DNA from: a virus
Length of the DNA: 64,000 nt
IMG/VR virus record: IMGVR_UViG_3300011114_000356
Coordinates: 2,275-66,274 of that record
Strand: one strand, 5' to 3'
Part shown: piece after piece, positions 1 to 64,000 of the stretch
Numbering within the stretch: position 1 is the first letter of the stretch
Layout: each line of letters begins with the position of its first letter
Translations under genes and position numbers: made by a program
The notes under the pieces: model-generated
The model's input: only the letters and a program-made list of their open reading frames with translations
What the model was told of the DNA's origin: nothing
Database searches by the model: none

Positions 1-10
1 TATATTCTCC

Positions 11-421
11 TTAAACACGACTAATGCCACGAGGATCTTGTACAATCCCTTCGACACTATCATCATTAATTATTCGGAATTCCCTGTTGTGAATTTTCAA
101 GCGTGTGCCTGAATTAGGGCGGGCTAAGATGAAGTCTCCAACCTTGCACCAAGGACCTGACGGAAATCTTGTCTTGTCGTTGTAACAATCTGGACCCATT
201 TTAACTACAAAGAATACTGTAGATAAAACTTCTTCATTTCTCATAGCTTCATTAGATTTAATAAGTCCGCTATCGTATTTTTCTTCAGCTTCTGGGATCG
301 CACATAAGATACGATAACCTGAAACCTCTGGGAGTTGCTTTGCTTTTTCTTCTGCTGTTTGGGGCAGAGATGTTGTTGCGTTTACATCATCGGGGTTTGA
401 GCCGATTAGTATTTCACTCAT
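11..421 (-). CDS. GroES/Cpn10-like co-chaperonin
   Basis: GYRILC..PEAEEKYDSGLI..VVKMGPD..WCKVGDFIL..FRIINDDSVEGIV resembles Cpn10; start MSEILIG at 421 follows a GGAG RBS; lies in the head module. Confidence 0.8.
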   Translation of the reverse strand: MSEILIGSNPDDVNATTSLPQTAEEKAKQLPEVSGYRILCAIPEAEEKYDSGLIKSNEAMRNEEVLSTVFFVVKMGPDCYNDKTRFPSGPWCKVGDFILARPNSGTRLKIHNREFRIINDDSVEGIVQDPRGISRV

Positions 422-602
422 CTGAGTTCTCCATATTTTTTTGAAGGTCTTGTATGTATCTTCGTGTAGAAAGTAGACCTGATATCTTTCCACATATATT
501 TTGGTATTCAGCATAGTCTTTGGCCATGCCAGTACCTAAATGTTCTTCTAAGTTTCTTACCTGTACATCTATTTCTCTTAATATAACTTCGTATTCATTC
601 AT
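414..602 (-). CDS. small conserved head-module protein
   Basis: Overlaps portal stop and GroES start; LGTGMAKDYAEYQNICGKISGL. Confidence 0.7.
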   Translation of the reverse strand: MNEYEVILREIDVQVRNLEEHLGTGMAKDYAEYQNICGKISGLLSTRRYIQDLQKNMENSDE

Positions 603-3091
603 TTAGTTTCCTTGTTTGAAGGTTGTTGTTTTTGTTTTGATTGCGATGCCATTTGGGCTTTTGCTTTACCAATTTCAGAACCCATCTTAAAGCCTTCTAT
701 TTTTTCTTTGGAAGCAATTTGTGCTTTATCAGATTGTGCTTTTACTGTAGCTTGCATACCAGCAATTTCTTTTTGGGCTGCAATACGAGCTTCTTCAACA
801 CGGATTTGATCAGCTTTAGCTGCTGCTTCAATTTGCATTTTCTTCATCTTGATCTCAACTTCTTGAGCTTTTAATTGAAGTTCTTTCATTTGCATTTGAA
901 CGATTGGGTCTTGAGCTGCTTGTTGAGCATTACGTGCTGCAACTTCAGTCTGATTTTGATTGAGTAAGTTTTGTGCTGCTGGAACTGCCATACGAGCAAT
1001 TTGCATTTCTTGTTCTGGTGATAATTTAGTTGATTCATCATCAGCATCAAGATCGTTGTATGGAATATTAATACCCATTTGTTGTTCCATTTGACGTTTA
1101 TACTCCATACCAATGTGTTCTGTGATATGAGCTTGTAATGCTTGTGCAATCATAGGAGCTTGTGGGTTTTGACCAATCGTTTCTCTCACTTTTGGATCGT
1201 TTAATAGTGCTAAATGAATCGCAATATGAGATTGATGGTCCTGATACATGAAAGCTTTTAAAGGTTTGTTCTTTAATGCATTCATATTCTCTGTCACAGG
1301 GTCTAATGGCTTCTCATCTTCAGGTAACGGTACCAATTTTTCAGCATTTTTGATGCCTAATACCTCTAACATCTGACGATGTAAGTATGGTAGGTTGTAA
1401 AGTTGAGGAGCTGTTTGTGAAAGTTGTAAAACTGCTTGGTATTGCACCACTTTTTGTGACATTGTGGCTGCATTTGGGTCAGAAACAGGGATAATGTTGA
1501 CCATTTCGTAGTCTTTTCTACGAGCTTTACGGTCACCTGTGACTGGTTGGTATGAATAATCAGCTGGAGCGTAGCTTGCAATGATCTTTTTGAGTAATTT
1601 GAACTCATTTTTCATTGAAAAGTGCATACGAGCTTGAATTGCACTCATCACTTTGAGTGTTCTTTCTAAAATAGCCAGTGTTGTGCCTACTGGTGAGTTA
1701 GCAGACATATCTGCAACCTTCAAATCACCAGCTGCAGCAAACCTTCTACCTTCATCAATGATCTGATTGAGTAGTTGAATGAGTGTTTGTGATGGTTCTT
1801 TGTAAGGTAATGGCATGATGTTGTCTTTCATCGTGCCAGAAGGTACGTCTACATCTCTAAATTCGCCTGGAGCAATCGGTGTATCATCACCTTTTACACG
1901 TAAACCACGAGTTTTGAATCCACCTGGAAGGTTAGCAAGGGAACCAGCATCTACTAATTGACGTAATATGGATGTACCAGATTTAGCAAACCCTCCGATT
2001 AAGTGGATTAAACCAAAAGCATAGAATCCAAAACCTGGAATGTATGGATAATGAACAAAGTGTTGACGTTTTTGGAATGTTTCATCATCTGGTTCCCAGT
2101 TACGTCTTACTGCTAATACTTGCATACTGCCGTATTCAATCGTTACAATGTAAGGAAGTTTAAGACCAGTCTTATTACCTTTTTCATCTTCATGTTCAAA
2201 ACCAGGCAAGTCTAAATCAACTTGCATTTCAATAAGTTTATATCTTGAATCAGTTGTTGCACGGAAGCCTAACTTCTCTGCAATCTTCTTCTCAACTTCA
2301 TCTAATGTATTTTGTGGTGCACCTAATTCAACATCACGATAGAAGCCATCAAGTTGTAATCTTAATAATTCATTTTCTGTTTTACGCATGACGTGAGATA
2401 CACGCTCTGCAGTTTCTAAATTAGAAGCACCATAAGGTACAACTAAATCTTCTGAAGGTACATAAATAGATACTTGACGATCAAGACCTGGATCTACATA
2501 AACCTTTTTAAAACCGTTACCAGATAATGCTGTGCCCCATAACATACGTTCATGTTCTGAACGATATTCAGTCATGCGTTCTGTTAATTCATAGTTCATG
2601 TCATCAACGACACGCTCCATTGCATCTTTTTTATCTTGTGTTTCTTTACCAATAATCTCGCCCTTCACAGGACCAGCTGCTGGGAAAGTATCCATGATTG
2701 TTTCTGATTGGAATTTAGTAACCGCTTCAGCTAGGATAGGGTGATAGACTCCACACGCACCATCCCATGGTTCTGAACGTTCTTCAATCTTTAAGCCTAG
2801 AAGTTCTAAACCATCGACATAAGTTTGAATCCAGTCTTTACGAGAAGCTACGTCTCCATCAAAATCACCAATTAAATCACCTGCTAAAAGATTTAAAGTG
2901 CCAGCATCTAACTCTTCTGCTAAGTTTTTATTAAACTCTTCATTGTCTTCCGCTTTTTCAAGATCAATTTCCATATCACCTATACCAATATGTACAGATT
3001 CTGGATCTTCAATTTCAATTTCTATTGGGGGAGCTTGCTCGATTGCTGCAAGACCTTGAGGTGCTTCGTATAGTGCTTTGTCGATTGCCAT
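599..3091 (-). CDS. portal protein
   Basis: 830 aa directly downstream of TerL; long Q/A-rich C-terminal coiled coil as in podovirus portals. Confidence 0.85.
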   Translation of the reverse strand: MAIDKALYEAPQGLAAIEQAPPIEIEIEDPESVHIGIGDMEIDLEKAEDNEEFNKNLAEELDAGTLNLLAGDLIGDFDGDVASRKDWIQTYVDGLELLGLKIEERSEPWDGACGVYHPILAEAVTKFQSETIMDTFPAAGPVKGEIIGKETQDKKDAMERVVDDMNYELTERMTEYRSEHERMLWGTALSGNGFKKVYVDPGLDRQVSIYVPSEDLVVPYGASNLETAERVSHVMRKTENELLRLQLDGFYRDVELGAPQNTLDEVEKKIAEKLGFRATTDSRYKLIEMQVDLDLPGFEHEDEKGNKTGLKLPYIVTIEYGSMQVLAVRRNWEPDDETFQKRQHFVHYPYIPGFGFYAFGLIHLIGGFAKSGTSILRQLVDAGSLANLPGGFKTRGLRVKGDDTPIAPGEFRDVDVPSGTMKDNIMPLPYKEPSQTLIQLLNQIIDEGRRFAAAGDLKVADMSANSPVGTTLAILERTLKVMSAIQARMHFSMKNEFKLLKKIIASYAPADYSYQPVTGDRKARRKDYEMVNIIPVSDPNAATMSQKVVQYQAVLQLSQTAPQLYNLPYLHRQMLEVLGIKNAEKLVPLPEDEKPLDPVTENMNALKNKPLKAFMYQDHQSHIAIHLALLNDPKVRETIGQNPQAPMIAQALQAHITEHIGMEYKRQMEQQMGINIPYNDLDADDESTKLSPEQEMQIARMAVPAAQNLLNQNQTEVAARNAQQAAQDPIVQMQMKELQLKAQEVEIKMKKMQIEAAAKADQIRVEEARIAAQKEIAGMQATVKAQSDKAQIASKEKIEGFKMGSEIGKAKAQMASQSKQKQQPSNKETK

Positions 3092-3100
3092 AATTTTTCC

Positions 3101-4612
3101 TTAGTAATATGCTACTTTGCGTCTAAATTCTCTTGGTTCATCTGGTTCGTCTGTAGGAAGATTAACGAATCCTCCTTTTCTAAACCGAATAAGAGCTTGG
3201 GTTGAAGAGTCCACTAAGTCATCGTGGTCTGAATTGGGAAAGGCAGCCATCTCTTCTATGACTTCTTCGGCCCACCTTTTGCGTGGTGCCCATACCTTGC
3301 CAGAAGCGAATAAATCTGTTACAGAGTTTAATCTGCTTATTTTATCGTTTCCTCGTGTTGGTGTAAACTCCTGAACGGGTATTCCCATCCTTCTTAATTC
3401 AAAGACTAACGGGGCTCCAGAGGCTTTTGCTTCCACAATAAAGGCATCTGGTTGCCATTCTTGGTAGTATTCCATTGCTCTTGCCTTAAGTTCTGGAAAT
3501 TCCATACGCTCTTTAAAAGCATCAAGAAGAATAATATTGGGATCCATTTCATTTTCATCTTTGTAAAATACTCCCCAAGTTGTACACGCTGAATAGTCGG
3601 CACGTTCTGACTTTGTAAAAGCAGTATCCCATGATTGAATAATGAATTGACATGGTGGTGGATACTCTGCTTCCCACTCTTGCCACCATTCACGCTTAAC
3701 TAAAGCACCTTCTTCAGATGTTGGATTTTGTTGATACTGTGCTGACCATTTAGATAATGGAAGTTCAGTTCTTAATTTGCTTAATTCATCATAAGACCAA
3801 AACTCTGGCCATAAAGGTTTTTCACTTGGCAGGATTGCTGGAAGTTCAATAATCTCCCATTCATCGCCATCACGATCTGTCATGGATTGTAAGATCTTTC
3901 CAGTCAAGTCTCGTTTAGCCCAACGAGTCATCACGACTACAATAGAGCCTCCAGGTTGTAAACGTTGACGAGGACCAGATGTATACCACTCGTATACTTT
4001 ATCGAATACGGATGGGTCTCCAGCAGCTAACGCTGCTTCTTGTTCTGAATGCGGGTCGTCAATGATGAGAAGGTCAGCTCCTTTACCAGTGACAGTACCA
4101 CCCACACCAATAGCAAAGTACTCACCATTAGCATTAGTACTCCAACGACCAGCAGCTTTAGAGTCAGAACGAAGGGCGACATTTGGGAAAACTTTAGCAT
4201 ATGCCTCTGAGTCTACCAGATTTCTGACCTTTCGTCCAAACCCAACTGCAAGTTCAGCTGTATTAGAACACTGGATAATCTTCTTGCCTGGAAACTTACC
4301 TAAGAACCAAGCGGGTAACATAAATGAGGCAAACTCTGACTTTGTATGTCGAGGAGGCATATTGATGATTAATCGCTTAGTCTTGCCTTCTGCAATCTCT
4401 TCAAACTTCTTTGCCATTAAAGCATGGTGGCGGCCATCAATAAACCCTGGCCACATAGTATGGACAAAAGCTAGAAAGTCATCTTGACCTTTTTCTCTAG
4501 TTAAAGCATTGTCATACTCTGCAGCTGACTCCAATATACGAGACTGCTCATCTTCAGAGAGCATATTAATGAGCTGAAGAATCTTTTCGTCTTCTGTCAT
4601 CTCTTTACTCAA
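3101..4612 (-). CDS. terL: terminase large subunit
   Basis: Walker A variant MPPRHTKS, Walker B LLIIDD, VMTRW coupling motif, RNase H-like SWDTAF and HDDLVD. Confidence 0.95.
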   Translation of the reverse strand: MSKEMTEDEKILQLINMLSEDEQSRILESAAEYDNALTREKGQDDFLAFVHTMWPGFIDGRHHALMAKKFEEIAEGKTKRLIINMPPRHTKSEFASFMLPAWFLGKFPGKKIIQCSNTAELAVGFGRKVRNLVDSEAYAKVFPNVALRSDSKAAGRWSTNANGEYFAIGVGGTVTGKGADLLIIDDPHSEQEAALAAGDPSVFDKVYEWYTSGPRQRLQPGGSIVVVMTRWAKRDLTGKILQSMTDRDGDEWEIIELPAILPSEKPLWPEFWSYDELSKLRTELPLSKWSAQYQQNPTSEEGALVKREWWQEWEAEYPPPCQFIIQSWDTAFTKSERADYSACTTWGVFYKDENEMDPNIILLDAFKERMEFPELKARAMEYYQEWQPDAFIVEAKASGAPLVFELRRMGIPVQEFTPTRGNDKISRLNSVTDLFASGKVWAPRKRWAEEVIEEMAAFPNSDHDDLVDSSTQALIRFRKGGFVNLPTDEPDEPREFRRKVAYY

Positions 4613-4829
4613 GATTACGCACCCTTAATCCTGCAGGTCGGATAGATCTAGCTCTACCTTTGACTCCTTTGCATACCCCGATCTCGATAAGTATCTGCAT
4701 CTTCCTTGCAACATTTCCTCTACCTTTTTCGCCAGTAAGACGCATGACATCATCAATAGTAGGACCAAAGCCGTAGAGTTTCCAAAACTCGTCTACGATT
4801 AAGAATATCTCTTTTTGTGCTGGGGTCAT
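4605..4829 (-). CDS. LexA-type winged-helix DNA-binding protein (DNA-binding domain only)
   Basis: MTPAQKEIF..GFGPTIDDV..NVARKMQILIEIG..GRARSIR matches the LexA N-terminal pattern; no protease domain. Confidence 0.7.
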   Translation of the reverse strand: MTPAQKEIFLIVDEFWKLYGFGPTIDDVMRLTGEKGRGNVARKMQILIEIGVCKGVKGRARSIRPAGLRVRNLE

Positions 4830-5053
4830 ACTTTAAAGTCATCCTCAGTCAATATAGGTTGATCCTTAGTCGCATCATTTAGCATCATCTCTAATACGGT
4901 TACAATCTCTTCTGGACTACTTGCCATAATCTCTTCATGTTCTGAATAGGCCATTAATGTCCCATCCTTCTCATAAAATACTTCTGTTAAGACATAAAAG
5001 TCTTCCTCCATATGAGGATCATACTTTTTCATGATTCTGTAGTTCCAGCTCAT
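4826..5053 (-). CDS. hypothetical phage protein
   Basis: MSWNYRI..EVFYEKDG; translationally coupled (ATGA overlap). Confidence 0.7.
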   Translation of the reverse strand: MSWNYRIMKKYDPHMEEDFYVLTEVFYEKDGTLMAYSEHEEIMASSPEEIVTVLEMMLNDATKDQPILTEDDFKV

Positions 5054-5277
5054 TTAGTATCTCCTTTAGCTGCCTTCCAAGCTTCCCACATCTTTTCATC
5101 GTCATATTTTAAGTGACACATATGGGGACTTTGGCAGAAGACTCGTTCATACCAAAACTTAAACTCTGGACTGTAGTCTAGTTTGTTTTGCTTAAATCCA
5201 TTATTATGTAAAATCTCCACATACTTCTTTACCACTTCACCTGTGGATTTGTCTAATTCATATTCGTAGTCGTTCAT
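5050..5277 (-). CDS. hypothetical protein
   Basis: Coupled ORF ending MWEAWKAAKG. Confidence 0.6.
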   Translation of the reverse strand: MNDYEYELDKSTGEVVKKYVEILHNNGFKQNKLDYSPEFKFWYERVFCQSPHMCHLKYDDEKMWEAWKAAKGDTK

Positions 5278-5495
5278 GCAAACCTCTTAGTCGCTGCCCA
5301 TAATCCATAGGCAAAAACAATCCATAGGGATATAAGTAAAGCCATTACAAAATCTTCCCGCCCCGCCACATTCTTGAGATCAGTCCATATTATGTAAAAT
5401 CCATATATGGATGTAATAGCATAGATAAAGAACCATAGAGACCAGGTAAGGTGAACATATAGCATAGACACGTCTATCCTCATACTTCTGTCCAT
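5274..5495 (-). CDS. small membrane protein (2 TM)
   Basis: Two hydrophobic stretches; overlaps neighbours. Confidence 0.55.
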   Translation of the reverse strand: MDRSMRIDVSMLYVHLTWSLWFFIYAITSIYGFYIIWTDLKNVAGREDFVMALLISLWIVFAYGLWAATKRFA

Positions 5496-6397
5496 TTTGC
5501 ATCTGGTATAGGATCTAGGGCGGTATGGGACCCAATTTCTATAGGGGGGGTGTCTCTAATAACATCCTTAGGTTCGGTATTATGTAAAATTGATACCCCC
5601 TCCCCCTCTTGATTCTCGTTTGATAAGGGGGGTGTTTCCATGTCGGAGAGCGAAAGCTTCTGGTTGAGAATACGTTTGTTGAAGTCCGTGGATTGATTGT
5701 GTGGAATACTATGCGTAGGTGCAGCCTCCAAAAAATCTGCATTTTGGGGGGTCGGAGTGGGTGGGGTCTCGGCTTGGTCGTTTTCGTTCATCTCGGAATC
5801 GGTCGGCAAAATGGTTGGCTCGTGGTCTATTGTCTCGCCTGTTATCTCTTTTAATAGGCTTTCAGCGTCCCTTTTCTTATCTGTGCTAATGCTTCGGCTT
5901 GTGGCTATGGCTTGGGCTAATGTCTTTAATAGTTTAGTCTTGGCTTCTGTCGTGTTGTCCGTCTTAATGATCTCTTTACGCTCTGTGAATAGGCTTACTT
6001 CTGTCATCTTGCCTATCAATTCTAAGGCTTTTACTTGAACACTAGGCGGAACTTTATCGTCTAGGGCTTTCTCGGTGAGTTTTTGTATGGCTAAGCTTCT
6101 TAAATGAGCGGGGAAAAGATATTTTTGGGCTTCTATTGATACCTTAACCGCCTCTATCATTGTGTTAATGTGAGGGTTTTTCATAAGCTTTTGGGCTTCG
6201 GTGGCTTGGGTTGTGGGTTTGGCTTCTGTGTCGTAGGCTTCTCGATACGCTTGGGCTTTTGGCTTCCCCATCGCTACAGCTTCGGCAAAGTCTTTTTGCT
6301 TCTTGGTCAATGTCTTGGGCTGTCCCATAAGTAAGGTGTCTATTGGAAACTGCTCAAGCCCTTCTTTGATTTGCTTCCGTGTTAATTTAATTGTCAT
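5480..6397 (-). CDS. terS: terminase small subunit
   Basis: LTKKQKDFAEAVAMGKPKAQAYREAY HTH and KALELIGK motifs; upstream of terL; disordered Pro-rich C-terminus. Confidence 0.75.
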   Translation of the reverse strand: MTIKLTRKQIKEGLEQFPIDTLLMGQPKTLTKKQKDFAEAVAMGKPKAQAYREAYDTEAKPTTQATEAQKLMKNPHINTMIEAVKVSIEAQKYLFPAHLRSLAIQKLTEKALDDKVPPSVQVKALELIGKMTEVSLFTERKEIIKTDNTTEAKTKLLKTLAQAIATSRSISTDKKRDAESLLKEITGETIDHEPTILPTDSEMNENDQAETPPTPTPQNADFLEAAPTHSIPHNQSTDFNKRILNQKLSLSDMETPPLSNENQEGEGVSILHNTEPKDVIRDTPPIEIGSHTALDPIPDAKWTEV

Positions 6398-6427
6398 AGG
6401 TATTTAATAGGAATATCTAAAAAGGTC

Positions 6428-6456
6428 ATTATAAAGGACAATTTTACATAATACAA
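6428..6456 (-). promoter_or_regulatory. sigma70 promoter for terS operon
   Basis: TTGTAT-17-TATAAT on the minus strand. Confidence 0.65.
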
Positions 6457-6657
6457 GAAAAAGGACGCACAGAATCGAACCATAACGAACGATCTCATAT
6501 CGGTTAAGGGTAAGGTATAGGCATTAATTGATCTCTTTACTATATCGCTTCTTATACTATCTATAAGGAAAAGGGCATATCTTGGGCTGTTTGGCTTCGC
6601 CTCTTGTGGCTATTCTTTAGGGGTGTTTTATCAGTCGTAAATAATTGCTTAAATAGT

Positions 6658-6686
6658 TTGCATTCTATTAAAAGCTTCGGCATAAT
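6658..6686 (+). promoter_or_regulatory. sigma70 early promoter
   Basis: TTGCAT (6658) -17- CATAAT (6681), followed by hairpin 6695-6715 and RBS GAAAGGG. Confidence 0.7.
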
Positions 6687-6736
6687 CTCTTTTAAGAGGT
6701 TAATTGTTAATCTCTATTAATTGAAAGGGCTTAACC

Positions 6737-6907
6737 ATGAGTAAATATGAAAAGGCTTTAAAGGTAAAAAATAAGTTATGGCTTAATCTTAAAACTAAGG
6801 ATAACAAGTCTAGTTATGAATCTATCCTAATTAATAGGCTTTATAGGTTAGATGTCTTATGTAATAAATTAGCATTTTCTAATTTAAAAGGGGTTAATCA
6901 TGGATAA
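6737..6907 (+). CDS. early hypothetical protein (56 aa, not in ORF track)
   Basis: RBS GAAAGGG; MSKYEKALKVKNKLW.. Confidence 0.55.
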   Translation: MSKYEKALKVKNKLWLNLKTKDNKSSYESILINRLYRLDVLCNKLAFSNLKGVNHG

Positions 6908-7055
6908 ACAGTCAATTTTAAAATATGAATGGATTCTTAATACTTTGGACAAAATGCACAATAAAGAGGTGAAAGCGGAAACCATACAAGCGGTTTTTAA
7001 TATCCCTCTTACTGATGCTAGGGACATTTTAAGACAATATAAGGAGGGCAAATAA
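6900..7055 (+). CDS. early hypothetical protein (51 aa, not in ORF track)
   Basis: RBS AAAAGGGG; MDKQSILKYEW..; TAATG coupling to next gene. Confidence 0.6.
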   Translation: MDKQSILKYEWILNTLDKMHNKEVKAETIQAVFNIPLTDARDILRQYKEGK

Positions 7056-7222
7056 TGAACTATAACGTTATAGCTAGGGGTATTCAATTCTGCCTTATGT
7101 CAATCATTGGACTAATTTGCATCGGCTTTCTTGGACAAGCTTTAATTGGCGGTCTTTGCTTCGCTGTGGCTTTTCTTTATCTTTGGTTAGCATTTGAGGA
7201 GGCGGAACAAAATGAAGTCTAG
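7055..7222 (+). CDS. early small membrane protein (55 aa, not in ORF track)
   Basis: RBS AAGGAGG; two hydrophobic helices. Confidence 0.6.
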   Translation: MNYNVIARGIQFCLMSIIGLICIGFLGQALIGGLCFAVAFLYLWLAFEEAEQNEV

Positions 7223-7312
7223 AAAATACACTAAAGACGGCTTTCTTTTTATGGTCGTTATATATTTAGCGGTTATCTTTTTAACTTATTTATTATGCAT
7301 AGGGGCTTAATC

Positions 7313-7642
7313 ATGAGAGAACTTGAAAAACATTTGAGAGAAAATTACACACACAACGAACTTGCGGACTGTGCTAGGTATGGCTGTCAAGGTGGTTTCG
7401 GTGATTTTATTTATTATTCAGACACGATTCGATACTTTGAACAATTTAAAGAGGATTGTTTTGAAATCATTGATGAATATAACAGCGTTATGGGGGAAAG
7501 TGGCTTCCCTCGTTATATTAATGACAATATGGAAACTTACACAAATTTTGCGAACTCTGTTATATGGTTTGCGGTTGAGTGGGTCGCATATCAGATCACA
7601 CAAGGGGAATATATAAGAGAAGAGGAAGAAGAGACCGCTTAA
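7313..7642 (+). CDS. acidic early phage protein
   Basis: RBS AGGGG before MRELEK; GCQGGFGDFIYYSDT..VIWFAVEWVA; acidic tail EEEEETA. Confidence 0.75.
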   Translation: MRELEKHLRENYTHNELADCARYGCQGGFGDFIYYSDTIRYFEQFKEDCFEIIDEYNSVMGESGFPRYINDNMETYTNFANSVIWFAVEWVAYQITQGEYIREEEEETA

Positions 7643-7693
7643 AATTATCTTTTAAAGCCTTAGAAATAGGGCTTTAAAGGGCTAATTTTAGCC
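7640..7693 (+). promoter_or_regulatory. intergenic long hairpin plus alternative short hairpin (copy A)
   Basis: ~23-bp stem with single bulge C7682, GAAA loop; 3' arm refolds as GGCTA..TAGCC. Confidence 0.75.
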
Positions 7694-7713
7694 GATTAAT
7701 AGAAAGGTTAATT

Positions 7714-8265
7714 ATGGAAAACATAGTAGAAAGTTTGTCTTATAAGGGCTTTAACATTCAAATTTATCAAGATCACGAACCTTTTAGCCCTCGTGAGTGG
7801 GATAACCGCTCTAAAATGGTCTGCTTTCATGGTCGCTATACTTTGGGCGATAAGCACGAATTCGAAAGCCCTCAATCGTTTGAGGAATTTTTGACTGCGA
7901 ATAAGGCTAATTTATTCATTCTGCCTCTTTATTTATACGATCATGGAGGCATCACAATCAGCACGACACCTTTTCATTGTCCCTTTGATAGCGGACAAGT
8001 CGGTTTTATATACATCACAAAACAAAAAGCACGAGATGAGGGCATTCAAGACCCTTTCAAAGCTATGCGTCAAGAAGTCGAGACATATAACGATTATCTC
8101 GTTGGGAACTGCTACGGATATTCTATATATGATGAACAGGGCGAATTTTTGGACTCATGCGGAGGCTATCTTGGTCATTCTAATTTCTGCTTGGAGGAAG
8201 CAAAATCACAAGCGGACTATTTAGACCGCACACTGCCTAAACAATACGCTTTAGCCTTTGCATAG
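7714..8265 (+). CDS. conserved early phage protein
   Basis: PREWDN..LPLYLYDHGG..FDSGQVGFIY..DSCGGY; RBS GAAAGG. Confidence 0.8.
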   Translation: MENIVESLSYKGFNIQIYQDHEPFSPREWDNRSKMVCFHGRYTLGDKHEFESPQSFEEFLTANKANLFILPLYLYDHGGITISTTPFHCPFDSGQVGFIYITKQKARDEGIQDPFKAMRQEVETYNDYLVGNCYGYSIYDEQGEFLDSCGGYLGHSNFCLEEAKSQADYLDRTLPKQYALAFA

Positions 8266-8312
8266 TGTTATCTTTAAGCCCTTATTTGAGGGCTTAAGGG
8301 CTAACATTAGCC
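8263..8312 (+). promoter_or_regulatory. intergenic long hairpin plus alternative short hairpin (copy B)
   Basis: ~21-bp stem with bulge C8301; 3' arm refolds as GGCTAA..TTAGCC. Confidence 0.75.
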
Positions 8313-8329
8313 ATTTTTGAGGGGACATT

Positions 8330-8530
8330 ATGAAATACTTTGTATTTGACAATGAGGGAGGCAATTTCTGCGAGTGGGGAAGAGATGAACCACGAACAAG
8401 GGCGGAAATTATCGACTATTTTAGGGAACTCAATCAAGATGAATCATGCGAACCTTATCCGTTAAAGCTTTATAGTCTCAAAATGATAATGGATATATGG
8501 AATGTTGATATTATTCCTATCAAGCCGTAG
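8330..8530 (+). CDS. early hypothetical protein
   Basis: RBS TGAGGGG. Confidence 0.65.
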   Translation: MKYFVFDNEGGNFCEWGRDEPRTRAEIIDYFRELNQDESCEPYPLKLYSLKMIMDIWNVDIIPIKP

Positions 8531-8743
8531 GGCGAGGAATGAATTTTATAGACTGCGAATGAGGCTTATTTTTTAAGGAGGCAATATGAAAGCAGATTAT
8601 GACAAAATCAAGGCTAATAATTTCTTTAGATACAATTATTATCAATGGGCTACACCTAGAACAGAGTTAGAGGCTAAACGCTTCGCTTTGGTCAAGGCTT
8701 GGCGGAAAATTAATCGTGAAGTTAAACAAAACAAGGAGGCTGT

Positions 8744-8953
8744 ATGAATTTATTTACAGAAATAGAAAGAATTACACGAGAGTTATACAAAGAAGAGAAA
8801 GACACGCTTTCGTTAGGCAATTATTCTGTATGGGTGGGTGGTTGTGAGGAACATAGTTATTTGAACTATCATCAAGCCATATCATTAAAGAAAGAATACT
8901 TGGAGGACGGATACGATGATGTTGAGATTGATACTTATGAGGAGACAAAATGA
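8744..8953 (+). CDS. early acidic hypothetical protein
   Basis: RBS AAGGAGG; YSVWVGGCE..GYDDVEI. Confidence 0.7.
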   Translation: MNLFTEIERITRELYKEEKDTLSLGNYSVWVGGCEEHSYLNYHQAISLKKEYLEDGYDDVEIDTYEETK

Positions 8954-9125
8954 GCAATCACAAGGCAATTTTAGCTTTAGTAAAAAACTATTGTATTACC
9001 GCTTCAAAAGACGCTAGTGATACTTTAGATGAGGGAAACTTAACAGACGGAAGCGAGGGCATTTACGAGGGTAGATATGAACTAGCTGAAAGTTTATTAG
9101 AACAAATTAAAACATGGGAGGCACA

Positions 9126-9437
9126 ATGACATACTTAAAAGAGGAAGATGTAGATAAGTTTAAAGACTTTATAGCAAGTTATGTTGGTATAGAGTTATTT
9201 GGTGAAGATGACTTTACGCTTGATAAGGCAGAGGTAAGTGATTGGGGAACCCAAGCCTATGAAGAAGAAGACGGAAGAGATGACTTATATAGTTGGATAA
9301 ACATTGATTTTGAATTTTCTAGTAGTTGTCATAATGAGGATAGTTGGTGGCGAATAACCAAAGGTTGCCCTAGAGGTTTTTATGGAGAAGATTTTGATAA
9401 ATTTTATGAAAGGATAAATAATGGGACAGTATCATAA
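9126..9437 (+). CDS. early acidic hypothetical protein
   Basis: RBS GGGAGG before MTYLKEE; D/E-rich. Confidence 0.65.
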   Translation: MTYLKEEDVDKFKDFIASYVGIELFGEDDFTLDKAEVSDWGTQAYEEEDGRDDLYSWINIDFEFSSSCHNEDSWWRITKGCPRGFYGEDFDKFYERINNGTVS

Positions 9438-9756
9438 AGTCTATAACATAGATAAACAGGAATACATTAATCCGCATGGAATCAATAATGGATTAAAGCT
9501 ACTAGAGCAAGTAGGGCATGATCTTTCTACCTCTACTGCATTATTCTTATTGTTAGCCAATTCGAATGGTCGTGGGGGTGGCGATGTAAGAGAGCATGAG
9601 TTAGTAGGTTCGTGGGCTGGGAATCGTGTTGTAGTGCAAGGAGACTATGCAAACGACCTAGATAATGGCTTTGTATCCGATAGAGAGATTGAGGGATATA
9701 AGGATATTAGTAATGATGTTTTTAATATGTTGAGATCAACTATGGAGGGTATATGA
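9421..9756 (+). CDS. conserved early phage protein
   Basis: MGQYHKVYNIDKQEYI..GLKLLE..GSWAGNRVVVQGDY. Confidence 0.75.
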   Translation: MGQYHKVYNIDKQEYINPHGINNGLKLLEQVGHDLSTSTALFLLLANSNGRGGGDVREHELVGSWAGNRVVVQGDYANDLDNGFVSDREIEGYKDISNDVFNMLRSTMEGI

Positions 9757-10019
9757 ACGCACAAGAACGAAAAGCATATGAGTTAGATATTGCTAATAAG
9801 TGGAATAAAAAGGTTGGTGATTTTTTGATAGGTAAGACTATTAAATCGGTTAGATATATGACAGATAAGGAAATGAACGATTTTATGTGGCATAAAAAGC
9901 CTGTCGTTATAGACTTTACTGATGGCTCATGGATAATTCCTCAAAGTGATGACGAGGGTAATAATGGAGGTGCATTATATACTTCTGATGAAAAACTAGC
10001 GGTTATACCAACTATTTGA
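9753..10019 (+). CDS. early hypothetical protein
   Basis: LIGKTIKSVRYMT..SDDEGNNGGAL; coupled. Confidence 0.7.
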   Translation: MNAQERKAYELDIANKWNKKVGDFLIGKTIKSVRYMTDKEMNDFMWHKKPVVIDFTDGSWIIPQSDDEGNNGGALYTSDEKLAVIPTI

Positions 10020-10072
10020 GTGAAATCCGATAGCATTCTTTGGAGTGCTATCTGATTATCATTTCGATAATC
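10018..10072 (+). promoter_or_regulatory. intergenic long hairpin plus alternative short hairpin (copy C)
   Basis: ~20-bp stem with bulge A10058; 3' arm refolds as GATTATC..GATAATC; different sequence, same fold as A and B. Confidence 0.7.
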
Positions 10073-10092
10073 TTAACTAGAAAGGGTTAATT

Positions 10093-10365
10093 ATGCACAC
10101 TTATGTAAAGATTTATCCAATTAAAAGGCTCAATACTGAACTTGAGGAAATATTCGAATCAAGGATTGCGGTCTATGATGAATGGCATGATGAATATGTA
10201 GATAGCTATTTAGATAACCAAGTTTATTATTGGTATAGCAAAGATGAGTTTAGAGAACTTCGACTAGGGCAAAAAATGGACGAAGACATTATTTATTTAA
10301 TAGATATAGATTTTGAGGGCTACCATGTAGAACAAATACAATTGTTAGAGGAGGAATTAGTGTGA
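10093..10365 (+). CDS. early acidic hypothetical protein
   Basis: RBS GAAAGGG. Confidence 0.7.
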   Translation: MHTYVKIYPIKRLNTELEEIFESRIAVYDEWHDEYVDSYLDNQVYYWYSKDEFRELRLGQKMDEDIIYLIDIDFEGYHVEQIQLLEEELV

Positions 10366-10524
10366 AAACATTTAGAATAAGAGCAAGTGAACAAGTATTT
10401 TACAAGGAAGATATTGAGGCAGAAACAAAAGAGGAAGCTATTGAGAAGTTTAATGACTTAAGGTTTGGTAATTTAGAGCCTTGCGATAGCGATAATTTTA
10501 CAATAGATAGCGTGGAGGAATAAC

Positions 10525-10722
10525 ATGAATAAAGAAGAGATAATAAAAGAGCTAATAGAGCTTAATTTTTCTATGTGTCAAAACAGCATGGAAGTAAATG
10601 ATGGTGTTATTTATGACTTGCTTATGTATGGATTTAAAGGCTATAAAAACATGAGCATGGAAGAATTACAGAAAGAATTAGATGATATGAAAGATGATGA
10701 CGAGGAGGACGAAGATGAGTGA
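10525..10722 (+). CDS. early highly acidic protein
   Basis: RBS GGAGG; C-terminus DDMKDDDEEDEDE. Confidence 0.7.
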   Translation: MNKEEIIKELIELNFSMCQNSMEVNDGVIYDLLMYGFKGYKNMSMEELQKELDDMKDDDEEDEDE

Positions 10723-10862
10723 TTTTTCAATAGGAATTAATCTTGATGTATATCAAGAGGGTGTTTTAACGAGAACTTTGAATGGCGAATCCCTTTCTGA
10801 TGAAACTATCAGAATGATAATGGAGGATATTGCTTACCTTTTTAATGATGAGGAGGAAAATA

Positions 10863-11024
10863 ATGAGTAAATTATCAGAGAAAGAGTTGGACTTTTTGTA
10901 TTGGTGTTTAGTAGATTATTGTGAGAACAATATACCGCAAGAACTCAAACAATGTGCCAATATCAATCGCATTTTTAAGAAAGTGGTTAAGTTAAACGAT
11001 CTATTTAAGGGAGAACAATCATAA
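10863..11024 (+). CDS. early hypothetical protein
   Basis: RBS GGAGGA before MSKLSEK. Confidence 0.55.
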   Translation: MSKLSEKELDFLYWCLVDYCENNIPQELKQCANINRIFKKVVKLNDLFKGEQS

Positions 11025-11196
11025 TGAGTAAATTAGTAAATTATGCTTTGGAATACATAGGTAAGAAAGAACTAGAGTGGTATTGCATGGAAATAGAAAC
11101 TAAAGAGATAGATTTAAAGGCTCTTAGACATCATTTAATTGGCAAAGTTGGATTAGATGAGAGAGAAGTGAATAGACTTTATGCGGAGGATAGATC

Positions 11197-11388
11197 ATGA
11201 ACTATGGTGCAAAAGTAATTTTCAATCAAGTTTTAAGTGCTATGCAAGATGCAGAGGAAATAGGCGGAGTTGAGGACGAAGAATATCTTGATCTCATGGA
11301 AGCTATTCGCCATGAAGCAGTTAAAAGATTCAATAATTGCGTTGATCTTATGGCTTTGAATCAAGAAGCCAAGACCAATTTAAGATAG
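11197..11388 (+). CDS. early hypothetical protein
   Basis: RBS GGAGG; AMQDAEEIGG..EYLDLM. Confidence 0.65.
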   Translation: MNYGAKVIFNQVLSAMQDAEEIGGVEDEEYLDLMEAIRHEAVKRFNNCVDLMALNQEAKTNLR

Positions 11389-11398
11389 GAGGATAAAA

Positions 11399-11617
11399 AT
11401 GCCTAGATTTATTTTAGATATAGCTAATACAAAATTTGAGGGCGAATTAGATACTAAAGCTTTTATGGAAGATTTATGTAATCAATATGGCAATCATTTT
11501 GTTTCTATTGTTTGCGTTGATAAGACTAACGACAATCAATTTTATGATGATCCGATCCATAACAAGCTATCTAAAACACAAATAGATAATTATAACAATT
11601 ATTTGAAAGGAGTTTAA
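11399..11617 (+). CDS. early hypothetical protein
   Basis: RBS AGGAGG. Confidence 0.65.
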   Translation: MPRFILDIANTKFEGELDTKAFMEDLCNQYGNHFVSIVCVDKTNDNQFYDDPIHNKLSKTQIDNYNNYLKGV

Positions 11618-11619
11618 TC

Positions 11620-11850
11620 ATGGCTTACGAAGTGCAAGAGTTTTGTTTATGTGGTGGTTGGACTAATACATGGTCGGTTGAAGATGAGCCGACCATTTTT
11701 GACACAAAGGAAGAGGCGGAAATTGCTTTAATGGATTTCTTTGAGGATTGTGATTATGCGTTCAAAGAGGAATTCATGCCAGATGTCCCAGACCGAGAAG
11801 ATTTTAGGATAGTGGAGATACAAGATAAATTTGACCACGAACAAGGCTAA
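11620..11850 (+). CDS. early acidic hypothetical protein
   Basis: YEVQ..GWTNTW..PTIFDTKEEAE..DFRIVE. Confidence 0.7.
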   Translation: MAYEVQEFCLCGGWTNTWSVEDEPTIFDTKEEAEIALMDFFEDCDYAFKEEFMPDVPDREDFRIVEIQDKFDHEQG

Positions 11851-11961
11851 AAGTTTCGTTCGCTATGCTCATTTTAACACAGATATCAAGTGGTGTAATC
11901 TATGAAACCCTTGATAATACTGATAACCTGTGCGTTATCTTTATAACAATAAGGAGATGTT

Positions 11962-12342
11962 ATGGTTGAATTAGACCTAGCAAGCACCTGTTTAGCCCTT
12001 GTATTATTTGGTGAAGCGGGTGATAACTTTAATAATCAAATGGCAGTTTATAATGTTGTTATGAACAGAGCCAAAACGATTAGCAAAGTGTGTGATGTAG
12101 TGTATGAACCAAAGCAATTCGAGTATATTACTTTGATTCAGCAAGGTAAGGCAAAAGAACCTAACCAAGTTCAATTACTTACTTATAAACTACAAGCAGT
12201 CAAGTTCTTAACTAAAGCTAAAGGCTATACATATAATCCTGTTGGGCATTCTCAATTCTTCCACGACTCAAGAATACACCCTAACAAAAATGTTTTCAAA
12301 AAGCCTTTAGTTGCTCAAGTAAATAATCTATACTTCTATTAA
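11962..12342 (+). CDS. SleB/Hydrolase_2-family cell wall hydrolase
   Basis: CLALVLFGEA (catalytic Glu), AVYNVVMNR, CDVVYEPKQF, FFH, C-terminal NLYFY. Confidence 0.85.
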   Translation: MVELDLASTCLALVLFGEAGDNFNNQMAVYNVVMNRAKTISKVCDVVYEPKQFEYITLIQQGKAKEPNQVQLLTYKLQAVKFLTKAKGYTYNPVGHSQFFHDSRIHPNKNVFKKPLVAQVNNLYFY

Positions 12343-12348
12343 CGGGAC

Positions 12349-12366
12349 GGGTATCTTCGGATACCC
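12349..12366. terminator. hairpin between convergent genes
   Basis: GGGTATC-TTCG-GATACCC (cUUCGg loop); no clear U-tract. Confidence 0.6.
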
Positions 12367-13199
12367 TATACCGCACCTATTTCAATTAGTTTTTCTTTTA
12401 AGGCGACTGAGGCAATTTTTGTGCCTACTCTATTATGATAATCATTGAAGTCTTCCCTGATTGTGTCGCTGAGCCAATAAGGCTTGCCTGTTTTAAGGGC
12501 AGAGGATTCTCCAACCTTACTTGTGTCATTGTCAGCGATAATGAGACCCTCCCTAAACTTCCTACTTACGAACTCCATGTTAGTTGCACTGAAGCAAACA
12601 TAAATACAATACTTGATATTGCTAGCTTTCAATACTTCCCTTATGGAGAGACCCGTAGCAAAACCTTCGCAGAATATGGGAAATCCCTTTGCGTTAAAGG
12701 TAAAGACTGCCCCTTTGGTCGTTTGACCATTGAGGAACTTCTTATCCCCCTTGTTATTGATGAGCTGACAACCGACAATTCTTCTGTCGATACGCATGGG
12801 TATCACTAGTAAAGGTTCGCCTTTATTATTCCATATAGCACCCTCTTCTAATGGGAATCCTTTATCACTAAGATATTTGTGCCAACCAAGTTTGGTTTGG
12901 TGCATAATCCAACCCGCTTTCTTAGAGGCTTTCTCTTGGGCGACTTGTTTATCTAATGCAGATAATGAATGGAACAATGAATTGATGTTGGGTATCTTAA
13001 CTTTTTCTTGATTATCTGGAAACCATACCGCTGGCTCACTCATGGTAGCCCAATTCATAACAAAGCCTACATCACCTAGATATTTATAAGAACCATTCTT
13101 GCTTCTTGGTTTATCCTCAGTTGGTGTTCTCACTTGTTTATGTGGAATCACATGGTTAATAATAAGCCCATGCACTCTAGCAAAGTCTTCGAATCTCAT
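12366..13199 (-). CDS. Toprim-domain DNA primase
   Basis: CEGFATGLS and IIADND Toprim motifs; adjacent to helicase. Confidence 0.85.
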   Translation of the reverse strand: MRFEDFARVHGLIINHVIPHKQVRTPTEDKPRSKNGSYKYLGDVGFVMNWATMSEPAVWFPDNQEKVKIPNINSLFHSLSALDKQVAQEKASKKAGWIMHQTKLGWHKYLSDKGFPLEEGAIWNNKGEPLLVIPMRIDRRIVGCQLINNKGDKKFLNGQTTKGAVFTFNAKGFPIFCEGFATGLSIREVLKASNIKYCIYVCFSATNMEFVSRKFREGLIIADNDTSKVGESSALKTGKPYWLSDTIREDFNDYHNRVGTKIASVALKEKLIEIGAV

Positions 13200-14674
13200 G
13201 CTACTTTTCTCCTTGTTGCACGGCTATAAGCTATGTTTTTATGTTTAATCCAATTCAATGTCTTGATTGTTGGGTCAGCCAATACATGATCTAAATTACG
13301 AGGCCATATACCATACTTCTCCCTATACTTATGACTAGCCCAATTAGGATTGTATTTCTTACTCTTGGCTATATGTAATAGTTCTGAATAGAATGCTTGC
13401 TTCTCTGCTTTATCAATCCGTCCATTCATACCTAACTCATGGAGTTCACCCGCAGTGGTAGCAAATTGTTTTTGTTTTCTTACATAACCACATTGCTGAC
13501 ATTCAGTATTACCTACAATCCATAATGCTGAACATGAAGGACATTTAGCTTCTTGTTTGATACGATCACTAGGTTCTTTGTGTGTATATTCAACCTTGCT
13601 ATTGAGTTCTTTAACACCATCATGATAGACTTCTTCCCATTCATTACGGAAACGAATATAGTTGCCACTATGGTCTAACCATAAGGCAAAGTCTTTACTA
13701 TCATGGGGACGCATCACACGACCCATCTGTTGTATATGGGAAGATAATGACTTGGCAAAAGGTCTAGCTGATACTCCAATCATTACATCTGGAACATCAA
13801 AGCCTCTGGTCAAGATATCTGTTGCAATTAATCCGTGTATTTCTGTATCAGGTTTGCTAAAATCCTCAATGATCTGACGCTTCAATTCACTATTGTCTCG
13901 ATAAGAAATAGATTTAAAGTTGTATCCTTTCTCGGCAAACTGATTAACTAAATCCTGTCCATGAGCGACCCCCGCACAAAAGACAATAGTCTTTCTTGGT
14001 TTGCCGAATATTTCATGCGTCTTCTTAATCCATTCTTGAACAATATCTCCTGTGAGTTGCATACCTCTTTTGGTAACTTCATCTGCTGACCATTCACCCG
14101 CTAACTTCTTAGCACCTTTCATATCAATCTCTTTAGCGATATAAACTTTGAGTGGTGCTAACCATTTATTCACAACGAGATCTTCTGTGGTTGAACCGCA
14201 GACTATGTTAGTATAGATATCTCCTAAGCCTTTGGTAAAAGGAGTTGCAGTTAAGCCTACGACTTTAAGCTTTGGATTGTCTTTAATAATCCTTGTGATC
14301 TGTCGTCTAGCAATATGGCATTCATCAACGATAAGTAAATCAATATTAGGAAAGTCTTGTCTTCTTTCTAATGTTTGAGAAGAACATACTTGGATACGCT
14401 CTGAGGTATTGTATCTCCAATGTGTTCCTTGATAGACACCATGATTAATTGAATACTTATCCAAGCGAGTAGATGTTTGATCTACTAACACTATCCTATC
14501 CAATATCATAGCTGATCTGAATTCTTTATCTGCTGATGCTTTCATGAGGTAGATAGCTACCTCTGTCTTACCAAATCCTGTGGGTGCGTATAACAACTGA
14601 GCCCTATGGCCTTGTCTGAATCCGTCCCTCAATGCGTCAATCACGCCTTGCTGATGCTCACGCAAGCTTAACAT
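13196..14674 (-). CDS. superfamily 2 (DExH) helicase with zinc ribbon
   Basis: APTGFGKT, DECH, TAT, QQMGRVMR, CPSC..CQQC. Confidence 0.93.
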   Translation of the reverse strand: MLSLREHQQGVIDALRDGFRQGHRAQLLYAPTGFGKTEVAIYLMKASADKEFRSAMILDRIVLVDQTSTRLDKYSINHGVYQGTHWRYNTSERIQVCSSQTLERRQDFPNIDLLIVDECHIARRQITRIIKDNPKLKVVGLTATPFTKGLGDIYTNIVCGSTTEDLVVNKWLAPLKVYIAKEIDMKGAKKLAGEWSADEVTKRGMQLTGDIVQEWIKKTHEIFGKPRKTIVFCAGVAHGQDLVNQFAEKGYNFKSISYRDNSELKRQIIEDFSKPDTEIHGLIATDILTRGFDVPDVMIGVSARPFAKSLSSHIQQMGRVMRPHDSKDFALWLDHSGNYIRFRNEWEEVYHDGVKELNSKVEYTHKEPSDRIKQEAKCPSCSALWIVGNTECQQCGYVRKQKQFATTAGELHELGMNGRIDKAEKQAFYSELLHIAKSKKYNPNWASHKYREKYGIWPRNLDHVLADPTIKTLNWIKHKNIAYSRATRRKVA

Positions 14675-14712
14675 TTAATCTCCTTTAACTTCCACAAACC
14701 CTGTGGAGTGGG

Positions 14713-15012
14713 CTACGCTTGTAGTTTTTTCTTTAATACACCGATAGTCTTTAGTAGTTCTGCGTTTCTATTTTGAAACATATCACGACTATCTCGTAAT
14801 GCTTGATTATCTATTTCTAAAATTCTGATTGTGTTTCTGAGTTCTTTGACTAAATCCAAAATATAATCCTTCTCAAATGGTGTAGCGTCCCATTGCTGAG
14901 AGGCGATCACATCTCTGAGTTGATCGTTTTCATCTGCTAAGTCAGATATGGTATGCGTTAATTCTAATACCTTATCCTCTAGCAATTGTAGTTCTGGATT
15001 GTTATTCCTCAT
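14713..15012 (-). CDS. coiled-coil hypothetical protein
   Basis: Heptad pattern; SRDMFQNRNAEL; upstream of helicase. Confidence 0.65.
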   Translation of the reverse strand: MRNNNPELQLLEDKVLELTHTISDLADENDQLRDVIASQQWDATPFEKDYILDLVKELRNTIRILEIDNQALRDSRDMFQNRNAELLKTIGVLKKKLQA

Positions 15013-15025
15013 TTATAATTGTATG

Positions 15026-15448
15026 CTACAAATTTATCTCAGTGAATAGGTATAAAGGAACATCATAAAAATATTCCCCTTGACTTACGGCTTTGTTAGG
15101 TATCTCTTTCACTGATGAATTTTTAATCACATCTACATCAATATACCAAGCCTTTGTCATACCCCTTGACACTACAAAATAAATTGTCCTCTTATCATTA
15201 TTGAATAGTTTATCTTTACGCTTGGGAATATGAATTGTATTGAATGGGCATTTATCCCAATCTCTCATCTCTATCTCTGCGTATCCGATTAACTCCCTGT
15301 CTTTCTCGATAATTAAATCAACTGCATATTGATTAGGATTATGCCATGCATTCATATCCCAAACTGACTTAATATATTTTGTTACGGCTTCTCTTGCTGG
15401 TGGATCACAAGCATCATGGACTTCTTGATTAAATGGCTTTGTCGCCAT
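15026..15448 (-). CDS. PD-(D/E)XK-like nuclease-fold protein
   Basis: YAVDLII..YAEIEMR pattern. Confidence 0.5.
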   Translation of the reverse strand: MATKPFNQEVHDACDPPAREAVTKYIKSVWDMNAWHNPNQYAVDLIIEKDRELIGYAEIEMRDWDKCPFNTIHIPKRKDKLFNNDKRTIYFVVSRGMTKAWYIDVDVIKNSSVKEIPNKAVSQGEYFYDVPLYLFTEINL

Positions 15449-15698
15449 ATCTATCTGTATACCATTTGAGAGTGTCTGGAATCTTTTTAGCTTTCTTTAC
15501 ATGGTTCTTCCACCTTAGTTTGTAGAATGGCTCAGTTGGTGGTTGAAAAGATACTAGACCTTCTTCGATTAGCATCTTTAATCTGTATGATGTGGTATGA
15601 AACTTTTTTTCTACTTCTAATTTACTTGCATTAGGTTTAGATTCAAGATACTGATTTATCTTCAATGCTAATGCCTGATCTTCAAATAGTGTATACAT
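15429..15698 (-). CDS. hypothetical protein, possible HTH
   Basis: Overlapping ORF in operon; helix-turn-helix-like N-terminal half. Confidence 0.5.
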   Translation of the reverse strand: MYTLFEDQALALKINQYLESKPNASKLEVEKKFHTTSYRLKMLIEEGLVSFQPPTEPFYKLRWKNHVKKAKKIPDTLKWYTDRYGDKAI

Positions 15699-16362
15699 TA
15701 AAACTTATCCCCCAACTCTTGAAATATTTTCTCATATGCTTTTGGTGTGAAGTCTTGTTTGTTAAATTCAAACAAAGTCTTTTTACCATTAGCGTGTTTA
15801 ATATAACCCTTAACTAAAACATTTTCAACTATGATTGTTTTCTTTGCATCTACCATGTTGCTTTTCTACCTTCTATTTTATAAATTGCCATGGCTCTGTT
15901 TAATACTTTAGCGTCTCTAGCATATCTTGTATCTGATTGATCTTGATCTTGGCAACGCTTAGCGTGAAGTTTAATCCTCCACTGCTTTCTAATTGTATAA
16001 GCTTTTGTAGCCATCATTCACCTACCGTTCTGTATGAGATACCAAGATAGATATTTCTTACATTGTGTTTATTAAGATTGAATTCTTTAGCTACCTTTGG
16101 AATAGGCATAGTCTTCAATGCTTTCTTGATAGCAATGACTTGTTCTGTCGTTAAATACTTTTTGTGATACACAGATCCTCCCATTTCATTTCCTTTCGTT
16201 AAGCGTTAATAATTTTTAATAACTCATCACAATCTTCTCTTACTAGTTTTGCTAAATCCTGTGCCTCTTTATTTATGCCACGATCTTTATAAACATGAAT
16301 ACAACCTTCAATCATTTCATTTAATTTTTTAATAGCTTGTTCTTTATTCATTTGATTTCCTT

Positions 16363-16536
16363 TCAAAATGGTGCTTCTTCATAGTCGTTAAAATTAAACA
16401 CTTCTTTTGGTGCTTTCGGTAACTCTACCACATCTATATCAGGATGGGTATCTTTATACCATTTGGCTTCTCGTTTAGACCAACGATATTTTCTAATGAT
16501 ATCTCCGTCATCTACTACTGCGTGTGTAAAATCCAT
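16363..16536 (-). CDS. hypothetical protein (57 aa)
   Basis: RBS GAAAGGAAGG before MDFTHAV; ends YEEAPF. Confidence 0.65.
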   Translation of the reverse strand: MDFTHAVVDDGDIIRKYRWSKREAKWYKDTHPDIDVVELPKAPKEVFNFNDYEEAPF

Positions 16537-16544
16537 ATCCTTCC

Positions 16545-16875
16545 TTTCTATAATTTTAGACAATAGGACACCTAGGGTGGTAGGAGCCACCATTGATCCA
16601 TACAGAGTAAAGCTAACACACTCTATACCAATCCTACACAGAGTTAATGATCTTCAGCGTGCATAGTAGGTAGTACCACCCCAGTCCTATGCAGACACGG
16701 TAGTCGCCATTTAACGCTACCCAGTAGAGCCTGCGGGTGTAGACAGGATACTATGTTTTCTTCCAAGCCACCCATGTAGGTGCACTGATATCGTTTGGAG
16801 TACGAGTTGGAGATAGTAAAAGGAAAGGACAACCACAAGCGTAGTTATTCTAGTCCCCTTAATATCTCTCCCTAT
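16545..16875 (-). ncRNA. candidate long structured 5' leader / ncRNA (or origin)
   Basis: GC-enriched non-coding stretch with serial stems downstream of a sigma70 promoter. Confidence 0.55.
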
Positions 16876-16880
16876 TTATA

Positions 16881-16909
16881 AATTTACACCTAATGAAAAT
16901 AAAAAGCAA
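16881..16909 (-). promoter_or_regulatory. sigma70 promoter of replication operon
   Basis: TTGCTT-17-TAAATT on the minus strand. Confidence 0.6.
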
Positions 16910-16914
16910 GTGGT

Positions 16915-16953
16915 AGAAAAGAAAAACCCCTAGGTGATCAGCCTAAGGGTTTT
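16915..16953 (-). terminator. intrinsic terminator of the sRNA
   Basis: AAAACCCTTAGG-CTGATCA-CCTAGGGGTTTTTCTTTT. Confidence 0.8.
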
Positions 16954-17032
16954 AAAGTGGTTCATGAGGGGTGAACCGAGACTTTACCGAGAGAGATAGT
17001 AAAGGGACGACTGTGAGGAAAGGGACTCACAT
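16915..17032 (-). ncRNA. small RNA with three anti-Shine-Dalgarno stem-loops and intrinsic terminator
   Basis: Loops UCCCUUUC, AUCUCUCUC, CCCCUCA; terminator with U-tract; G-U pairs only on minus strand; upstream TTGACA promoter. Confidence 0.75.
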
Positions 17033-17037
17033 TCGAA

Positions 17038-17066
17038 ATATTATATGAATATTATATAAATGTCAA
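17038..17066 (-). promoter_or_regulatory. sigma70 promoter of the sRNA
   Basis: TTGACA-17-TAATAT; predicted +1 at ~17032, the foot of hairpin 1. Confidence 0.7.
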
Positions 17067-17316
17067 CATATAGTTAAAAGTTATATAGAAAACACTATAT
17101 ATTGTGGTTTTGTTATATAGAAATTTGTCAATATATTACTTTTTTGCGTTTAATTACAAATAAAAAGACTAATTTGTAAGATTAAGTATATGATTTAATT
17201 AGAAAATGAGGCATTTTTGCCTTGAACTAGATGTAAAGTATACTTTGCAGGCAAAACTCATGATTATATGGATGATTTTGTATAGCAAAAAGAGCAGAAT
17301 ATGCAATACAAACTAC

Positions 17317-17358
17317 TTTGTGTAGCATATATTACACACAAATATGTTTGTGTAGCAT
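17317..17358. repeat. TTTGTGTAGCAT direct repeat upstream of pqqA
   Basis: 17317-17328 and 17347-17358 (30-bp period) with inverted ACACAAA at 17336-17342. Confidence 0.7.
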
Positions 17359-17392
17359 TTTTTAGAACAATTGATCTACAAAGGAGAACATT

Positions 17393-17464
17393 ATGTGGAC
17401 AAAACCAGCAGCAACAGAAATGAGATTTGGCTTCGAAGTGACTATGTACGTAATGAACAAGTAA
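17393..17464 (+). CDS. pqqA: PQQ precursor peptide PqqA (23 aa, not in ORF track)
   Basis: MWTKPAATEMRFGFEVTMYVMNK with W-x-x-P leader and E-x-x-x-Y core; RBS AAGGAGA. Confidence 0.95.
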   Translation: MWTKPAATEMRFGFEVTMYVMNK

Positions 17465-17508
17465 TCGTAAGTTTGCACTTAGTGTAACTTTGTGATTAGT
17501 AGTATAAT

Positions 17509-17530
17509 AGGGGACTTATGTCCCCTTTTA
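17509..17530 (+). terminator. intrinsic terminator overlapping next RBS/start codon
   Basis: AGGGGAC-TTAT-GTCCCCT-TTTT. Confidence 0.7.
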
Positions 17531-18132
17531 TACGTTCTAAGCTTGATATAAACACTGATGAGATAGCTGATAAAGTCTTTAGACTTCAGAAGTATTGGAT
17601 ATCTAGATCAGATGACTTTGATTTCTATACCTTAGGTAGATGTGCATACCTAGATGGTAAGACCCATGCTTACAAAGAAGAGATTAAGATTCTTAACCCT
17701 ATCATGCGTGAAAGCTTTGGCGACACATATGATATCATTATTGATTACTTATCAGATCAATTCAAAGAGCCCATAAAGCTTAACTACACTTTAGCCCACC
17801 CTTCATTCCATATCTTTGTTTCAAGTCCAATACTACTTACCCATGCGGGTGTATGGCACCAAGACTATCCACATATTACTTTAGGGCTAGGGAGCAACAG
17901 TCCATTTACGTTTACTGTAGCGATTAAATTACCAACTGGAGGGGGAGGTATTGACTATATAGAAAATGGCCTACAAAGGTACTTACCGTACGAAATAGGG
18001 GGTATTATAGCTCACGATGGGGAAGTGCTGCACAGGATATCTAGCTTAAAAAATTATGTGCCTAATGAATATAGGATTAGCTTACAGGGACATTTAATAC
18101 GGATTGATGGCGTATTGAATATGTTTTGGTAA
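17518..18132 (+). CDS. 2OG-Fe(II) oxygenase superfamily protein
   Basis: HxD (WHQD), GGGID, distal H (VLHRI), RxS (YRISL). Confidence 0.8.
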   Translation: MSPFIRSKLDINTDEIADKVFRLQKYWISRSDDFDFYTLGRCAYLDGKTHAYKEEIKILNPIMRESFGDTYDIIIDYLSDQFKEPIKLNYTLAHPSFHIFVSSPILLTHAGVWHQDYPHITLGLGSNSPFTFTVAIKLPTGGGGIDYIENGLQRYLPYEIGGIIAHDGEVLHRISSLKNYVPNEYRISLQGHLIRIDGVLNMFW

Positions 18133-18236
18133 CTATACGAAGAAGTCGTAAGCAATTAAACCCATACGAATAAAGCCATAAAAGAAATACATAATAGCTA
18201 TAACGATAATTGCATGGACAATAGGTTCTACTTTTT

Positions 18237-18398
18237 TCATCTTTTTTGTTTCTTTAATTTACGTACAATCTGGAACTTCTTTTCATTACTGTATTCATTC
18301 CAATGCGTAATGTCGTGCTTGGATCTACCACAACCTACACAATGATTATTCTCTAGCTTGCATATCTTAATGCAAGGACTAGCCACCTCACTCTTCAT
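18237..18398 (-). CDS. DUF1289-like Cys-rich protein
   Basis: SPCIKICKL..CVGCGRS..ITHW. Confidence 0.75.
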   Translation of the reverse strand: MKSEVASPCIKICKLENNHCVGCGRSKHDITHWNEYSNEKKFQIVRKLKKQKR

Positions 18399-18582
18399 AG
18401 TGGTCTGATGGGATATTGATATCATATTTTATATCGTTCATGATATCTGTATCTGTATCGTAAATTCCTGTATCTTTATATGACTTGTTTTTTTTCTTAC
18501 CCCATATACGATCATATGCCTCATCATAGGCTTCTTTATTGGTCGGTCTTTGTTTACTGCCTTTTCCTGCTTCACTTGCCAT
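18388..18582 (-). CDS. hypothetical phage protein
   Basis: GKGSKQRPTNKEAYDEAYDRIWG; RBS AAGGA. Confidence 0.65.
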   Translation of the reverse strand: MASEAGKGSKQRPTNKEAYDEAYDRIWGKKKNKSYKDTGIYDTDTDIMNDIKYDINIPSDHYEE

Positions 18583-18584
18583 AC

Positions 18585-18758
18585 TTATTTCCTTACACAC
18601 AAAATGACTGGGGTCACCCCTGGCCGTTTACTAAAATTATCATACTTTTCTATTATAGCAGTCTTAGCATTTTCGCAAGAGAGGTGAGAATCAAAATCTA
18701 CACTGTATGTTTCAACTGACATATTGCCAAACATGATGACTATCATTATGTAATGCAT
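18585..18758 (-). CDS. small exported-type protein (57 aa, not in ORF track)
   Basis: RBS AGGAG; MHYIMIVIMFG..FDSHLSCENAK..ILCVRK. Confidence 0.55.
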   Translation of the reverse strand: MHYIMIVIMFGNMSVETYSVDFDSHLSCENAKTAIIEKYDNFSKRPGVTPVILCVRK

Positions 18759-18766
18759 AATATCTC

Positions 18767-19477
18767 CTATACAAGTTTACCAGTCCATTGACCATTTTCA
18801 TTTAATACCATCGGCATAAGCTTTGGTTGACCATTGATAATCATACCGCAACCTACAATGAATCTAGTTTTAAAGTTCTTGGCATATTGGAATGCCATTG
18901 ACTTTTGATTGATGAGACAGCCTACCTGCATTCCCCAAACTAAAGCATCTGGATTAGAATAGTAACCAATACTAAACTTGGTATGATAGTGGCCTTGCAC
19001 TGTGTTCATCCCGTATTGCATGGCTACTTTAAGCACATCAGCAGATAATCCATGCGTAAAGAAACAACGTGAACCATCTGATAATGTAATTGTATGGTCA
19101 TCAACCCACTGCCAACCATTGCCTACGCCAAGATAATCATTGTAATGTTTGAGGTAACCTTTAGGCACACCATGTTTAAGTGCACGTCTAAACAACATAG
19201 ATGAATGGTTTGAGTGAACGATAGTCATCTTTGGGAATATCTTTTCAAGCTTTTGAATATAAGATATGGAGGCTGCAAGCTCATGGCCAGCAGAGTATAG
19301 GTCTGGGTCAGAGTCGTGCATAGACATCGCATGCATATCTAGTTCATCGCCTATATTGACTACATGGTCTGGTTTGTATTTTGTTTTAAGGGCTTTAAGA
19401 AAAGCAAAGGCTTGTGGGTGGTGATAAGGTATATGCAGATCCGAGATTACTAATACTGATTTATATTTTGTTGCCAT
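18767..19477 (-). CDS. calcineurin-like metallophosphoesterase
   Basis: SDLH, GDELD, SNH, THG, GHYH. Confidence 0.9.
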   Translation of the reverse strand: MATKYKSVLVISDLHIPYHHPQAFAFLKALKTKYKPDHVVNIGDELDMHAMSMHDSDPDLYSAGHELAASISYIQKLEKIFPKMTIVHSNHSSMLFRRALKHGVPKGYLKHYNDYLGVGNGWQWVDDHTITLSDGSRCFFTHGLSADVLKVAMQYGMNTVQGHYHTKFSIGYYSNPDALVWGMQVGCLINQKSMAFQYAKNFKTRFIVGCGMIINGQPKLMPMVLNENGQWTGKLV

Positions 19478-19495
19478 GATTTCCCTTTCGTTAGT

Positions 19496-19843
19496 TTATA
19501 ATTCTTTTCTATCAAAGCCGTATAAAGCATTGAATTGATACATCAATTTCCTAAATGTCTTATCGTGCTTATCATAGTGTGTTTTACCATCTAAGTAAAG
19601 CTTTAGATGAACCATCTCATGTGCAACAGTTCTCATCATGTTGACATAGGTTTCTTGATGGTGGGTGCTGATCCGCATCACCATGGGTTCTACATCAAAC
19701 TCACCGCAGATGGTTGGATCGGTATTACTTTCAAATATGATTTTGTGAGGGGCTGGAAGATTCCAGTCATTGAACGGAGGCATCTTTCTCAACATATCAT
19801 ACGTGACTCTAATTGTATAATCGTTGATAAGACGAGTTGTCAT
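19496..19843 (-). CDS. SprT-like zinc metalloprotease
   Basis: VAHEMVH followed by HDKTF. Confidence 0.75.
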   Translation of the reverse strand: MTTRLINDYTIRVTYDMLRKMPPFNDWNLPAPHKIIFESNTDPTICGEFDVEPMVMRISTHHQETYVNMMRTVAHEMVHLKLYLDGKTHYDKHDKTFRKLMYQFNALYGFDRKEL

Positions 19844-20080
19844 TTATAATCCTTGATTGGATTCTACGAGTCGTAGTGTGGACTCTTTAAAACTTTTTAT
19901 GCCGCTAAACTTTTCAGCTTGGCTATGGTCTGCAAATAAAGGGGTGAGGACTATGTTATGTTTCTTGGTAGGCAGGTCTTTAAACCAAGACATATCAGTA
20001 GGACGTATAGGCATAATAGCTGACCAAACTATCGCACCATTATGGTCAAATTCTTGTAGTAACCACGCATCAGGCTTCAT
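19844..20080 (-). CDS. hypothetical protein
   Basis: MKPDAW..TPLF; in operon. Confidence 0.6.
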   Translation of the reverse strand: MKPDAWLLQEFDHNGAIVWSAIMPIRPTDMSWFKDLPTKKHNIVLTPLFADHSQAEKFSGIKSFKESTLRLVESNQGL

Positions 20081-20203
20081 CTTTTAATCCTTCCACAGCT
20101 ATCCTACTTACAAAACTACATGATGCTCTAAATGCAACAAATACTATTGCAAATGGAATCATACATATCCCTAAGATCCCTACGAATAAACCAAACTGTG
20201 TTT

Positions 20204-20497
20204 TCATTTTATCTCCAAGTGTTCTTTTTCAAATAACCAGCCTATTGTTTTTCTATGGGCATCTTCCCACATTTCTATTCTTTCTTCCCTGGTCATTTTA
20301 CTTCCTTGATCTAGGTTAGAATGACATTTATAGCACATTGCTGCAATTCTGTAATCATGAGATTTAAGGGATATGGATTTACCATCCCTTGATTGATTGG
20401 AATGAGCAGCAACAACCGTGCCATCTTCAATCCCACACACTTGACATGGAGACTCTCTGACAATCTCCAAAAGCTTTTTGTTTCTATACAATGCCAT
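20204..20497 (-). CDS. DUF1364/YbcO-like zinc-binding putative nuclease
   Basis: CQVC..VAAHSN..AMCYKCH. Confidence 0.75.
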   Translation of the reverse strand: MALYRNKKLLEIVRESPCQVCGIEDGTVVAAHSNQSRDGKSISLKSHDYRIAAMCYKCHSNLDQGSKMTREERIEMWEDAHRKTIGWLFEKEHLEIK

Positions 20498-20678
20498 GAG
20501 CTTCTTCTATGGATCTAGCAAATTGAATTAGATCATCTGGCTCATCTACATTCCAATCATTATTTTTAAGTATAGATATAATCTTTTCATCTGATAAAGG
20601 TTTTTGAACTTTAGGTAATTTATCCATGTCTTCAGAAGTTAGCTTCTGTTCCATCCATTGTTTGTAGTTTTCCATCAA
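20484..20678 (-). CDS. hypothetical protein
   Basis: KPLSDEKI..FARSIEEAHGI. Confidence 0.65.
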   Translation of the reverse strand: MMENYKQWMEQKLTSEDMDKLPKVQKPLSDEKIISILKNNDWNVDEPDDLIQFARSIEEAHGIV

Positions 20679-20878
20679 TGCATTCTCCTACGCATATTAG
20701 ACTCTAAAGTCTTAAGCTTACCTTCTAGCTTTTTAATCTTATCATTCATAGCACGGGATTCTATGTTATGTTCAGTGACTTTCTTGCCTAATCCTTCTAA
20801 ACATTTACCCATGCGGATACCTAATTCTTTGTCTAGTCTATAGACTTCTTCGGCTATTTTAATGAGTTCTTGGAACAT
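20675..20878 (-). CDS. coiled-coil hypothetical protein
   Basis: Coupled ORF. Confidence 0.55.
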   Translation of the reverse strand: MFQELIKIAEEVYRLDKELGIRMGKCLEGLGKKVTEHNIESRAMNDKIKKLEGKLKTLESNMRRRMH

Positions 20879-21185
20879 AAGCTTCCTTTGGTTTAACCAT
20901 TTTATCTAAACATTCCTTACATTTAAACCTTTTAATCAATCTATTAGCAGTATACACCACTTTGCCTGTATCTTTATTCTTAAACTTTAAACAAGAAGAG
21001 CAGTATCTTTTATCCACTTTTCTTCCTTCTTTTAATGGGAGGGAGTCCTACACTTACTTCTTCTTCCATCATACGTTTGGCCATAGCTTTAGATTCTTCT
21101 GGAATGTTATGTAATGGAGTTCCTCTTATAAGAAACCCCATCATAGCCATGCCAGCGTAGACCGCTTCAAGTTGTTCTTTATCGT

Positions 21186-21470
21186 TCATTTTGTTTTCTC
21201 CAATGCCTGTAACTCATTGACTATCGTAGTACCTATTTCTTTACTCATAACAGATATAGACATAGCATAATCATTAGATAATACAACTTGAATAGAATCT
21301 TTTACACCTTGATTGTATCCACTATCATATTCTTTATGTCCATCAATAATCATTTGAATAGCATTACGTATAAGCTCGGATGCTTTACGATTCTTTGCTA
21401 CAGCCTTAAGCTTAATAATTAAATCTGCAGGCAGGTATACGGAATAAGGTGTTAGCTTTTTGGTGTCCAT
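21186..21470 (-). CDS. ribbon-helix-helix DNA-binding protein
   Basis: YSVYLPADL..KASELIRNAI. Confidence 0.65.
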   Translation of the reverse strand: MDTKKLTPYSVYLPADLIIKLKAVAKNRKASELIRNAIQMIIDGHKEYDSGYNQGVKDSIQVVLSNDYAMSISVMSKEIGTTIVNELQALEKTK

Positions 21471-21886
21471 GCCTTATACTTTCTATATAATTGATCGAGT
21501 AGATTCTGTGCCTCTAAGTTAGTTTTAAGTTGAGATCTAGATTCTAAGTTTAAATAGAACCTTAACCATTGTGTAGCAGACTCATAGTCCTTGGTAGATA
21601 TCTCACTACTTGAATATAAGTATTCCCAGAATTTTGGATCACGGCATAACAATCCTGCAATACGTAATGCACGATCACCTGCAAATTCCTCCTGTCTATC
21701 AATAGCAGATTCATTAGAATCCAGTCTCACCATTACCACTTGGTATCTAGCACCAACGAAATCCCTAAGTAAGTCCTCAGGAATGTCGTCAGGATGCATA
21801 GATAATGTAAGCACATATCCAGTTTTATCTTGCTTGAGGGCTACTTTCACGCCCTCAAATTGGATAGTCCTAACAGTTTCGTTCAT
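21452..21886 (-). CDS. conserved hypothetical phage protein
   Basis: FEGVKVALKQDKTG..LCRDPKFW..SRSQL. Confidence 0.7.
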   Translation of the reverse strand: MNETVRTIQFEGVKVALKQDKTGYVLTLSMHPDDIPEDLLRDFVGARYQVVMVRLDSNESAIDRQEEFAGDRALRIAGLLCRDPKFWEYLYSSSEISTKDYESATQWLRFYLNLESRSQLKTNLEAQNLLDQLYRKYKAWTPKS

Positions 21887-22080
21887 TTCAATTTACTTTC
21901 TAAGTATGAGATTACAGCTTTATATCCTGTAACCTGATGTTTAAGGTTAAGTAAATCAACTTCAAGATCATCTCTAGAGTTCTTAACGTGTTCACAGAAC
22001 TTAAAGAGTTCATCATAGTCATCTTGTAATGTCTTAATGATTTGATCTTTCTGTTGCATTTCAGTTAGCTTCTTAGCCAT
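21883..22080 (-). CDS. coiled-coil hypothetical protein
   Basis: RBS GGGAG before MAKKL. Confidence 0.55.
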   Translation of the reverse strand: MAKKLTEMQQKDQIIKTLQDDYDELFKFCEHVKNSRDDLEVDLLNLKHQVTGYKAVISYLESKLK

Positions 22081-22082
22081 GA

Positions 22083-22364
22083 TTACTCCCAAGGATTCTT
22101 TCCAGCTGGTGTAGATGGTTTTTCATATGGCTCAGATACTGCAGCTGATAAGTATTGCTCACCAGATGATTTACCTACTTGCTTCCATAATGAAATGCTT
22201 AATCCAATAAGTGGCTTATCTTTATGTTTAGTAAGTAAGTCAATTAATAGATTGCGGTCTACATGAATGTTACCTCTCATGTCAGGCTGACTATCTGACT
22301 TCTTCTCTTTATTGATAAAGATTGCACCACGGTTAGGTTTTTGTTCGTATACTTGTTGAGCCAT
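22083..22364 (-). CDS. putative ssDNA-binding protein
   Basis: NRGAIFINKEK..QPDMRG..SLWK..YLS; next to ERF. Confidence 0.55.
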   Translation of the reverse strand: MAQQVYEQKPNRGAIFINKEKKSDSQPDMRGNIHVDRNLLIDLLTKHKDKPLIGLSISLWKQVGKSSGEQYLSAAVSEPYEKPSTPAGKNPWE

Positions 22365-22528
22365 TATTTATTCTCCTCTGTTTTAGTTTCTGTTTTTGGT
22401 AATTGTTGTTCTACTTGGTCTTTAATTTTTTGAATCAAAGTCCAAGCTCCTGTCTTAGTTGGAAGTTCTGCCAATACTCCCATTAAGAATCCTGTTTCCT
22501 CTTGCGTTAACTCAAGCTTCATGTTCAT
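22364..22528 (-). CDS. hypothetical protein
   Basis: LELTQEE..LAELPTKTGAW; start uncertain. Confidence 0.5.
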   Translation of the reverse strand: MNMKLELTQEETGFLMGVLAELPTKTGAWTLIQKIKDQVEQQLPKTETKTEENK

Positions 22529-23204
22529 GTAACTTTTCCTTTTCAAGTTTAGTTTTTACTTCTGTAAATTTTGTCATCATATCAGTAAAGAAAGCTGGGT
22601 CTGTCAACTTGACAGTATCAAACAAAAGCTTATTCTTTTTAAAGATCATTAAGACATCTTCAGATTTGGTACACATATCTAAGAACATATATGTTGCATC
22701 TCTGATTAGTTCCAACCATCCCTTAACGTCACCGCCAAGAGGATCAGCTGGAGCATCTATTTGCCACTCGCCTTTAAGACCTACAATGCGTGGACTTTCA
22801 ACTGTAGGTTCAGCTTTTTTTGAGTGAGTTCCAGCTACAGCATCAAGAGAGTCGTGTTCAACAATCTCCATCGCTGCCACCCAAAGATAGCGTCTCAAAT
22901 AGGTTTGCACCGCCCCCAAATTCTGAATGGCGTGACAACCTTTTAACTCAGCCGTAGACATTGGAGACTTGAATTCAATCTTATCTTCAGGTTTTTCTAC
23001 ATCTACAATAGTCAGAATAGCAAGGTCTGTATAGAATGTAATCGTTCCACACAATCCTTTTTCTGTGAAAATATTTTGAACTGTAGGTAAGAAATCACCT
23101 AGCTCAAAGTATTCAAAGCCAGCAAATTTATTCTTGCCAGACTTCTTTAATGCGGTCGCTTGGAGTTGAATCCTTGCTTCCTGTAGTTTTTTATATACAC
23201 TCAT
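22512..23204 (-). CDS. erf: ERF-family ssDNA annealing protein
   Basis: KKSGKNKFAGFEYFELGD..QNLGAVQTYLRRY. Confidence 0.88.
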   Translation of the reverse strand: MSVYKKLQEARIQLQATALKKSGKNKFAGFEYFELGDFLPTVQNIFTEKGLCGTITFYTDLAILTIVDVEKPEDKIEFKSPMSTAELKGCHAIQNLGAVQTYLRRYLWVAAMEIVEHDSLDAVAGTHSKKAEPTVESPRIVGLKGEWQIDAPADPLGGDVKGWLELIRDATYMFLDMCTKSEDVLMIFKKNKLLFDTVKLTDPAFFTDMMTKFTEVKTKLEKEKLHEHEA

Positions 23205-23488
23205 ATATTGCCTTTCTTTAGCTTGTTAATTCTTTCAAGTTCTGATTTAGCATAGAACAAAATCTTTTTTATACCTCTTTCTTCATCGCAATGTGCTGCT
23301 TGATTGTAACGATAGCACTCACGAAAAATTTCACCAATCTGTGCATTCATGTTCTTTGCACTAATTAAATCTTGTAGCTCAGTTGCACCTTCTGGCAATT
23401 CATAATAACTTGCAGTAGATCCATCTGATTGTATCTTATCGTCATGCTCTTCAAATTTTTTACTAAACCAATTAAATCTTTTAGCCAT
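23201..23488 (-). CDS. DUF3310-like protein
   Basis: SDGSTASYYELP..LQDLI..IGEIFRECYRY..KKILFY. Confidence 0.6.
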   Translation of the reverse strand: MAKRFNWFSKKFEEHDDKIQSDGSTASYYELPEGATELQDLISAKNMNAQIGEIFRECYRYNQAAHCDEERGIKKILFYAKSELERINKLKKGNI

Positions 23489-24359
23489 TGTTAGCCTCCA
23501 AATAATCTTTATATTGTTTACACCATTTATTTACAGGACAATAGCTTTTACATCTTGTACGTTCTCCTGGTCTTACTTGTATTTCATATGCATCACCAAG
23601 TTCAGCTAATGCTGTTTTAGCAAACTCTTCAAACTCATATACTGCCTTGGCTCTTGTATTACCTTTTTTAATTACAGCCCATTGTGTAGGTTTCTCCCAC
23701 ATCTCTTGTGGAGTGCAGTCAGGTAATGTTTCACCCGCTTCTAATGCAAACTCACACGCACTATGAAAGGCAATACGTTCTAATATAAATCTTTCTTGCT
23801 GTTCGTATGTCCATAAACGAATAGGTAACTCTTTAATAGGTGACTCAGGATAGTTTTCTTTAGTACCTACTTCACGTTCTTTCCAATCACGAAGGATCGC
23901 TACAATACCTAATGATTTAATCGTAACCTTTTTATTAAATGCAACTAACCATGCATAGATGTTAAGCTGTTGCTCCCATTCAATCTTTTCATTCATGACA
24001 GACCATACAGATGTTGTCTTATAGTCTTTAATATGAATGCCATCAGAGTCAACCACTTGAAGATCAACTGCACCAGAGATTTTCCAACCATCTAGTTCAG
24101 CATGAAGTCTTTGCTCAACAATATGATTCTCATCTTTACCATGCTCTAATACACCATGCATAGCTGAACCAAATAAAGACCATATCATTTGAGATACATC
24201 TTGCTCTATCTCATCACTATACTTAGTTGTTAAGGTTACAATCTTTGGACTATTAAGTAACTGAGTCGCAGATATATGTGACTTACCCTTGTTGTATGTA
24301 GGACGTTCAAGAACGTTTACAAACGTTTGGGGTATATTAAATTTATTGGTAAGTTTCAT
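23481..24359 (-). CDS. PD-(D/E)XK (Cas4-like) exonuclease
   Basis: ISATQL, FGSAMH, SGAVDL..DYKT, C-terminal RC..YC....WC. Confidence 0.85.
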   Translation of the reverse strand: MKLTNKFNIPQTFVNVLERPTYNKGKSHISATQLLNSPKIVTLTTKYSDEIEQDVSQMIWSLFGSAMHGVLEHGKDENHIVEQRLHAELDGWKISGAVDLQVVDSDGIHIKDYKTTSVWSVMNEKIEWEQQLNIYAWLVAFNKKVTIKSLGIVAILRDWKEREVGTKENYPESPIKELPIRLWTYEQQERFILERIAFHSACEFALEAGETLPDCTPQEMWEKPTQWAVIKKGNTRAKAVYEFEEFAKTALAELGDAYEIQVRPGERTRCKSYCPVNKWCKQYKDYLEANNG

Positions 24360-24644
24360 TTAAGCCTCACAGTTTCCACCCACACACATAGAATTATGTA
24401 ATACGACCTCTCCTAATTCATCATATGCTTTGTCTTTAGCTATGGCATCAGCTGATCTAGAAACATCATCAAGTAAATGATATTCAGTTTCCATGCAACG
24501 CATCTTAATTAATAAGCCACGATCACGTCCATGATCTGCTAATACAGAGATAATAAAGTCTGTAGGTTCTACATTCCAAGACTGAACGTCAGCATACTTC
24601 TTATCATCCATTTCAACTTCAGCTAATACTAAAAATCTTTTCAT
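24360..24644 (-). CDS. hypothetical protein
   Basis: RBS GAAAGGA; ends CVGGNCEA. Confidence 0.6.
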   Translation of the reverse strand: MKRFLVLAEVEMDDKKYADVQSWNVEPTDFIISVLADHGRDRGLLIKMRCMETEYHLLDDVSRSADAIAKDKAYDELGEVVLHNSMCVGGNCEA

Positions 24645-24645
24645 G

Positions 24646-24858
24646 TTAGTTTCCTTTCTCAGCACGTTCTGATCTAACTTTCATAAATGCATCAGCAATC
24701 TCATAACATTGATCTGCTAATATGGTTGCATTCATACCTTGTGTGTATATCATAGGCATAACTCTTACAGCAATATAATCCTCTACGCTCATGTCTTGAA
24801 CATATTCTGTTACATCGTAATACGGATCATCTGGATATAATTCGACACCACTCGTCAT
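24646..24858 (-). CDS. hypothetical protein
   Basis: MSVEDYIA..CYEIADAFMKVR; RBS GAAAGGGA; end taken from ORF track. Confidence 0.65.
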   Translation of the reverse strand: MTSGVELYPDDPYYDVTEYVQDMSVEDYIAVRVMPMIYTQGMNATILADQCYEIADAFMKVRSERAEKGN

Positions 24859-24894
24859 ATTGTTCCCTTTCTATGTTAATATGAATGAGGCACC

Positions 24895-24957
24895 ATATTG
24901 GCACAATGTAAAATATATGTCAATAGGTTGTACCCATATTAATTCATCTGCTATAAT
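24895..24957. promoter_or_regulatory. divergent sigma70 promoters
   Basis: Minus: TTGACA-17-CAATAT with TGn; plus: TTGTAC-18-TATAAT with TGn. Confidence 0.7.
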
Positions 24958-24964
24958 ACACGTT

Positions 24965-25330
24965 ATGAATATGATAATGTTAGAACTTCCATACCCTCCA
25001 TCCGTCAATCATTATTGGGGACAAAAAGGTAATCAACGCTTTATTGGTAAAAAAGGTAAAGAATTTCGTGTAGCAGTGCAGCTAGAATGCCTCATAAAGG
25101 GCATTAAAAGCCTTCCTGGGCGACTTTCTGTTTCAATTGACCTCTACCCCCCAGACAATCGCAAACGTGACCTAGATAACGTCCTAAAAAGCCTTTTAGA
25201 TGCTATGGAACACGCTGGTTGTTATGAGAATGATTCTCAAATAGATAAGCTATCTATTGTTAGAATGGAAGTAGTGAAGGATGGAAAATGCTTTGTTTCT
25301 ATTATTCAGCAGACTTTTGGAGAGCTTTAA
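24965..25330 (+). CDS. rusA: RusA Holliday junction resolvase
   Basis: LPYPPSVNHYW, PPDNRKRDLDNVLKSLLD, ENDSQI. Confidence 0.92.
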   Translation: MNMIMLELPYPPSVNHYWGQKGNQRFIGKKGKEFRVAVQLECLIKGIKSLPGRLSVSIDLYPPDNRKRDLDNVLKSLLDAMEHAGCYENDSQIDKLSIVRMEVVKDGKCFVSIIQQTFGEL

Positions 25331-28300
25331 CTTTATTGTTAAACTTTTCCATCATTCTAGCCTTTTGTTCTTCAATCTGTTGAAGTCTTTCTTTCGGAGC
25401 TTTTTTGTCTATAAGCTCACGTTTCTTTTTATTTAAAGCATTAATTTTATTTTCAACTGTATTAGCTTGTCTCCAAAGTCTAGCCTCTGGATGATCTTTA
25501 AAGAAGTCTGACATATCTTCTCTATTCTTTCTGCGACCTTTAGCTTCTTGTTCGTAGTTAGCCATCTCTGTAATGTTCTTATAAAATCTTTGTGAGATTG
25601 CTGCTTGTGATCCTACTTCTCCGTAGAAACGACCCGCTAATGGAACTCTGTATGATGGGAGCTCTTCACCTGTAGATACGGATTTAACAGCCTGGCCTAC
25701 CTTCATAATTTCACGACCAAGACCGCCAGTAAGTTGACCACCATAGTAATCAATCTCATCTGCTGTAGGACTGTAATAGCCTTTTTGATATTTAGATCCA
25801 CCTGACGCAAGGTTCAAGTAATAAGCAAGTTGTTTACTAATCTCGCTTGAAGATTCTCGTGAGCGAGTATAGCCTGGTGTAGGATTGGTTGATCTATCTG
25901 GACGGAAAATAGGACGGCCAAATGCATCTTTGTTTTGACCCACAGCCATTAATGGATCAAGTGCAGTAGGCGTAATAGTTTGTAATGAGAATCCAGTACT
26001 GCCTAATGGGTTGAATGAATCAGCAATTGCAGCTGAAAGGTTAGCCATACGCTCTCCTGGCTTGCCATATAACCATAACTCTACAGCTGTTCTGCCAAAG
26101 TTAGGAAATATATTGAAACCTAATGGATAAGGTATAGTCATATACTTACCACCAGCTAATGGCACAATAAAGTTACGTTCACGCACAAACTCTGGCGGAT
26201 CATCGTCACCATAGCCAGCCGCAGCCAACATGACACCTTGAACACCTCCAGCAATCATACCGCCATAAATAATCTTACGTCCAGCAGGACCTAATAATGT
26301 TCTAGCAATACGATCAGTACCTTGTACGGATGCATTAAAGAATGCATAGAGTGAGTTGATATTAGATGTCAATTGACCTTTTTTATCAAAGTTAACTGTT
26401 AAGTCCTTAGCTAAGATAGCTGCGTCTTGTTTTGAAAGACCTTTATCTAAAGCTACTTTGTATGCAGATAAACGGATAGCGTTTTCCATCATATCGTTGA
26501 AGTCTGATAAAGAGTTCACAATATAACCAAATGCTTTCTTAGCATTGTTATCTTTCATCTTATCTAATGTATGTTGGATAAATTTCTTTTCTTCAGCTGT
26601 TCTAACTAATGACTCTCTATATCCTGTTTGGAATCCATTAGCTCTAGCATCTTTAAATAGTTGTGCCCATGGTCCTTGTGTATCTGTAATACCTTTACGC
26701 TCATCCCTTAACACATTAAGCACGCCACGCATAGCTGGAAGCACACCTGCTAATACAGCCTTTTGTTCTCCTTTGATTGGAGTAGTAGATAAGTTAAGTA
26801 ATGCACCTTGAACGTCACGGTTTAAGTTAACGAAACCAAAGATAGGGTTGTATTGTGTATTAACGTTTTTGAACCATCGAGTAAACTGACCAAGTAATCC
26901 AACTACAGAGGATACTTGTTCTACATCTAAATTTCTTAAAGCTTGAACCATACGTAATGCACGTGGGTCTTTAGCATTAAAGAATATGTATCTATCTTTA
27001 CCATTGATGCGAACTGGGAATACATTGTCTTTGTATCTGTTTAAGATATTTATTTTAGAATCTACAACTTCTTTAGTTGAGTCTATAGGAAGACCTGTAT
27101 CAGGATCGTATGTAACTTGTGTTTGTTTTTTTAGATATCTCTCTGTAGGTTCTTTCATTAAGTTATTAGCTAGATATTCTGGATCATCTAAACCTAAAGA
27201 ATTTAACTCAGCAATCAATGCTTCTTTACTTTTCACTGCATCTGGATTAATAGCAAGCCAGAATTTAGGGTTTGCATTCTGAAGAACCAAACCAAATAAA
27301 GCACGACCCACTCTAATCTTTTCGGCACGAATTAAAGCACGCTCACGTTGAGCAATGATATTGCCTAAGATATCATCTACAGCTTTTAAAGAACCCATAG
27401 CACGCTTACTGAATGTACCACGGCTGCCTAAGCCTTGACCTACACCAACTAATCCTGGAGCACGAGCAATCTCATCTTCTTTACGGAATAAAGGAACATA
27501 GTGTTTGTACATATCATTCCATAGGTCTACGGTAGATTGTGTCTCTGCACCAGAGTCTACCAAGACTTGTTGTGTGCCACGAATCATAGAGTCAAATTTA
27601 CCAGCTAATTGTTCTAATACACGTTTCTTGTCTGCATTTAAATTACTTAAGAATGCTCTTGCATCAGCTGTAGACATTCCAGATGCTTTGTCTCTTAACT
27701 CAGCATTATCTGGATTAATTTTATTCATTTGAATATTACGTTCTTCTGCGTGTCTAGCGTGTAAGAAAGTTTCCATTTCTTCTGGAGTAACTTTTAAGCT
27801 ATGCATTTCATTAATGACAGGCAATAAATCTTTAAGTAAGAACTGTCTTAAACCATCAGCAGTACGTCCATGGTATAGTTTTTCTTTGCCATATACATCC
27901 CACTCATTACCAATATCACGTCCAGCTTTTTGAATAATCTCTTGTACACGTTTAGTGTCAATAAGTTTGTCTTGTAGGTGGTAAAGGATATTGTCTAATT
28001 TAGATTCTGTAGGGCCATGCCATACACCTTCTACTTGTTGACCATAGATATTAGTTGCAGTATTTTGTGGAATCTCAGCTGGAATTTCTTGTGGTCTTCT
28101 AAATATTCTTTGAATACGCTCTCTAATCCCAGATGGCTCTACTTCTTTTCCAGACGGCAATACATCTGAGTATCGACCACGAGCTTTCATTTCACCCATA
28201 AACCCAGGTAAATCTTTACCAGTAAACAAATTACCAGATACATTCATTACATCATCAAATAAAGTAGCTTCATCTGGGGATACATTAAGCATCTTTTTAA

Positions 28301-30908
28301 TAAGATTTTTAAATTCTTCCCATAGAGAAGTTTGGGCTACACCAGTGCTTTTTACACTTGCAAGGTGTTCTTGAAATTTTTTATCACTAAATGCTTCTGC
28401 TATAAACTCTCTAATATTTTTATGTCCATATAAAGTTGGTTTACCACGAGCAGCTTTCTTAGAGACTTCAAAAAGTTTTTCAACTTGTGCTTTAAATTCT
28501 GGATTGTAATCTATTGCATGAACTGTAGCAGCGTGAACTGCTTCATGAAGCAATACATCAAGATTAGCTTGAGGGAATATAAAGATATGATTATCAGTTC
28601 TTGTATAAAAGCCATGATAGATAAATCTTCTTCTCATTACTATGTCATTAGAATTGTAGTAATGAACTTTTTTAACTGGATCTATTGTTAATAGGTGATC
28701 TATTAATTTAAGGAAAGCTTGTTTTTGTTCTTTAGTATAATTAAATGCATCTGGATTATTAACAAGTTCATTTCTGATGCTTTCTAAAGCTTCTCCTAAA
28801 TTTTTAGAGTCTTTTGTAATAATTTGAATAAATGAAGATGGTAATTTACCTCGTGACCTCATGCCATGCGGAACTATTTTTCTTGGTCTGTTTATATGCT
28901 CTTCATATTTTTTCTCTAATAAAGATTTTCTTTCTGCACGAGCTTGAATCTTTGGACCAAGTTGTTCAATAAAAGGCTTAATATTTTCTTGCGTCAAACC
29001 CATATCATTGTATCGAGTTTGATTGATCTCATCTCTCATTTGGAATGGAAGATTTTTAAATGGCTCTAAACCAAAAGCATTCCATTCTTTTGCTGTATCT
29101 GCATTGTTAAAAGTTTGAACATATCTGTTTGCTTTAAAAATAAGTTGTGGTGGTATAGATACTGTACCATCCTCATTTTGAGTAGACTGTTGATATATCT
29201 CTTGTTGTAATTTTTGTGGAACTCTATCAAATGATATATCTTCAGAAACATTAATATCCTTATGTCCTTGGCTCCAAGCTTCTTGCATTCTATACATAGG
29301 AGCAGATAGTGGCGGTTTTTCTTCTGGCGTAGTTTCTTCAGTTGGTTTTGTTTCTTCTGGCATAGTTAAAACTGGCTTCTCAGTTTCACCTTTAACTATT
29401 CTAACTAACTCTTCTTCAATTGCTTTTCGTTCTGTAGATCCAACATCTGTCATTGCTCTTTGTTCAAGAAGACTGACAATAGATTGTGCTTGTTCTTCAT
29501 TTTGTGGAATAAAAGCTGTACCATTAGATTCATTATTAGTTAAAACTTGACCTGCTGGAACTAATTTACCGTCTTTATTTAAAACAAGATTAAGATCTCT
29601 TCCGCCATCTTTGCCTTTAAGAATATAACCAAATGCACCTATATCTTGTTGTGGATGAAGAAAATTAGAACCTTGTTTATGTTGGAAGACTTGTACTCTC
29701 TGATCTCCAGAGCCCATAATAAAACCATTATCATTTTTAATGACTTCTATAGGTTTTGTTTCTGCGACAGGAGGAACTTTTGGGGGAGCCTCTGGAGTTG
29801 GAGTTACAGGAGTAGATTCGGGAGCTGGAGCCTCAGGTGTTGCTTCTGGAGTAAAGTCAACAGGTTTGTTGTTAAGCTCATCCATCATCTTAGTGATGTC
29901 TTGAGCTGAACCAGGAGGAGTTGGAATAGTAGGTGTTGGCGTATCAGGAGTTAAATTTTTTGTTTCTTCAGGAACTTTAATCTCTTCTTGTGTTTTTTCT
30001 AGCTCTTTTTCTTGAGCTTTTTTAGCACGAGTAGATTCGTAAATATTGCCAGGAATAGATAATGCACCACCTAAGGCAGCACCACCCACAAAGTTTTCAA
30101 AATATTCTTTTCTTGCTTCTGGATCTGTTAAGTTAAGACCAGCTTGCATACGCTCTAGGACTTGTTGACCAACTTCAGTCAAGCCTTCAGCTGTCATTAC
30201 CTTACCAGTTTTCAGTGAGTATTCACCTGCAGCTCTGAGCATTGTTTTCTTAGCAATGTCTTCAGCTACATCTTCTGTGATCTTAACGCCAGCCTTAGTA
30301 AATAAATTACTAATACCTGGAATCATACGGAAACCGATAATGTCTAATGCAGCTTGCGGTACTGCAGCAGCACCCGCTTTAATAATATCTGCATCAGCTA
30401 ATGTTTTACCTTCGTCAACTTGACGACCTAAGTTACTACCTGTGTATTGACCAAACGATACACCAGCAGATGCTAGGCCAGCAGCTGTGACTGCCCCGAT
30501 ACCAGCACCTACGGCAGCTTCAGGAAGTAATGCTACACCCGCAGCAGCTGCCAAAGGAGCGGCCATATAAGCTGCAGATTGACCTGCGGTTTCTTTTAAT
30601 TTTTCTAGGGGAGCTTCTGCCCAGCTTTTTTCTGTGGGCTTGAATATGCGTTGTGCTTCTTCTTCTTTTTCTTTTCTATACTCTTCAGCTTTCTTAGTAT
30701 CCATGATACCAAGCTTACCTGCTGTAAGAGCTGTTTCGCCTTTAAGTCTTTCTACTGTAGATTTAAATCCGCCTAAAAAGCCCGTGTCAGGTCCACCCTC
30801 TGGCATCTTCTGATACGAGGTGTAACGGGATAGTAAATCAGCTTGTGTAATGTCATCAGGCACACCCGTTATAACGGTGCCATCTGGCATCTGTACATCT
30901 ATAGGCAT
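25302..30908 (-). CDS. large polyvalent virion/ejection protein with zincin motif and LPD38-like C-terminus
   Basis: 1868 aa; LLHEAVH..EFIAEAF; C-terminal FFNASVQG..PYPLGFN..NKDAFGRPI; N-terminal MPDGTVI..VPD. Confidence 0.75.
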   Translation of the reverse strand: MPIDVQMPDGTVITGVPDDITQADLLSRYTSYQKMPEGGPDTGFLGGFKSTVERLKGETALTAGKLGIMDTKKAEEYRKEKEEEAQRIFKPTEKSWAEAPLEKLKETAGQSAAYMAAPLAAAAGVALLPEAAVGAGIGAVTAAGLASAGVSFGQYTGSNLGRQVDEGKTLADADIIKAGAAAVPQAALDIIGFRMIPGISNLFTKAGVKITEDVAEDIAKKTMLRAAGEYSLKTGKVMTAEGLTEVGQQVLERMQAGLNLTDPEARKEYFENFVGGAALGGALSIPGNIYESTRAKKAQEKELEKTQEEIKVPEETKNLTPDTPTPTIPTPPGSAQDITKMMDELNNKPVDFTPEATPEAPAPESTPVTPTPEAPPKVPPVAETKPIEVIKNDNGFIMGSGDQRVQVFQHKQGSNFLHPQQDIGAFGYILKGKDGGRDLNLVLNKDGKLVPAGQVLTNNESNGTAFIPQNEEQAQSIVSLLEQRAMTDVGSTERKAIEEELVRIVKGETEKPVLTMPEETKPTEETTPEEKPPLSAPMYRMQEAWSQGHKDINVSEDISFDRVPQKLQQEIYQQSTQNEDGTVSIPPQLIFKANRYVQTFNNADTAKEWNAFGLEPFKNLPFQMRDEINQTRYNDMGLTQENIKPFIEQLGPKIQARAERKSLLEKKYEEHINRPRKIVPHGMRSRGKLPSSFIQIITKDSKNLGEALESIRNELVNNPDAFNYTKEQKQAFLKLIDHLLTIDPVKKVHYYNSNDIVMRRRFIYHGFYTRTDNHIFIFPQANLDVLLHEAVHAATVHAIDYNPEFKAQVEKLFEVSKKAARGKPTLYGHKNIREFIAEAFSDKKFQEHLASVKSTGVAQTSLWEEFKNLIKKMLNVSPDEATLFDDVMNVSGNLFTGKDLPGFMGEMKARGRYSDVLPSGKEVEPSGIRERIQRIFRRPQEIPAEIPQNTATNIYGQQVEGVWHGPTESKLDNILYHLQDKLIDTKRVQEIIQKAGRDIGNEWDVYGKEKLYHGRTADGLRQFLLKDLLPVINEMHSLKVTPEEMETFLHARHAEERNIQMNKINPDNAELRDKASGMSTADARAFLSNLNADKKRVLEQLAGKFDSMIRGTQQVLVDSGAETQSTVDLWNDMYKHYVPLFRKEDEIARAPGLVGVGQGLGSRGTFSKRAMGSLKAVDDILGNIIAQRERALIRAEKIRVGRALFGLVLQNANPKFWLAINPDAVKSKEALIAELNSLGLDDPEYLANNLMKEPTERYLKKQTQVTYDPDTGLPIDSTKEVVDSKINILNRYKDNVFPVRINGKDRYIFFNAKDPRALRMVQALRNLDVEQVSSVVGLLGQFTRWFKNVNTQYNPIFGFVNLNRDVQGALLNLSTTPIKGEQKAVLAGVLPAMRGVLNVLRDERKGITDTQGPWAQLFKDARANGFQTGYRESLVRTAEEKKFIQHTLDKMKDNNAKKAFGYIVNSLSDFNDMMENAIRLSAYKVALDKGLSKQDAAILAKDLTVNFDKKGQLTSNINSLYAFFNASVQGTDRIARTLLGPAGRKIIYGGMIAGGVQGVMLAAAGYGDDDPPEFVRERNFIVPLAGGKYMTIPYPLGFNIFPNFGRTAVELWLYGKPGERMANLSAAIADSFNPLGSTGFSLQTITPTALDPLMAVGQNKDAFGRPIFRPDRSTNPTPGYTRSRESSSEISKQLAYYLNLASGGSKYQKGYYSPTADEIDYYGGQLTGGLGREIMKVGQAVKSVSTGEELPSYRVPLAGRFYGEVGSQAAISQRFYKNITEMANYEQEAKGRRKNREDMSDFFKDHPEARLWRQANTVENKINALNKKKRELIDKKAPKERLQQIEEQKARMMEKFNNKVKALQKSAE

Positions 30909-30910
30909 AC

Positions 30911-33067
30911 TTATTTACCTTTTGGTAATTGGCCAAAGGATACTGTTTTTGTTGCTGTTGGTGCTGGTGTTGCTGGTGTTAAAGATAAATACTTTGCTGC
31001 ATCAGGACTGCTTACTAATGCCTTAAGAGCCATTTTGTTTGAAAGGTCATCAATCTGTTCATCAGTAAGTTCTTGTGCACGGTTAGGATTAGCTCTATAA
31101 AGTTGTGTTGCATATTTCTCTTTAAGATCACCATATAATTTAGTGTACGCAAGTTTGTTTGCATCTTCTTTAGTTTGAGCAAGATTAGCTGCTTGTATCT
31201 CAAGTCCTCTAAGGCCAATAAGTTTATTCTCTTTAGCAGTTTGAGCTTGAATACCATAGCCAAGTAATTGTGCTTTACGTGCATCTTCTGCTTTTTCAGC
31301 TTCCACAGCTTGTTGTAAGAGAAGTTTCTTATCTGCTTGGTTAAGGCCAAGTTCTTTAGCATAGTAATCTAACGCATCAGCACCTGCTTCACCAATATTA
31401 GTTAATGCATATGGTGATGTGCCTGCCATCATTTTTAAGCCAAAACGAGTGAGAGCTTCTGGGCCAGACATTCTTGTTCTATCTGCAATAGATTTTTCAA
31501 TAGCTTGTCTTTGTGCTTGAGTGTTTACACTTTCAGTAGGTTGTTTCCACCAATTTTTAATTGCACCTACAAAGTCACCACCAGCAAATGGATCATTAGG
31601 ATCTACTGGAGCTGCTGCTACAGGAGCTTTTTCTTTTGCTTTAGGTGCAGCCTTAGGTGCAGCTTTAGGTATATCACCACCACCTACGAATGCTAATAAA
31701 CCACCACCCGCCATATTAACCATGTCGCCTGTACCAATCGTATCCAATCCTATACGATTTTGTGGTGCCATAGCCATTTGACTTGGATCTGGCATAGTTG
31801 TAGTAGGTAATGGTTGAGACATAATATTACCAGCTAATGGATTAGCTTTAATATAACTACGATCTTGCATTAGTTCTTGTGCATATAGTTTATCCATAAG
31901 ATCAGATCTTGGATTCATTGCAACTTGACCTAATTGTGGATCAGTAAAGCTCTTCATTGGAACTGCTGTACCACCACCTGCCATTTTCTTAATAGATGTT
32001 AATCCACCAGCTTTCTGACCACCGCCAAATTGATTAGCCATTGAAGCTAAACCAAGACCAGCTGTACCAAGACCTGCCAATTGAGATACTGCACTTGGAG
32101 GTGCTTGATACATTTGTGTAGAAGATTGTTGCATTGGTAAACCACGGAGCATAGAGTTGAGAACACCCAATTGCATGAATGGGTATTGTTGTTCTGTAGC
32201 GTAGTTTTGAATAGCTTGGTTGATAATGTTTTGTTGTTGTTGCTGTTGTTGTTGACCAAGTTGATTCTGAATATTAAAGATTCCTTGTTGTGCTTGTAGT
32301 TGTTGACCACCAAGACCAGCCAATTGATTAGCAGCAGCAAGTTGTTGTGCCAATGCACCAGCTTGAGCTTGTTGACCTTGAAGTCCTAAGTTAGCACCAA
32401 ATTGTTGAGCTTGTTGTGCTTGATTAAATGCTTGGTTGTAACCTTGACCAATAAGCTGATTCATTTGTTGATTCATGTTACGTCTATTTTCAGCAGCCAT
32501 AAGAGCTTCACGAGTTCCACCAAATGCACCAGCACGAGCAGCCTGACCTTGTTGTTGTTGGCCAGTAATATCATATTGTCTACGAGCTTCAGCTAATTGT
32601 GGAGCTAAAGATGCAGATAGATATGGGTTCATGTAAGCTTGTGTGGCATATGGGTTTGTAGCCATGTTTGCATAGTTAGCACCAGCCATTCCCATTTGTG
32701 GGGCTAATGCACCAATTTGCATACCAGTGCCTAATGTTTGCCCTGTAGCTAAACCGTAGTTAGCTGGAAGATTTAAGTTTGCTGCACCAGATTGTGCATA
32801 TTGTTGTAGCGGTGAAAAGCCAGCAACATATTTTGTAGGATCAGCTGAATAAGGAACATATTTATTAAATGTCTTCATGCTAGGATCATAGATTTGAGCC
32901 TGCGTAGCATTAAGCATATTCTCTACATATGGACGTGCGTATTCTGGGATATTAGTTGTATAGCTAGTAGACTGTGTTGGTTGAGCTGAACCACCCCCGC
33001 CACCGCCTTTACCCTTGTTATATCCAGGATGTTGTAATACACCGATTCTAAATTTATTGTTAAACAT
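30911..33067 (-). CDS. internal virion (ejection/pilot) protein
   Basis: Q/A/G-rich; AGAFGGTR; MAGGG repeats. Confidence 0.7.
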   Translation of the reverse strand: MFNNKFRIGVLQHPGYNKGKGGGGGGSAQPTQSTSYTTNIPEYARPYVENMLNATQAQIYDPSMKTFNKYVPYSADPTKYVAGFSPLQQYAQSGAANLNLPANYGLATGQTLGTGMQIGALAPQMGMAGANYANMATNPYATQAYMNPYLSASLAPQLAEARRQYDITGQQQQGQAARAGAFGGTREALMAAENRRNMNQQMNQLIGQGYNQAFNQAQQAQQFGANLGLQGQQAQAGALAQQLAAANQLAGLGGQQLQAQQGIFNIQNQLGQQQQQQQQNIINQAIQNYATEQQYPFMQLGVLNSMLRGLPMQQSSTQMYQAPPSAVSQLAGLGTAGLGLASMANQFGGGQKAGGLTSIKKMAGGGTAVPMKSFTDPQLGQVAMNPRSDLMDKLYAQELMQDRSYIKANPLAGNIMSQPLPTTTMPDPSQMAMAPQNRIGLDTIGTGDMVNMAGGGLLAFVGGGDIPKAAPKAAPKAKEKAPVAAAPVDPNDPFAGGDFVGAIKNWWKQPTESVNTQAQRQAIEKSIADRTRMSGPEALTRFGLKMMAGTSPYALTNIGEAGADALDYYAKELGLNQADKKLLLQQAVEAEKAEDARKAQLLGYGIQAQTAKENKLIGLRGLEIQAANLAQTKEDANKLAYTKLYGDLKEKYATQLYRANPNRAQELTDEQIDDLSNKMALKALVSSPDAAKYLSLTPATPAPTATKTVSFGQLPKGK

Positions 33068-33069
33068 AA

Positions 33070-33489
33070 TTAATTGTCCACTGGTAATTCATAAAAAACA
33101 AACCTTGCCTTATATCCTTCAGCTTCCCAGAACTTCTTCCAACCTGGTCTACCGTAGGACTCCATAACTTCTACTCCATGATCCTTGCAAAATCTTACAA
33201 GTATTGGAAAGCCTACAACTCTCCAACTATGAAAATCTTTTCCGCCTACAAAGTGCAACATTAAAACTCTTTTACGAGGGTAATCATAAATCTCTGTAAT
33301 CCAGAAACCTACAACACCTCTTTCGTCAAAAGCAATCCATAATTGCTGTGCTGGATTGTTAATAACCCCTTGACGCATATCATCTGCAGTATAACGACCA
33401 TAAGTGTATTTAGCACACTTCTCTGCATAAGCATTTATATCTGGCCATACACGATCAATATATTCTTTAGGTACTAAAGAGACATCCAT
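33070..33489 (-). CDS. GNAT-like protein of the podovirus ejection module
   Basis: QLWIAF..HFVGG..ESYGRPGW. Confidence 0.6.
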   Translation of the reverse strand: MDVSLVPKEYIDRVWPDINAYAEKCAKYTYGRYTADDMRQGVINNPAQQLWIAFDERGVVGFWITEIYDYPRKRVLMLHFVGGKDFHSWRVVGFPILVRFCKDHGVEVMESYGRPGWKKFWEAEGYKARFVFYELPVDN

Positions 33490-34130
33490 TAGATCTGTGT
33501 GTTGTTTCTATTCATCATAAAAGATAACTGTTGTAATGCATCAGGTCCTGTAGCTCCTGGAGGAGGTGCAACATTATTATTAGTATTGCCACCACCAGCA
33601 GATGTATTGCTTGATGTATAGTAATTACCATAAGGATTCCAGTTTTGTCCTTGATAACCACCATAAGGACGACCATTTAATCCTGGACGGCTAAACATAG
33701 ATTCTTGTTGTTGACCATATGGAATACCACCAAAAGAACCTACAGTGCCTTGCGGTGCATATGGGTTTGTATTTTGTTGATTAAATACACCAGAACTATA
33801 TAACCCAGCTAATACAGATGCTAAACCACTATCACTATTCACACCATTGTTAAATGCTTCACCAGTAGGCTGTTGGTATGATGAGTTATAAACCTGCGGT
33901 TCAGTTGTTGATGGTTGAAAGTTATTAGTGTTTAAAGAATTTCCTAAGTAGTTTCTATCTGTTTGTCCAACCATTCCACCCAATATAGATGTTAAAAGAT
34001 TTCCTGATGAACCTGAGTTATTTGTTGTGTAATATTGTTTTCTTGATGAATCATAATACACTGGCTGACCATTGCTTGTTGCTTGGCCTCCACCTTTACC
34101 TGATCCACCTACTCCACTACCCATACCCAT
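33489..34130 (-). CDS. low-complexity virion-associated protein
   Basis: G/N/Q/S-rich; between ejection genes. Confidence 0.55.
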   Translation of the reverse strand: MGMGSGVGGSGKGGGQATSNGQPVYYDSSRKQYYTTNNSGSSGNLLTSILGGMVGQTDRNYLGNSLNTNNFQPSTTEPQVYNSSYQQPTGEAFNNGVNSDSGLASVLAGLYSSGVFNQQNTNPYAPQGTVGSFGGIPYGQQQESMFSRPGLNGRPYGGYQGQNWNPYGNYYTSSNTSAGGGNTNNNVAPPPGATGPDALQQLSFMMNRNNTQI

Positions 34131-34139
34131 AATCTTGTC

Positions 34140-35714
34140 CTATGCTGGTAATAATTTATATGCTTTAGTATCTGCTGCTATATCTTTTGCTTTAGCACGT
34201 TTAGCTTTAACACGATCCATCATATCATATAAACGTTTAGCACCAGCATCTGTTGAACCATTGCCTAATTCAGAAACAATTCTTGCTGGTATAACAAACT
34301 CACCTTCAGCTAATCTTGCTGGTTGCTTACCTGCAATAGAAGCTGGAATAGAATCAGACACGCCATCACCTGGGCCTTTAAGTAATCGACCACCATCTGA
34401 GTAATCACCTAAACCACTATGCATAATACCACCTGACTTAGCTGATTTATAGTAATCATTTAATATTTGTTGTTGAGCTTGTTGAGCCATGACTTCATCA
34501 CTTAATGCTGGTTCTGTATTAATAGCACCTAATGTGCCAATAGATTCTAAATCTGGTAATCGTTTTGTTGACATACCAGTTGATTTTTTAATATCTTTTA
34601 AAACTGCTAATGATCTCTCATAAGGATCTAATCCAGCGTATTTTCTTTCATCTTCATAGATGCCTACATCGCCTTGTTCTGGTATTTGTGCCATAGGTCT
34701 TTTAGTTGCCATTCCAATACCAGACATTACATCTTGACTAGATCTAAGTATTTTAGATGCATCTACTGATCTGCCTTTTGCATATCTTTCAACATCAGCT
34801 AAACCACCATCGTTCATACCATATGGACGTGCTCTGTAGTCTGGATATTGTGCTGTGTAATATGGATTAGGCTGTGTTGGGAAAGAACCTTTAAAGTCAG
34901 GACTTAATCGTTTTAATCCAAATGGGTTTTGATCTTGAGTTGTGTTAGGAATTTTTCCATAATTTGGTTTTAATGCTTCCAAAGCTAATGGTGATAATGC
35001 CATAGCTGTATTCCAACCAACACCATCACGAGAGAAAAATTCACCAGGTTTATCTTTAATGCCTTGTAGTCCAGTAGTAAATTTATCCCATTCAGACATT
35101 GGAGGAGTGCTAAAACCAGAAGACGCTACTTGTCTTGCCATTTCAGGAGCTATGGTTTGTCCTGTTGCAGTTTTTGTTCCTACTGCACCAATATTAGCTA
35201 AACCACCCGTAGTATCTATGAGTTGTGGGGATCCTAACATAGACGGTGCACCCATGGTATTAATTGGTGTATAAACAGAAGTATCTAATGCGGCATTTTG
35301 AACAGCAGCAGTTTGTGCACCAACTACATCACCGCCTTTTTGTACAAGATTTGCTGCATTTTTAATATCTCCAGCTAACTTACCGCCTGACCATGCACCA
35401 AGACCTGCCATGATGCCTTGACCAATATCTCCAGTCATTGCATAGCTTAAGAGTCCTACACCACCAGCAATCCATGGAAGCATAGATGCTGGAGCAAATG
35501 CTGCACCAGCCGCTCCTAAAACGGTAGGCACAATGGCATCTAAAAAGCCAGCTTCTGGAAGTCCTGTTTTAGGGTTCTTTGATAATGGTTGACCAAGATG
35601 GTCTAAAGATAACTTATTAAGAGCTTTAAGCTCGTTAGGAGTCATGTGGACTAGATGGGTATCTTTTCCACGTCCTTGGGATTCTAAATGTTTGGCGGCT
35701 AGGGCTAGACTCAT
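34140..35714 (-). CDS. internal virion protein
   Basis: GRGKDTHLVHM..NPKTGLPEA; C-terminal GPGDGVSDSIPA..RLAEGEFVIPA. Confidence 0.7.
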   Translation of the reverse strand: MSLALAAKHLESQGRGKDTHLVHMTPNELKALNKLSLDHLGQPLSKNPKTGLPEAGFLDAIVPTVLGAAGAAFAPASMLPWIAGGVGLLSYAMTGDIGQGIMAGLGAWSGGKLAGDIKNAANLVQKGGDVVGAQTAAVQNAALDTSVYTPINTMGAPSMLGSPQLIDTTGGLANIGAVGTKTATGQTIAPEMARQVASSGFSTPPMSEWDKFTTGLQGIKDKPGEFFSRDGVGWNTAMALSPLALEALKPNYGKIPNTTQDQNPFGLKRLSPDFKGSFPTQPNPYYTAQYPDYRARPYGMNDGGLADVERYAKGRSVDASKILRSSQDVMSGIGMATKRPMAQIPEQGDVGIYEDERKYAGLDPYERSLAVLKDIKKSTGMSTKRLPDLESIGTLGAINTEPALSDEVMAQQAQQQILNDYYKSAKSGGIMHSGLGDYSDGGRLLKGPGDGVSDSIPASIAGKQPARLAEGEFVIPARIVSELGNGSTDAGAKRLYDMMDRVKAKRAKAKDIAADTKAYKLLPA

Positions 35715-35789
35715 AATTTCACCATAATGTTAATATTGACATTTTAAACTATTTCTACTAAAAATCATTGCTTTTTCTTGCCTTTCTTA

Positions 35790-36650
35790 CTAGTACAAGG
35801 CTGATACAAACGTTGCTGTCAGTATGACTGACGGGGATGCTGGATGCACAGGAGCTGTTCCAGGTGGATAAGTACCAGCTACCGTATTGCCTGAGTTTGA
35901 AGCCATCATCAACTGAATATTACCCCCTGCATTTACAGCTACCACTAAGTTCCAAGAGATAATTGCAGCACCTATACCACCAGCGTGTTTTGATGGTATT
36001 GATACAATCCCAGCTGTATTAGGTATATCAACCGTATTCTGTCTAAACCAAAGTGTTACGTTGTCTATTGAACTAGTAGCATTTATAAGTTGAATACTAA
36101 ACTGGATGTTGTAATATCCAGACACAGCAAATACAACTTTTGTGTTGTCTAAAGGGTCTAAAGCTACTTGATTGCTAGCATCTGTTGTATCAAACGGAAT
36201 AGCTAAAGCTGTAGTTGAAGATGGTACTGCCTGAGCTTCTGAAACATAAACACCCGCAGCATGTGAAGAACCAGTAGATCCATATGCAGACCGAGTAATT
36301 CCTGTAAACGTAGTTGCAGTTTTGCCTGTGTATCTAATTAGTTCTTGTTCAATAAGAATAGTGCCAGCAGATGCAAACCCAGCAGTAGAACCAACCACTA
36401 TAGTAGCGGTTGAAGAGCTGTTAGGGATTGCATTAGTTAAGGTAGTATATCCATCTTGATGAAACGCACCATTAGGAAATCTAATTAAACCGCCACCAAT
36501 GTTACTAGCTAAAGCTCTTGTATAGTTATCTAATTGGTTAAAATACAAACGTAAGATATTTGAATACTGATCTTCGTATTGTTTTTGATAATCTTCCGTA
36601 GCAACAGGTAAACTTGGTGCAATTGTATTTCTTAATACATTATCAGCCAT
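35790..36650 (-). CDS. tail needle/spike-like protein
   Basis: Downstream of nozzle; LRLYFNQLD coiled coil, C1q-like beta C-terminus. Confidence 0.55.
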   Translation of the reverse strand: MADNVLRNTIAPSLPVATEDYQKQYEDQYSNILRLYFNQLDNYTRALASNIGGGLIRFPNGAFHQDGYTTLTNAIPNSSSTATIVVGSTAGFASAGTILIEQELIRYTGKTATTFTGITRSAYGSTGSSHAAGVYVSEAQAVPSSTTALAIPFDTTDASNQVALDPLDNTKVVFAVSGYYNIQFSIQLINATSSIDNVTLWFRQNTVDIPNTAGIVSIPSKHAGGIGAAIISWNLVVAVNAGGNIQLMMASNSGNTVAGTYPPGTAPVHPASPSVILTATFVSALY

Positions 36651-38869
36651 TATCGTTTACCATCTGGTTTAACATCAATACGAGGTATACCTAATTGCCA
36701 AGCTACACCAAGATCTGTAGATCTAATTTCAAATGCCATTTGACGAGCTCTAAGTCTTGTATAAACTTGTCCTGTAAATTTAGGGATAATATATTGGGTT
36801 ACTGTGGAATAGTTTTGTCCGCTAGTAACTGTATCAACATCTGAAGGTACTTGTGAGGATCCAGAGTTTTGACGACCAAATAAAGTCATTGTAACGGAAG
36901 GTGCATTAACACTTGAACCATTAAAATTGACATCAGGCAACATACGCCATACAAAACCAAGATGCTCACCAGCTTCAATACCAAAGTCAGAGGACTGGAT
37001 ATACGCTTCAATCGGTTGTGGACTTGCAGTAGAAACATCATCATTACCTACCTCATGATATAAAAGTCTTCTGTTGTAATCAGCAGCTACGGGGTTAGGT
37101 TGAATACCATATTGTAACCAAGCTGTTCTTGCCATAGTACCATATGTCCATACTTTGTCTACGTAGTTATAAATGACATAACGATCTACTGTAGTACCGC
37201 CACTATTCTTACTTACATAGAACCACCATACTTCATTGTAACCTTCGTTAGATCCAGCAAATATTTGGAAGGATTGGTCAACGTTAATATCTTCAAATAT
37301 AAATTGACGTAATGAGCAAGGTAATGTTGAGACCACACCAGTGTATTGATAGAACTTGTCCTTACCCATCCAGTAGGTTACGTTATTAACTGTTACAGCT
37401 GCGTTAGGTGCAATAATAGAAATATTATCCATCAATACTTGGAATGACCACACATAAGGATAGCCAATATACTGCATTGAATATAGACAAGAGTTAGTCC
37501 AAATAAGAATTTCTTGACGAGTGGTAAGGCCTGTTACAATGTATGATCCGTTAGCTAAAGTAAATTCACCAGATTGATTAGTAGATGATGGCACCCATTC
37601 ATATGGATTTCCTTGATCAGACCATCTTACAATCATAGGATTAAATGCTGTGTTAGGTGTACCTACTTCATATGGGTTAGAACCTAAAGCCACTAAGAAT
37701 TGTTCTGTAGCAGAAGTTAAAATTTGATTAGTTGTTTTTGGTACATAAGCCCCATTAAATCCTGCTGCTGTAGACAATGTAGATAAATATGATCCACGAG
37801 CTGAAACGCCAGTTAAGTCTAGCCAATAGAATATTGGTCCGCCACGAGGAGCAAAAGCTAGATTAGATCCATAGTTATCTTGTGACCAAAGCCTTAATTG
37901 AGATGTAATACCAGAAGTAAATCCTGTGCCCCATCCACGATTAGGTGTAACTGGGATTCTAACTACAACCGTACCACCAAGTCCAGCAGCCGTTGCATTT
38001 GCTGGATAACTAGAAGAACCAAATACAGTAGATATCGTATATTTATTTGGGTTGACTACAGTCACTTGGAATGCTTGTTGTAATATAGTATTAAGAATAC
38101 CAGATACATTGTTTTGAACTGAGCTGAAATAAATCCAATCACCCGTAGTTAATCCATGTCCTGTTTGATTAACAGCTACTGTGGTAGATAGGTTTGTAGT
38201 ATCAAAAGGATTTGTAAGTGTATAACCTGTAGTAGCTACAGCACCAGTCCATGGACCAGCACCCCAACCAGTACCAATAGTCGCAATATCATTACCAATA
38301 GGATAAGCAAATTGTAATGTAACTGTACCACCACCTGTAGCAGTTGAAGATGCATTAGATGCAGCTTGAATAGTAAATGTGGTAGTAGAAGGAACTGTTT
38401 TAACTACATATTCACCACTAATTGTTAATCCGCCTACAGAAGATGTAGTAGTAATTGTAACGTAATCACCAATTGCTGGGTTATAGTTACCATCTGTAAT
38501 GGTGACTACATTAGAACCTGAAGTAGTGGCTATAGGATTTGCTGTAAGTTGGTGAGGAGGGGCTAATGCTGTGCCATCTGTTTGAACAATAGGCGTAACA
38601 TCATAGTAAATACCACCATAGAATATGTAGTATTTTTTACTCGTTCCTAAAGATAAATAGTTAGATACACCATCGGTATCAGTCCATGTCCATAATGATC
38701 TTGCAATACCTTCAAATTGATCTGGGTCTAATTGAACCCAGCCACCAATCTTTTCAGCTTGTCCTGAACGGAAACGTACTTTATCACCGTCATAGAAACC
38801 ACCTTCATTAGAATAGTCAGTTCCTTCACGGTTAATACCTGCACGATATGTTAGTTTTTGTAATGGCAT
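36650..38869 (-). CDS. tail nozzle / stabilization protein (tubular B-like)
   Basis: 739 aa beta-rich; VRWSDQ, EVWWFY, YNY..WTYG..RTAW. Confidence 0.7.
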   Translation of the reverse strand: MPLQKLTYRAGINREGTDYSNEGGFYDGDKVRFRSGQAEKIGGWVQLDPDQFEGIARSLWTWTDTDGVSNYLSLGTSKKYYIFYGGIYYDVTPIVQTDGTALAPPHQLTANPIATTSGSNVVTITDGNYNPAIGDYVTITTTSSVGGLTISGEYVVKTVPSTTTFTIQAASNASSTATGGGTVTLQFAYPIGNDIATIGTGWGAGPWTGAVATTGYTLTNPFDTTNLSTTVAVNQTGHGLTTGDWIYFSSVQNNVSGILNTILQQAFQVTVVNPNKYTISTVFGSSSYPANATAAGLGGTVVVRIPVTPNRGWGTGFTSGITSQLRLWSQDNYGSNLAFAPRGGPIFYWLDLTGVSARGSYLSTLSTAAGFNGAYVPKTTNQILTSATEQFLVALGSNPYEVGTPNTAFNPMIVRWSDQGNPYEWVPSSTNQSGEFTLANGSYIVTGLTTRQEILIWTNSCLYSMQYIGYPYVWSFQVLMDNISIIAPNAAVTVNNVTYWMGKDKFYQYTGVVSTLPCSLRQFIFEDINVDQSFQIFAGSNEGYNEVWWFYVSKNSGGTTVDRYVIYNYVDKVWTYGTMARTAWLQYGIQPNPVAADYNRRLLYHEVGNDDVSTASPQPIEAYIQSSDFGIEAGEHLGFVWRMLPDVNFNGSSVNAPSVTMTLFGRQNSGSSQVPSDVDTVTSGQNYSTVTQYIIPKFTGQVYTRLRARQMAFEIRSTDLGVAWQLGIPRIDVKPDGKR

Positions 38870-38871
38870 AA

Positions 38872-39318
38872 TTAACTTTCAAATAAAGCTTTTTCGTCTA
38901 GTCTGCGAATTTGTAGACCTTTCAGTATTTTACCACCAGCACGGCAGTATTTTATTAACGATTCCATAGCCGCCTTTTTATCACCTCGTAATAATGCTTG
39001 ACGTATGGTGCTACGTTGGAATGAGCCAAGCCCAAGGTTAAAAGCAAAACTAACAAGAGCATCAAACTCATGTTGTCTAAGAAGCACGTTAGGTAACATC
39101 TTAAGTATTCCATGTTCAAATCGTTTGAGATCTCGTTTAAGAATTCCATCTATTTCTTCCTTTGAAAAAGTTCTATTCCAAGATTCAGGCAGTGATTTAC
39201 CATCACCAATAAGATGACCCACGCCCACAGTCCAAAGCCCAGCAGCACAACGATAGGGCCGATTACGAATGCCTTCATGATGTTTAATAAGTCTAATGCC
39301 ACGTTCTGAAACATTCAC
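38872..39318 (-). CDS. endolysin, GH24 lysozyme
   Basis: HEG..PYRCAAGLWTVGVGH, FDALVSFAFNLG, GLQIRR..E. Confidence 0.92.
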   Translation of the reverse strand: MNVSERGIRLIKHHEGIRNRPYRCAAGLWTVGVGHLIGDGKSLPESWNRTFSKEEIDGILKRDLKRFEHGILKMLPNVLLRQHEFDALVSFAFNLGLGSFQRSTIRQALLRGDKKAAMESLIKYCRAGGKILKGLQIRRLDEKALFES

Positions 39319-39804
39319 TTATTTCTTTTCCCAAGTGCGAGATCCAAAATAAAAACCAATAATACTTGCAGTAATAGCCATTTCTTCTGAACCAAATACT
39401 TCTCTTGATGCTATTACAAAGTCTACGCCTGACCACATAGCCCAGGCTAATGAGATAAGGTTGATAAGGACTAACTCACCTACAAAGATAAATGCTACCA
39501 CAGGTCTTACCATAGCATTCCAATTTTTAACTAAGGGACTTGCGCCATCTACAAGTTTTTTGTCGTGATCATATAAAGCTACACGCTCTTCTGCGTATGT
39601 TTGTGCTTCTATTTGATCTAACTTAATTGCTTCAATTTTTTCTTGAGATACGAAACCAGCTTTTGCAAGTTCAAGTTCACGTTCTGTTTGAAGTTTAGCC
39701 ATTTCTCTTTCATGCTTTTGATCTCCTTTTTGTTGAAAAAATGATAGTAGGCTAGGTAAGCCTGATGTAGCAAAACCTAATATGCCAGATAATATACTTA
39801 ACAT
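39319..39804 (-). CDS. holin (3-TM type)
   Basis: VRPVV..IIGFYFGSR; adjacent to endolysin. Confidence 0.7.
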   Translation of the reverse strand: MLSILSGILGFATSGLPSLLSFFQQKGDQKHEREMAKLQTERELELAKAGFVSQEKIEAIKLDQIEAQTYAEERVALYDHDKKLVDGASPLVKNWNAMVRPVVAFIFVGELVLINLISLAWAMWSGVDFVIASREVFGSEEMAITASIIGFYFGSRTWEKK

Positions 39805-40076
39805 TATTTGCCTTTCCTTTGCATATCGTGTTCTTCTAAAATACGAATCCGTACATTGAGTTCTGAGATCTGTGCTCTTAATTCTTCTTTTAATTTACCT
39901 CTTTGCTCGGCTGATATGGGACTATCTGTAGGCACGCCTTGTTCTGTAATAAGAATAGGCATCTTAGCTTTAATATCAATCAAATCATTTTGCATACTTG
40001 TTACAGATGAAATCATCCAAGCAATCGCTGAGACAATTACTGGGAACAACATAGATGTAATTTTTTCCATATTCAT
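39804..40076 (-). CDS. membrane-anchored coiled-coil lysis-cassette protein
   Basis: N-terminal TM plus coiled coil. Confidence 0.55.
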   Translation of the reverse strand: MNMEKITSMLFPVIVSAIAWMISSVTSMQNDLIDIKAKMPILITEQGVPTDSPISAEQRGKLKEELRAQISELNVRIRILEEHDMQRKGK

Positions 40077-40150
40077 ATTAAACTCCTAAATGATGCACAT
40101 ACCATAAAAGACAAAGTGTAATTAAAACACCAATTAAAATCTTCATATTG

Positions 40151-42061
40151 TTACCAATTTAATGTTATAAAACCAGGTGAGCCTGAACCACCACTAGAGT
40201 TATTACCGCCACCACCGCCACCAGCACCGTAACCAGACGCACTACCTCCATTACCTGAAGAAGTGCCTACGCCTCCAGTACCAAATGGTGAATTAGCTCC
40301 GTATCCATTACCGCCTCCGCATATACCGTTACCACCTTTTGTACCATTAACGCCACCTGCACCAGTAGCTACACCAGCATCACCACCTTGACAAGCAGTA
40401 GGAGCAGATCTATCTGGGGCATTACCACCAGCACCAGCAATTCTAGTACCAAATGTAGTATTAGTATTTGCTCCGCCTACTGAGTATGCAATAGATGATC
40501 CTGGAGTGACTGCAACAGTTACGTTATTAAAATATGCAGCTGAACCACCGCCAGGTGAAGGCCAGCCTTGAGGTGTTGAATAGTTACCTACACCATTACC
40601 ACCGCCACCAATCATTGTTAATGAAACTGATGTTACACCTGCTGGAACAGTCCATGTGCCAGAAGAACCAGCGTTAAATGTTACTGTGTTACTAGCTACT
40701 GGTGTTATTACTATATATCCAGCGCCTCCGCTACCGCCTGGGTGACCACAGCAAGATCCATTTTGTGCACCTCCGCCTCCGCCTCCAGATCCATTAAATC
40801 CATTAGAACCAGCACCACTTCCACAGCCACCGCCTACTCCACCACTACCGCCAGCACTATAAGAAGAGGCTCCGCCATTACCTCCGCTTCCTAAACCTTG
40901 AGTACTATTACCATTCGAGCCTGAATTGCCACCAGCGCCACCTGTGCCTCCAGTACCGCCAGGAGATGTACCACCACTACCGCCAGCTGCTGATACTAAA
41001 GTTGTTGCACCTCTATTTATAGATGATGTACCTCCAGATCCGCCAGAAGCTCCGCTTGGTCCACAACCGCCACTACCACCAGAACCTGCAGCACCTACTG
41101 TAAGAGCTAATGATTCGCTTGGAGTAACTGGTAAAGTCGTTGTAGAATAATATCCTGAACCCCCGCCTCCACCTGACCAACCATAATGTACATATCCTCC
41201 ATCGTTACCTGCAGCGCCACCGCCTCCACCGCCTGTAACAGCTACATTTAATGATGTAACACCACTAGGAACAACATATGTGTATGAACCTGCACTGTTA
41301 TAAACAGATACATTAGCACCAAGTGGAGTAATAGATACAAATCCTGAACCTCCGTTACCTGCATAAGATCCGTGATTAGATCCTTTTGTATAGTTTGTAT
41401 TAGATCCAGTAGCTCCAGCACCCACAGTAACAGTAATTGTTTGACCAGGTGTGACTGCAAATACAGCAATACCTGTGCCGCCACCTGAACCACCATAGTT
41501 TTGAGGCCCGTCAAATTGAAATCCAGCTCCACCGCCTGCACCAGAAGGAGCGTCAGATGGCTTAGAAAAGTCTCCACCTTGTGAAGTGCCAGATCCATAA
41601 TATGAACTGCCACCAGTACCGCCTGATTTGCTTCCACCTGTTTGGTTTAATGTGGTTGAAGATGCACCTGATATAGTGACTGTACCACCAGTGCCTCCAG
41701 ATGAGCCACCGCCACCACCATTTGCTGTGATTGAAAAACCACTTCCAGTCACTGTAGTATTACCACCAGCAGCGCCAGCAACTTGAGTCCAAGATCCTGC
41801 ATTAAAATATGATGTTTGACCCGCTCCACCGCCACCTGTAGCAGCTATACTAATAGAGGTGATTGTAGCAGGCACTGTGTATGTATATGTGCCTGAAGAG
41901 CTATATGTAGTTGGTCCCACTGTATCTGGATAAAATTGTTTGCCTACACCGCTTTGTGTGACTAGACCTACAGTAACACTTTTCCATGAACCTGATTGTT
42001 TAACATATAGTTGCTGAACTTGTTTCCAAGTTCCAGATTGTTTTACATAAAGTTTTGGCAT
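40151..42061 (-). CDS. glycine-rich tail fibre/adhesin with three repeated domains
   Basis: Three (Y/W)xVPxxxTS..GGGG units; N-terminal YVKQSGxWK repeat. Confidence 0.75.
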   Translation of the reverse strand: MPKLYVKQSGTWKQVQQLYVKQSGSWKSVTVGLVTQSGVGKQFYPDTVGPTTYSSSGTYTYTVPATITSISIAATGGGGAGQTSYFNAGSWTQVAGAAGGNTTVTGSGFSITANGGGGGSSGGTGGTVTISGASSTTLNQTGGSKSGGTGGSSYYGSGTSQGGDFSKPSDAPSGAGGGAGFQFDGPQNYGGSGGGTGIAVFAVTPGQTITVTVGAGATGSNTNYTKGSNHGSYAGNGGSGFVSITPLGANVSVYNSAGSYTYVVPSGVTSLNVAVTGGGGGGAAGNDGGYVHYGWSGGGGGSGYYSTTTLPVTPSESLALTVGAAGSGGSGGCGPSGASGGSGGTSSINRGATTLVSAAGGSGGTSPGGTGGTGGAGGNSGSNGNSTQGLGSGGNGGASSYSAGGSGGVGGGCGSGAGSNGFNGSGGGGGGAQNGSCCGHPGGSGGAGYIVITPVASNTVTFNAGSSGTWTVPAGVTSVSLTMIGGGGNGVGNYSTPQGWPSPGGGSAAYFNNVTVAVTPGSSIAYSVGGANTNTTFGTRIAGAGGNAPDRSAPTACQGGDAGVATGAGGVNGTKGGNGICGGGNGYGANSPFGTGGVGTSSGNGGSASGYGAGGGGGGNNSSGGSGSPGFITLNW

Positions 42062-42062
42062 A

Positions 42063-42296
42063 TTACCACTTATCTATAGGGCAGTTTGTGTGAGTTAGTT
42101 TTGTTTTTAATTTAATAATACAATTGCATACATTGCATTTTTCAACACCTAAAGTTTCAACTTTTTCTGGGCATTGATTACAAATAGAAATTCTGTGTTC
42201 TGCTATTTGATTTGAAACTGTAAATCCTTCTGGAGCTTCACCTAAGTATTTTGCTATTTCAAATTCTGTTGCATCTGATGAATTAATGTTTGACAT
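42063..42296 (-). CDS. small Cys-rich protein
   Basis: RISICNQC..CNVCNC..CPIDKW. Confidence 0.7.
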   Translation of the reverse strand: MSNINSSDATEFEIAKYLGEAPEGFTVSNQIAEHRISICNQCPEKVETLGVEKCNVCNCIIKLKTKLTHTNCPIDKW

Positions 42297-42298
42297 AA

Positions 42299-43339
42299 TT
42301 AGCTTACCTGATACCAAATATCTCCGTCTGAACCGCCAGTTGGAGTACTTGTTGAAATTGTTTTGGTGCCTGTACCATTAGTTCCTAAAGTAAGACCACC
42401 TACAGTACTTGATGTAATCGTTGCTCCTGAAATAGCCACACCTGCAATAGTGCCACCAGTAATTGCTACGGCACTAGCATTTTGATTTGCCATGGTACCT
42501 AATACGCCTACAGTGGATTGTACAAAGGCTGTCGTTGCAATATTTACTGAGTTATCACCAGTTGATGGTGTTGTAGCAACAGCACTTGCTGCACCTGTAA
42601 TAGTTGTACCAGGAGTGACTAATTGTGACGCACTGACTGTGTATGTACCTGCACCACCAGAACCTGTTCCAAATCCTGAAACAAACGTTCCAGCTGTAAC
42701 ACCCGTACCAGAAATTCTTTGACCAATAAATATTGTACCACTAGCAACTGATGTTACATTAAGGATAGTTCCTGCTGCACCAGAACCGTTACTAATTCCT
42801 CCAGTAAATGACGCTGCAATATAAGCACCTAATACACCTGCAGCTAAAAAGTTACCTGAGCTTGTTTGATTACCAGTCACAGATAAATTACCATTTACTG
42901 TAAAGTTACCAGCAGATCCTGTTTGTGCAGAATAGAATCCAGTACCAGTACCAGATTGGTTAGTTGCATCACAATATACTTGAGCGGTTACTCCTGAAGG
43001 AATAGAAACAGAAACAGAACCACCAGAGGCTGACATGGTAATTGTTTGGCCAGTTGCATTTCTTATAATATAAAATTTATTTTGTAGTGGTGCAGTAATG
43101 GTTACTGTAGATGCTGGAGTGCCTATAAATAACAATACAGCATTTCTAGATTCGTCTGTAGTACCATTAAAAGTAGTTAGCGTGTAAGTTGTAAGACCAG
43201 TAAGATCAATACCATCTACACCTGTAATAGCTTGTTCTACTAAGTTTAAGTTATTGTTGGTAGTGGATCCCCAGGTACCAGCCTGTTCACCATCTCCAAT
43301 GAGAGTAAATTTTAAAGAGCTTGAATAGGTTGATGCCAT
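42299..43339 (-). CDS. tail fibre proximal protein
   Basis: [21 protein letters not shown]; C-terminal [11 protein letters not shown]. Confidence 0.7.
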
Positions 43340-43348
43340 AATATGTCC

Positions 43349-44248
43349 TTATTGATTATTATCTATTACAACCCATGAGTTAGGTTGAGTATTATTTATT
43401 TCAGCCCAAGATACTGAATTATCGTTGTTTATAGCTGCCCAAGTAATAGCTTGGTCATCGTTTATTTTAAACCATCCACGAGGGAATTGGGAGTCTAGCA
43501 TTGCAAATGTTTCTACTATAGAAGTCTGGAATTGAGCTGTTACAGCAGCTGAATCAGCCATATTCACATTTTCTGTCAATGACGCTAAAAAGTTAGTTAT
43601 TACTGTATTTGCATCTGCAGTACTAAAGTTTTCTACAATACTAAATGTAAAGACAGAGATAATAGTCTCTATGTCTGCCATAGTTATATCTTCTGTATCA
43701 CTGACTACAAAGTTAGCTAAAATGCTTGCCGCATCAGCCATAGCCATATTTTCTGTAACAGATGACTGGAATTGAGCTGTTATAGTAGATGTGTCTGCAA
43801 GATCACTGTTTTCATTCAAACTAACTAAAAACTGTGCAGCGATAGAAACAATATCGTTCATCGTAAATGGCTCAACACGATCTTCTAATGCTGCAAAGTA
43901 CTGAGTTGAAGTATCTTCTATACTGCTATCTTCTGTTGTACTTACTGCAAACTGTGCTGATATATCTTCTGTATCGCCCATAAGCACATCTTCTGTAATG
44001 CTTGATGCAAACTGAGCTGTAACAGTATTAGCATCATTCATTGCTACAAACTCATTAATAAGTCCAAAGAAATCACCTGTTGTTGCATCAATATTATCCA
44101 TCACAACATTTTCTGTCATTGACTCATTAAAGGCAAAGATCTGGCTACTTGTATCAGCCATGTTAATATTCTCTGTCAAAGACAAAGAAAATGCATTACC
44201 AGCTAAGGAAGCAAAAGTTGGTTGAGCAAAGGCAGCGTATCCAAACAT
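43349..44248 (-). CDS. acidic 20-aa repeat structural protein
   Basis: About 12 tandem 20-aa units such as SSITEDVLMGDTEDISAQFA. Confidence 0.7.
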   Translation of the reverse strand: MFGYAAFAQPTFASLAGNAFSLSLTENINMADTSSQIFAFNESMTENVVMDNIDATTGDFFGLINEFVAMNDANTVTAQFASSITEDVLMGDTEDISAQFAVSTTEDSSIEDTSTQYFAALEDRVEPFTMNDIVSIAAQFLVSLNENSDLADTSTITAQFQSSVTENMAMADAASILANFVVSDTEDITMADIETIISVFTFSIVENFSTADANTVITNFLASLTENVNMADSAAVTAQFQTSIVETFAMLDSQFPRGWFKINDDQAITWAAINNDNSVSWAEINNTQPNSWVVIDNNQ

Positions 44249-44394
44249 TATTCGTCCGCAGGTAAGGGCTCGTTACCCTCTTCAAGCCATTTTAGGTAGG
44301 CTTGGTAGTCTGTGTTAGCTGGGTCAAATGGGATAAATAAACTCTCATCTTTAAGTACCATATTGGGATTTCTTGTTAATTTATATGTTGTCAT
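44248..44394 (-). CDS. tail adhesin partner/chaperone (48 aa, not in ORF track)
   Basis: FIPFDPANTDYQAYLKWLEEGNEP; TAATG coupling. Confidence 0.8.
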   Translation of the reverse strand: MTTYKLTRNPNMVLKDESLFIPFDPANTDYQAYLKWLEEGNEPLPADE

Positions 44395-44395
44395 T

Positions 44396-45523
44396 TTATA
44401 ACTCCGCACTTGCAGTTATTGCACATTCAGCTCTAATAGTTACTCCAGCTGCATCACAAGAAATATACACTTGCTTATCACTAGCTGATAATACATATCC
44501 AGCTACGTTTGTTGATGCATTTACATTTCTAATGCATGTCGATGCAGTTGATGAACCAGTAATATTATTATAAATAGTAACAGCAGCATTTGTTCTCATA
44601 GTCACTGGAAATGAAAATGGTCCCATAATAGTATATCCAAAAGATGTTGCTCCGTAATTTACACCTTCAAGTGTACCAGCTCCAGATGCACCAATATTAG
44701 TTCCAGCTACAGTTCCATAAGGATAAGATTGTATATAGTAACGTTGGCAGTTAGTTAGCTCTTGGTTAAATAGTCTTCGTTCAAACGGTGTTGCTGATGT
44801 GCCTATTTCTAGTTGGACACCTGTGAGGTAGAAGGTAGCTCCGTTAGTGCCTACGACTGATACTGAGCCAGTAGGTTGAGTATAATTTGCACCAGCCCAT
44901 GTATTAGCTGTTCCTGATTTTGTTGAACCAGCACCTAAACTAAATAAAACCAATATACCTGCACTAGAATTTGTGAACCAAGTTCCAGATGTATCTCCAG
45001 GAATAGTTACTGATATGGTAGTCCATGTATTAGCACTAGAAATTGTATAGCTAAATGGGTAACTTCTTGAAGAATTATAATTTGCTATTTGACCACCAAA
45101 TGTTCCAGTCAATGAACTATAAACTAAAAAACTTAATGTAACAGTTTTAGCGTTAGCAGTCCCCCAACCTAAATCTGCAACATTAAATCCCTCAATATAT
45201 TGAGCAATATTAAACTCATCATTTGATAAAACAGTATAAGCAGATGATGATGTAGCTTTTATTGCATGGGTATATCCTGTAGGGACAACGCTTGTTTGTT
45301 GTTGAAGCGTAAATTTACTTGAAAAATTTCCATAAATGTACCATCTATCTACAGTATACAAAACAGAATTAATATTTGTAACACTAGCACCAGCATTCCT
45401 TTGGTCTATCCTCATGTCACCATTTATAATACGGTTCTTTAGCACATAAGGTGACGCTGCAGCTCCTTGTAGAGATGAGTCGTTAAAGGTAACTCCCGTT
45501 GTGCCGTCTACGATAAGGCTCAT
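44396..45523 (-). CDS. tail fibre/adhesin (NRIING family)
   Basis: KNRIINGDMRIDQRN..VQLEIG..CQRYY; paralog of 45687-46883. Confidence 0.8.
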   Translation of the reverse strand: MSLIVDGTTGVTFNDSSLQGAAASPYVLKNRIINGDMRIDQRNAGASVTNINSVLYTVDRWYIYGNFSSKFTLQQQTSVVPTGYTHAIKATSSSAYTVLSNDEFNIAQYIEGFNVADLGWGTANAKTVTLSFLVYSSLTGTFGGQIANYNSSRSYPFSYTISSANTWTTISVTIPGDTSGTWFTNSSAGILVLFSLGAGSTKSGTANTWAGANYTQPTGSVSVVGTNGATFYLTGVQLEIGTSATPFERRLFNQELTNCQRYYIQSYPYGTVAGTNIGASGAGTLEGVNYGATSFGYTIMGPFSFPVTMRTNAAVTIYNNITGSSTASTCIRNVNASTNVAGYVLSASDKQVYISCDAAGVTIRAECAITASAEL

Positions 45524-46122
45524 GCTATCTCCTCTGCTGGAAGTGGAGTATTACCTTCGGCTAACCATTTTTTGTAAGCGATGTAGTCGGTATTGTCATC
45601 TACAAAAGGTATGCAAGCATTGTCTGAAGTTCTTATAATTGCTTCGGTTACTAATTTACCCATTGACATATATTGTTTATACATAATTAAAGCTCCGCTG
45701 ATGCTGAAATAATTCCGTTTGAATATGCAGTTGGAATTGTTATAAATACTTTGTTAGTAGTCATGCCAGATAAGTTTGTAAGACTAAAATTTACCCCAAG
45801 ATTATTTACTCTATTTCCACTTACAATACTTACAGCAGCAGATGATTGTGTATAATCCGCTGCATTTGTATCTGTAACTGTCATAGCAGCCGAAACACTT
45901 AATGTTGGAGAAGTCCTCATTGGGACAAAAAATTGCATTGCTCCAGTAAATAAATTAGCAGCTGCTGCAACGCCAACAGCAGAACCTAATTGTTGATGAT
46001 ACCTCTGACACAAAGCTAATTCAGTACCATAAGGTCTCCACTCAAATGATGTAGCAGAAGAACCTACTTCTAACTGAACGCCTGTGATGTAGAAGGTAGC
46101 TCCGTTAGTGCCTACGACTGAT
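44828..46122. repeat. 34-bp identical direct repeat in paralogous adhesins
   Basis: GTAGAAGGTAGCTCCGTTAGTGCCTACGACTGAT at 44828-44861 and 46089-46122. Confidence 0.85.
45520..45684 (-). CDS. tail adhesin partner/chaperone (54 aa, not in ORF track)
   Basis: CIPFVDDNTDYIAYKKWLAEGNTP; paralog of 44248-44394. Confidence 0.8.
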   Translation of the reverse strand: MYKQYMSMGKLVTEAIIRTSDNACIPFVDDNTDYIAYKKWLAEGNTPLPAEEIA

Positions 46123-46883
46123 GTTGCACCTGTGGCGGAATAATATGTTGCAGTAGCCCAAGCCCCAGCAGTTCCAGATAAAGTAGAACCTGCCCCAAGA
46201 GAAAATATTACATTTAATCCTCTACCATTAGTAGTAAGCCAAGTTCCTGTAGTATCGCCAGTAACAGTAATTGTTTTTTGCTCCCATGTGTTTGCAGCAC
46301 TTATTGTATAAGTAAATGGGTATGAACGAGTGCGCCCAGAATTTTGAAATGCGCCACCAAATGTGCCAGTTAATGAACTATATACCCAAAAACTTAAAGT
46401 AAATGTTTTTGCACCAGATGTTCCAAACATCATATCTGCTACATTATAACCTTCAATATATTGAGTTAATGTAAAGGCTTCAGATGCGCCTACTGTATAT
46501 GCAGATAAAGAAGTTGCTAGCAAACTATAGTATTGTCCTGTAGTATTATATCCAGCTGTAGAATTTGTATTTTGAATAACTGAATACTTAGAAGCAGCCG
46601 ATACCGTAGCTTCCCACCTATCTAATGTATATGCACTTGAAGTAGGAGTAACACTAGCACCAGCATTTCTTTGGTCTACAGTCATACCACCATTAATGAT
46701 CCTATTCTTCATAGTGTATGGTGAGGTATTAATACCGTTGCTTGAAATAGTTCCTGTAACTGCTACGCCTGTAGAACTTATGGTAGCAATCGTAGTGCCG
46801 TTAGCTTGAAGGGCAAGTTGACCCGTATTATCTGCTGTAGCTACTATGCCTGAACTGGTCGTTGCGTTTATCGTTGATGCCAT
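45687..46883 (-). CDS. tail fibre/adhesin (NRIING family)
   Basis: KNRIINGGMTVDQRN..VQLEVG..CQRYH. Confidence 0.8.
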   Translation of the reverse strand: MASTINATTSSGIVATADNTGQLALQANGTTIATISSTGVAVTGTISSNGINTSPYTMKNRIINGGMTVDQRNAGASVTPTSSAYTLDRWEATVSAASKYSVIQNTNSTAGYNTTGQYYSLLATSLSAYTVGASEAFTLTQYIEGYNVADMMFGTSGAKTFTLSFWVYSSLTGTFGGAFQNSGRTRSYPFTYTISAANTWEQKTITVTGDTTGTWLTTNGRGLNVIFSLGAGSTLSGTAGAWATATYYSATGATSVVGTNGATFYITGVQLEVGSSATSFEWRPYGTELALCQRYHQQLGSAVGVAAAANLFTGAMQFFVPMRTSPTLSVSAAMTVTDTNAADYTQSSAAVSIVSGNRVNNLGVNFSLTNLSGMTTNKVFITIPTAYSNGIISASAEL

Positions 46884-46886
46884 GGT

Positions 46887-47060
46887 TTATCCTTGTAGTT
46901 CTTCTTCTGTTGGTCTTGGTAATGTTGGGTGGTTCCATTCTTTTATGTAGTCACCTTTACCATCAGAATCATTTTGTAGAGTGATTGTTCCTGTAATAGG
47001 ATGAAAGTAATCATCTGTTAGTTGTGGGTATATTGTTTTAATCTTTTCGTATAAAGTCAT
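46887..47060 (-). CDS. XkdW-like partner protein (57 aa, not in ORF track)
   Basis: IYPQL..LQNDSDGKGDYIKEWNHPTLPRPTEEEL. Confidence 0.75.
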   Translation of the reverse strand: MTLYEKIKTIYPQLTDDYFHPITGTITLQNDSDGKGDYIKEWNHPTLPRPTEEELQG

Positions 47061-47061
47061 A

Positions 47062-47604
47062 TTATGCTCCCCTTACCATTACGCCTGAAAAATTACTAGT
47101 TATATTAGTTCCAGTAACAAAATTTCCACCACTATTTTGATATAAATAAATCTCAACATAATCAGTAGATCCATTTAGATAAACTAAATTTGATATAGTA
47201 AAATATGTTCCGCCTACTGCTGTACTTCCAATTTTATTCCAAGCTCCATTTTTATAAATACCTATTACATTATTAGTTCCAGTTGTACCTGAAGTTGAAT
47301 TAAATCCAGCAGATATTTGATAATATCCAGCTACAGTTGGTGTAAAACGACTTGAAGCATAATTGTTGTTGGTGTCAAATTCTTCAGTATCAAATAATAT
47401 TTTTGTAAATGTTGCTGTTGCAACAGTTGTTCCTGTTCCAGCATAAGCACTAAACGCTGGACCTGTTCCATTTGCAAATGTATTTGCTGAAGTTAAAACC
47501 GTGCCACTCGTTGTTGGCAAAGTAAGCGTAGTTGACCCTGCTACTGCGGGTGCAGCTATAATCACTGAACCAGAGGTGTCTCCAGCAATACTAATTGACG
47601 ACAT
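47062..47604 (-). CDS. C1q-like domain tail adhesin
   Basis: PAFSAY..FDTEEFDT..FTPTVAGYYQ..YLNGSTDYVEIY. Confidence 0.75.
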   Translation of the reverse strand: MSSISIAGDTSGSVIIAAPAVAGSTTLTLPTTSGTVLTSANTFANGTGPAFSAYAGTGTTVATATFTKILFDTEEFDTNNNYASSRFTPTVAGYYQISAGFNSTSGTTGTNNVIGIYKNGAWNKIGSTAVGGTYFTISNLVYLNGSTDYVEIYLYQNSGGNFVTGTNITSNFSGVMVRGA

Positions 47605-48361
47605 TGTTTATTCCTTTATGCACATAAAATTCTTTTGGTACTGGTTTATTAGCTTTAGCATATGCTTCTAAACAAACCTTATTTACTTCTTCAGGTGATG
47701 AAAATCTACCCAATGTAATACGTTTACCATTAATTGTTATTCTAGCACGATATGTTTTAGCACCAGAACACTTATCAAAATGCCATCTTTTCATTGTAGG
47801 TTTGCCTCCTACAGTATGACATACTGGGCATTCAACTAGCTCATGTTTGTATCCAGTTAAAGCTAATGATCTGTTTTGTTTTGCTGCTTCAGATTGTTTT
47901 GTCCCAAGTTTTCTTTGGCTCATAATCTGCTTTGTATGTTCAGACATTTGCTTATTTTTATTCCATGGTATAACACCTTCAATAAACCTAGTATTCTTAC
48001 CACCTTTAACTAATACATCATTTTGTTTTTTACGTATTTCTGGGTTAAGATTAGAAGCTCCATCTCCACCATCTGTGGAATTAACTAATATTCCAATTTT
48101 AATATCTCTTCTACCATACTTAGCTATATATTCTTGTTCAATTAACTTAGCAAATTCATCAGTAATATTTTCAATTATCTTTTTAATAATAGGTTGTTTG
48201 CCAGCATCTAATAATTTTTTAATGATTCTAATACGCCATAAATGTAGATTACGACCAGCCTTAGCCTCACATAAATGTACACGTGATCTTCTTCCAGTAC
48301 CTTTTCCTACATAAAAAGGTGTTCCATCTGGATAGCTATATGTGTAAACATAATAATTCAT
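47591..48361 (-). CDS. free-standing GIY-YIG-type homing endonuclease (NUMOD3, AP2-like C-terminus)
   Basis: YVY..PFYVGKG..R..E..N.TDGGDG; PWNK NUMOD3; YRARITINGKRITLGRF. Confidence 0.8.
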   Translation of the reverse strand: MNYYVYTYSYPDGTPFYVGKGTGRRSRVHLCEAKAGRNLHLWRIRIIKKLLDAGKQPIIKKIIENITDEFAKLIEQEYIAKYGRRDIKIGILVNSTDGGDGASNLNPEIRKKQNDVLVKGGKNTRFIEGVIPWNKNKQMSEHTKQIMSQRKLGTKQSEAAKQNRSLALTGYKHELVECPVCHTVGGKPTMKRWHFDKCSGAKTYRARITINGKRITLGRFSSPEEVNKVCLEAYAKANKPVPKEFYVHKGINNVVN

Positions 48362-48574
48362 CTACAGGACAACCCATTTGCTTCCGCTGGGGATAGTTAT
48401 TGCCACAGAAGAATTTATCGTAAGTGGGCCGACTGACATTGCCGAAGACCCTGCTGTTATCGTATAACTTGTTGTCACTGTTCTTGTGTTTTCATAAAGA
48501 GGTACAGTAGGTGCTAACACTGTCACGTTAGAACTTGTACCGATCATTGTATTTTGGACTGTTGTTAATGGCAT
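48362..48574 (-). CDS. small tail hub/adaptor protein
   Basis: C-terminus matches the C-terminus of 52922-55438 (SYTI..S.AMS.GP..S.W/Y.V.). Confidence 0.7.
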   Translation of the reverse strand: MPLTTVQNTMIGTSSNVTVLAPTVPLYENTRTVTTSYTITAGSSAMSVGPLTINSSVAITIPSGSKWVVL

Positions 48575-48583
48575 GATTTATCC

Positions 48584-49735
48584 TTATGCTGCTGTATATG
48601 TCCCTGATGAAGTAAATCTAATAATTGTATTAGAACCTGATGTTGTAATTGCAGGTGAACCTGTAGTTATACCTGTGTATGCTGTAGTTGGTATTGATAA
48701 AATAACTACGCCTGAACCTCCCGCTGCACCAATTCCATCAAATGTGCCTCCACCTCCACCACCGCCACCTGTATTAACAGTTCCAGCAACTGCCGCTGCA
48801 CTACCAGTACCTCCAGTACCCCCACCTCCAGTACCACCAGTACCACCAGTTGAACCATTAGTACATCCACCTCCACCGCCAGCATATGTAACAGATGAAC
48901 CTGTAATAGAAGAAGCCGTACCATTTCCGCCATTACCAGCAGTATTTTGAGGTGAACCAGATCCACCAGCTGCACTAGCTCCACCACCACCAGCACCATA
49001 ACCATTACTGTTGGAAGAAATTGCTGATGGATTACCACCTGCATTACCTTGTCCTGAAGTGCCTGCTCCACCACTTTGAGTTGATGTTGTACCAATAGAG
49101 TTTCTCCATGCACCGCCACCGCCTCCAGATCCTCCAGAAGCGCCAGATGATCCTATTGCAGATCCTCCTGATGATTGTGCATAACCACCACCACCACCAC
49201 CAATTGCTGTTTGTGTTGAAAACCCTGAACCACTTAATACAGAATTTGATCCTGCATTACCAACTTGAGAGCCTGATGTTACACCTCCACCTGCTCCTAC
49301 AGTAGCTGTATAAACAGTACTAGAACCCCCTGATAATGAAACAGATCCAGTTAATAGTCCACCTGCACCGCCACCACCGCCAAGTGATGAACCTCCACCA
49401 CCTCCACCAGCAACAACTAAATAAGTCATTGTATAAGTATTACCAGCCGTACCAGCATTAACCCAACCACCAACAGGATTATAAGCTTCTATCTGTCCAG
49501 TCGTTGTATTATATCCAATCGTTCCAGTAGGAGGAGAAGAAGGCCTTGTTGCAGTCGTCCAAGTACCATTAATAACTTCCCAAGCCGAGCCATTATAAAC
49601 TTCTAATGTTGTAAATGTTGAGTTATATCCCATCTGCCCTGTAATAGGCGAAGTTGGACGAGTAGCGGTTGTCCATGTAGATATGGACGTTCCTCCGTTA
49701 GAACCTAGTGCAGATAGATTTACAGCGTATGTCAT
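48584..49735 (-). CDS. glycine-rich tail adhesin
   Basis: YLVVAGGGGGG..GSGVVILS; paralog of 50108-51130. Confidence 0.75.
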   Translation of the reverse strand: MTYAVNLSALGSNGGTSISTWTTATRPTSPITGQMGYNSTFTTLEVYNGSAWEVINGTWTTATRPSSPPTGTIGYNTTTGQIEAYNPVGGWVNAGTAGNTYTMTYLVVAGGGGGGSSLGGGGGAGGLLTGSVSLSGGSSTVYTATVGAGGGVTSGSQVGNAGSNSVLSGSGFSTQTAIGGGGGGYAQSSGGSAIGSSGASGGSGGGGGAWRNSIGTTSTQSGGAGTSGQGNAGGNPSAISSNSNGYGAGGGGASAAGGSGSPQNTAGNGGNGTASSITGSSVTYAGGGGGCTNGSTGGTGGTGGGGTGGTGSAAAVAGTVNTGGGGGGGGTFDGIGAAGGSGVVILSIPTTAYTGITTGSPAITTSGSNTIIRFTSSGTYTAA

Positions 49736-49738
49736 GTA

Positions 49739-50089
49739 TTATCCTAAATTAACTTCTTTCCAATTAATTAACTCTTCATCCCATAAATATCTTTTACCAT
49801 CATCTGGCATAGGCACTGGTGCTTCCCATAACCAAGTTGACTCATTGAGAACCCAAGAGTCATAAGGTTTAGGGGCATAGAATACATCGTTAGTTGCGTC
49901 ATATGTATAACCAATTCCTGCGTAGTTACCTCTTAAAGGTCTACCTTCTGGATGTTGATTACCATGCGTATTATAGCTTGTTTGAATCCAAGTACCAGGA
50001 CTTGAATCTACGAATGTATCAAAAAATTCTGGTTCAGCCACGATGACCTGTGTAACTTTACCGTCTACTACTTTTGCAAAATGTGACAT
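49739..50089 (-). CDS. partner protein of glycine-rich adhesin
   Basis: MSHFAKV..WIQTSYN..RGNYAGIGY..WEAPVPMP. Confidence 0.75.
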   Translation of the reverse strand: MSHFAKVVDGKVTQVIVAEPEFFDTFVDSSPGTWIQTSYNTHGNQHPEGRPLRGNYAGIGYTYDATNDVFYAPKPYDSWVLNESTWLWEAPVPMPDDGKRYLWDEELINWKEVNLG

Positions 50090-50107
50090 TGTTGTCTCCT
50101 TTAAAAA

Positions 50108-51130
50108 TTAAGCTGTATATGTGCCTGAGGCAGTAAATCTAATTATAGTATTTGATCCAGATGTTGTAATTGTAGGGCTTCCTGTTGTAGTTCCAGTATA
50201 GTTTGCGGTTGGTACGGATAAAATTACTACACCAGAACCACCAGCTCCACCTGTTTGAGTAGCTGCACTATTAGCAGATGCACCACCTCCACCTCCACCT
50301 GTGTTTGCGGTTCCAGCACTTCCGTTGCTATTTGGAGCATTTGAATTACCACCGCCTCCAGTACCACCAGAACCTGGAGTTCCTGGAATATAAATACCAC
50401 CACCACCTCCGCCAGCATATGTGACTGATGATCCCGTAATAGAAGAAGCTGTACCATTTCCACCATTACCTCCAACAGAGCTTGTACCTGTGCCTCCAAC
50501 CGCACTTGCTCCACCGCCACCTCCTCCACCGCCAGCAGATGCTCCACTTGTTCCTACTCCACCTGCATTCCCTTGACCAGATGTTCCTGAACCTCCTAAA
50601 TAAATAGTTCCGCCAACACCGCCACCACCTGACCCGCCAGATAAACCATTACCAATTACTGAGCCTTCTTTACCACCACCGCCTCCACCAATTGAGGTTA
50701 TAGTAGTTAATCCTGACCCAGCAATAGAAGAATTTGACCCAGAAGTTCCTTGTCCTCCAGAAACTCCACTACCTCCAGCACCTACAGTTGCAGTATATGT
50801 TACCCCGACAGTAAAAGTAGCTGTACCAGTTAATAATCCACCAGCTCCACCGCCACCCGCTCCAGTAGAGTTGCCAGACATACCACCGCCCGCACCTCCT
50901 CCTGCTACAGATAAATAAGTAACTGAATATACATTTCCAGAAGTACCAGCATTAGCCCATATTGCAGATGTAGCGTTATAAACTTCAATTTGACCTGTCG
51001 TTGTATTATAACCAATCTGTCCAGTCACAGGGCTTGACGGGCGTGTACCTGTAGTCCAAGTAGCAATAGCTAACCCTGTAGAACTATCTAGTGTACTTGC
51101 TCCTGCGGTTCCTGTAAGTATGAGTGCCAT
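50108..51130 (-). CDS. glycine-rich tail adhesin
   Basis: YLSVAGGGAGG..IIRFTASGTYTA. Confidence 0.75.
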   Translation of the reverse strand: MALILTGTAGASTLDSSTGLAIATWTTGTRPSSPVTGQIGYNTTTGQIEVYNATSAIWANAGTSGNVYSVTYLSVAGGGAGGGMSGNSTGAGGGGAGGLLTGTATFTVGVTYTATVGAGGSGVSGGQGTSGSNSSIAGSGLTTITSIGGGGGGKEGSVIGNGLSGGSGGGGVGGTIYLGGSGTSGQGNAGGVGTSGASAGGGGGGGGASAVGGTGTSSVGGNGGNGTASSITGSSVTYAGGGGGGIYIPGTPGSGGTGGGGNSNAPNSNGSAGTANTGGGGGGASANSAATQTGGAGGSGVVILSVPTANYTGTTTGSPTITTSGSNTIIRFTASGTYTA

Positions 51131-51133
51131 TAA

Positions 51134-51403
51134 TTATCCTTTAGGGTACTTTTCTTTTACTGCTAAACAAGCATCTATGTAAGCTTGCACTTGTGCGTTA
51201 TCGCCTTTTACAATACCGTCTATGTAGTCTGTAATAGGTGGATATTCTACTGCACGTTTTTCTTTGTATGCTTCAGATGCTACTAGAGCTTCTACAGCGT
51301 TATTATCGTATATGACTTCTTTTCCGTCTTTGTCGTATGCAACATCATCAACTGTTTTAGTTACATTTGGATAAAGTTTATATATAGCTGAATGTTTATT
51401 CAT
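51134..51403 (-). CDS. tail adhesin partner protein
   Basis: YKEKRAVEYPPI..VKEKYPK. Confidence 0.7.
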   Translation of the reverse strand: MNKHSAIYKLYPNVTKTVDDVAYDKDGKEVIYDNNAVEALVASEAYKEKRAVEYPPITDYIDGIVKGDNAQVQAYIDACLAVKEKYPKG

Positions 51404-52014
51404 TATCCTTTAATCTCCATAAGTATTAATGTGCTTCCTAAAGCAGGGCTTGCACCAAAATTATTAATAAAGACTTGAGCAACATTAGAAACTGAAGCTA
51501 ACTGTATTTTATATGTAATCGCAGATGTTGTAGATGGAGAGTCTAAATTAACTGCAGATATTGTGCCTACATCAACTTGAGCATTTGCACCATAGTCAGT
51601 ACTACGACCAGTTTCAGTTGAAAATACATTAATTGCTGTTGAATCTCTTAATAATCGTAATCCAATTTTTGTATTTCCTGTATTTTTTCCTGTGCCTTCT
51701 ATAGTAGAGAATATTAAAATTCTATTAGCTGAAGATGAAGGAGTAATAGTTGCGCTTAATCCTATGTCTGAATAAGTTGATGATGATGTAGTTACAAACG
51801 AGTTAAGTGTTCCTTGCACTACTTGCAACACACTTCCTGTTGGCAAAGAAGATGAAGAAATAGAACCAGATAATTGGCTTGTAAGAATTGTACTTGCACT
51901 TGTCAATACAGTCCCACTTGTTGTAGGCAGGGTGAGCGTAGTTGTACCTGATACTGCTGGTGCAGATAAGGTTACAGTTCCTGATGTATCGCCTGCGACT
52001 ACTATGCTTGCCAT
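51403..52014 (-). CDS. tail adhesin
   Basis: GSVLQVVQ..DSPSTTSAITYKIQ..LMEI; N-terminus shared with 47062-47604. Confidence 0.75.
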   Translation of the reverse strand: MASIVVAGDTSGTVTLSAPAVSGTTTLTLPTTSGTVLTSASTILTSQLSGSISSSSLPTGSVLQVVQGTLNSFVTTSSSTYSDIGLSATITPSSSANRILIFSTIEGTGKNTGNTKIGLRLLRDSTAINVFSTETGRSTDYGANAQVDVGTISAVNLDSPSTTSAITYKIQLASVSNVAQVFINNFGASPALGSTLILMEIKG

Positions 52015-52015
52015 G

Positions 52016-52912
52016 TTATTTAGCCTCCAATGTTTCTATTCTTGCTTTTAGGTCGTTGATGATGGTTTGTTGTTCTTTAATAGCTGCTGTTAAAAGTGGA
52101 ATAATATCTGTATATTGAACTCCTAGTGTTTTTTGTTCATCATTTTGAATATCTATAGCCTCTGGAAAAACTTTTTGAATATCTTGAGCAATTAAAAAAG
52201 AACGACTTTTATTTTCATCATCTGTTTTAAATCTACCTGTAACAGTTCTCAATGTAGATACTTTTTCTAAAGCATTTTCTATAGGTTTTAAATTAGTTTT
52301 TAATCTTTCATCTGAATTTGCTGTCCAAGATGTATTTCCACTTGTTAAATATACACCAACAGTACTTGCATTCCAAATTCTAAAATTTGACGCACTAAAT
52401 ACTATTCCTTCTGACCCAGAATTACCAGTTAAAGTAACAGAAGTTCCAACAGTTAATCCTTTGCTAAAAGTTGCATTATTTGTAGCAGAACCAACAGATG
52501 TGTTTGTCGTAGTTCCTACCAACACATTACCACTAGAGTCTATACGCATACGTTCTGTGTTGTTAGTCCAAAACTGCATAGAAGAATTTAAAACATTGTT
52601 TAAAACAACTTCATTTGCATTTGCATAATTTTGATAAAGTTGACCACCAAATGTTGTTCTGTCATAAAAACTTATTTGAGAATAATTTGATGCTGAAACA
52701 GTTTGTAATGATAATTGCCCTCTTGAAGCCGTATTATCTTTTACAATATTTAATGTATTTGCAGGACTACTAGTACCAATCCCTACATTCTGTGATGTAT
52801 CTATAGTGACTGCTGTAGTTCCTGTTGTTTGAAGTTGCAATACGCCACTAGAGTCGCCTGTAGAGACTATGCCACCGAAACCAGAATTACTTGCGTTTAT
52901 TTGAGATGCCAA
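52016..52912 (-). CDS. tail fibre with intramolecular chaperone (peptidase S74) domain
   Basis: SDERLK..IAQDIQKVFPE..AIKEQQ..L..RIE.LE. Confidence 0.85.
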   Translation of the reverse strand: MASQINASNSGFGGIVSTGDSSGVLQLQTTGTTAVTIDTSQNVGIGTSSPANTLNIVKDNTASRGQLSLQTVSASNYSQISFYDRTTFGGQLYQNYANANEVVLNNVLNSSMQFWTNNTERMRIDSSGNVLVGTTTNTSVGSATNNATFSKGLTVGTSVTLTGNSGSEGIVFSASNFRIWNASTVGVYLTSGNTSWTANSDERLKTNLKPIENALEKVSTLRTVTGRFKTDDENKSRSFLIAQDIQKVFPEAIDIQNDEQKTLGVQYTDIIPLLTAAIKEQQTIINDLKARIETLEAK

Positions 52913-52921
52913 TTTTTATCC

Positions 52922-55438
52922 TTAAATAACTATATATCTACTACCCGCTGAAACCGTTACTGTAACACCTGAAGCTGCAGTTACAGGACCCGTGCTCATA
53001 GCATTACTTCCTACAGGAATTGTATATGAAGCTGTGATTGTTTTACTATTTACAATTATACCATTAGTTGCATTAATTACAGCCCCAGTTCCTGTCGTAG
53101 TGGTAGGTAGACCTAAGTAACGACATGAGATATTATTAGTACCTAATGGTGGTGCTGTTGAGAATGTTAATGTTGTACCCGCTACTGTGTAATTACCTGG
53201 GTCTTGAACCACACCAGATATAGCTACAACAACTGATTGTGAGTTAGCTGGAGTAACAGACATAATAAATGCTGTTTGTGAGCCTGTACCACTAAATGTA
53301 TCATATGATATAGCAGCTGCAGTATTAGCTGCGCCAAAGGCTACCACTTCAATCACATCACCTGCATTAGCGCCAGTAGCTAAAACAATCGTAGTACCAT
53401 TAGATGCTGTGTAATCAGCAATAGCTAATTTAACACCGTTTCTATAAACTTCTACTAAACCTACAGTATATGTGACTGTAAAGGTTGTTTGGCCAGCAGT
53501 CGCTGTAAAGTCTGTGACTACAAATGAAGCACCAGAAGATGTGCTTGCTGCCCAAGATGGAACGCCTGAAGCTAAAGTAAGTATTTGTCCGTTAGTTCCT
53601 GCAGGTAATTTAGATAATGTATTTGTAGCTGAGGCATAAAGAATATCACCAGTCGTATAGGTTGTAATGTTTGTACCGCCATTAGCAACTGGAAGTGTTC
53701 CTGATACATGAGTTGTTAAACCAATCTTACCCCATGAAGGATCTGCACCCACACCGCCTGAAATTAAAGCATTACCTGTAGCAACATCTGCTAATTTACC
53801 TAATGTGTTTGCAGCTGTAGCATAAACAAGATCACCTTGAGTATAAGTAGTTAATCCTGTACCACCTGATGTAGGTCCTAATGTACCTGCTAATGTTACT
53901 GCACCACTTGTAGCAGTTGAAGGTGTTAATCCACTTAATGATGTTTGGAATGTTGATACACTAGATGACGGAGTAGACCATGCTGGAATACCACCTGATA
54001 CTGTAAGAACTTGTCCTGTAGAACCAATACCTAGTTTAGCTAATGTGTTTGTAGCACTTGCATATATTACATCACCTGTTGTATATGATGTTAATGCTGT
54101 ACCGCCTTGAGTAGTAGGTACTGTACCAGTTACAGATGAGAATGGAATAGTGGTAGATGCAGTAAATGCACCTGTACCATTACCATAAACATAACCTGTT
54201 AAAGTAGTAGTACCTGTACCGCCTGCTGCAACGGGTAGAGTACCTGCTGCTAGAGCTGAACTTGATGTAGAATAAATAGCATTATTTGCACCAGCAAATG
54301 TAGTTAATCCTGTACCACCGTATGCTGTACCAATGGTATTACCATTCCATGTAGCATTAGTGATTGTAGCTCCGCCAAAGTTAGCAGTAGCTGTACTAAA
54401 ATCATAACTAGATGGTAAATAACTATAAGCTCTCCATGTGCCTGCAGAAGTACTATTATCAGTTAATACTAAAACAGAAGAACCACCAGTAACAGTTGTA
54501 TCAAGCGTTGTAGATGCATTATCTGTAATAGTAACTGCACCTGTTGAATTATTAGATATTGTAAATGCTAAACCTTTATAAAGCGTTGTAGCATTAGGAA
54601 GACGAATAGTTTGAGTTGTTGTGCCTACAACTTGTTGCCACGCAGAAGAAGCGTTTGTTAGTACTGTAGTGCCTGCTGCCGCAGTAATTGTAGTAAAGCC
54701 CAAATAAACGTTGTTAGCATATAAAGTACCAATACCAGGATCAGCATATCCACCTAATGAAACACCACCTGAATTAAAGATGGTCATAGCATCAGTAGTA
54801 CTACTATTAGTTACAAAGTGAACATTATATGCACCATATGTACCAATAGTTAGATCTGTAGATGCTGACGCTAAATATGAAGCACCAGCAATATTAAATG
54901 AGCCAGTACCTGTAAAGGTAGATGAGTTAATACCTAATTCAGCATACCCCGTAGTTGATGTTGCAGCATCATTGGATACATTAAAGTTAGATGATGCATT
55001 AGTTGCAGTACTTTTATTTTGAACAATAACTTGGTTGTAGCCTGCAACTGTAGATGCAAAAGAACCAACAATACCTGTATCTGAATAACCTAATGTAGAG
55101 CCAATAGTAGCTACACCATTAGCATCATAATTAATAGATTGAGAAGCTGGGTATGTAACAAATACAGAAGCTGTATTGCCAGCCAATGTAATAGGGGATG
55201 TAGTGCCAGATGAGTTAGATAAAACTGTAGTACGAGCTAAAGTACCCGCACCTACGGTACCAACACCTGTTTCCCAAGCTTGAGCTACATTATCATAAAT
55301 TGTATAAAATGTAGTGTTACCATTTCCTATAGAGCTTGAAAATGCTTGATAACCAGGAACAGCACCTAAAAGTGTTAAGGTTCCAGTTCCACTGGTAGTT
55401 GTCGTTTCTTGTACTCTATCTTTAAGAACTAATGCCAT
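52922..55438 (-). CDS. major tail fibre
   Basis: 838 aa T/G/S-rich; repeated GGTG..Y..GD..YA..NTL.KL units. Confidence 0.8.
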   Translation of the reverse strand: MALVLKDRVQETTTTSGTGTLTLLGAVPGYQAFSSSIGNGNTTFYTIYDNVAQAWETGVGTVGAGTLARTTVLSNSSGTTSPITLAGNTASVFVTYPASQSINYDANGVATIGSTLGYSDTGIVGSFASTVAGYNQVIVQNKSTATNASSNFNVSNDAATSTTGYAELGINSSTFTGTGSFNIAGASYLASASTDLTIGTYGAYNVHFVTNSSTTDAMTIFNSGGVSLGGYADPGIGTLYANNVYLGFTTITAAAGTTVLTNASSAWQQVVGTTTQTIRLPNATTLYKGLAFTISNNSTGAVTITDNASTTLDTTVTGGSSVLVLTDNSTSAGTWRAYSYLPSSYDFSTATANFGGATITNATWNGNTIGTAYGGTGLTTFAGANNAIYSTSSSALAAGTLPVAAGGTGTTTLTGYVYGNGTGAFTASTTIPFSSVTGTVPTTQGGTALTSYTTGDVIYASATNTLAKLGIGSTGQVLTVSGGIPAWSTPSSSVSTFQTSLSGLTPSTATSGAVTLAGTLGPTSGGTGLTTYTQGDLVYATAANTLGKLADVATGNALISGGVGADPSWGKIGLTTHVSGTLPVANGGTNITTYTTGDILYASATNTLSKLPAGTNGQILTLASGVPSWAASTSSGASFVVTDFTATAGQTTFTVTYTVGLVEVYRNGVKLAIADYTASNGTTIVLATGANAGDVIEVVAFGAANTAAAISYDTFSGTGSQTAFIMSVTPANSQSVVVAISGVVQDPGNYTVAGTTLTFSTAPPLGTNNISCRYLGLPTTTTGTGAVINATNGIIVNSKTITASYTIPVGSNAMSTGPVTAASGVTVTVSAGSRYIVI

Positions 55439-56016
55439 TAATTATTCTCCAAAAGCTCTTTACGCCAAGTATAACCCTTATGAGTTGAAGATAGTTGTTT
55501 GGCACATCTATAAACGTGGGTAGAAGTAAATTTTGCTTTTTTTATAGCTTCTTTACCAATAAGAATAATTATTTCACTAGTATCCACATTTGTTCCAATA
55601 AATTTATATTTAGCTTTAGCTAGTCTTTGTTTTTGTTTAGTTTCTTCAGAATGTTTTCTGCCAAGCCAATATTTATTATTTAAGTTAGCTATCCCTTGTT
55701 TACTTTTTATTTCTTCAGACCAAGGTTTTCCTTTGTTCCATGGGGTCATTCCAAGAGAACCTTCACCTCCCCAAGTCATATTACATAATTTTTCACCAGA
55801 ATCTCTATAAAACTTTATAAGTTTAATCTCGTGAATAAATGCTTCTGGTTCGGAAAGGCCTTTAGCTATAATTTTAATTACTGGTTTTCCATATTTATTA
55901 ACAATATGTTTCCAATAACTATTTCTACTTTTTAATGAATAGGCTCTTCTACCATGGCCTTTACCAATATAAAAAAGCCTACCTTCAGGCGTATAATGGG
56001 CGTATGTATAATACAT
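55438..56016 (-). CDS. free-standing GIY-YIG-type homing endonuclease (NUMOD3/NUMOD1)
   Basis: YTY..FYIGKG..R..E..N.TWGGEG; GRKHSEETK; HKGYTW. Confidence 0.8.
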   Translation of the reverse strand: MYYTYAHYTPEGRLFYIGKGHGRRAYSLKSRNSYWKHIVNKYGKPVIKIIAKGLSEPEAFIHEIKLIKFYRDSGEKLCNMTWGGEGSLGMTPWNKGKPWSEEIKSKQGIANLNNKYWLGRKHSEETKQKQRLAKAKYKFIGTNVDTSEIIILIGKEAIKKAKFTSTHVYRCAKQLSSTHKGYTWRKELLENN

Positions 56017-56030
56017 AAAACCCTTATAAA

Positions 56031-56642
56031 TTAAGAAGTAGCTGTTGTACTATAAGTTACTGAAACTGTATCGCCAGCTGTTGTAACTTTAGCAGTAGAG
56101 AAAGCACCTGCAGAATACAATGTACCACCAGTATTATTTTGTGTGTTTACAGCACCAGAACCTAATACCAAGAAGCAACCACCTACTGTGCCACCACCAC
56201 CTGTAATAGTGTATGTAATTGCTGCTGCTGCTGATGTAGTTACGTTTGATGGTGTTGATCCAGTTGATGTTGCTGAAGCAAACACTGCTGTACCACGTAC
56301 TGCTGAACCACCTACTGTGTAGTTAGTAAATTCTGTCCATCCAGCGTGTGATAACATTGTGTCTGAACCAGTACCAAATGTTGGTGATGCACCTGAAATA
56401 AGACCTAAAAATGGGCCAGTTACAGAATATGTAGATCCTTTTAATAAAGTATCTAACATAAGTTGTTTACCGACTGCATTTACTAAATTAGGGAATGATT
56501 CTTCCCATTTTAAATTACCATCTTGGTCACGGCATTCAACGTGATAGTGGCCTTCAATACCTAATGTTTCATTGGCTACGGCACCAGCATTTAGCGTGAT
56601 GGTTGCTTGATCACCAAATCCACCTTGTTCTTTTTGAATCAT
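56031..56642 (-). CDS. virion structural protein
   Basis: NLVNAVGK..GTLYSAG..GDTVSVTY. Confidence 0.65.
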   Translation of the reverse strand: MIQKEQGGFGDQATITLNAGAVANETLGIEGHYHVECRDQDGNLKWEESFPNLVNAVGKQLMLDTLLKGSTYSVTGPFLGLISGASPTFGTGSDTMLSHAGWTEFTNYTVGGSAVRGTAVFASATSTGSTPSNVTTSAAAAITYTITGGGGTVGGCFLVLGSGAVNTQNNTGGTLYSAGAFSTAKVTTAGDTVSVTYSTTATS

Positions 56643-56651
56643 AATAACTCC

Positions 56652-57077
56652 TTAACTTATTCTTAAAATGGCACTTGTTGAATTTGCCGTTGGAAATTGC
56701 ACTGTGAAACTAGATGTTGCTGTTTTATCAGAGCCAAAATTTAATACAAAAACTGCTGCATTTGTAGTGCTATTATAAACTAAAGCACCCCTGCAAGTAA
56801 AATTTGCTGGGCTCCAAGTGACATTGGAGAAAGATACATATGCTGTATTATTTTCTGTATCTGAAAGTATTGTGGTTGGGGTCAAAGTAATGCCTCCAGC
56901 CGTGTATCCTGAGCCCGTAACCTCATTTGTTGTGGTGTAGGCTGTGGTAGTATCATCTAAGTCTGCTAATGCGTTATAGAGGGCTATTTTGTACGTATAT
57001 GGCGTACCTGTATTAAAGTTTTCTAACCCTTTAAGCATATTAGATTTAAAGACTGTACAAGCGGTTTGAACTATCAT
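56652..57077 (-). CDS. virion structural protein
   Basis: YKIALY..NEVTGSGYTAGG..FTVQFP. Confidence 0.65.
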   Translation of the reverse strand: MIVQTACTVFKSNMLKGLENFNTGTPYTYKIALYNALADLDDTTTAYTTTNEVTGSGYTAGGITLTPTTILSDTENNTAYVSFSNVTWSPANFTCRGALVYNSTTNAAVFVLNFGSDKTATSSFTVQFPTANSTSAILRIS

Positions 57078-57994
57078 GAATTAACCCTAAGTTTAGTCTG
57101 GCCATCACGGTATGCATCACCTCTTTCAAGGCCGTCACCAAGACGTTTAAGCTGTTGCATAGCTTCTTGATACTTTTCTTCATAATTTTTAATAACATCT
57201 GGTTCTTGTTTTTGGAAGATCATAGCTTCACGCATAGAACCATAGAATAATACTGGATCGTAATTATCGCCCAACCAGCTAGTTCCTGTAGAGTTAGATA
57301 CCGCATTTACAGTAGCAGTAAAACCAGAACCAGCACCACCTAGACTTGCTGTAGCGGCACTTAATATGTTGCCTACTACATAGAACTGACCGCCTTCATT
57401 TAAAGTCACTGAGCTTACTGCACCAGAAGAGTTTACTACGATAGTAGCGGTAGCTCCAGATCCAGAACCTCCAGTTAATGATACATTTTCATATATACCA
57501 GGAACATATAATGATCCTACTGTAGTTACAGATATAAGTGATATTTGACCTTGCACAATAGTAGGTGGATAGTAAAAATAATGCAATTCAGCATTATAAC
57601 TAGCATTAGGTGTAGGGCCTAGTATAAGTGATAGCTCATTGGTTGCGCTATATTGAGATCCAAATAATGCATAATGTGTTGGCGCTCCTGTATCTGCAGG
57701 GCTTGGAAATGCTTGACGGATATAGTTGACATCTTTATTCAACAAATATTCATATGTGCCATCTGCATTAATAATAGCTAAAGAATATGTAGATAACCAG
57801 TCGTTTGGAAGTGATAAATATTTATTTCCAGATGTAAGAGTACCAGTCACGTTTTTACGTAACGCTGGTATCTGAACTGAATTATAAATACGCTCTTCAG
57901 CTTCTTGAACAAAACGAGGTATATTAGCTACGAACAGTTGTTCAGTAGTTTCAGCATAATCTTGTATTGATTGATACAGTTGAACGTAGTTCAT
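57074..57994 (-). CDS. head-tail adaptor protein
   Basis: IPRFVQEAEERI..WL...YDPVLFYGSM.EA; internal inserted G-rich domain. Confidence 0.7.
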   Translation of the reverse strand: MNYVQLYQSIQDYAETTEQLFVANIPRFVQEAEERIYNSVQIPALRKNVTGTLTSGNKYLSLPNDWLSTYSLAIINADGTYEYLLNKDVNYIRQAFPSPADTGAPTHYALFGSQYSATNELSLILGPTPNASYNAELHYFYYPPTIVQGQISLISVTTVGSLYVPGIYENVSLTGGSGSGATATIVVNSSGAVSSVTLNEGGQFYVVGNILSAATASLGGAGSGFTATVNAVSNSTGTSWLGDNYDPVLFYGSMREAMIFQKQEPDVIKNYEEKYQEAMQQLKRLGDGLERGDAYRDGQTKLRVNS

Positions 57995-57996
57995 TA

Positions 57997-58329
57997 TTAG
58001 CCTTGTTTGCCGCTAATCTTACGACCTTTAGTAGCTGCACCATAACCACGCATTTCTTTAACACCGTATGGGTTAACTTCTGCATAATTACCTTTGCTTA
58101 CACCGCCAACAGACATATTCTTTTTGTCTATTCCGTTGCCAGGTAAAACAATAGATTCATGCATTGTGCCATTTGGGTTAGGCATAGGTTGTTTATAAAC
58201 ACCAATGTCATTACCACCACCAGATGGATATTTAAATCCAGTATATGCACTAGCGTCTTTATTCTCTTTAGCGTGACCTAAAGGATAAGCTTCTGCTGGT
58301 GACACTGGAACTTTGCGTTCTTTAGTCAT
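57997..58329 (-). CDS. small virion-module protein
   Basis: Ends MRGYGAATKGRK. Confidence 0.65.
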   Translation of the reverse strand: MTKERKVPVSPAEAYPLGHAKENKDASAYTGFKYPSGGGNDIGVYKQPMPNPNGTMHESIVLPGNGIDKKNMSVGGVSKGNYAEVNPYGVKEMRGYGAATKGRKISGKQG

Positions 58330-58331
58330 GA

Positions 58332-58526
58332 TTATTTACCTTTTTTTTGATTCATTGCTCTTGCTAAATTGCGTCCAAGTTTCTTCATAGATAATGAAGT
58401 TACTGTAGAAGCGCCCTTAGAACCTTTACCAGATTGAATTGCAACAGTAGGTCCTGAATCACCTAGATTTTTGCCTTTAGTTTTACCTTTTTTGGTAATA
58501 CCATCAGCTGCTGATTTGTATGCCAT
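58332..58526 (-). CDS. small basic protein
   Basis: ADGITKKGKTKG; MKKLGRNLAR. Confidence 0.7.
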   Translation of the reverse strand: MAYKSAADGITKKGKTKGKNLGDSGPTVAIQSGKGSKGASTVTSLSMKKLGRNLARAMNQKKGK

Positions 58527-58540
58527 TTTGTTTCTCCTAA

Positions 58541-58969
58541 TTAAGTTGTGACAATTGTTACATCGCCTATTATAACATTACTTATAAGGTGGTTAGGCGT
58601 TAATAAAGTATCAAATGAACTTGCTCCACCTACTGGATTCCAACCCCATTCAATCTGACGACTACCATCTTGTGGGTAACCATTGTCTTGAATATTGTAA
58701 GAATTGTTTTGTCCAGTTTGTAAACCTGTATTACCAGATACTTGATAAGATACATCTGGTCTTGGTTCACGTACCGCTTGTGGATCATTCACAGGATACA
58801 TACCTAATAATAACTGTGGTTGATCTGGTTCCCAGCACTCTGGGCAAACCTTAACACTAATTTGTTTGGTTTTAAGTATAAGCTTTCTTAATTCTTTGAG
58901 CTTATATCTTTGGCCACAACGGTCACATTCGGCAATTGAATTTTTACCACTTGAATACTTGGTAGCCAT
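58541..58969 (-). CDS. zinc-finger virion-module protein
   Basis: CDRCG..CPECWEPDQPQ..DPQAVREPRPD. Confidence 0.7.
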   Translation of the reverse strand: MATKYSSGKNSIAECDRCGQRYKLKELRKLILKTKQISVKVCPECWEPDQPQLLLGMYPVNDPQAVREPRPDVSYQVSGNTGLQTGQNNSYNIQDNGYPQDGSRQIEWGWNPVGGASSFDTLLTPNHLISNVIIGDVTIVTT

Positions 58970-58971
58970 GA

Positions 58972-59919
58972 TTACCTTATATAAGACATATTTCTAGGCA
59001 CAAATCTAATTGGTGCCTTTTCTCTGTCCTCTTGAGATGCTAGATCCCATTGTTTTTCATAATCTGATTGTAAAAATGCTACTCTATTTGGATCTACTGC
59101 TGGTGACTTAACAGCTAAATAATAAGCTAATCCAGCTACCATACATGGTAAGAATCTAAATGGAATATCATTAATACTTGTACCAGTGCCAGCATCTTGG
59201 ACTCTACGCATTCTCCAGTATACAAATGTATATTGATCACCAGGAGAGTTAGGTGTAGGCCATACATTAATAGTTGGCAAGTTAAGCACTGTAATATAAT
59301 TACGTGGGCTTGTAGTAGCTATATGAAATACTGCAGTTGTATTGTTTTGACCACGAGCACAATTTAATAATTGATTAGTAGTGCTATCTACATTCGGATA
59401 GTAGATAATTTCATTGTCAATCTGAATAAATCCAGCAGATGCAATAGTTGATACATCACTTAGTGTAATTGTTGTGTCTGTTGCACTGATAGATGCAGCT
59501 AAATATACAGTAGTTAAGTTAGACATACCAGTTTGTCTATTAATCCATACTTGAATTGGACGACCAGTAGCTAACTTGTTAGGAATAGTTGAATATGTAT
59601 CTTCTGAGATACGATTAATATTAATGTCTTGTTGGTTAGGACCGCCATTACCTGTTCTTGTTACCATGCTTAATAGATCAATGGTATCTACTGGAAGAGC
59701 ATAAGTAATCTGTCCTGTAGACATAGGTATTTGACCTTCTTCAATCGTCCAAAGGTTAATACCACGATTAGCCCATTCAATCGTTAATAGATTGAGGCTT
59801 CGTCTAGCGGTTCTAAAATCATAACCAGTTCTTAACTCTAAACCACAACGCTCAAATGCCTCTTCAATGAGGTCATTCATGTTTAGGTTAAATAATGTGG
59901 TTCCTGTAGTTGATGCCAT
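58972..59919 (-). CDS. head-tail connector (tubular A-like)
   Basis: IEEAFERCG..RRSLNLL..WANRG.NLW..PFRFLPCMVAGLAYYL. Confidence 0.7.
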   Translation of the reverse strand: MASTTGTTLFNLNMNDLIEEAFERCGLELRTGYDFRTARRSLNLLTIEWANRGINLWTIEEGQIPMSTGQITYALPVDTIDLLSMVTRTGNGGPNQQDININRISEDTYSTIPNKLATGRPIQVWINRQTGMSNLTTVYLAASISATDTTITLSDVSTIASAGFIQIDNEIIYYPNVDSTTNQLLNCARGQNNTTAVFHIATTSPRNYITVLNLPTINVWPTPNSPGDQYTFVYWRMRRVQDAGTGTSINDIPFRFLPCMVAGLAYYLAVKSPAVDPNRVAFLQSDYEKQWDLASQEDREKAPIRFVPRNMSYIR

Positions 59920-59977
59920 AAGTTACCTTTTTGCTTTTAACGCAAATATTTAACTAAATTTGCGCTATTTGCAATTG

Positions 59978-60226
59978 TTATTTTTTAGCTGTTTTAGCAG
60001 CTCGTTTAAATTGTGCTGCAGTAGGTGCGCCTTTGGCTCCAACCTTACGCATCTTCTCACCAGAACCAGCAGCAATACGTGCTCTCTTAGCGTGAATGTT
60101 AGCGTATAGACCTACTTTGCCACCTTTAGCGTATTGAGTAAAGTCCGTATCATCTCTACGAGCTTTCTTTTTACCCTTAGGCATTTTAGATGGAGCAATA
60201 TCACCCATACCACGAGAAGCTCTCAT
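59978..60226 (-). CDS. small basic xxGG protein
   Basis: YAKGG; GLYANIHAKR. Confidence 0.7.
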   Translation of the reverse strand: MRASRGMGDIAPSKMPKGKKKARRDDTDFTQYAKGGKVGLYANIHAKRARIAAGSGEKMRKVGAKGAPTAAQFKRAAKTAKK

Positions 60227-60510
60227 TAGATTATTCTTCCTTTAGTTTTACCACGTTGAGCACATCCATCAGCTCTTGATGAGGCTGATTTAATAGATCC
60301 ACCTTTGGCTTTTTTAACTGTTTTTTTAGATGCTTCTTCTTTTGCTACCTGTTGGTTTGTTTTCCAATCAGGTAAAGAATTGTATCTATCTACCATTTTT
60401 TTAACGCTGCCTTTAATTGTATCAACTAAAGGAGATATAGTAGGGCCTGTACCAAGACCTTCTTCTTTTCCAGTTAACGGCTCTACAGCTTTAACGTAGT
60501 TTTCAGCCAT
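60226..60510 (-). CDS. small basic xxGG protein
   Basis: KAKGG..RADGCAQRGKTKG. Confidence 0.7.
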   Translation of the reverse strand: MAENYVKAVEPLTGKEEGLGTGPTISPLVDTIKGSVKKMVDRYNSLPDWKTNQQVAKEEASKKTVKKAKGGSIKSASSRADGCAQRGKTKGRII

Positions 60511-60512
60511 AA

Positions 60513-61058
60513 TTAAACCATTCTGCCTTTTGTTTTACCACGAATAGCACAACCGTCAGCACGTTTTGAAGCTGAAGATACTTTGCCACCAGATGCCATT
60601 TTACCACCACCACAAGCTTTTTTAACTTTACCGCCTTTTTTGTATGATCCAAAACCCATAGAGCGTCTTGCTTTTTCTTGCATATCAATATCAGCAATAT
60701 CTTTAGCAGCTTTGTTAATCTTACCCATATCTGGTCCGATAACATCTGGATTATCACGATCTACTGAACCGTAATCACCTTCAACAGTAATTTCTTTTTT
60801 AGTAACTTTTTTAGGGCTATTAAATTTAGGACCAATTTTTTCATCACTAAAGTCAACACGTGAAGCTACTTTTGGTTGTAAATTATCAATACTTGATTGT
60901 GAAAGTGTATTCTTTGTAAATTTAGAAGGAAATGTTTCGCCTGTTGCACGTCTATTTTGTCTCATTTCCTCTAATGTTTTACCAAATATTCTTAATTTGC
61001 CATCATCACTATCATTATCTAGTGTAGGCTTATTATCAACATATCTTACTTTTGCCAT
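60513..61058 (-). CDS. basic xxGG protein
   Basis: YKKGG, MASGG..RADGCAIRGKTKG. Confidence 0.7.
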   Translation of the reverse strand: MAKVRYVDNKPTLDNDSDDGKLRIFGKTLEEMRQNRRATGETFPSKFTKNTLSQSSIDNLQPKVASRVDFSDEKIGPKFNSPKKVTKKEITVEGDYGSVDRDNPDVIGPDMGKINKAAKDIADIDMQEKARRSMGFGSYKKGGKVKKACGGGKMASGGKVSSASKRADGCAIRGKTKGRMV

Positions 61059-61069
61059 TTTGTTACTCC

Positions 61070-61492
61070 TTAAATAATTTTACCTTTGGTTTTGCCTTTG
61101 ATAGCAATACCATTAGCTTTTGATAATTGAGATGTTTTACCACCAGCAGCGTAGCATTTACCACCACGTTTCATGCCATGTTCTTTCATTTCTTCTGCTT
61201 TAGTTTCTTTTTTTTCATGTCTCATCATAGCGGCTTTAGATGCATATTTTTCACCTGTGCCTTTTTCTGTGATGCCACCTTTTTTCATACCATGCATAGA
61301 TTTTTCGTGACCTTTAACTTCTTTTTTAGCAATCATCTTTGCATCTGATTTTGTTGCACAGCCACCTTTTTTCATTGTTGGCATACTTGCTGGCATAGTA
61401 GGTGCTACAGACTTCATTGGGTTAACTGCTAATGCTGGGCGTTTTTTAGCACGTCCTAACATCATAGCCATTCTTGGGTTTGTTGATTTCAT
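61070..61492 (-). CDS. basic xxGG protein
   Basis: MKKGG x2, MKRGG, YAAGG..ANGIAIKGKTKG. Confidence 0.7.
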   Translation of the reverse strand: MKSTNPRMAMMLGRAKKRPALAVNPMKSVAPTMPASMPTMKKGGCATKSDAKMIAKKEVKGHEKSMHGMKKGGITEKGTGEKYASKAAMMRHEKKETKAEEMKEHGMKRGGKCYAAGGKTSQLSKANGIAIKGKTKGKII

Positions 61493-61501
61493 ATTAGTTC
61501 C

Positions 61502-61888
61502 TTAGTTACATTTCCATCGTTTAAGAGAAGCTGCCTTACGAGTAGGACGACCTTTTTCATCTTTCATAGGACCAGGCATACCAGACATACGAGCACAAAA
61601 AGATCTTTTACGAGGTCCACCTTGTGGTTGTGGAGCTTTTAAATTTGATCCTGTAGCAGCGTTATATTTAGCACGACCTTTAGCTGTTAAGCCAGCACCT
61701 TTAGATACTGGTAACTTTTCACCACGTCCTACAGCTAATGAAACACCGCCCTTTTTAAACTTTTTGCCTTTGTCAGCTTCCATAAAATCTTTACCTACAG
61801 ATTGATGAATGCCAACTTTTTTAGCAAATTTTTTATTATGAGCTACTGCTGTCATAAGTTTGTGTTGAGCTTTAGATTTGCTTGGCAT
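61502..61888 (-). CDS. basic xxGG protein
   Basis: FKKGG; RKRSFCARM..SLKRWKC. Confidence 0.7.
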   Translation of the reverse strand: MPSKSKAQHKLMTAVAHNKKFAKKVGIHQSVGKDFMEADKGKKFKKGGVSLAVGRGEKLPVSKGAGLTAKGRAKYNAATGSNLKAPQPQGGPRKRSFCARMSGMPGPMKDEKGRPTRKAASLKRWKCN

Positions 61889-62109
61889 TATTTACCTAAC
61901 CAGTGCGTTACCATCCAGCTTATAATACCTGAAATAATAGTGGCAAGAGCAATAAAAACTTTCCAACCACCTTTAATTTCTTCTAATGTTTTCTCAATAC
62001 CTTCTAGACGTTTTTTTAATTGCTCCATATCTTCCATAATACTATCCACGTCTGATTGTATATGTTTAATTTCTACACCGTGTTCTATAACTTCACGTTC
62101 TGCGCTCAT
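61888..62109 (-). CDS. coiled-coil protein with C-terminal TM
   Basis: Heptads then GGWKVFIALATIISGII. Confidence 0.65.
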   Translation of the reverse strand: MSAEREVIEHGVEIKHIQSDVDSIMEDMEQLKKRLEGIEKTLEEIKGGWKVFIALATIISGIISWMVTHWLGK

Positions 62110-62112
62110 ATA

Positions 62113-62403
62113 TTATCCGTAAAATACTGTTACTGTCATGCTAGCTGGTGTTGTTGCATAAATGCCGTTATCGCATCTAATTCCTTCACCAGGAATAACG
62201 ATATTAGATACTCCACCTGCGTTTGCAGGGACTACAACTGAAAATGCTACAGAACCGCCAGAACCATCTCTTAAAGTTAAAGTGCCGCCAGCTGTAGGTA
62301 CACCAATAACCATACCTTTAATACGAGCAGGGCCAGCAAATACAGCAGAATTAGTCTGAGCAGCGGCTATAGCCGTAGATTTTACATCATATTGCATTGC
62401 CAT
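62113..62403 (-). CDS. virion structural protein
   Basis: GPARIKG..IPGEGIRC..GIY; RBS AAGGAG. Confidence 0.65.
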   Translation of the reverse strand: MAMQYDVKSTAIAAAQTNSAVFAGPARIKGMVIGVPTAGGTLTLRDGSGGSVAFSVVVPANAGGVSNIVIPGEGIRCDNGIYATTPASMTVTVFYG

Positions 62404-62428
62404 AATTAATCTCCTTAAGTTATAAACA

Positions 62429-62448
62429 AAGGGGAGAAAACTCCCCTT
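62429..62448 (-). terminator. probable intrinsic terminator
   Basis: AAGGGGAG/CTCCCCTT stem followed by T-rich run on the minus strand. Confidence 0.65.
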
Positions 62449-62455
62449 AGATTAA

Positions 62456-62935
62456 TTATTGTGTATCGTATGATGATCTGTCATCAGATTGAATGTAAGT
62501 GATTGTAACAACTAATGATCCAGCTGTTACGCCTGCACCTGCAACTGCTGTTACTGCAATAGCTGAAGAAGCTTGTTGGCTGTTAGCTGCTGCTACATCA
62601 ATTGGAGTTGATAACATTGATGTTAATTGTGCAGCTGTAAATGTTGGAGTTGCACGACCACCAGATGTTACTGTTGTTGATGAAGCATATTGTGTACCTG
62701 AAGCAACATTACCAACTGTTACAGCACCTGTACCACCTGTGAATGCTGATGTAGTATCAAAAGTAATGCTTAAGATTTTACTAGCAGCTGGAATATAGAA
62801 TGTATTTGTTGTTGTGCCAGCAGCTGTAAATGCAAATGCTGTAGCTTGTGTTAATACTGTTGTTCCAACGTTTTTAGTTGGTGAATATCTATTGGTACCT
62901 GATTTTACTGGACCTGAAAATGTAGATCTTGACAT
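62456..62935 (-). CDS. capsid decoration-like protein
   Basis: MSRSTFSGPVKSG..IPAASKI; follows MCP. Confidence 0.6.
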   Translation of the reverse strand: MSRSTFSGPVKSGTNRYSPTKNVGTTVLTQATAFAFTAAGTTTNTFYIPAASKILSITFDTTSAFTGGTGAVTVGNVASGTQYASSTTVTSGGRATPTFTAAQLTSMLSTPIDVAAANSQQASSAIAVTAVAGAGVTAGSLVVTITYIQSDDRSSYDTQ

Positions 62936-63065
62936 GATTTTTCCTTCATAAAAAGTTAGGCTTATTAGTCTTTTATGCGTCTGCCAGGACAGTCTAATAA
63001 ACCAGGATGTGCCTGGATATGTTTATTTTACAATACTTTTAGCTGGAAACGCTAGTATTTTAGCA

Positions 63066-63097
63066 AATAAAAAAGGCCTTCCGAAGAAGACCTTTTC
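63066..63097 (-). terminator. intrinsic terminator after MCP
   Basis: AAAAGGTCTTC-TTCG-GAAGGCCTTTTTT. Confidence 0.85.
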
Positions 63098-63114
63098 TAC
63101 CATCAAATGCTTAA

Positions 63115-63999
63115 TTAAGCACCTGGTGAACCAAACATACCTAACGGATCTGACCAACCGAAAGAGTAACGTTCACGTGATTTATAACGTACATTACCTG
63201 TGTCAAAGTCACCGTCCATTGAGTTGCTTAATGGAGTACGAACAAAGTGTTTCATACCATTAGGAACATCAGTCGTTAAGTACCAACCGTTGGTATCTGT
63301 CAAGAAGTGGTTAATTGTATAACCTTCTGGGATAGAACCATTGTTCTTAATAGCATTGATATCATTGTCAGCTGTACCAACACGTAACTCAGTTTCTAAC
63401 AAGCGAGTTGCAACGAATTGCAATGCTGGTGGAACGATAAGTTTTTTAGGTTTAGCTGCAATTAATAGACCACGCTCATCAGTCCAAGCTGCGATTTGAA
63501 TAACTGCATTTTCCAATGAAGTTTCGTTCAAGTCAGCTGCTGTAGCTGGAGTGTTGCTATTTGTACCGCCTGAAACAAGTGGATGGTCAGTAGCAAATAA
63601 AGATTTGCCGTCACCACCAGCGTATGAAGCACTGAAGCCGTTATTAATAACTGCAGCAGCCTTAACTTGTTTTGTGTAAGCCATAGCTCTTGCTAAAGCT
63701 TTTGTGTAACGAGCTGATAAAGAATCATATAAGTTATCTTCAATAGCTTCTTCAGTTAAGCTGAAGCCAAGAGCGATAGTTTCATGATTGTATCGAGCTG
63801 TCCATGCTTCTTGAGCATTGTCATAAGCGATGGCTGTGCCTTCGTTTTTAACTGGTGCTGCTGAGAAGCCTGAAAGTTTTGTTTCTTCTTCGAATGAACG
63901 CTCTGAAGTCTCTGTTTCGTAGATTTCTTTGTGTTCTTCGCCATATCTTGCGTATTCTAAACCGAATAGCGCATTAAGACCTGGTAATAGCTCTTTTAG
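63115..63999 (-). CDS. major capsid protein (5' end beyond window)
   Basis: Frame open to window edge: LKELLPGLNALFGLEY..EAIEDNLY..RERYSFGWSDP; followed by strong terminator. Confidence 0.88.
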   Translation of the reverse strand, partial: LKELLPGLNALFGLEYARYGEEHKEIYETETSERSFEEETKLSGFSAAPVKNEGTAIAYDNAQEAWTARYNHETIALGFSLTEEAIEDNLYDSLSARYTKALARAMAYTKQVKAAAVINNGFSASYAGGDGKSLFATDHPLVSGGTNSNTPATAADLNETSLENAVIQIAAWTDERGLLIAAKPKKLIVPPALQFVATRLLETELRVGTADNDINAIKNNGSIPEGYTINHFLTDTNGWYLTTDVPNGMKHFVRTPLSNSMDGDFDTGNVRYKSRERYSFGWSDPLGMFGSPGA

Positions 64000-64000
64000 G

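Follow-up and report, generated by a model that had tools for sequence, protein, structure and literature searches.

The window, by which we mean the whole 64,000-nt stretch of DNA that was analysed, comes from an uncultivated freshwater phage and codes on its minus strand, at 17066–16917, for a small RNA (sRNA) of about 115 bases. On the same strand follow a structured leader of about 335 nt and the early helicase–primase operon, which is headed by an ORF for 57 aa and continues to a helicase (14674–13196) and a Toprim primase (13199–12366). The features of the sRNA and of the leader, in their order along the minus strand, are as follows.

17122–17112 and 17090–17080, minus strand: two direct copies of TTCTATATAAC, just 5′ of the −35 box of the sRNA.
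17066–17038, minus strand: sRNA promoter, with TTGACA at 17066–17061, a 17-nt spacer and TAATAT at 17043–17038.
17030–17013, minus strand: hairpin 1, stem GUGAG/CUCAC, loop UCCCUUUC at 17025–17018.
17008–16989, minus strand: antisense segment GUCCCUUUACUAUCUCUCUC, made up of the linker, 5′ arm and loop of hairpin 2.
17004–16982, minus strand: hairpin 2, stem CUUUACU/GGUAAAG, loop AUCUCUCUC at 16997–16989.
16977–16959, minus strand: hairpin 3, stem GGUUCA/UGAACC, loop CCCCUCA at 16971–16965.
16953–16917, minus strand: intrinsic terminator, a stem-loop at 16953–16923 with a 12-bp stem and a 7-nt loop, then UUUUUCUUUU, the T-run reaching 16917.
16909–16881, minus strand: promoter-like site for the leader (P2), with TTGCTT at 16909–16904, a 17-nt spacer and TAAATT at 16886–16881.
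16872–16853, minus strand: target GGGAGAGAUAUUAAGGGGAC, the first bases of the leader, G/A-rich and SD-like, which also form the 5′ strand of the leader's 5′ hairpin.
16830–16809, minus strand: 3′ strand of the leader's 5′ hairpin, GUCCUUUCCUUUUACUAUCUCC, C/U-rich and resembling the antisense segment of the sRNA.
16804–16571, minus strand: structured core of the leader, from CGUACUCCAAACG to CCACCCUAGG, conserved and covarying.
16548–16542 and 16536–16363, minus strand: the SD GAAAGGA and the first early ORF (ORF1; AUG at 16536; 57 aa, MDFTHAVV...).

The sRNA promoter scores 10 out of 12, within the best 7 of the 59 promoter-like sites in 6000–25500, and transcription is predicted to start near 17031. 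The TTCTATATAAC motif also lies 5′ of the −35 box in relatives, and the pair of copies at 17080–17122 is possibly a regulator site or an UP-like element. At the other end, the terminator tops the list of terminators in 6000–25500. Folding of the sRNA gives an MFE of −36.9 kcal/mol (z = −5.45), and none of 200 dinucleotide shuffles folded equally well. An earlier note on this DNA had claimed a minus-strand unit of this build, in which a TTGACA-17-TAATAT promoter is followed by three hairpins, their loops rich in C and U, and by a terminator; reading of the sequence and the fold confirm that anatomy, and the strand, which the note had assigned by G-U pairing, is upheld by a U-G pair in the terminator stem, which fits the minus strand only. 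No conserved ORF was seen in the sRNA, and relatives lack the AUG that hairpin 3 carries in the window (judged by eye).

Comparison with relatives supports the view, drawn from anatomy, that the sRNA is an independent, conserved, structured unit. The exact 18-mer of hairpin 1 recurs in 15 IMG/VR stretches, 14 of which carry the full promoter–hairpins–terminator unit, and a covariance model built from two relatives matches the window at 17030–16917 (85.6 bits, E about 1e-18) and finds exactly one sRNA copy per locus in 23 related viral loci. Another match of the model, at 7149–7282 on the plus strand (13.5 bits, E 0.85), was dropped as weak and within coding sequence. In the alignment of the 23 loci, which like those for the sRNA–leader helix and the leader hairpin below was fitted to the structure under test, 95.9% of cells are paired, against 81.3% in shuffled alignments (0 of 500 reach this level) and 36–56% in slid ones. 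Compensatory changes are present in 23 of 29 pairs, comprising 5/5 in hairpin 1 (across clades), 7/7 in hairpin 2, 4/5 in hairpin 3 and 7/12 in the terminator, and 0 of 500 shuffles attain any of the measures. MAFFT with RNAalifold on 9 sRNAs missed hairpin 2 through misalignment, and the covariance-model alignments were used instead. The −35 box reads TTGACA in 22 of the 23 unique relatives and TTGACT in one, with a T/A-rich hexamer 17 nt downstream in all.

Over the 23 family members, C and U make up 94% of the hairpin-loop nucleotides (504/535), as against 70% of the full RNA bodies, and every clade retains a CCCU-type motif in loops 1 and 3; counterparts of hairpin 3 in relatives read GGUGU-CCCUC-GCACC or GGGCUC-UACCCUC-GGAGCCC. 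Mean pairwise identity is 1.00 for hairpin 1, which is 100% identical over the 14 window-clade loci compared, 0.89 for hairpin 3 and the terminator, and 0.82 for the leader core, as against 0.69 for the variable segment of the sRNA (hairpin 2, its most variable part) and 0.71 for the first 28 nt of the leader.

Between the sRNA terminator and the leader, the P2 pattern TTGNNN-16/17-TANNNT is present in 23/23 unique relatives with a variable spacer; in the window it scores below the 9-of-12 cut used for promoter-like sites. We infer that the leader starts downstream of P2, about 45 nt past the terminator. Its 5′ hairpin covaries in 24 of 27 pairs, with 89.7% paired compared with 67.8% in shuffles, and in the alignment of its core, a motif found in 51 viral stretches and often ahead of replication genes, 15 of 43 predicted pairs are compensatory. 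Alignment with relatives also backs the start of ORF1 at 16536. Higher-GC relatives are without a separate sRNA; besides a promoter and a small hairpin they have a long hairpin that resembles a terminator and lies directly against the core, and they lack a second promoter.

Judged by sequence comparison, complementarity to this leader is the strongest and best-supported interaction of the sRNA. When 17008–16989 is set against 16872–16853, 19 of 20 positions pair (17 Watson-Crick and 2 G-U, with 1 mismatch). The 10-bp match of loop 2 to GGGAGAGATA at 16872–16863, which the earlier note had pointed out, is real and forms part of this longer antisense match. Scored as a helix-type local alignment, the sRNA–leader helix is the top non-self helix of the window, with a score of 40 and a runner-up at 37 (6394 windows, both strands). 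It took the place of a plain RNAduplex scan, in which long interior loops and G-rich coding regions for glycine repeats were confounding factors; by plain duplex energy (−30.3 kcal/mol) the leader site is ninth among the non-self sites of the window, and the sites ahead of it are loop-rich duplexes with G-rich coding repeats. Cofolding of sRNA and leader gives −70.7 kcal/mol, compared with −33.6 plus −25.9 kcal/mol for each RNA alone.

The sRNA and the leader are adjacent and on the same strand in 23/23 unique loci, and in 22 of these a near-perfect helix spanning 12–29 nt occurs at the same place, the exception being L012. Own pairs reach a mean score of 33.3 against 22.2 for cross pairs, and the own mean was reached in 0 of 20000 permutations; duplex energies concur (own −30.2, cross −23.5 kcal/mol), and 16 of 23 targets score highest with the sRNA of their own phage when set against all 23 sRNAs. 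Over a set of 20 distinct sequences, the helix shows changes on both sides in 23 of its 26 pairs and is 88.8% paired, and when the helix is encoded in the model the whole structure is 92.2% paired, compared with 76.8% in shuffles and 41–58% in slid alignments. The pairing sequences of L037, L031 and L039 are unrelated and not G/A-rich, yet still matched. The duplexes hold 0–5 G-U pairs each, which argues for RNA pairing on this strand. Clustering of the leader 5′ ends at 80% identity sorts the 23 loci into 15 groups, in each of which sRNA and target match, except in L012, where the own sRNA–leader score is only 21 and the leader pairs better with an L011-type sRNA (score 32). The locus has several of the general marks of a base-pairing sRNA, namely its own promoter and terminator, a covarying structure and an evolutionarily maintained target complementarity, together with the upstream, same-strand position and matched regulator–target variation of the P4 CI and P1 c4 type.

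On this evidence we put at roughly 0.55 the probability that the sRNA is a separate transcript, with a sigma-70-type promoter and a terminator of its own, that works in trans as an antisense regulator of the adjacent helicase–primase leader by pairing with its 5′ end. The sequence CUCUCUC in the exposed loop of hairpin 2 would touch GAGAGA at the leader 5′ terminus first, and pairing would extend over the 5′ arm of hairpin 2 and the linker to a duplex of about 20 bp (12–29 nt in relatives), opening both hairpin 2 and the leader's own 5′ hairpin. The C/U-rich 3′ strand released from the latter could then act as an internal anti-SD and pair with the GAAAGGA SD of ORF1, and by this capture of the SD the sRNA would lower translation of the operon. 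The sRNA–leader duplex is possibly an RNase III substrate, and the loops of hairpins 1 and 3, with their CCCU-type motifs, may contribute direct anti-SD contacts.

The helix between sRNA and leader competes with hairpin 2 and with the leader 5′ hairpin, and comparison of the loci reveals covariation in all three. Sequestration of the SD was tested by thermodynamic folding of 350-nt RNAs. With leader nt 1–28 masked, the probability that the ORF1 SD is unpaired is predicted to drop from 0.46 to 0.21; six control masks at other places gave 0.43–0.49, and the partner predicted for the SD under the nt 1–28 mask is the C/U-rich strand at 16830–16809. The same masking lowers SD accessibility in 12 of 17 leaders, with no such effect in L005, L010, L011, L037 and L052. 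On these models the first gene of the helicase–primase operon would probably no longer be translated once the sRNA has paired; repression rather than activation is the direction that we infer from folding. The pairing sequences are hypervariable yet matched within each phage, against a conserved background of hairpins 1 and 3, terminator and leader core, and this pattern is that of a specificity determinant, as in immunity or incompatibility.

The earlier note had proposed that the loops discriminate between early and late genes by the dialect of their RBSs. In its wider form, this reading makes the sRNA a multi-loop anti-SD RNA that acts on many of the phage's own early and middle RBSs (GAAAGGG, TGAGGGG and GAGAGA types) or on host RBSs, as a temporal switch or silencer, with the leader as one target among many, and we consider it unlikely. 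The matches that had been listed are real, since GAAAGGG precedes the starts at 6737(+), 10093(+), 19477(−) and 24858(−), and TGAGGGG the start at 8330(+), but they are just 5–8 nt long, as expected of any C/U-rich loop. Pairing with the leader 5′ end does not explain the CCCU motifs of loops 1 and 3 or the strict conservation of hairpin 1, which is invariant in the window clade though it lies outside the leader 5′ duplex, and these features, like the 94% C/U content of the loops, favour a broader anti-SD role. So do the GAAAGGA used by the first post-leader ORF in 10 of the 17 leaders scored and the occurrence, in L037, of loop CCUCCUUUCU together with an AGGAGG SD. The three loops also bind early TIRs better than late ones (Mann-Whitney p 0.0005–0.003), but the 16S anti-SD tail has the same preference (p 0.007) and subtracting its energy leaves nothing (p 0.63, 0.99); GAAAGG is found at 12/65 early versus 1/47 late RBSs, and the counts for GGAGG are identical. 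What stands of the proposal, besides the anatomy and the leader match, is the complementarity of C/U-rich loops to G/A-rich, SD-like sequence; early/late discrimination by RBS dialect is not supported by these comparisons. In favour of the note, the co-variation of loops and RBS usage that it had suggested looking for is seen at the level of clades, where GAAAGG occurs at the RBS of 21/122 gene families in the clade with UCCCUUUC as loop 1 and of 0/57 in the CCCUCUCU-type sister clade (p 0.00026), a comparison between two independent lineages only and hence a hint; the trend for GAGAG is reversed (9/122 in the UCCCUUUC clade, 10/57 in the CCCUCUCU clade, p 0.065). Worked out by hand, however, pairing of the sister-clade loops with the common GGAGAGA RBS comes to only about 5 bp, and the sole extended covarying complementarity is that to the leader. 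The idea of an RBS-dialect silencer is, in sum, weak.

Two further readings were weighed. The sRNA could be the terminated 5′ part of a longer leader, that is, a cis attenuator or dual-isoform RNA in which the helix is intramolecular in the read-through RNA, like the IsrK long isoform or a regulated terminator. Adjacency on one strand in every unique locus agrees with this, as do the higher-GC relatives, in which the terminator-like hairpin abuts the core and neither a separate sRNA nor a second promoter is present, and IsrK offers a precedent in the available part of PMC4825925; the covariation, for its part, would look the same whether the two segments pair as separate molecules or inside one read-through RNA. 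Yet promoter-like hexamers are kept between terminator and leader in 23/23 loci while their spacer varies, the terminator is strong (12-bp stem and U-run) and conserved, and the complementary site lies downstream of the terminator and therefore cannot avert termination during transcription, so that we hold a cis arrangement to be decidedly unlikely. Very improbable is a decoy for a protein or the ribosome, whose pyrimidine-rich loops would bind or sequester a host factor such as ribosomal protein S1 or an RNA chaperone in place of base pairing, the leader match being a common-descent by-product of the leader's C/U-rich strand. The similarity of the antisense segment to the 3′ strand of the leader hairpin would fit such descent, and the pyrimidine content of the loops and a hairpin 1 whose stem and loop are unchanged across phages that differ elsewhere would fit a protein site; however, common descent alone would not keep intermolecular pairing intact at the 23 of 26 pairs in which both sides have changed, nor would it produce the matched yet unrelated pairs of L037, L031 and L039, and the data name no protein partner.

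The preferred reading, antisense action on the adjacent leader, has several relatives among known systems. The c4 RNA (immI) of P1 and P7 is a trans-acting antisense RNA that lies upstream of its target operon on the same strand; its loops and target sites vary in a matched way between heteroimmune phages, and it blocks the icd RBS directly as part of the immunity system of a temperate phage. The present sRNA shares the upstream, same-strand position (23/23 loci) and, with 15 matched sRNA–target groups, the matched variation. As for its surroundings, integrase and repressor families had no match among the 29 window proteins scanned, and the leader motif had no match in one genome each of 185,579 species, which yields no prophage copy and no host clue. 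In IS10, pairing of RNA-OUT with RNA-IN starts where a hairpin loop of the regulator meets the target's 5′ end and zips up from there, and in ColE1 the multi-hairpin RNA I acts on the 5′ part of the long structured RNA II, with variable sequences setting incompatibility groups. Here, unlike in either, regulator and target share a strand, with the regulator about 130 nt upstream, and they are imperfect complements, so the match must be kept by selection. Bacterial sRNAs of the cuckoo/CcsR, AbcR and RsaE types carry several C/U-rich motifs, and Listeria LhrC has UCCC motifs, as given in the available part of PMC4132741. The present sRNA resembles the LhrC, cuckoo and AbcR types, as far as those accounts go, in having at least 2 unpaired C/U-rich motifs, in the loops UCCCUUUC, AUCUCUCUC and CCCCUCA, able to pair with purine-rich RBSs. 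Those RNAs are chromosomal and act on many unlinked mRNAs, whereas here the sole covarying target is the adjacent leader, RBS targeting in the window does not exceed the level of the 16S anti-SD, and there is no Rfam match.

P4 CI RNA, in the part of PMC4825925 available, pairs with flanking sites and controls the P4 replication genes. Like it (targets seqA and seqC), the sRNA is a small structured RNA that heads its operon and is antisense to a site in the same leader region, and in both cases the controlled operon carries primase–helicase replication genes (PMC4825925). P4 CI is processed out of the leader transcript and, according to the same partial source, causes premature transcription termination (PMC4825925), whereas the sRNA has its own promoter and terminator and a single target, at the extreme 5′ end of a leader with a separate, predicted promoter; the effect predicted here by folding would be on the structure and SD accessibility of the 335-nt leader. 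The two RNAs have no sequence or Rfam similarity. Short IsrK of Gifsy-1, also in the available part of PMC4825925, works by strand displacement on the mRNA of its own operon. It too is short, ends in a terminator and stands at the head of a phage operon, and it binds one strand of a helix in the downstream mRNA, frees the other and alters RBS accessibility (PMC4825925). IsrK targets the read-through form of its own transcript and has an activating effect (PMC4825925), while at our locus a second promoter is conserved and folding predicts repression; again there is no sequence similarity. In our reading, the logic of the sRNA would nonetheless be similar to that of P4 CI, IsrK and P1 c4.

A more far-reaching interpretation is possible, if doubtful: the two RNAs may form a hypervariable lock and key, with at least 15 specificity groups in 23 loci, that gates translation of the replication operon in probably virulent freshwater phages and, by acting in trans, shuts down co-infecting phages of the same type, which would amount to an RNA-only immunity or incompatibility outside lysogeny. 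The switch would then have three strands, namely the SD-like 5′ strand, the internal anti-SD strand and the real SD, which would be 300 nt away across a new structured RNA of about 250 nt, and recombinants such as L012 would hold the key of one type and the lock of another. To our knowledge, phage sRNAs with a known target are very few, and most of the known cases come from prophages of E. coli and Salmonella; the target here is unusually well defined from sequence data alone. Since the three mutually exclusive helices covary over about 20 natural variants, these variants are a ready-made set of compensatory mutants. If the antisense reading is right, the logic of P4 CI, c4 and IsrK would reach phages without a sign of lysogeny, nature would hold a library of orthogonal RNA lock-and-key pairs, and a large structured phage RNA absent from the RNA family database (51 viral contigs) would gain its first functional handle.

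Searches of RNA families with Rfam release 15 at the gathering score gave 0 matches in the 64-kb window and 0 in 14 related loci (121 kb); the family content of the release is as given in the tool description, and c4 is covered if it is in release 15. With an E limit of 10 over 16300–17500, the matches that overlap the sRNA were all under their cut-offs (trpB motif, 20.5 bits, cut-off 59; SIB_RNA, 18.9, cut-off 56), as was cow-rumen-4, which overlaps the locus on the plus strand (19.1 bits, cut-off 48.5). A blastn search in distant mode with 16600–17200 found no match in 50,697 phage records. In tblastn with the helicase and a tail-fibre-like protein, all matches were below 60% identity and came from uncultured freshwater Caudoviricetes and from phages of Paracoccus, Methylophilales, Synechococcus and others.

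Seven public runs contain part of the stretch (shares 0.05–0.26), and the four examined all consist of assembled contigs; runs X1–X3 are probably DNA. The metatranscriptome X5 holds a 144-letter contig over 16901–17032 of a relative, in a data set whose contigs show neither ends nor strand, and it also holds pieces over coding and upstream intergenic sequence, which are DNA-like, and one contig that runs from the sRNA into the relative's leader. In the literature searched, which took in passages of PMC10690425, we found no paper describing the sRNA or the leader. PMC10690425, in its available part, is a catalogue of 8,495 candidate structured RNAs of 29–151 nt from IMG/VR, and it may contain the sRNA.

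The IMG/VR source record is 66,274 bases long and rated complete, and the window has a G+C content of ~37%. The promoter (TTGACA-17-TAATAT), three stem-loops and intrinsic terminator described in the earlier note are all present on the minus strand and make up a predicted small RNA (sRNA) gene:

17066–17061 and 17043–17038 (−): sRNA promoter, TTGACA and TAATAT with a 17-nt spacer
17030–17013 (−): hairpin 1, GUGAG-UCCCUUUC-CUCAC
17004–16982 (−): hairpin 2, CUUUACU-AUCUCUCUC-GGUAAAG
16977–16959 (−): hairpin 3, GGUUCA-CCCCUCA-UGAACC
16953–16917 (−): terminator, 12-bp stem with a U-G pair, and U-run

RNAfold returned the same hairpin architecture downstream of the promoter (−36.9 kcal/mol, z = −5.45), and 0/200 shuffles were as stable. 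In simple scans of 6000–25500, the promoter matched the consensus at 10 of 12 positions and the terminator ranked first. U-G pairs in hairpin 3 and the terminator, seen in the covariance alignment, fix the strand as minus, as had been proposed from G-U pairing. Rfam yielded 0 families at gathering score within the 64-kb window, and a permissive search of 16300–17500 gave sub-threshold noise only.

The 18-mer of hairpin 1 is present in 15 viral-contig stretches, and the whole unit in 14 of these; L015 was rejected as a chance match to the 18-mer. A terminator-based pattern search recovered a divergent member, L019, along with two unrelated terminators (L017 and L018). Sampling was made independent of the sRNA by searching with the conserved motif of the downstream leader, which returned 51 stretches. 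A covariance model built from two loci (L007 and L016) and run over the window plus 41 loci, 436 kb in total, found one match each (E ≤ 0.01) in 23 loci of the low-GC group, including the window (85.6 bits), and no sRNA match in the 19 higher-GC loci searched. In the resulting alignment of 22 distinct rows, whose fitting to the model favours the tested structure, 95.9% of cells are paired versus 81.3% in shuffles and 36–56% in slid controls. Both-side changes occur in 23/29 pairs, all 7 pairs of hairpin 2 covary, and 0/500 shuffles reach any of these measures. Loops are 94% C or U (504/535 nt), with a CCCU-type motif in loops 1 and 3 of every clade. By these comparative measures, the predicted RNA is a conserved phage sRNA and a real family.

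A second promoter-like site, TTGNNN-16/17-TANNNT, is kept ~45 nt beyond the sRNA terminator in 23/23 unique loci, with a variable spacer. It precedes the leader of a replication operon:

16909–16904 and 16886–16881 (−): second promoter-like site, TTGCTT and TAAATT
16872–16853 and 16830–16809 (−): predicted leader 5′ hairpin, G/A-rich 5′ strand and C/U-rich 3′ strand
16804–16571 (−): conserved, co-varying leader core of ~230 nt, from CGUACUCCAAACG to CACCCU(A/U)GG
16548–16542 (−): SD GAAAGGA ending the ~335-nt untranslated leader; AUG at 16536
14674–13196 (−): helicase, reached via small ORFs of the operon
13199–12366 (−): Toprim primase, following the helicase

Comparison with relatives places the start of the first ORF at 16536, not 16593. 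The leader core is conserved and co-varies in all 51 loci, contains a long-range GGGGUG/CACCC helix, and is non-coding, since single-base indels separate the loci. It has no Rfam match, and its motif gave 0 matches in bacterial genomes (one genome each of 185,579 species), with no prophage copy. The 51 stretches (L002–L056) vary in G+C; the core often precedes replication genes, and in some loci it adjoins terminase, HNH or capsid-like genes.

A 10-bp match between loop 2 and GGGAGAGATA at the leader 5′ end, pointed out in the earlier note, proved to be the end of a longer duplex. Residues 17008–16989 of the sRNA (GUCCCUUUACUAUCUCUCUC) are complementary to leader residues 16872–16853 (GGGAGAGAUAUUAAGGGGAC) through 17 Watson-Crick and 2 G-U pairs, with 1 mismatch. 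In a helix-type local alignment of the sRNA to both strands (6,394 windows), this site had the highest score (40, next 37) apart from the antisense strand of the sRNA itself. On plain duplex energy it reached only ninth place among the non-self candidates, outranked by loop-rich pairings of the sRNA to G-rich repeats in coding sequence. Cofolding favoured the heteroduplex by about 11 kcal/mol. Structural genes at 48584–51130 (−) carry long GGU/GGA glycine-repeat stretches that give spurious strong duplexes with any C/U-rich RNA and can mislead target searches here.

At 22/23 unique loci, the corresponding sRNA segment pairs almost perfectly, over a span of 12–29 nt, with the first 20–40 nt after the second promoter. 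The pairing sequences vary widely: locus L037 joins CAUAUCUAACCU to AGGUUAGAUAUG, and L031 and L039 differ again. Helix scores averaged 33.3 for own pairs versus 22.2 for crossed pairs, and the own mean was reached in 0/20000 permutations. For 16/23 leader targets the locus's own sRNA was the best of 23, and duplex energies agree. In a second model, encoding the long-range sRNA-leader helix, hairpin 3 and the terminator, 88.8% of cells are paired across the 26 pairs of that helix and 23/26 have both-side changes, a covariation that fits cis pairing as well as trans; the whole structure is 92.2% paired versus 76.8% in shuffles and 41–58% when slid. The sole mismatched locus is L012 (sRNA 246–363, leader from 406; score 21), where an sRNA of the L003/L004/L010 type is combined with a leader that an L011-type sRNA fits better than any other (score 32). 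L012 has the appearance of a recombinant that joins two specificity types. We regard this comparative co-variation as the decisive evidence for the adjacent leader as the main predicted target.

The leader 5′ hairpin was counted on 19 rows after removal of five antisense rows. Its 27 pairs are 89.7% paired versus 67.8% in shuffles and 49–55% when slid, with both-side changes in 24. As the sRNA-leader helix, hairpin 2 and the leader 5′ hairpin all covary, the same nucleotides are kept for three mutually exclusive helices, the hallmark of a switch. A mask over leader nt 1–28, mimicking bound sRNA, reduced the predicted probability that the ORF1 SD is unpaired from 0.46 to 0.21; six control masks elsewhere gave 0.43–0.49. 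The nt 1–28 mask decreased SD accessibility in 12/17 leaders, and the predicted SD partner is the freed C/U-rich strand of the leader 5′ hairpin. Repression of the operon's first ORF is a direction that we only infer, because it derives from thermodynamic modelling of long RNAs. Our preferred interpretation of the sRNA is an antisense RNA that acts in trans to regulate the leader of the adjacent replication operon.

Higher-GC relatives (L020–L033, L040, L042, L047, L049, L050, L055) are without a separate sRNA. What they have, often after a cro-like HTH gene, is a promoter with a small hairpin and a second, long hairpin that resembles a terminator, has a U-run and lies directly against the core. 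By eye, the loop of the small hairpin is complementary to a stretch within the long one, and the two co-vary (UGGAACG/CGUUCCA, UUGGACA/UGUCCAA, GUGAGAAA/UUUCUCAC); the arrangement resembles the sRNA-leader switch in a cis form.

Within the window clade, whose loci share loop 1 UCCCUUUC, mean pairwise identity is 1.00 for hairpin 1, 0.89 for hairpin 3 plus terminator and 0.82 for the leader core, with 0.69 for the variable sRNA segment and 0.71 for the first 28 nt of the leader. Leader 5′ ends of the 23 loci form 15 groups at 80% identity. A hypervariable matched surface within conserved flanks has the look of immunity or incompatibility determinants, and P1/P7 c4 and ColE1 provide parallels for such a surface. 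No integrase or repressor family match was found among the 29 window proteins scanned. We liken the sRNA to the P4 CI, IsrK and c4 kind of antisense regulator of an adjacent operon, as a new variant; the comparison draws on the P4 CI and IsrK mechanisms described in PMC4825925. The motif may already be listed, without a function, in the published set of candidate structured RNAs from IMG/VR (PMC10690425).

The loops had also been proposed to separate early from late genes by RBS dialect. In a set of 112 ORFs from simple scripted calling (65 early, 47 late), GAAAGG occurs at 12/65 early versus 1/47 late RBSs (p 0.007), and GGAGG counts are identical. Loop binding is stronger at early than at late TIRs (p 0.0005–0.003). 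The 16S anti-SD tail shows this preference too (p 0.007), and subtracting its energy abolishes the loop difference (p 0.63 and 0.99). Given the equal behaviour of the 16S tail and the identical GGAGG counts, the proposal is not supported as stated within this genome, where the loops discriminate no further than general SD strength. Across relatives, the suggested co-variation of loops and RBS usage did appear, in a comparison of two lineages only. GAAAGG is found at 31/273 RBSs in the UCCCUUUC clade versus 1/106 in the sister clade with CCCUCUCU-type loops, and GAGAG at 13/273 versus 22/106; by gene family the counts are 21/122 versus 0/57 (p 0.00026) and 9/122 versus 10/57 (p 0.065). A secondary, direct anti-SD role of loops 1 and 3 is a possibility that could coexist with leader antisense regulation and would also account for the invariant hairpin 1; a general anti-SD role is unproven.

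A 30-nt element, TTAAACGCAAAAAAGTAATATATTGACAAA (17124–17153, −), is located upstream of the sRNA promoter, about 60 nt from its −35 box; it is near-identical in the divergent L019 clade and coincides with a depth peak of the relatives' contigs. Three spaced copies of TGCTA(C/T)ACAAA (17357–17347, 17327–17317 and 17287–17277, −) that look like operators are located between the sRNA and a divergent 204-aa gene (17518–18132, +), which matches PHROG 24927 (unknown function) and has no Pfam family match. The rightward operon, which opens with a GAAAGGG RBS, is preceded by a 340-nt intergenic region (6398–6736, +). This region has CTCTTTACTATATCGC, resembling CCTTTACTATCTCTC of the sRNA, followed by a G/C-rich hairpin-like sequence, and may be another regulatory RNA.
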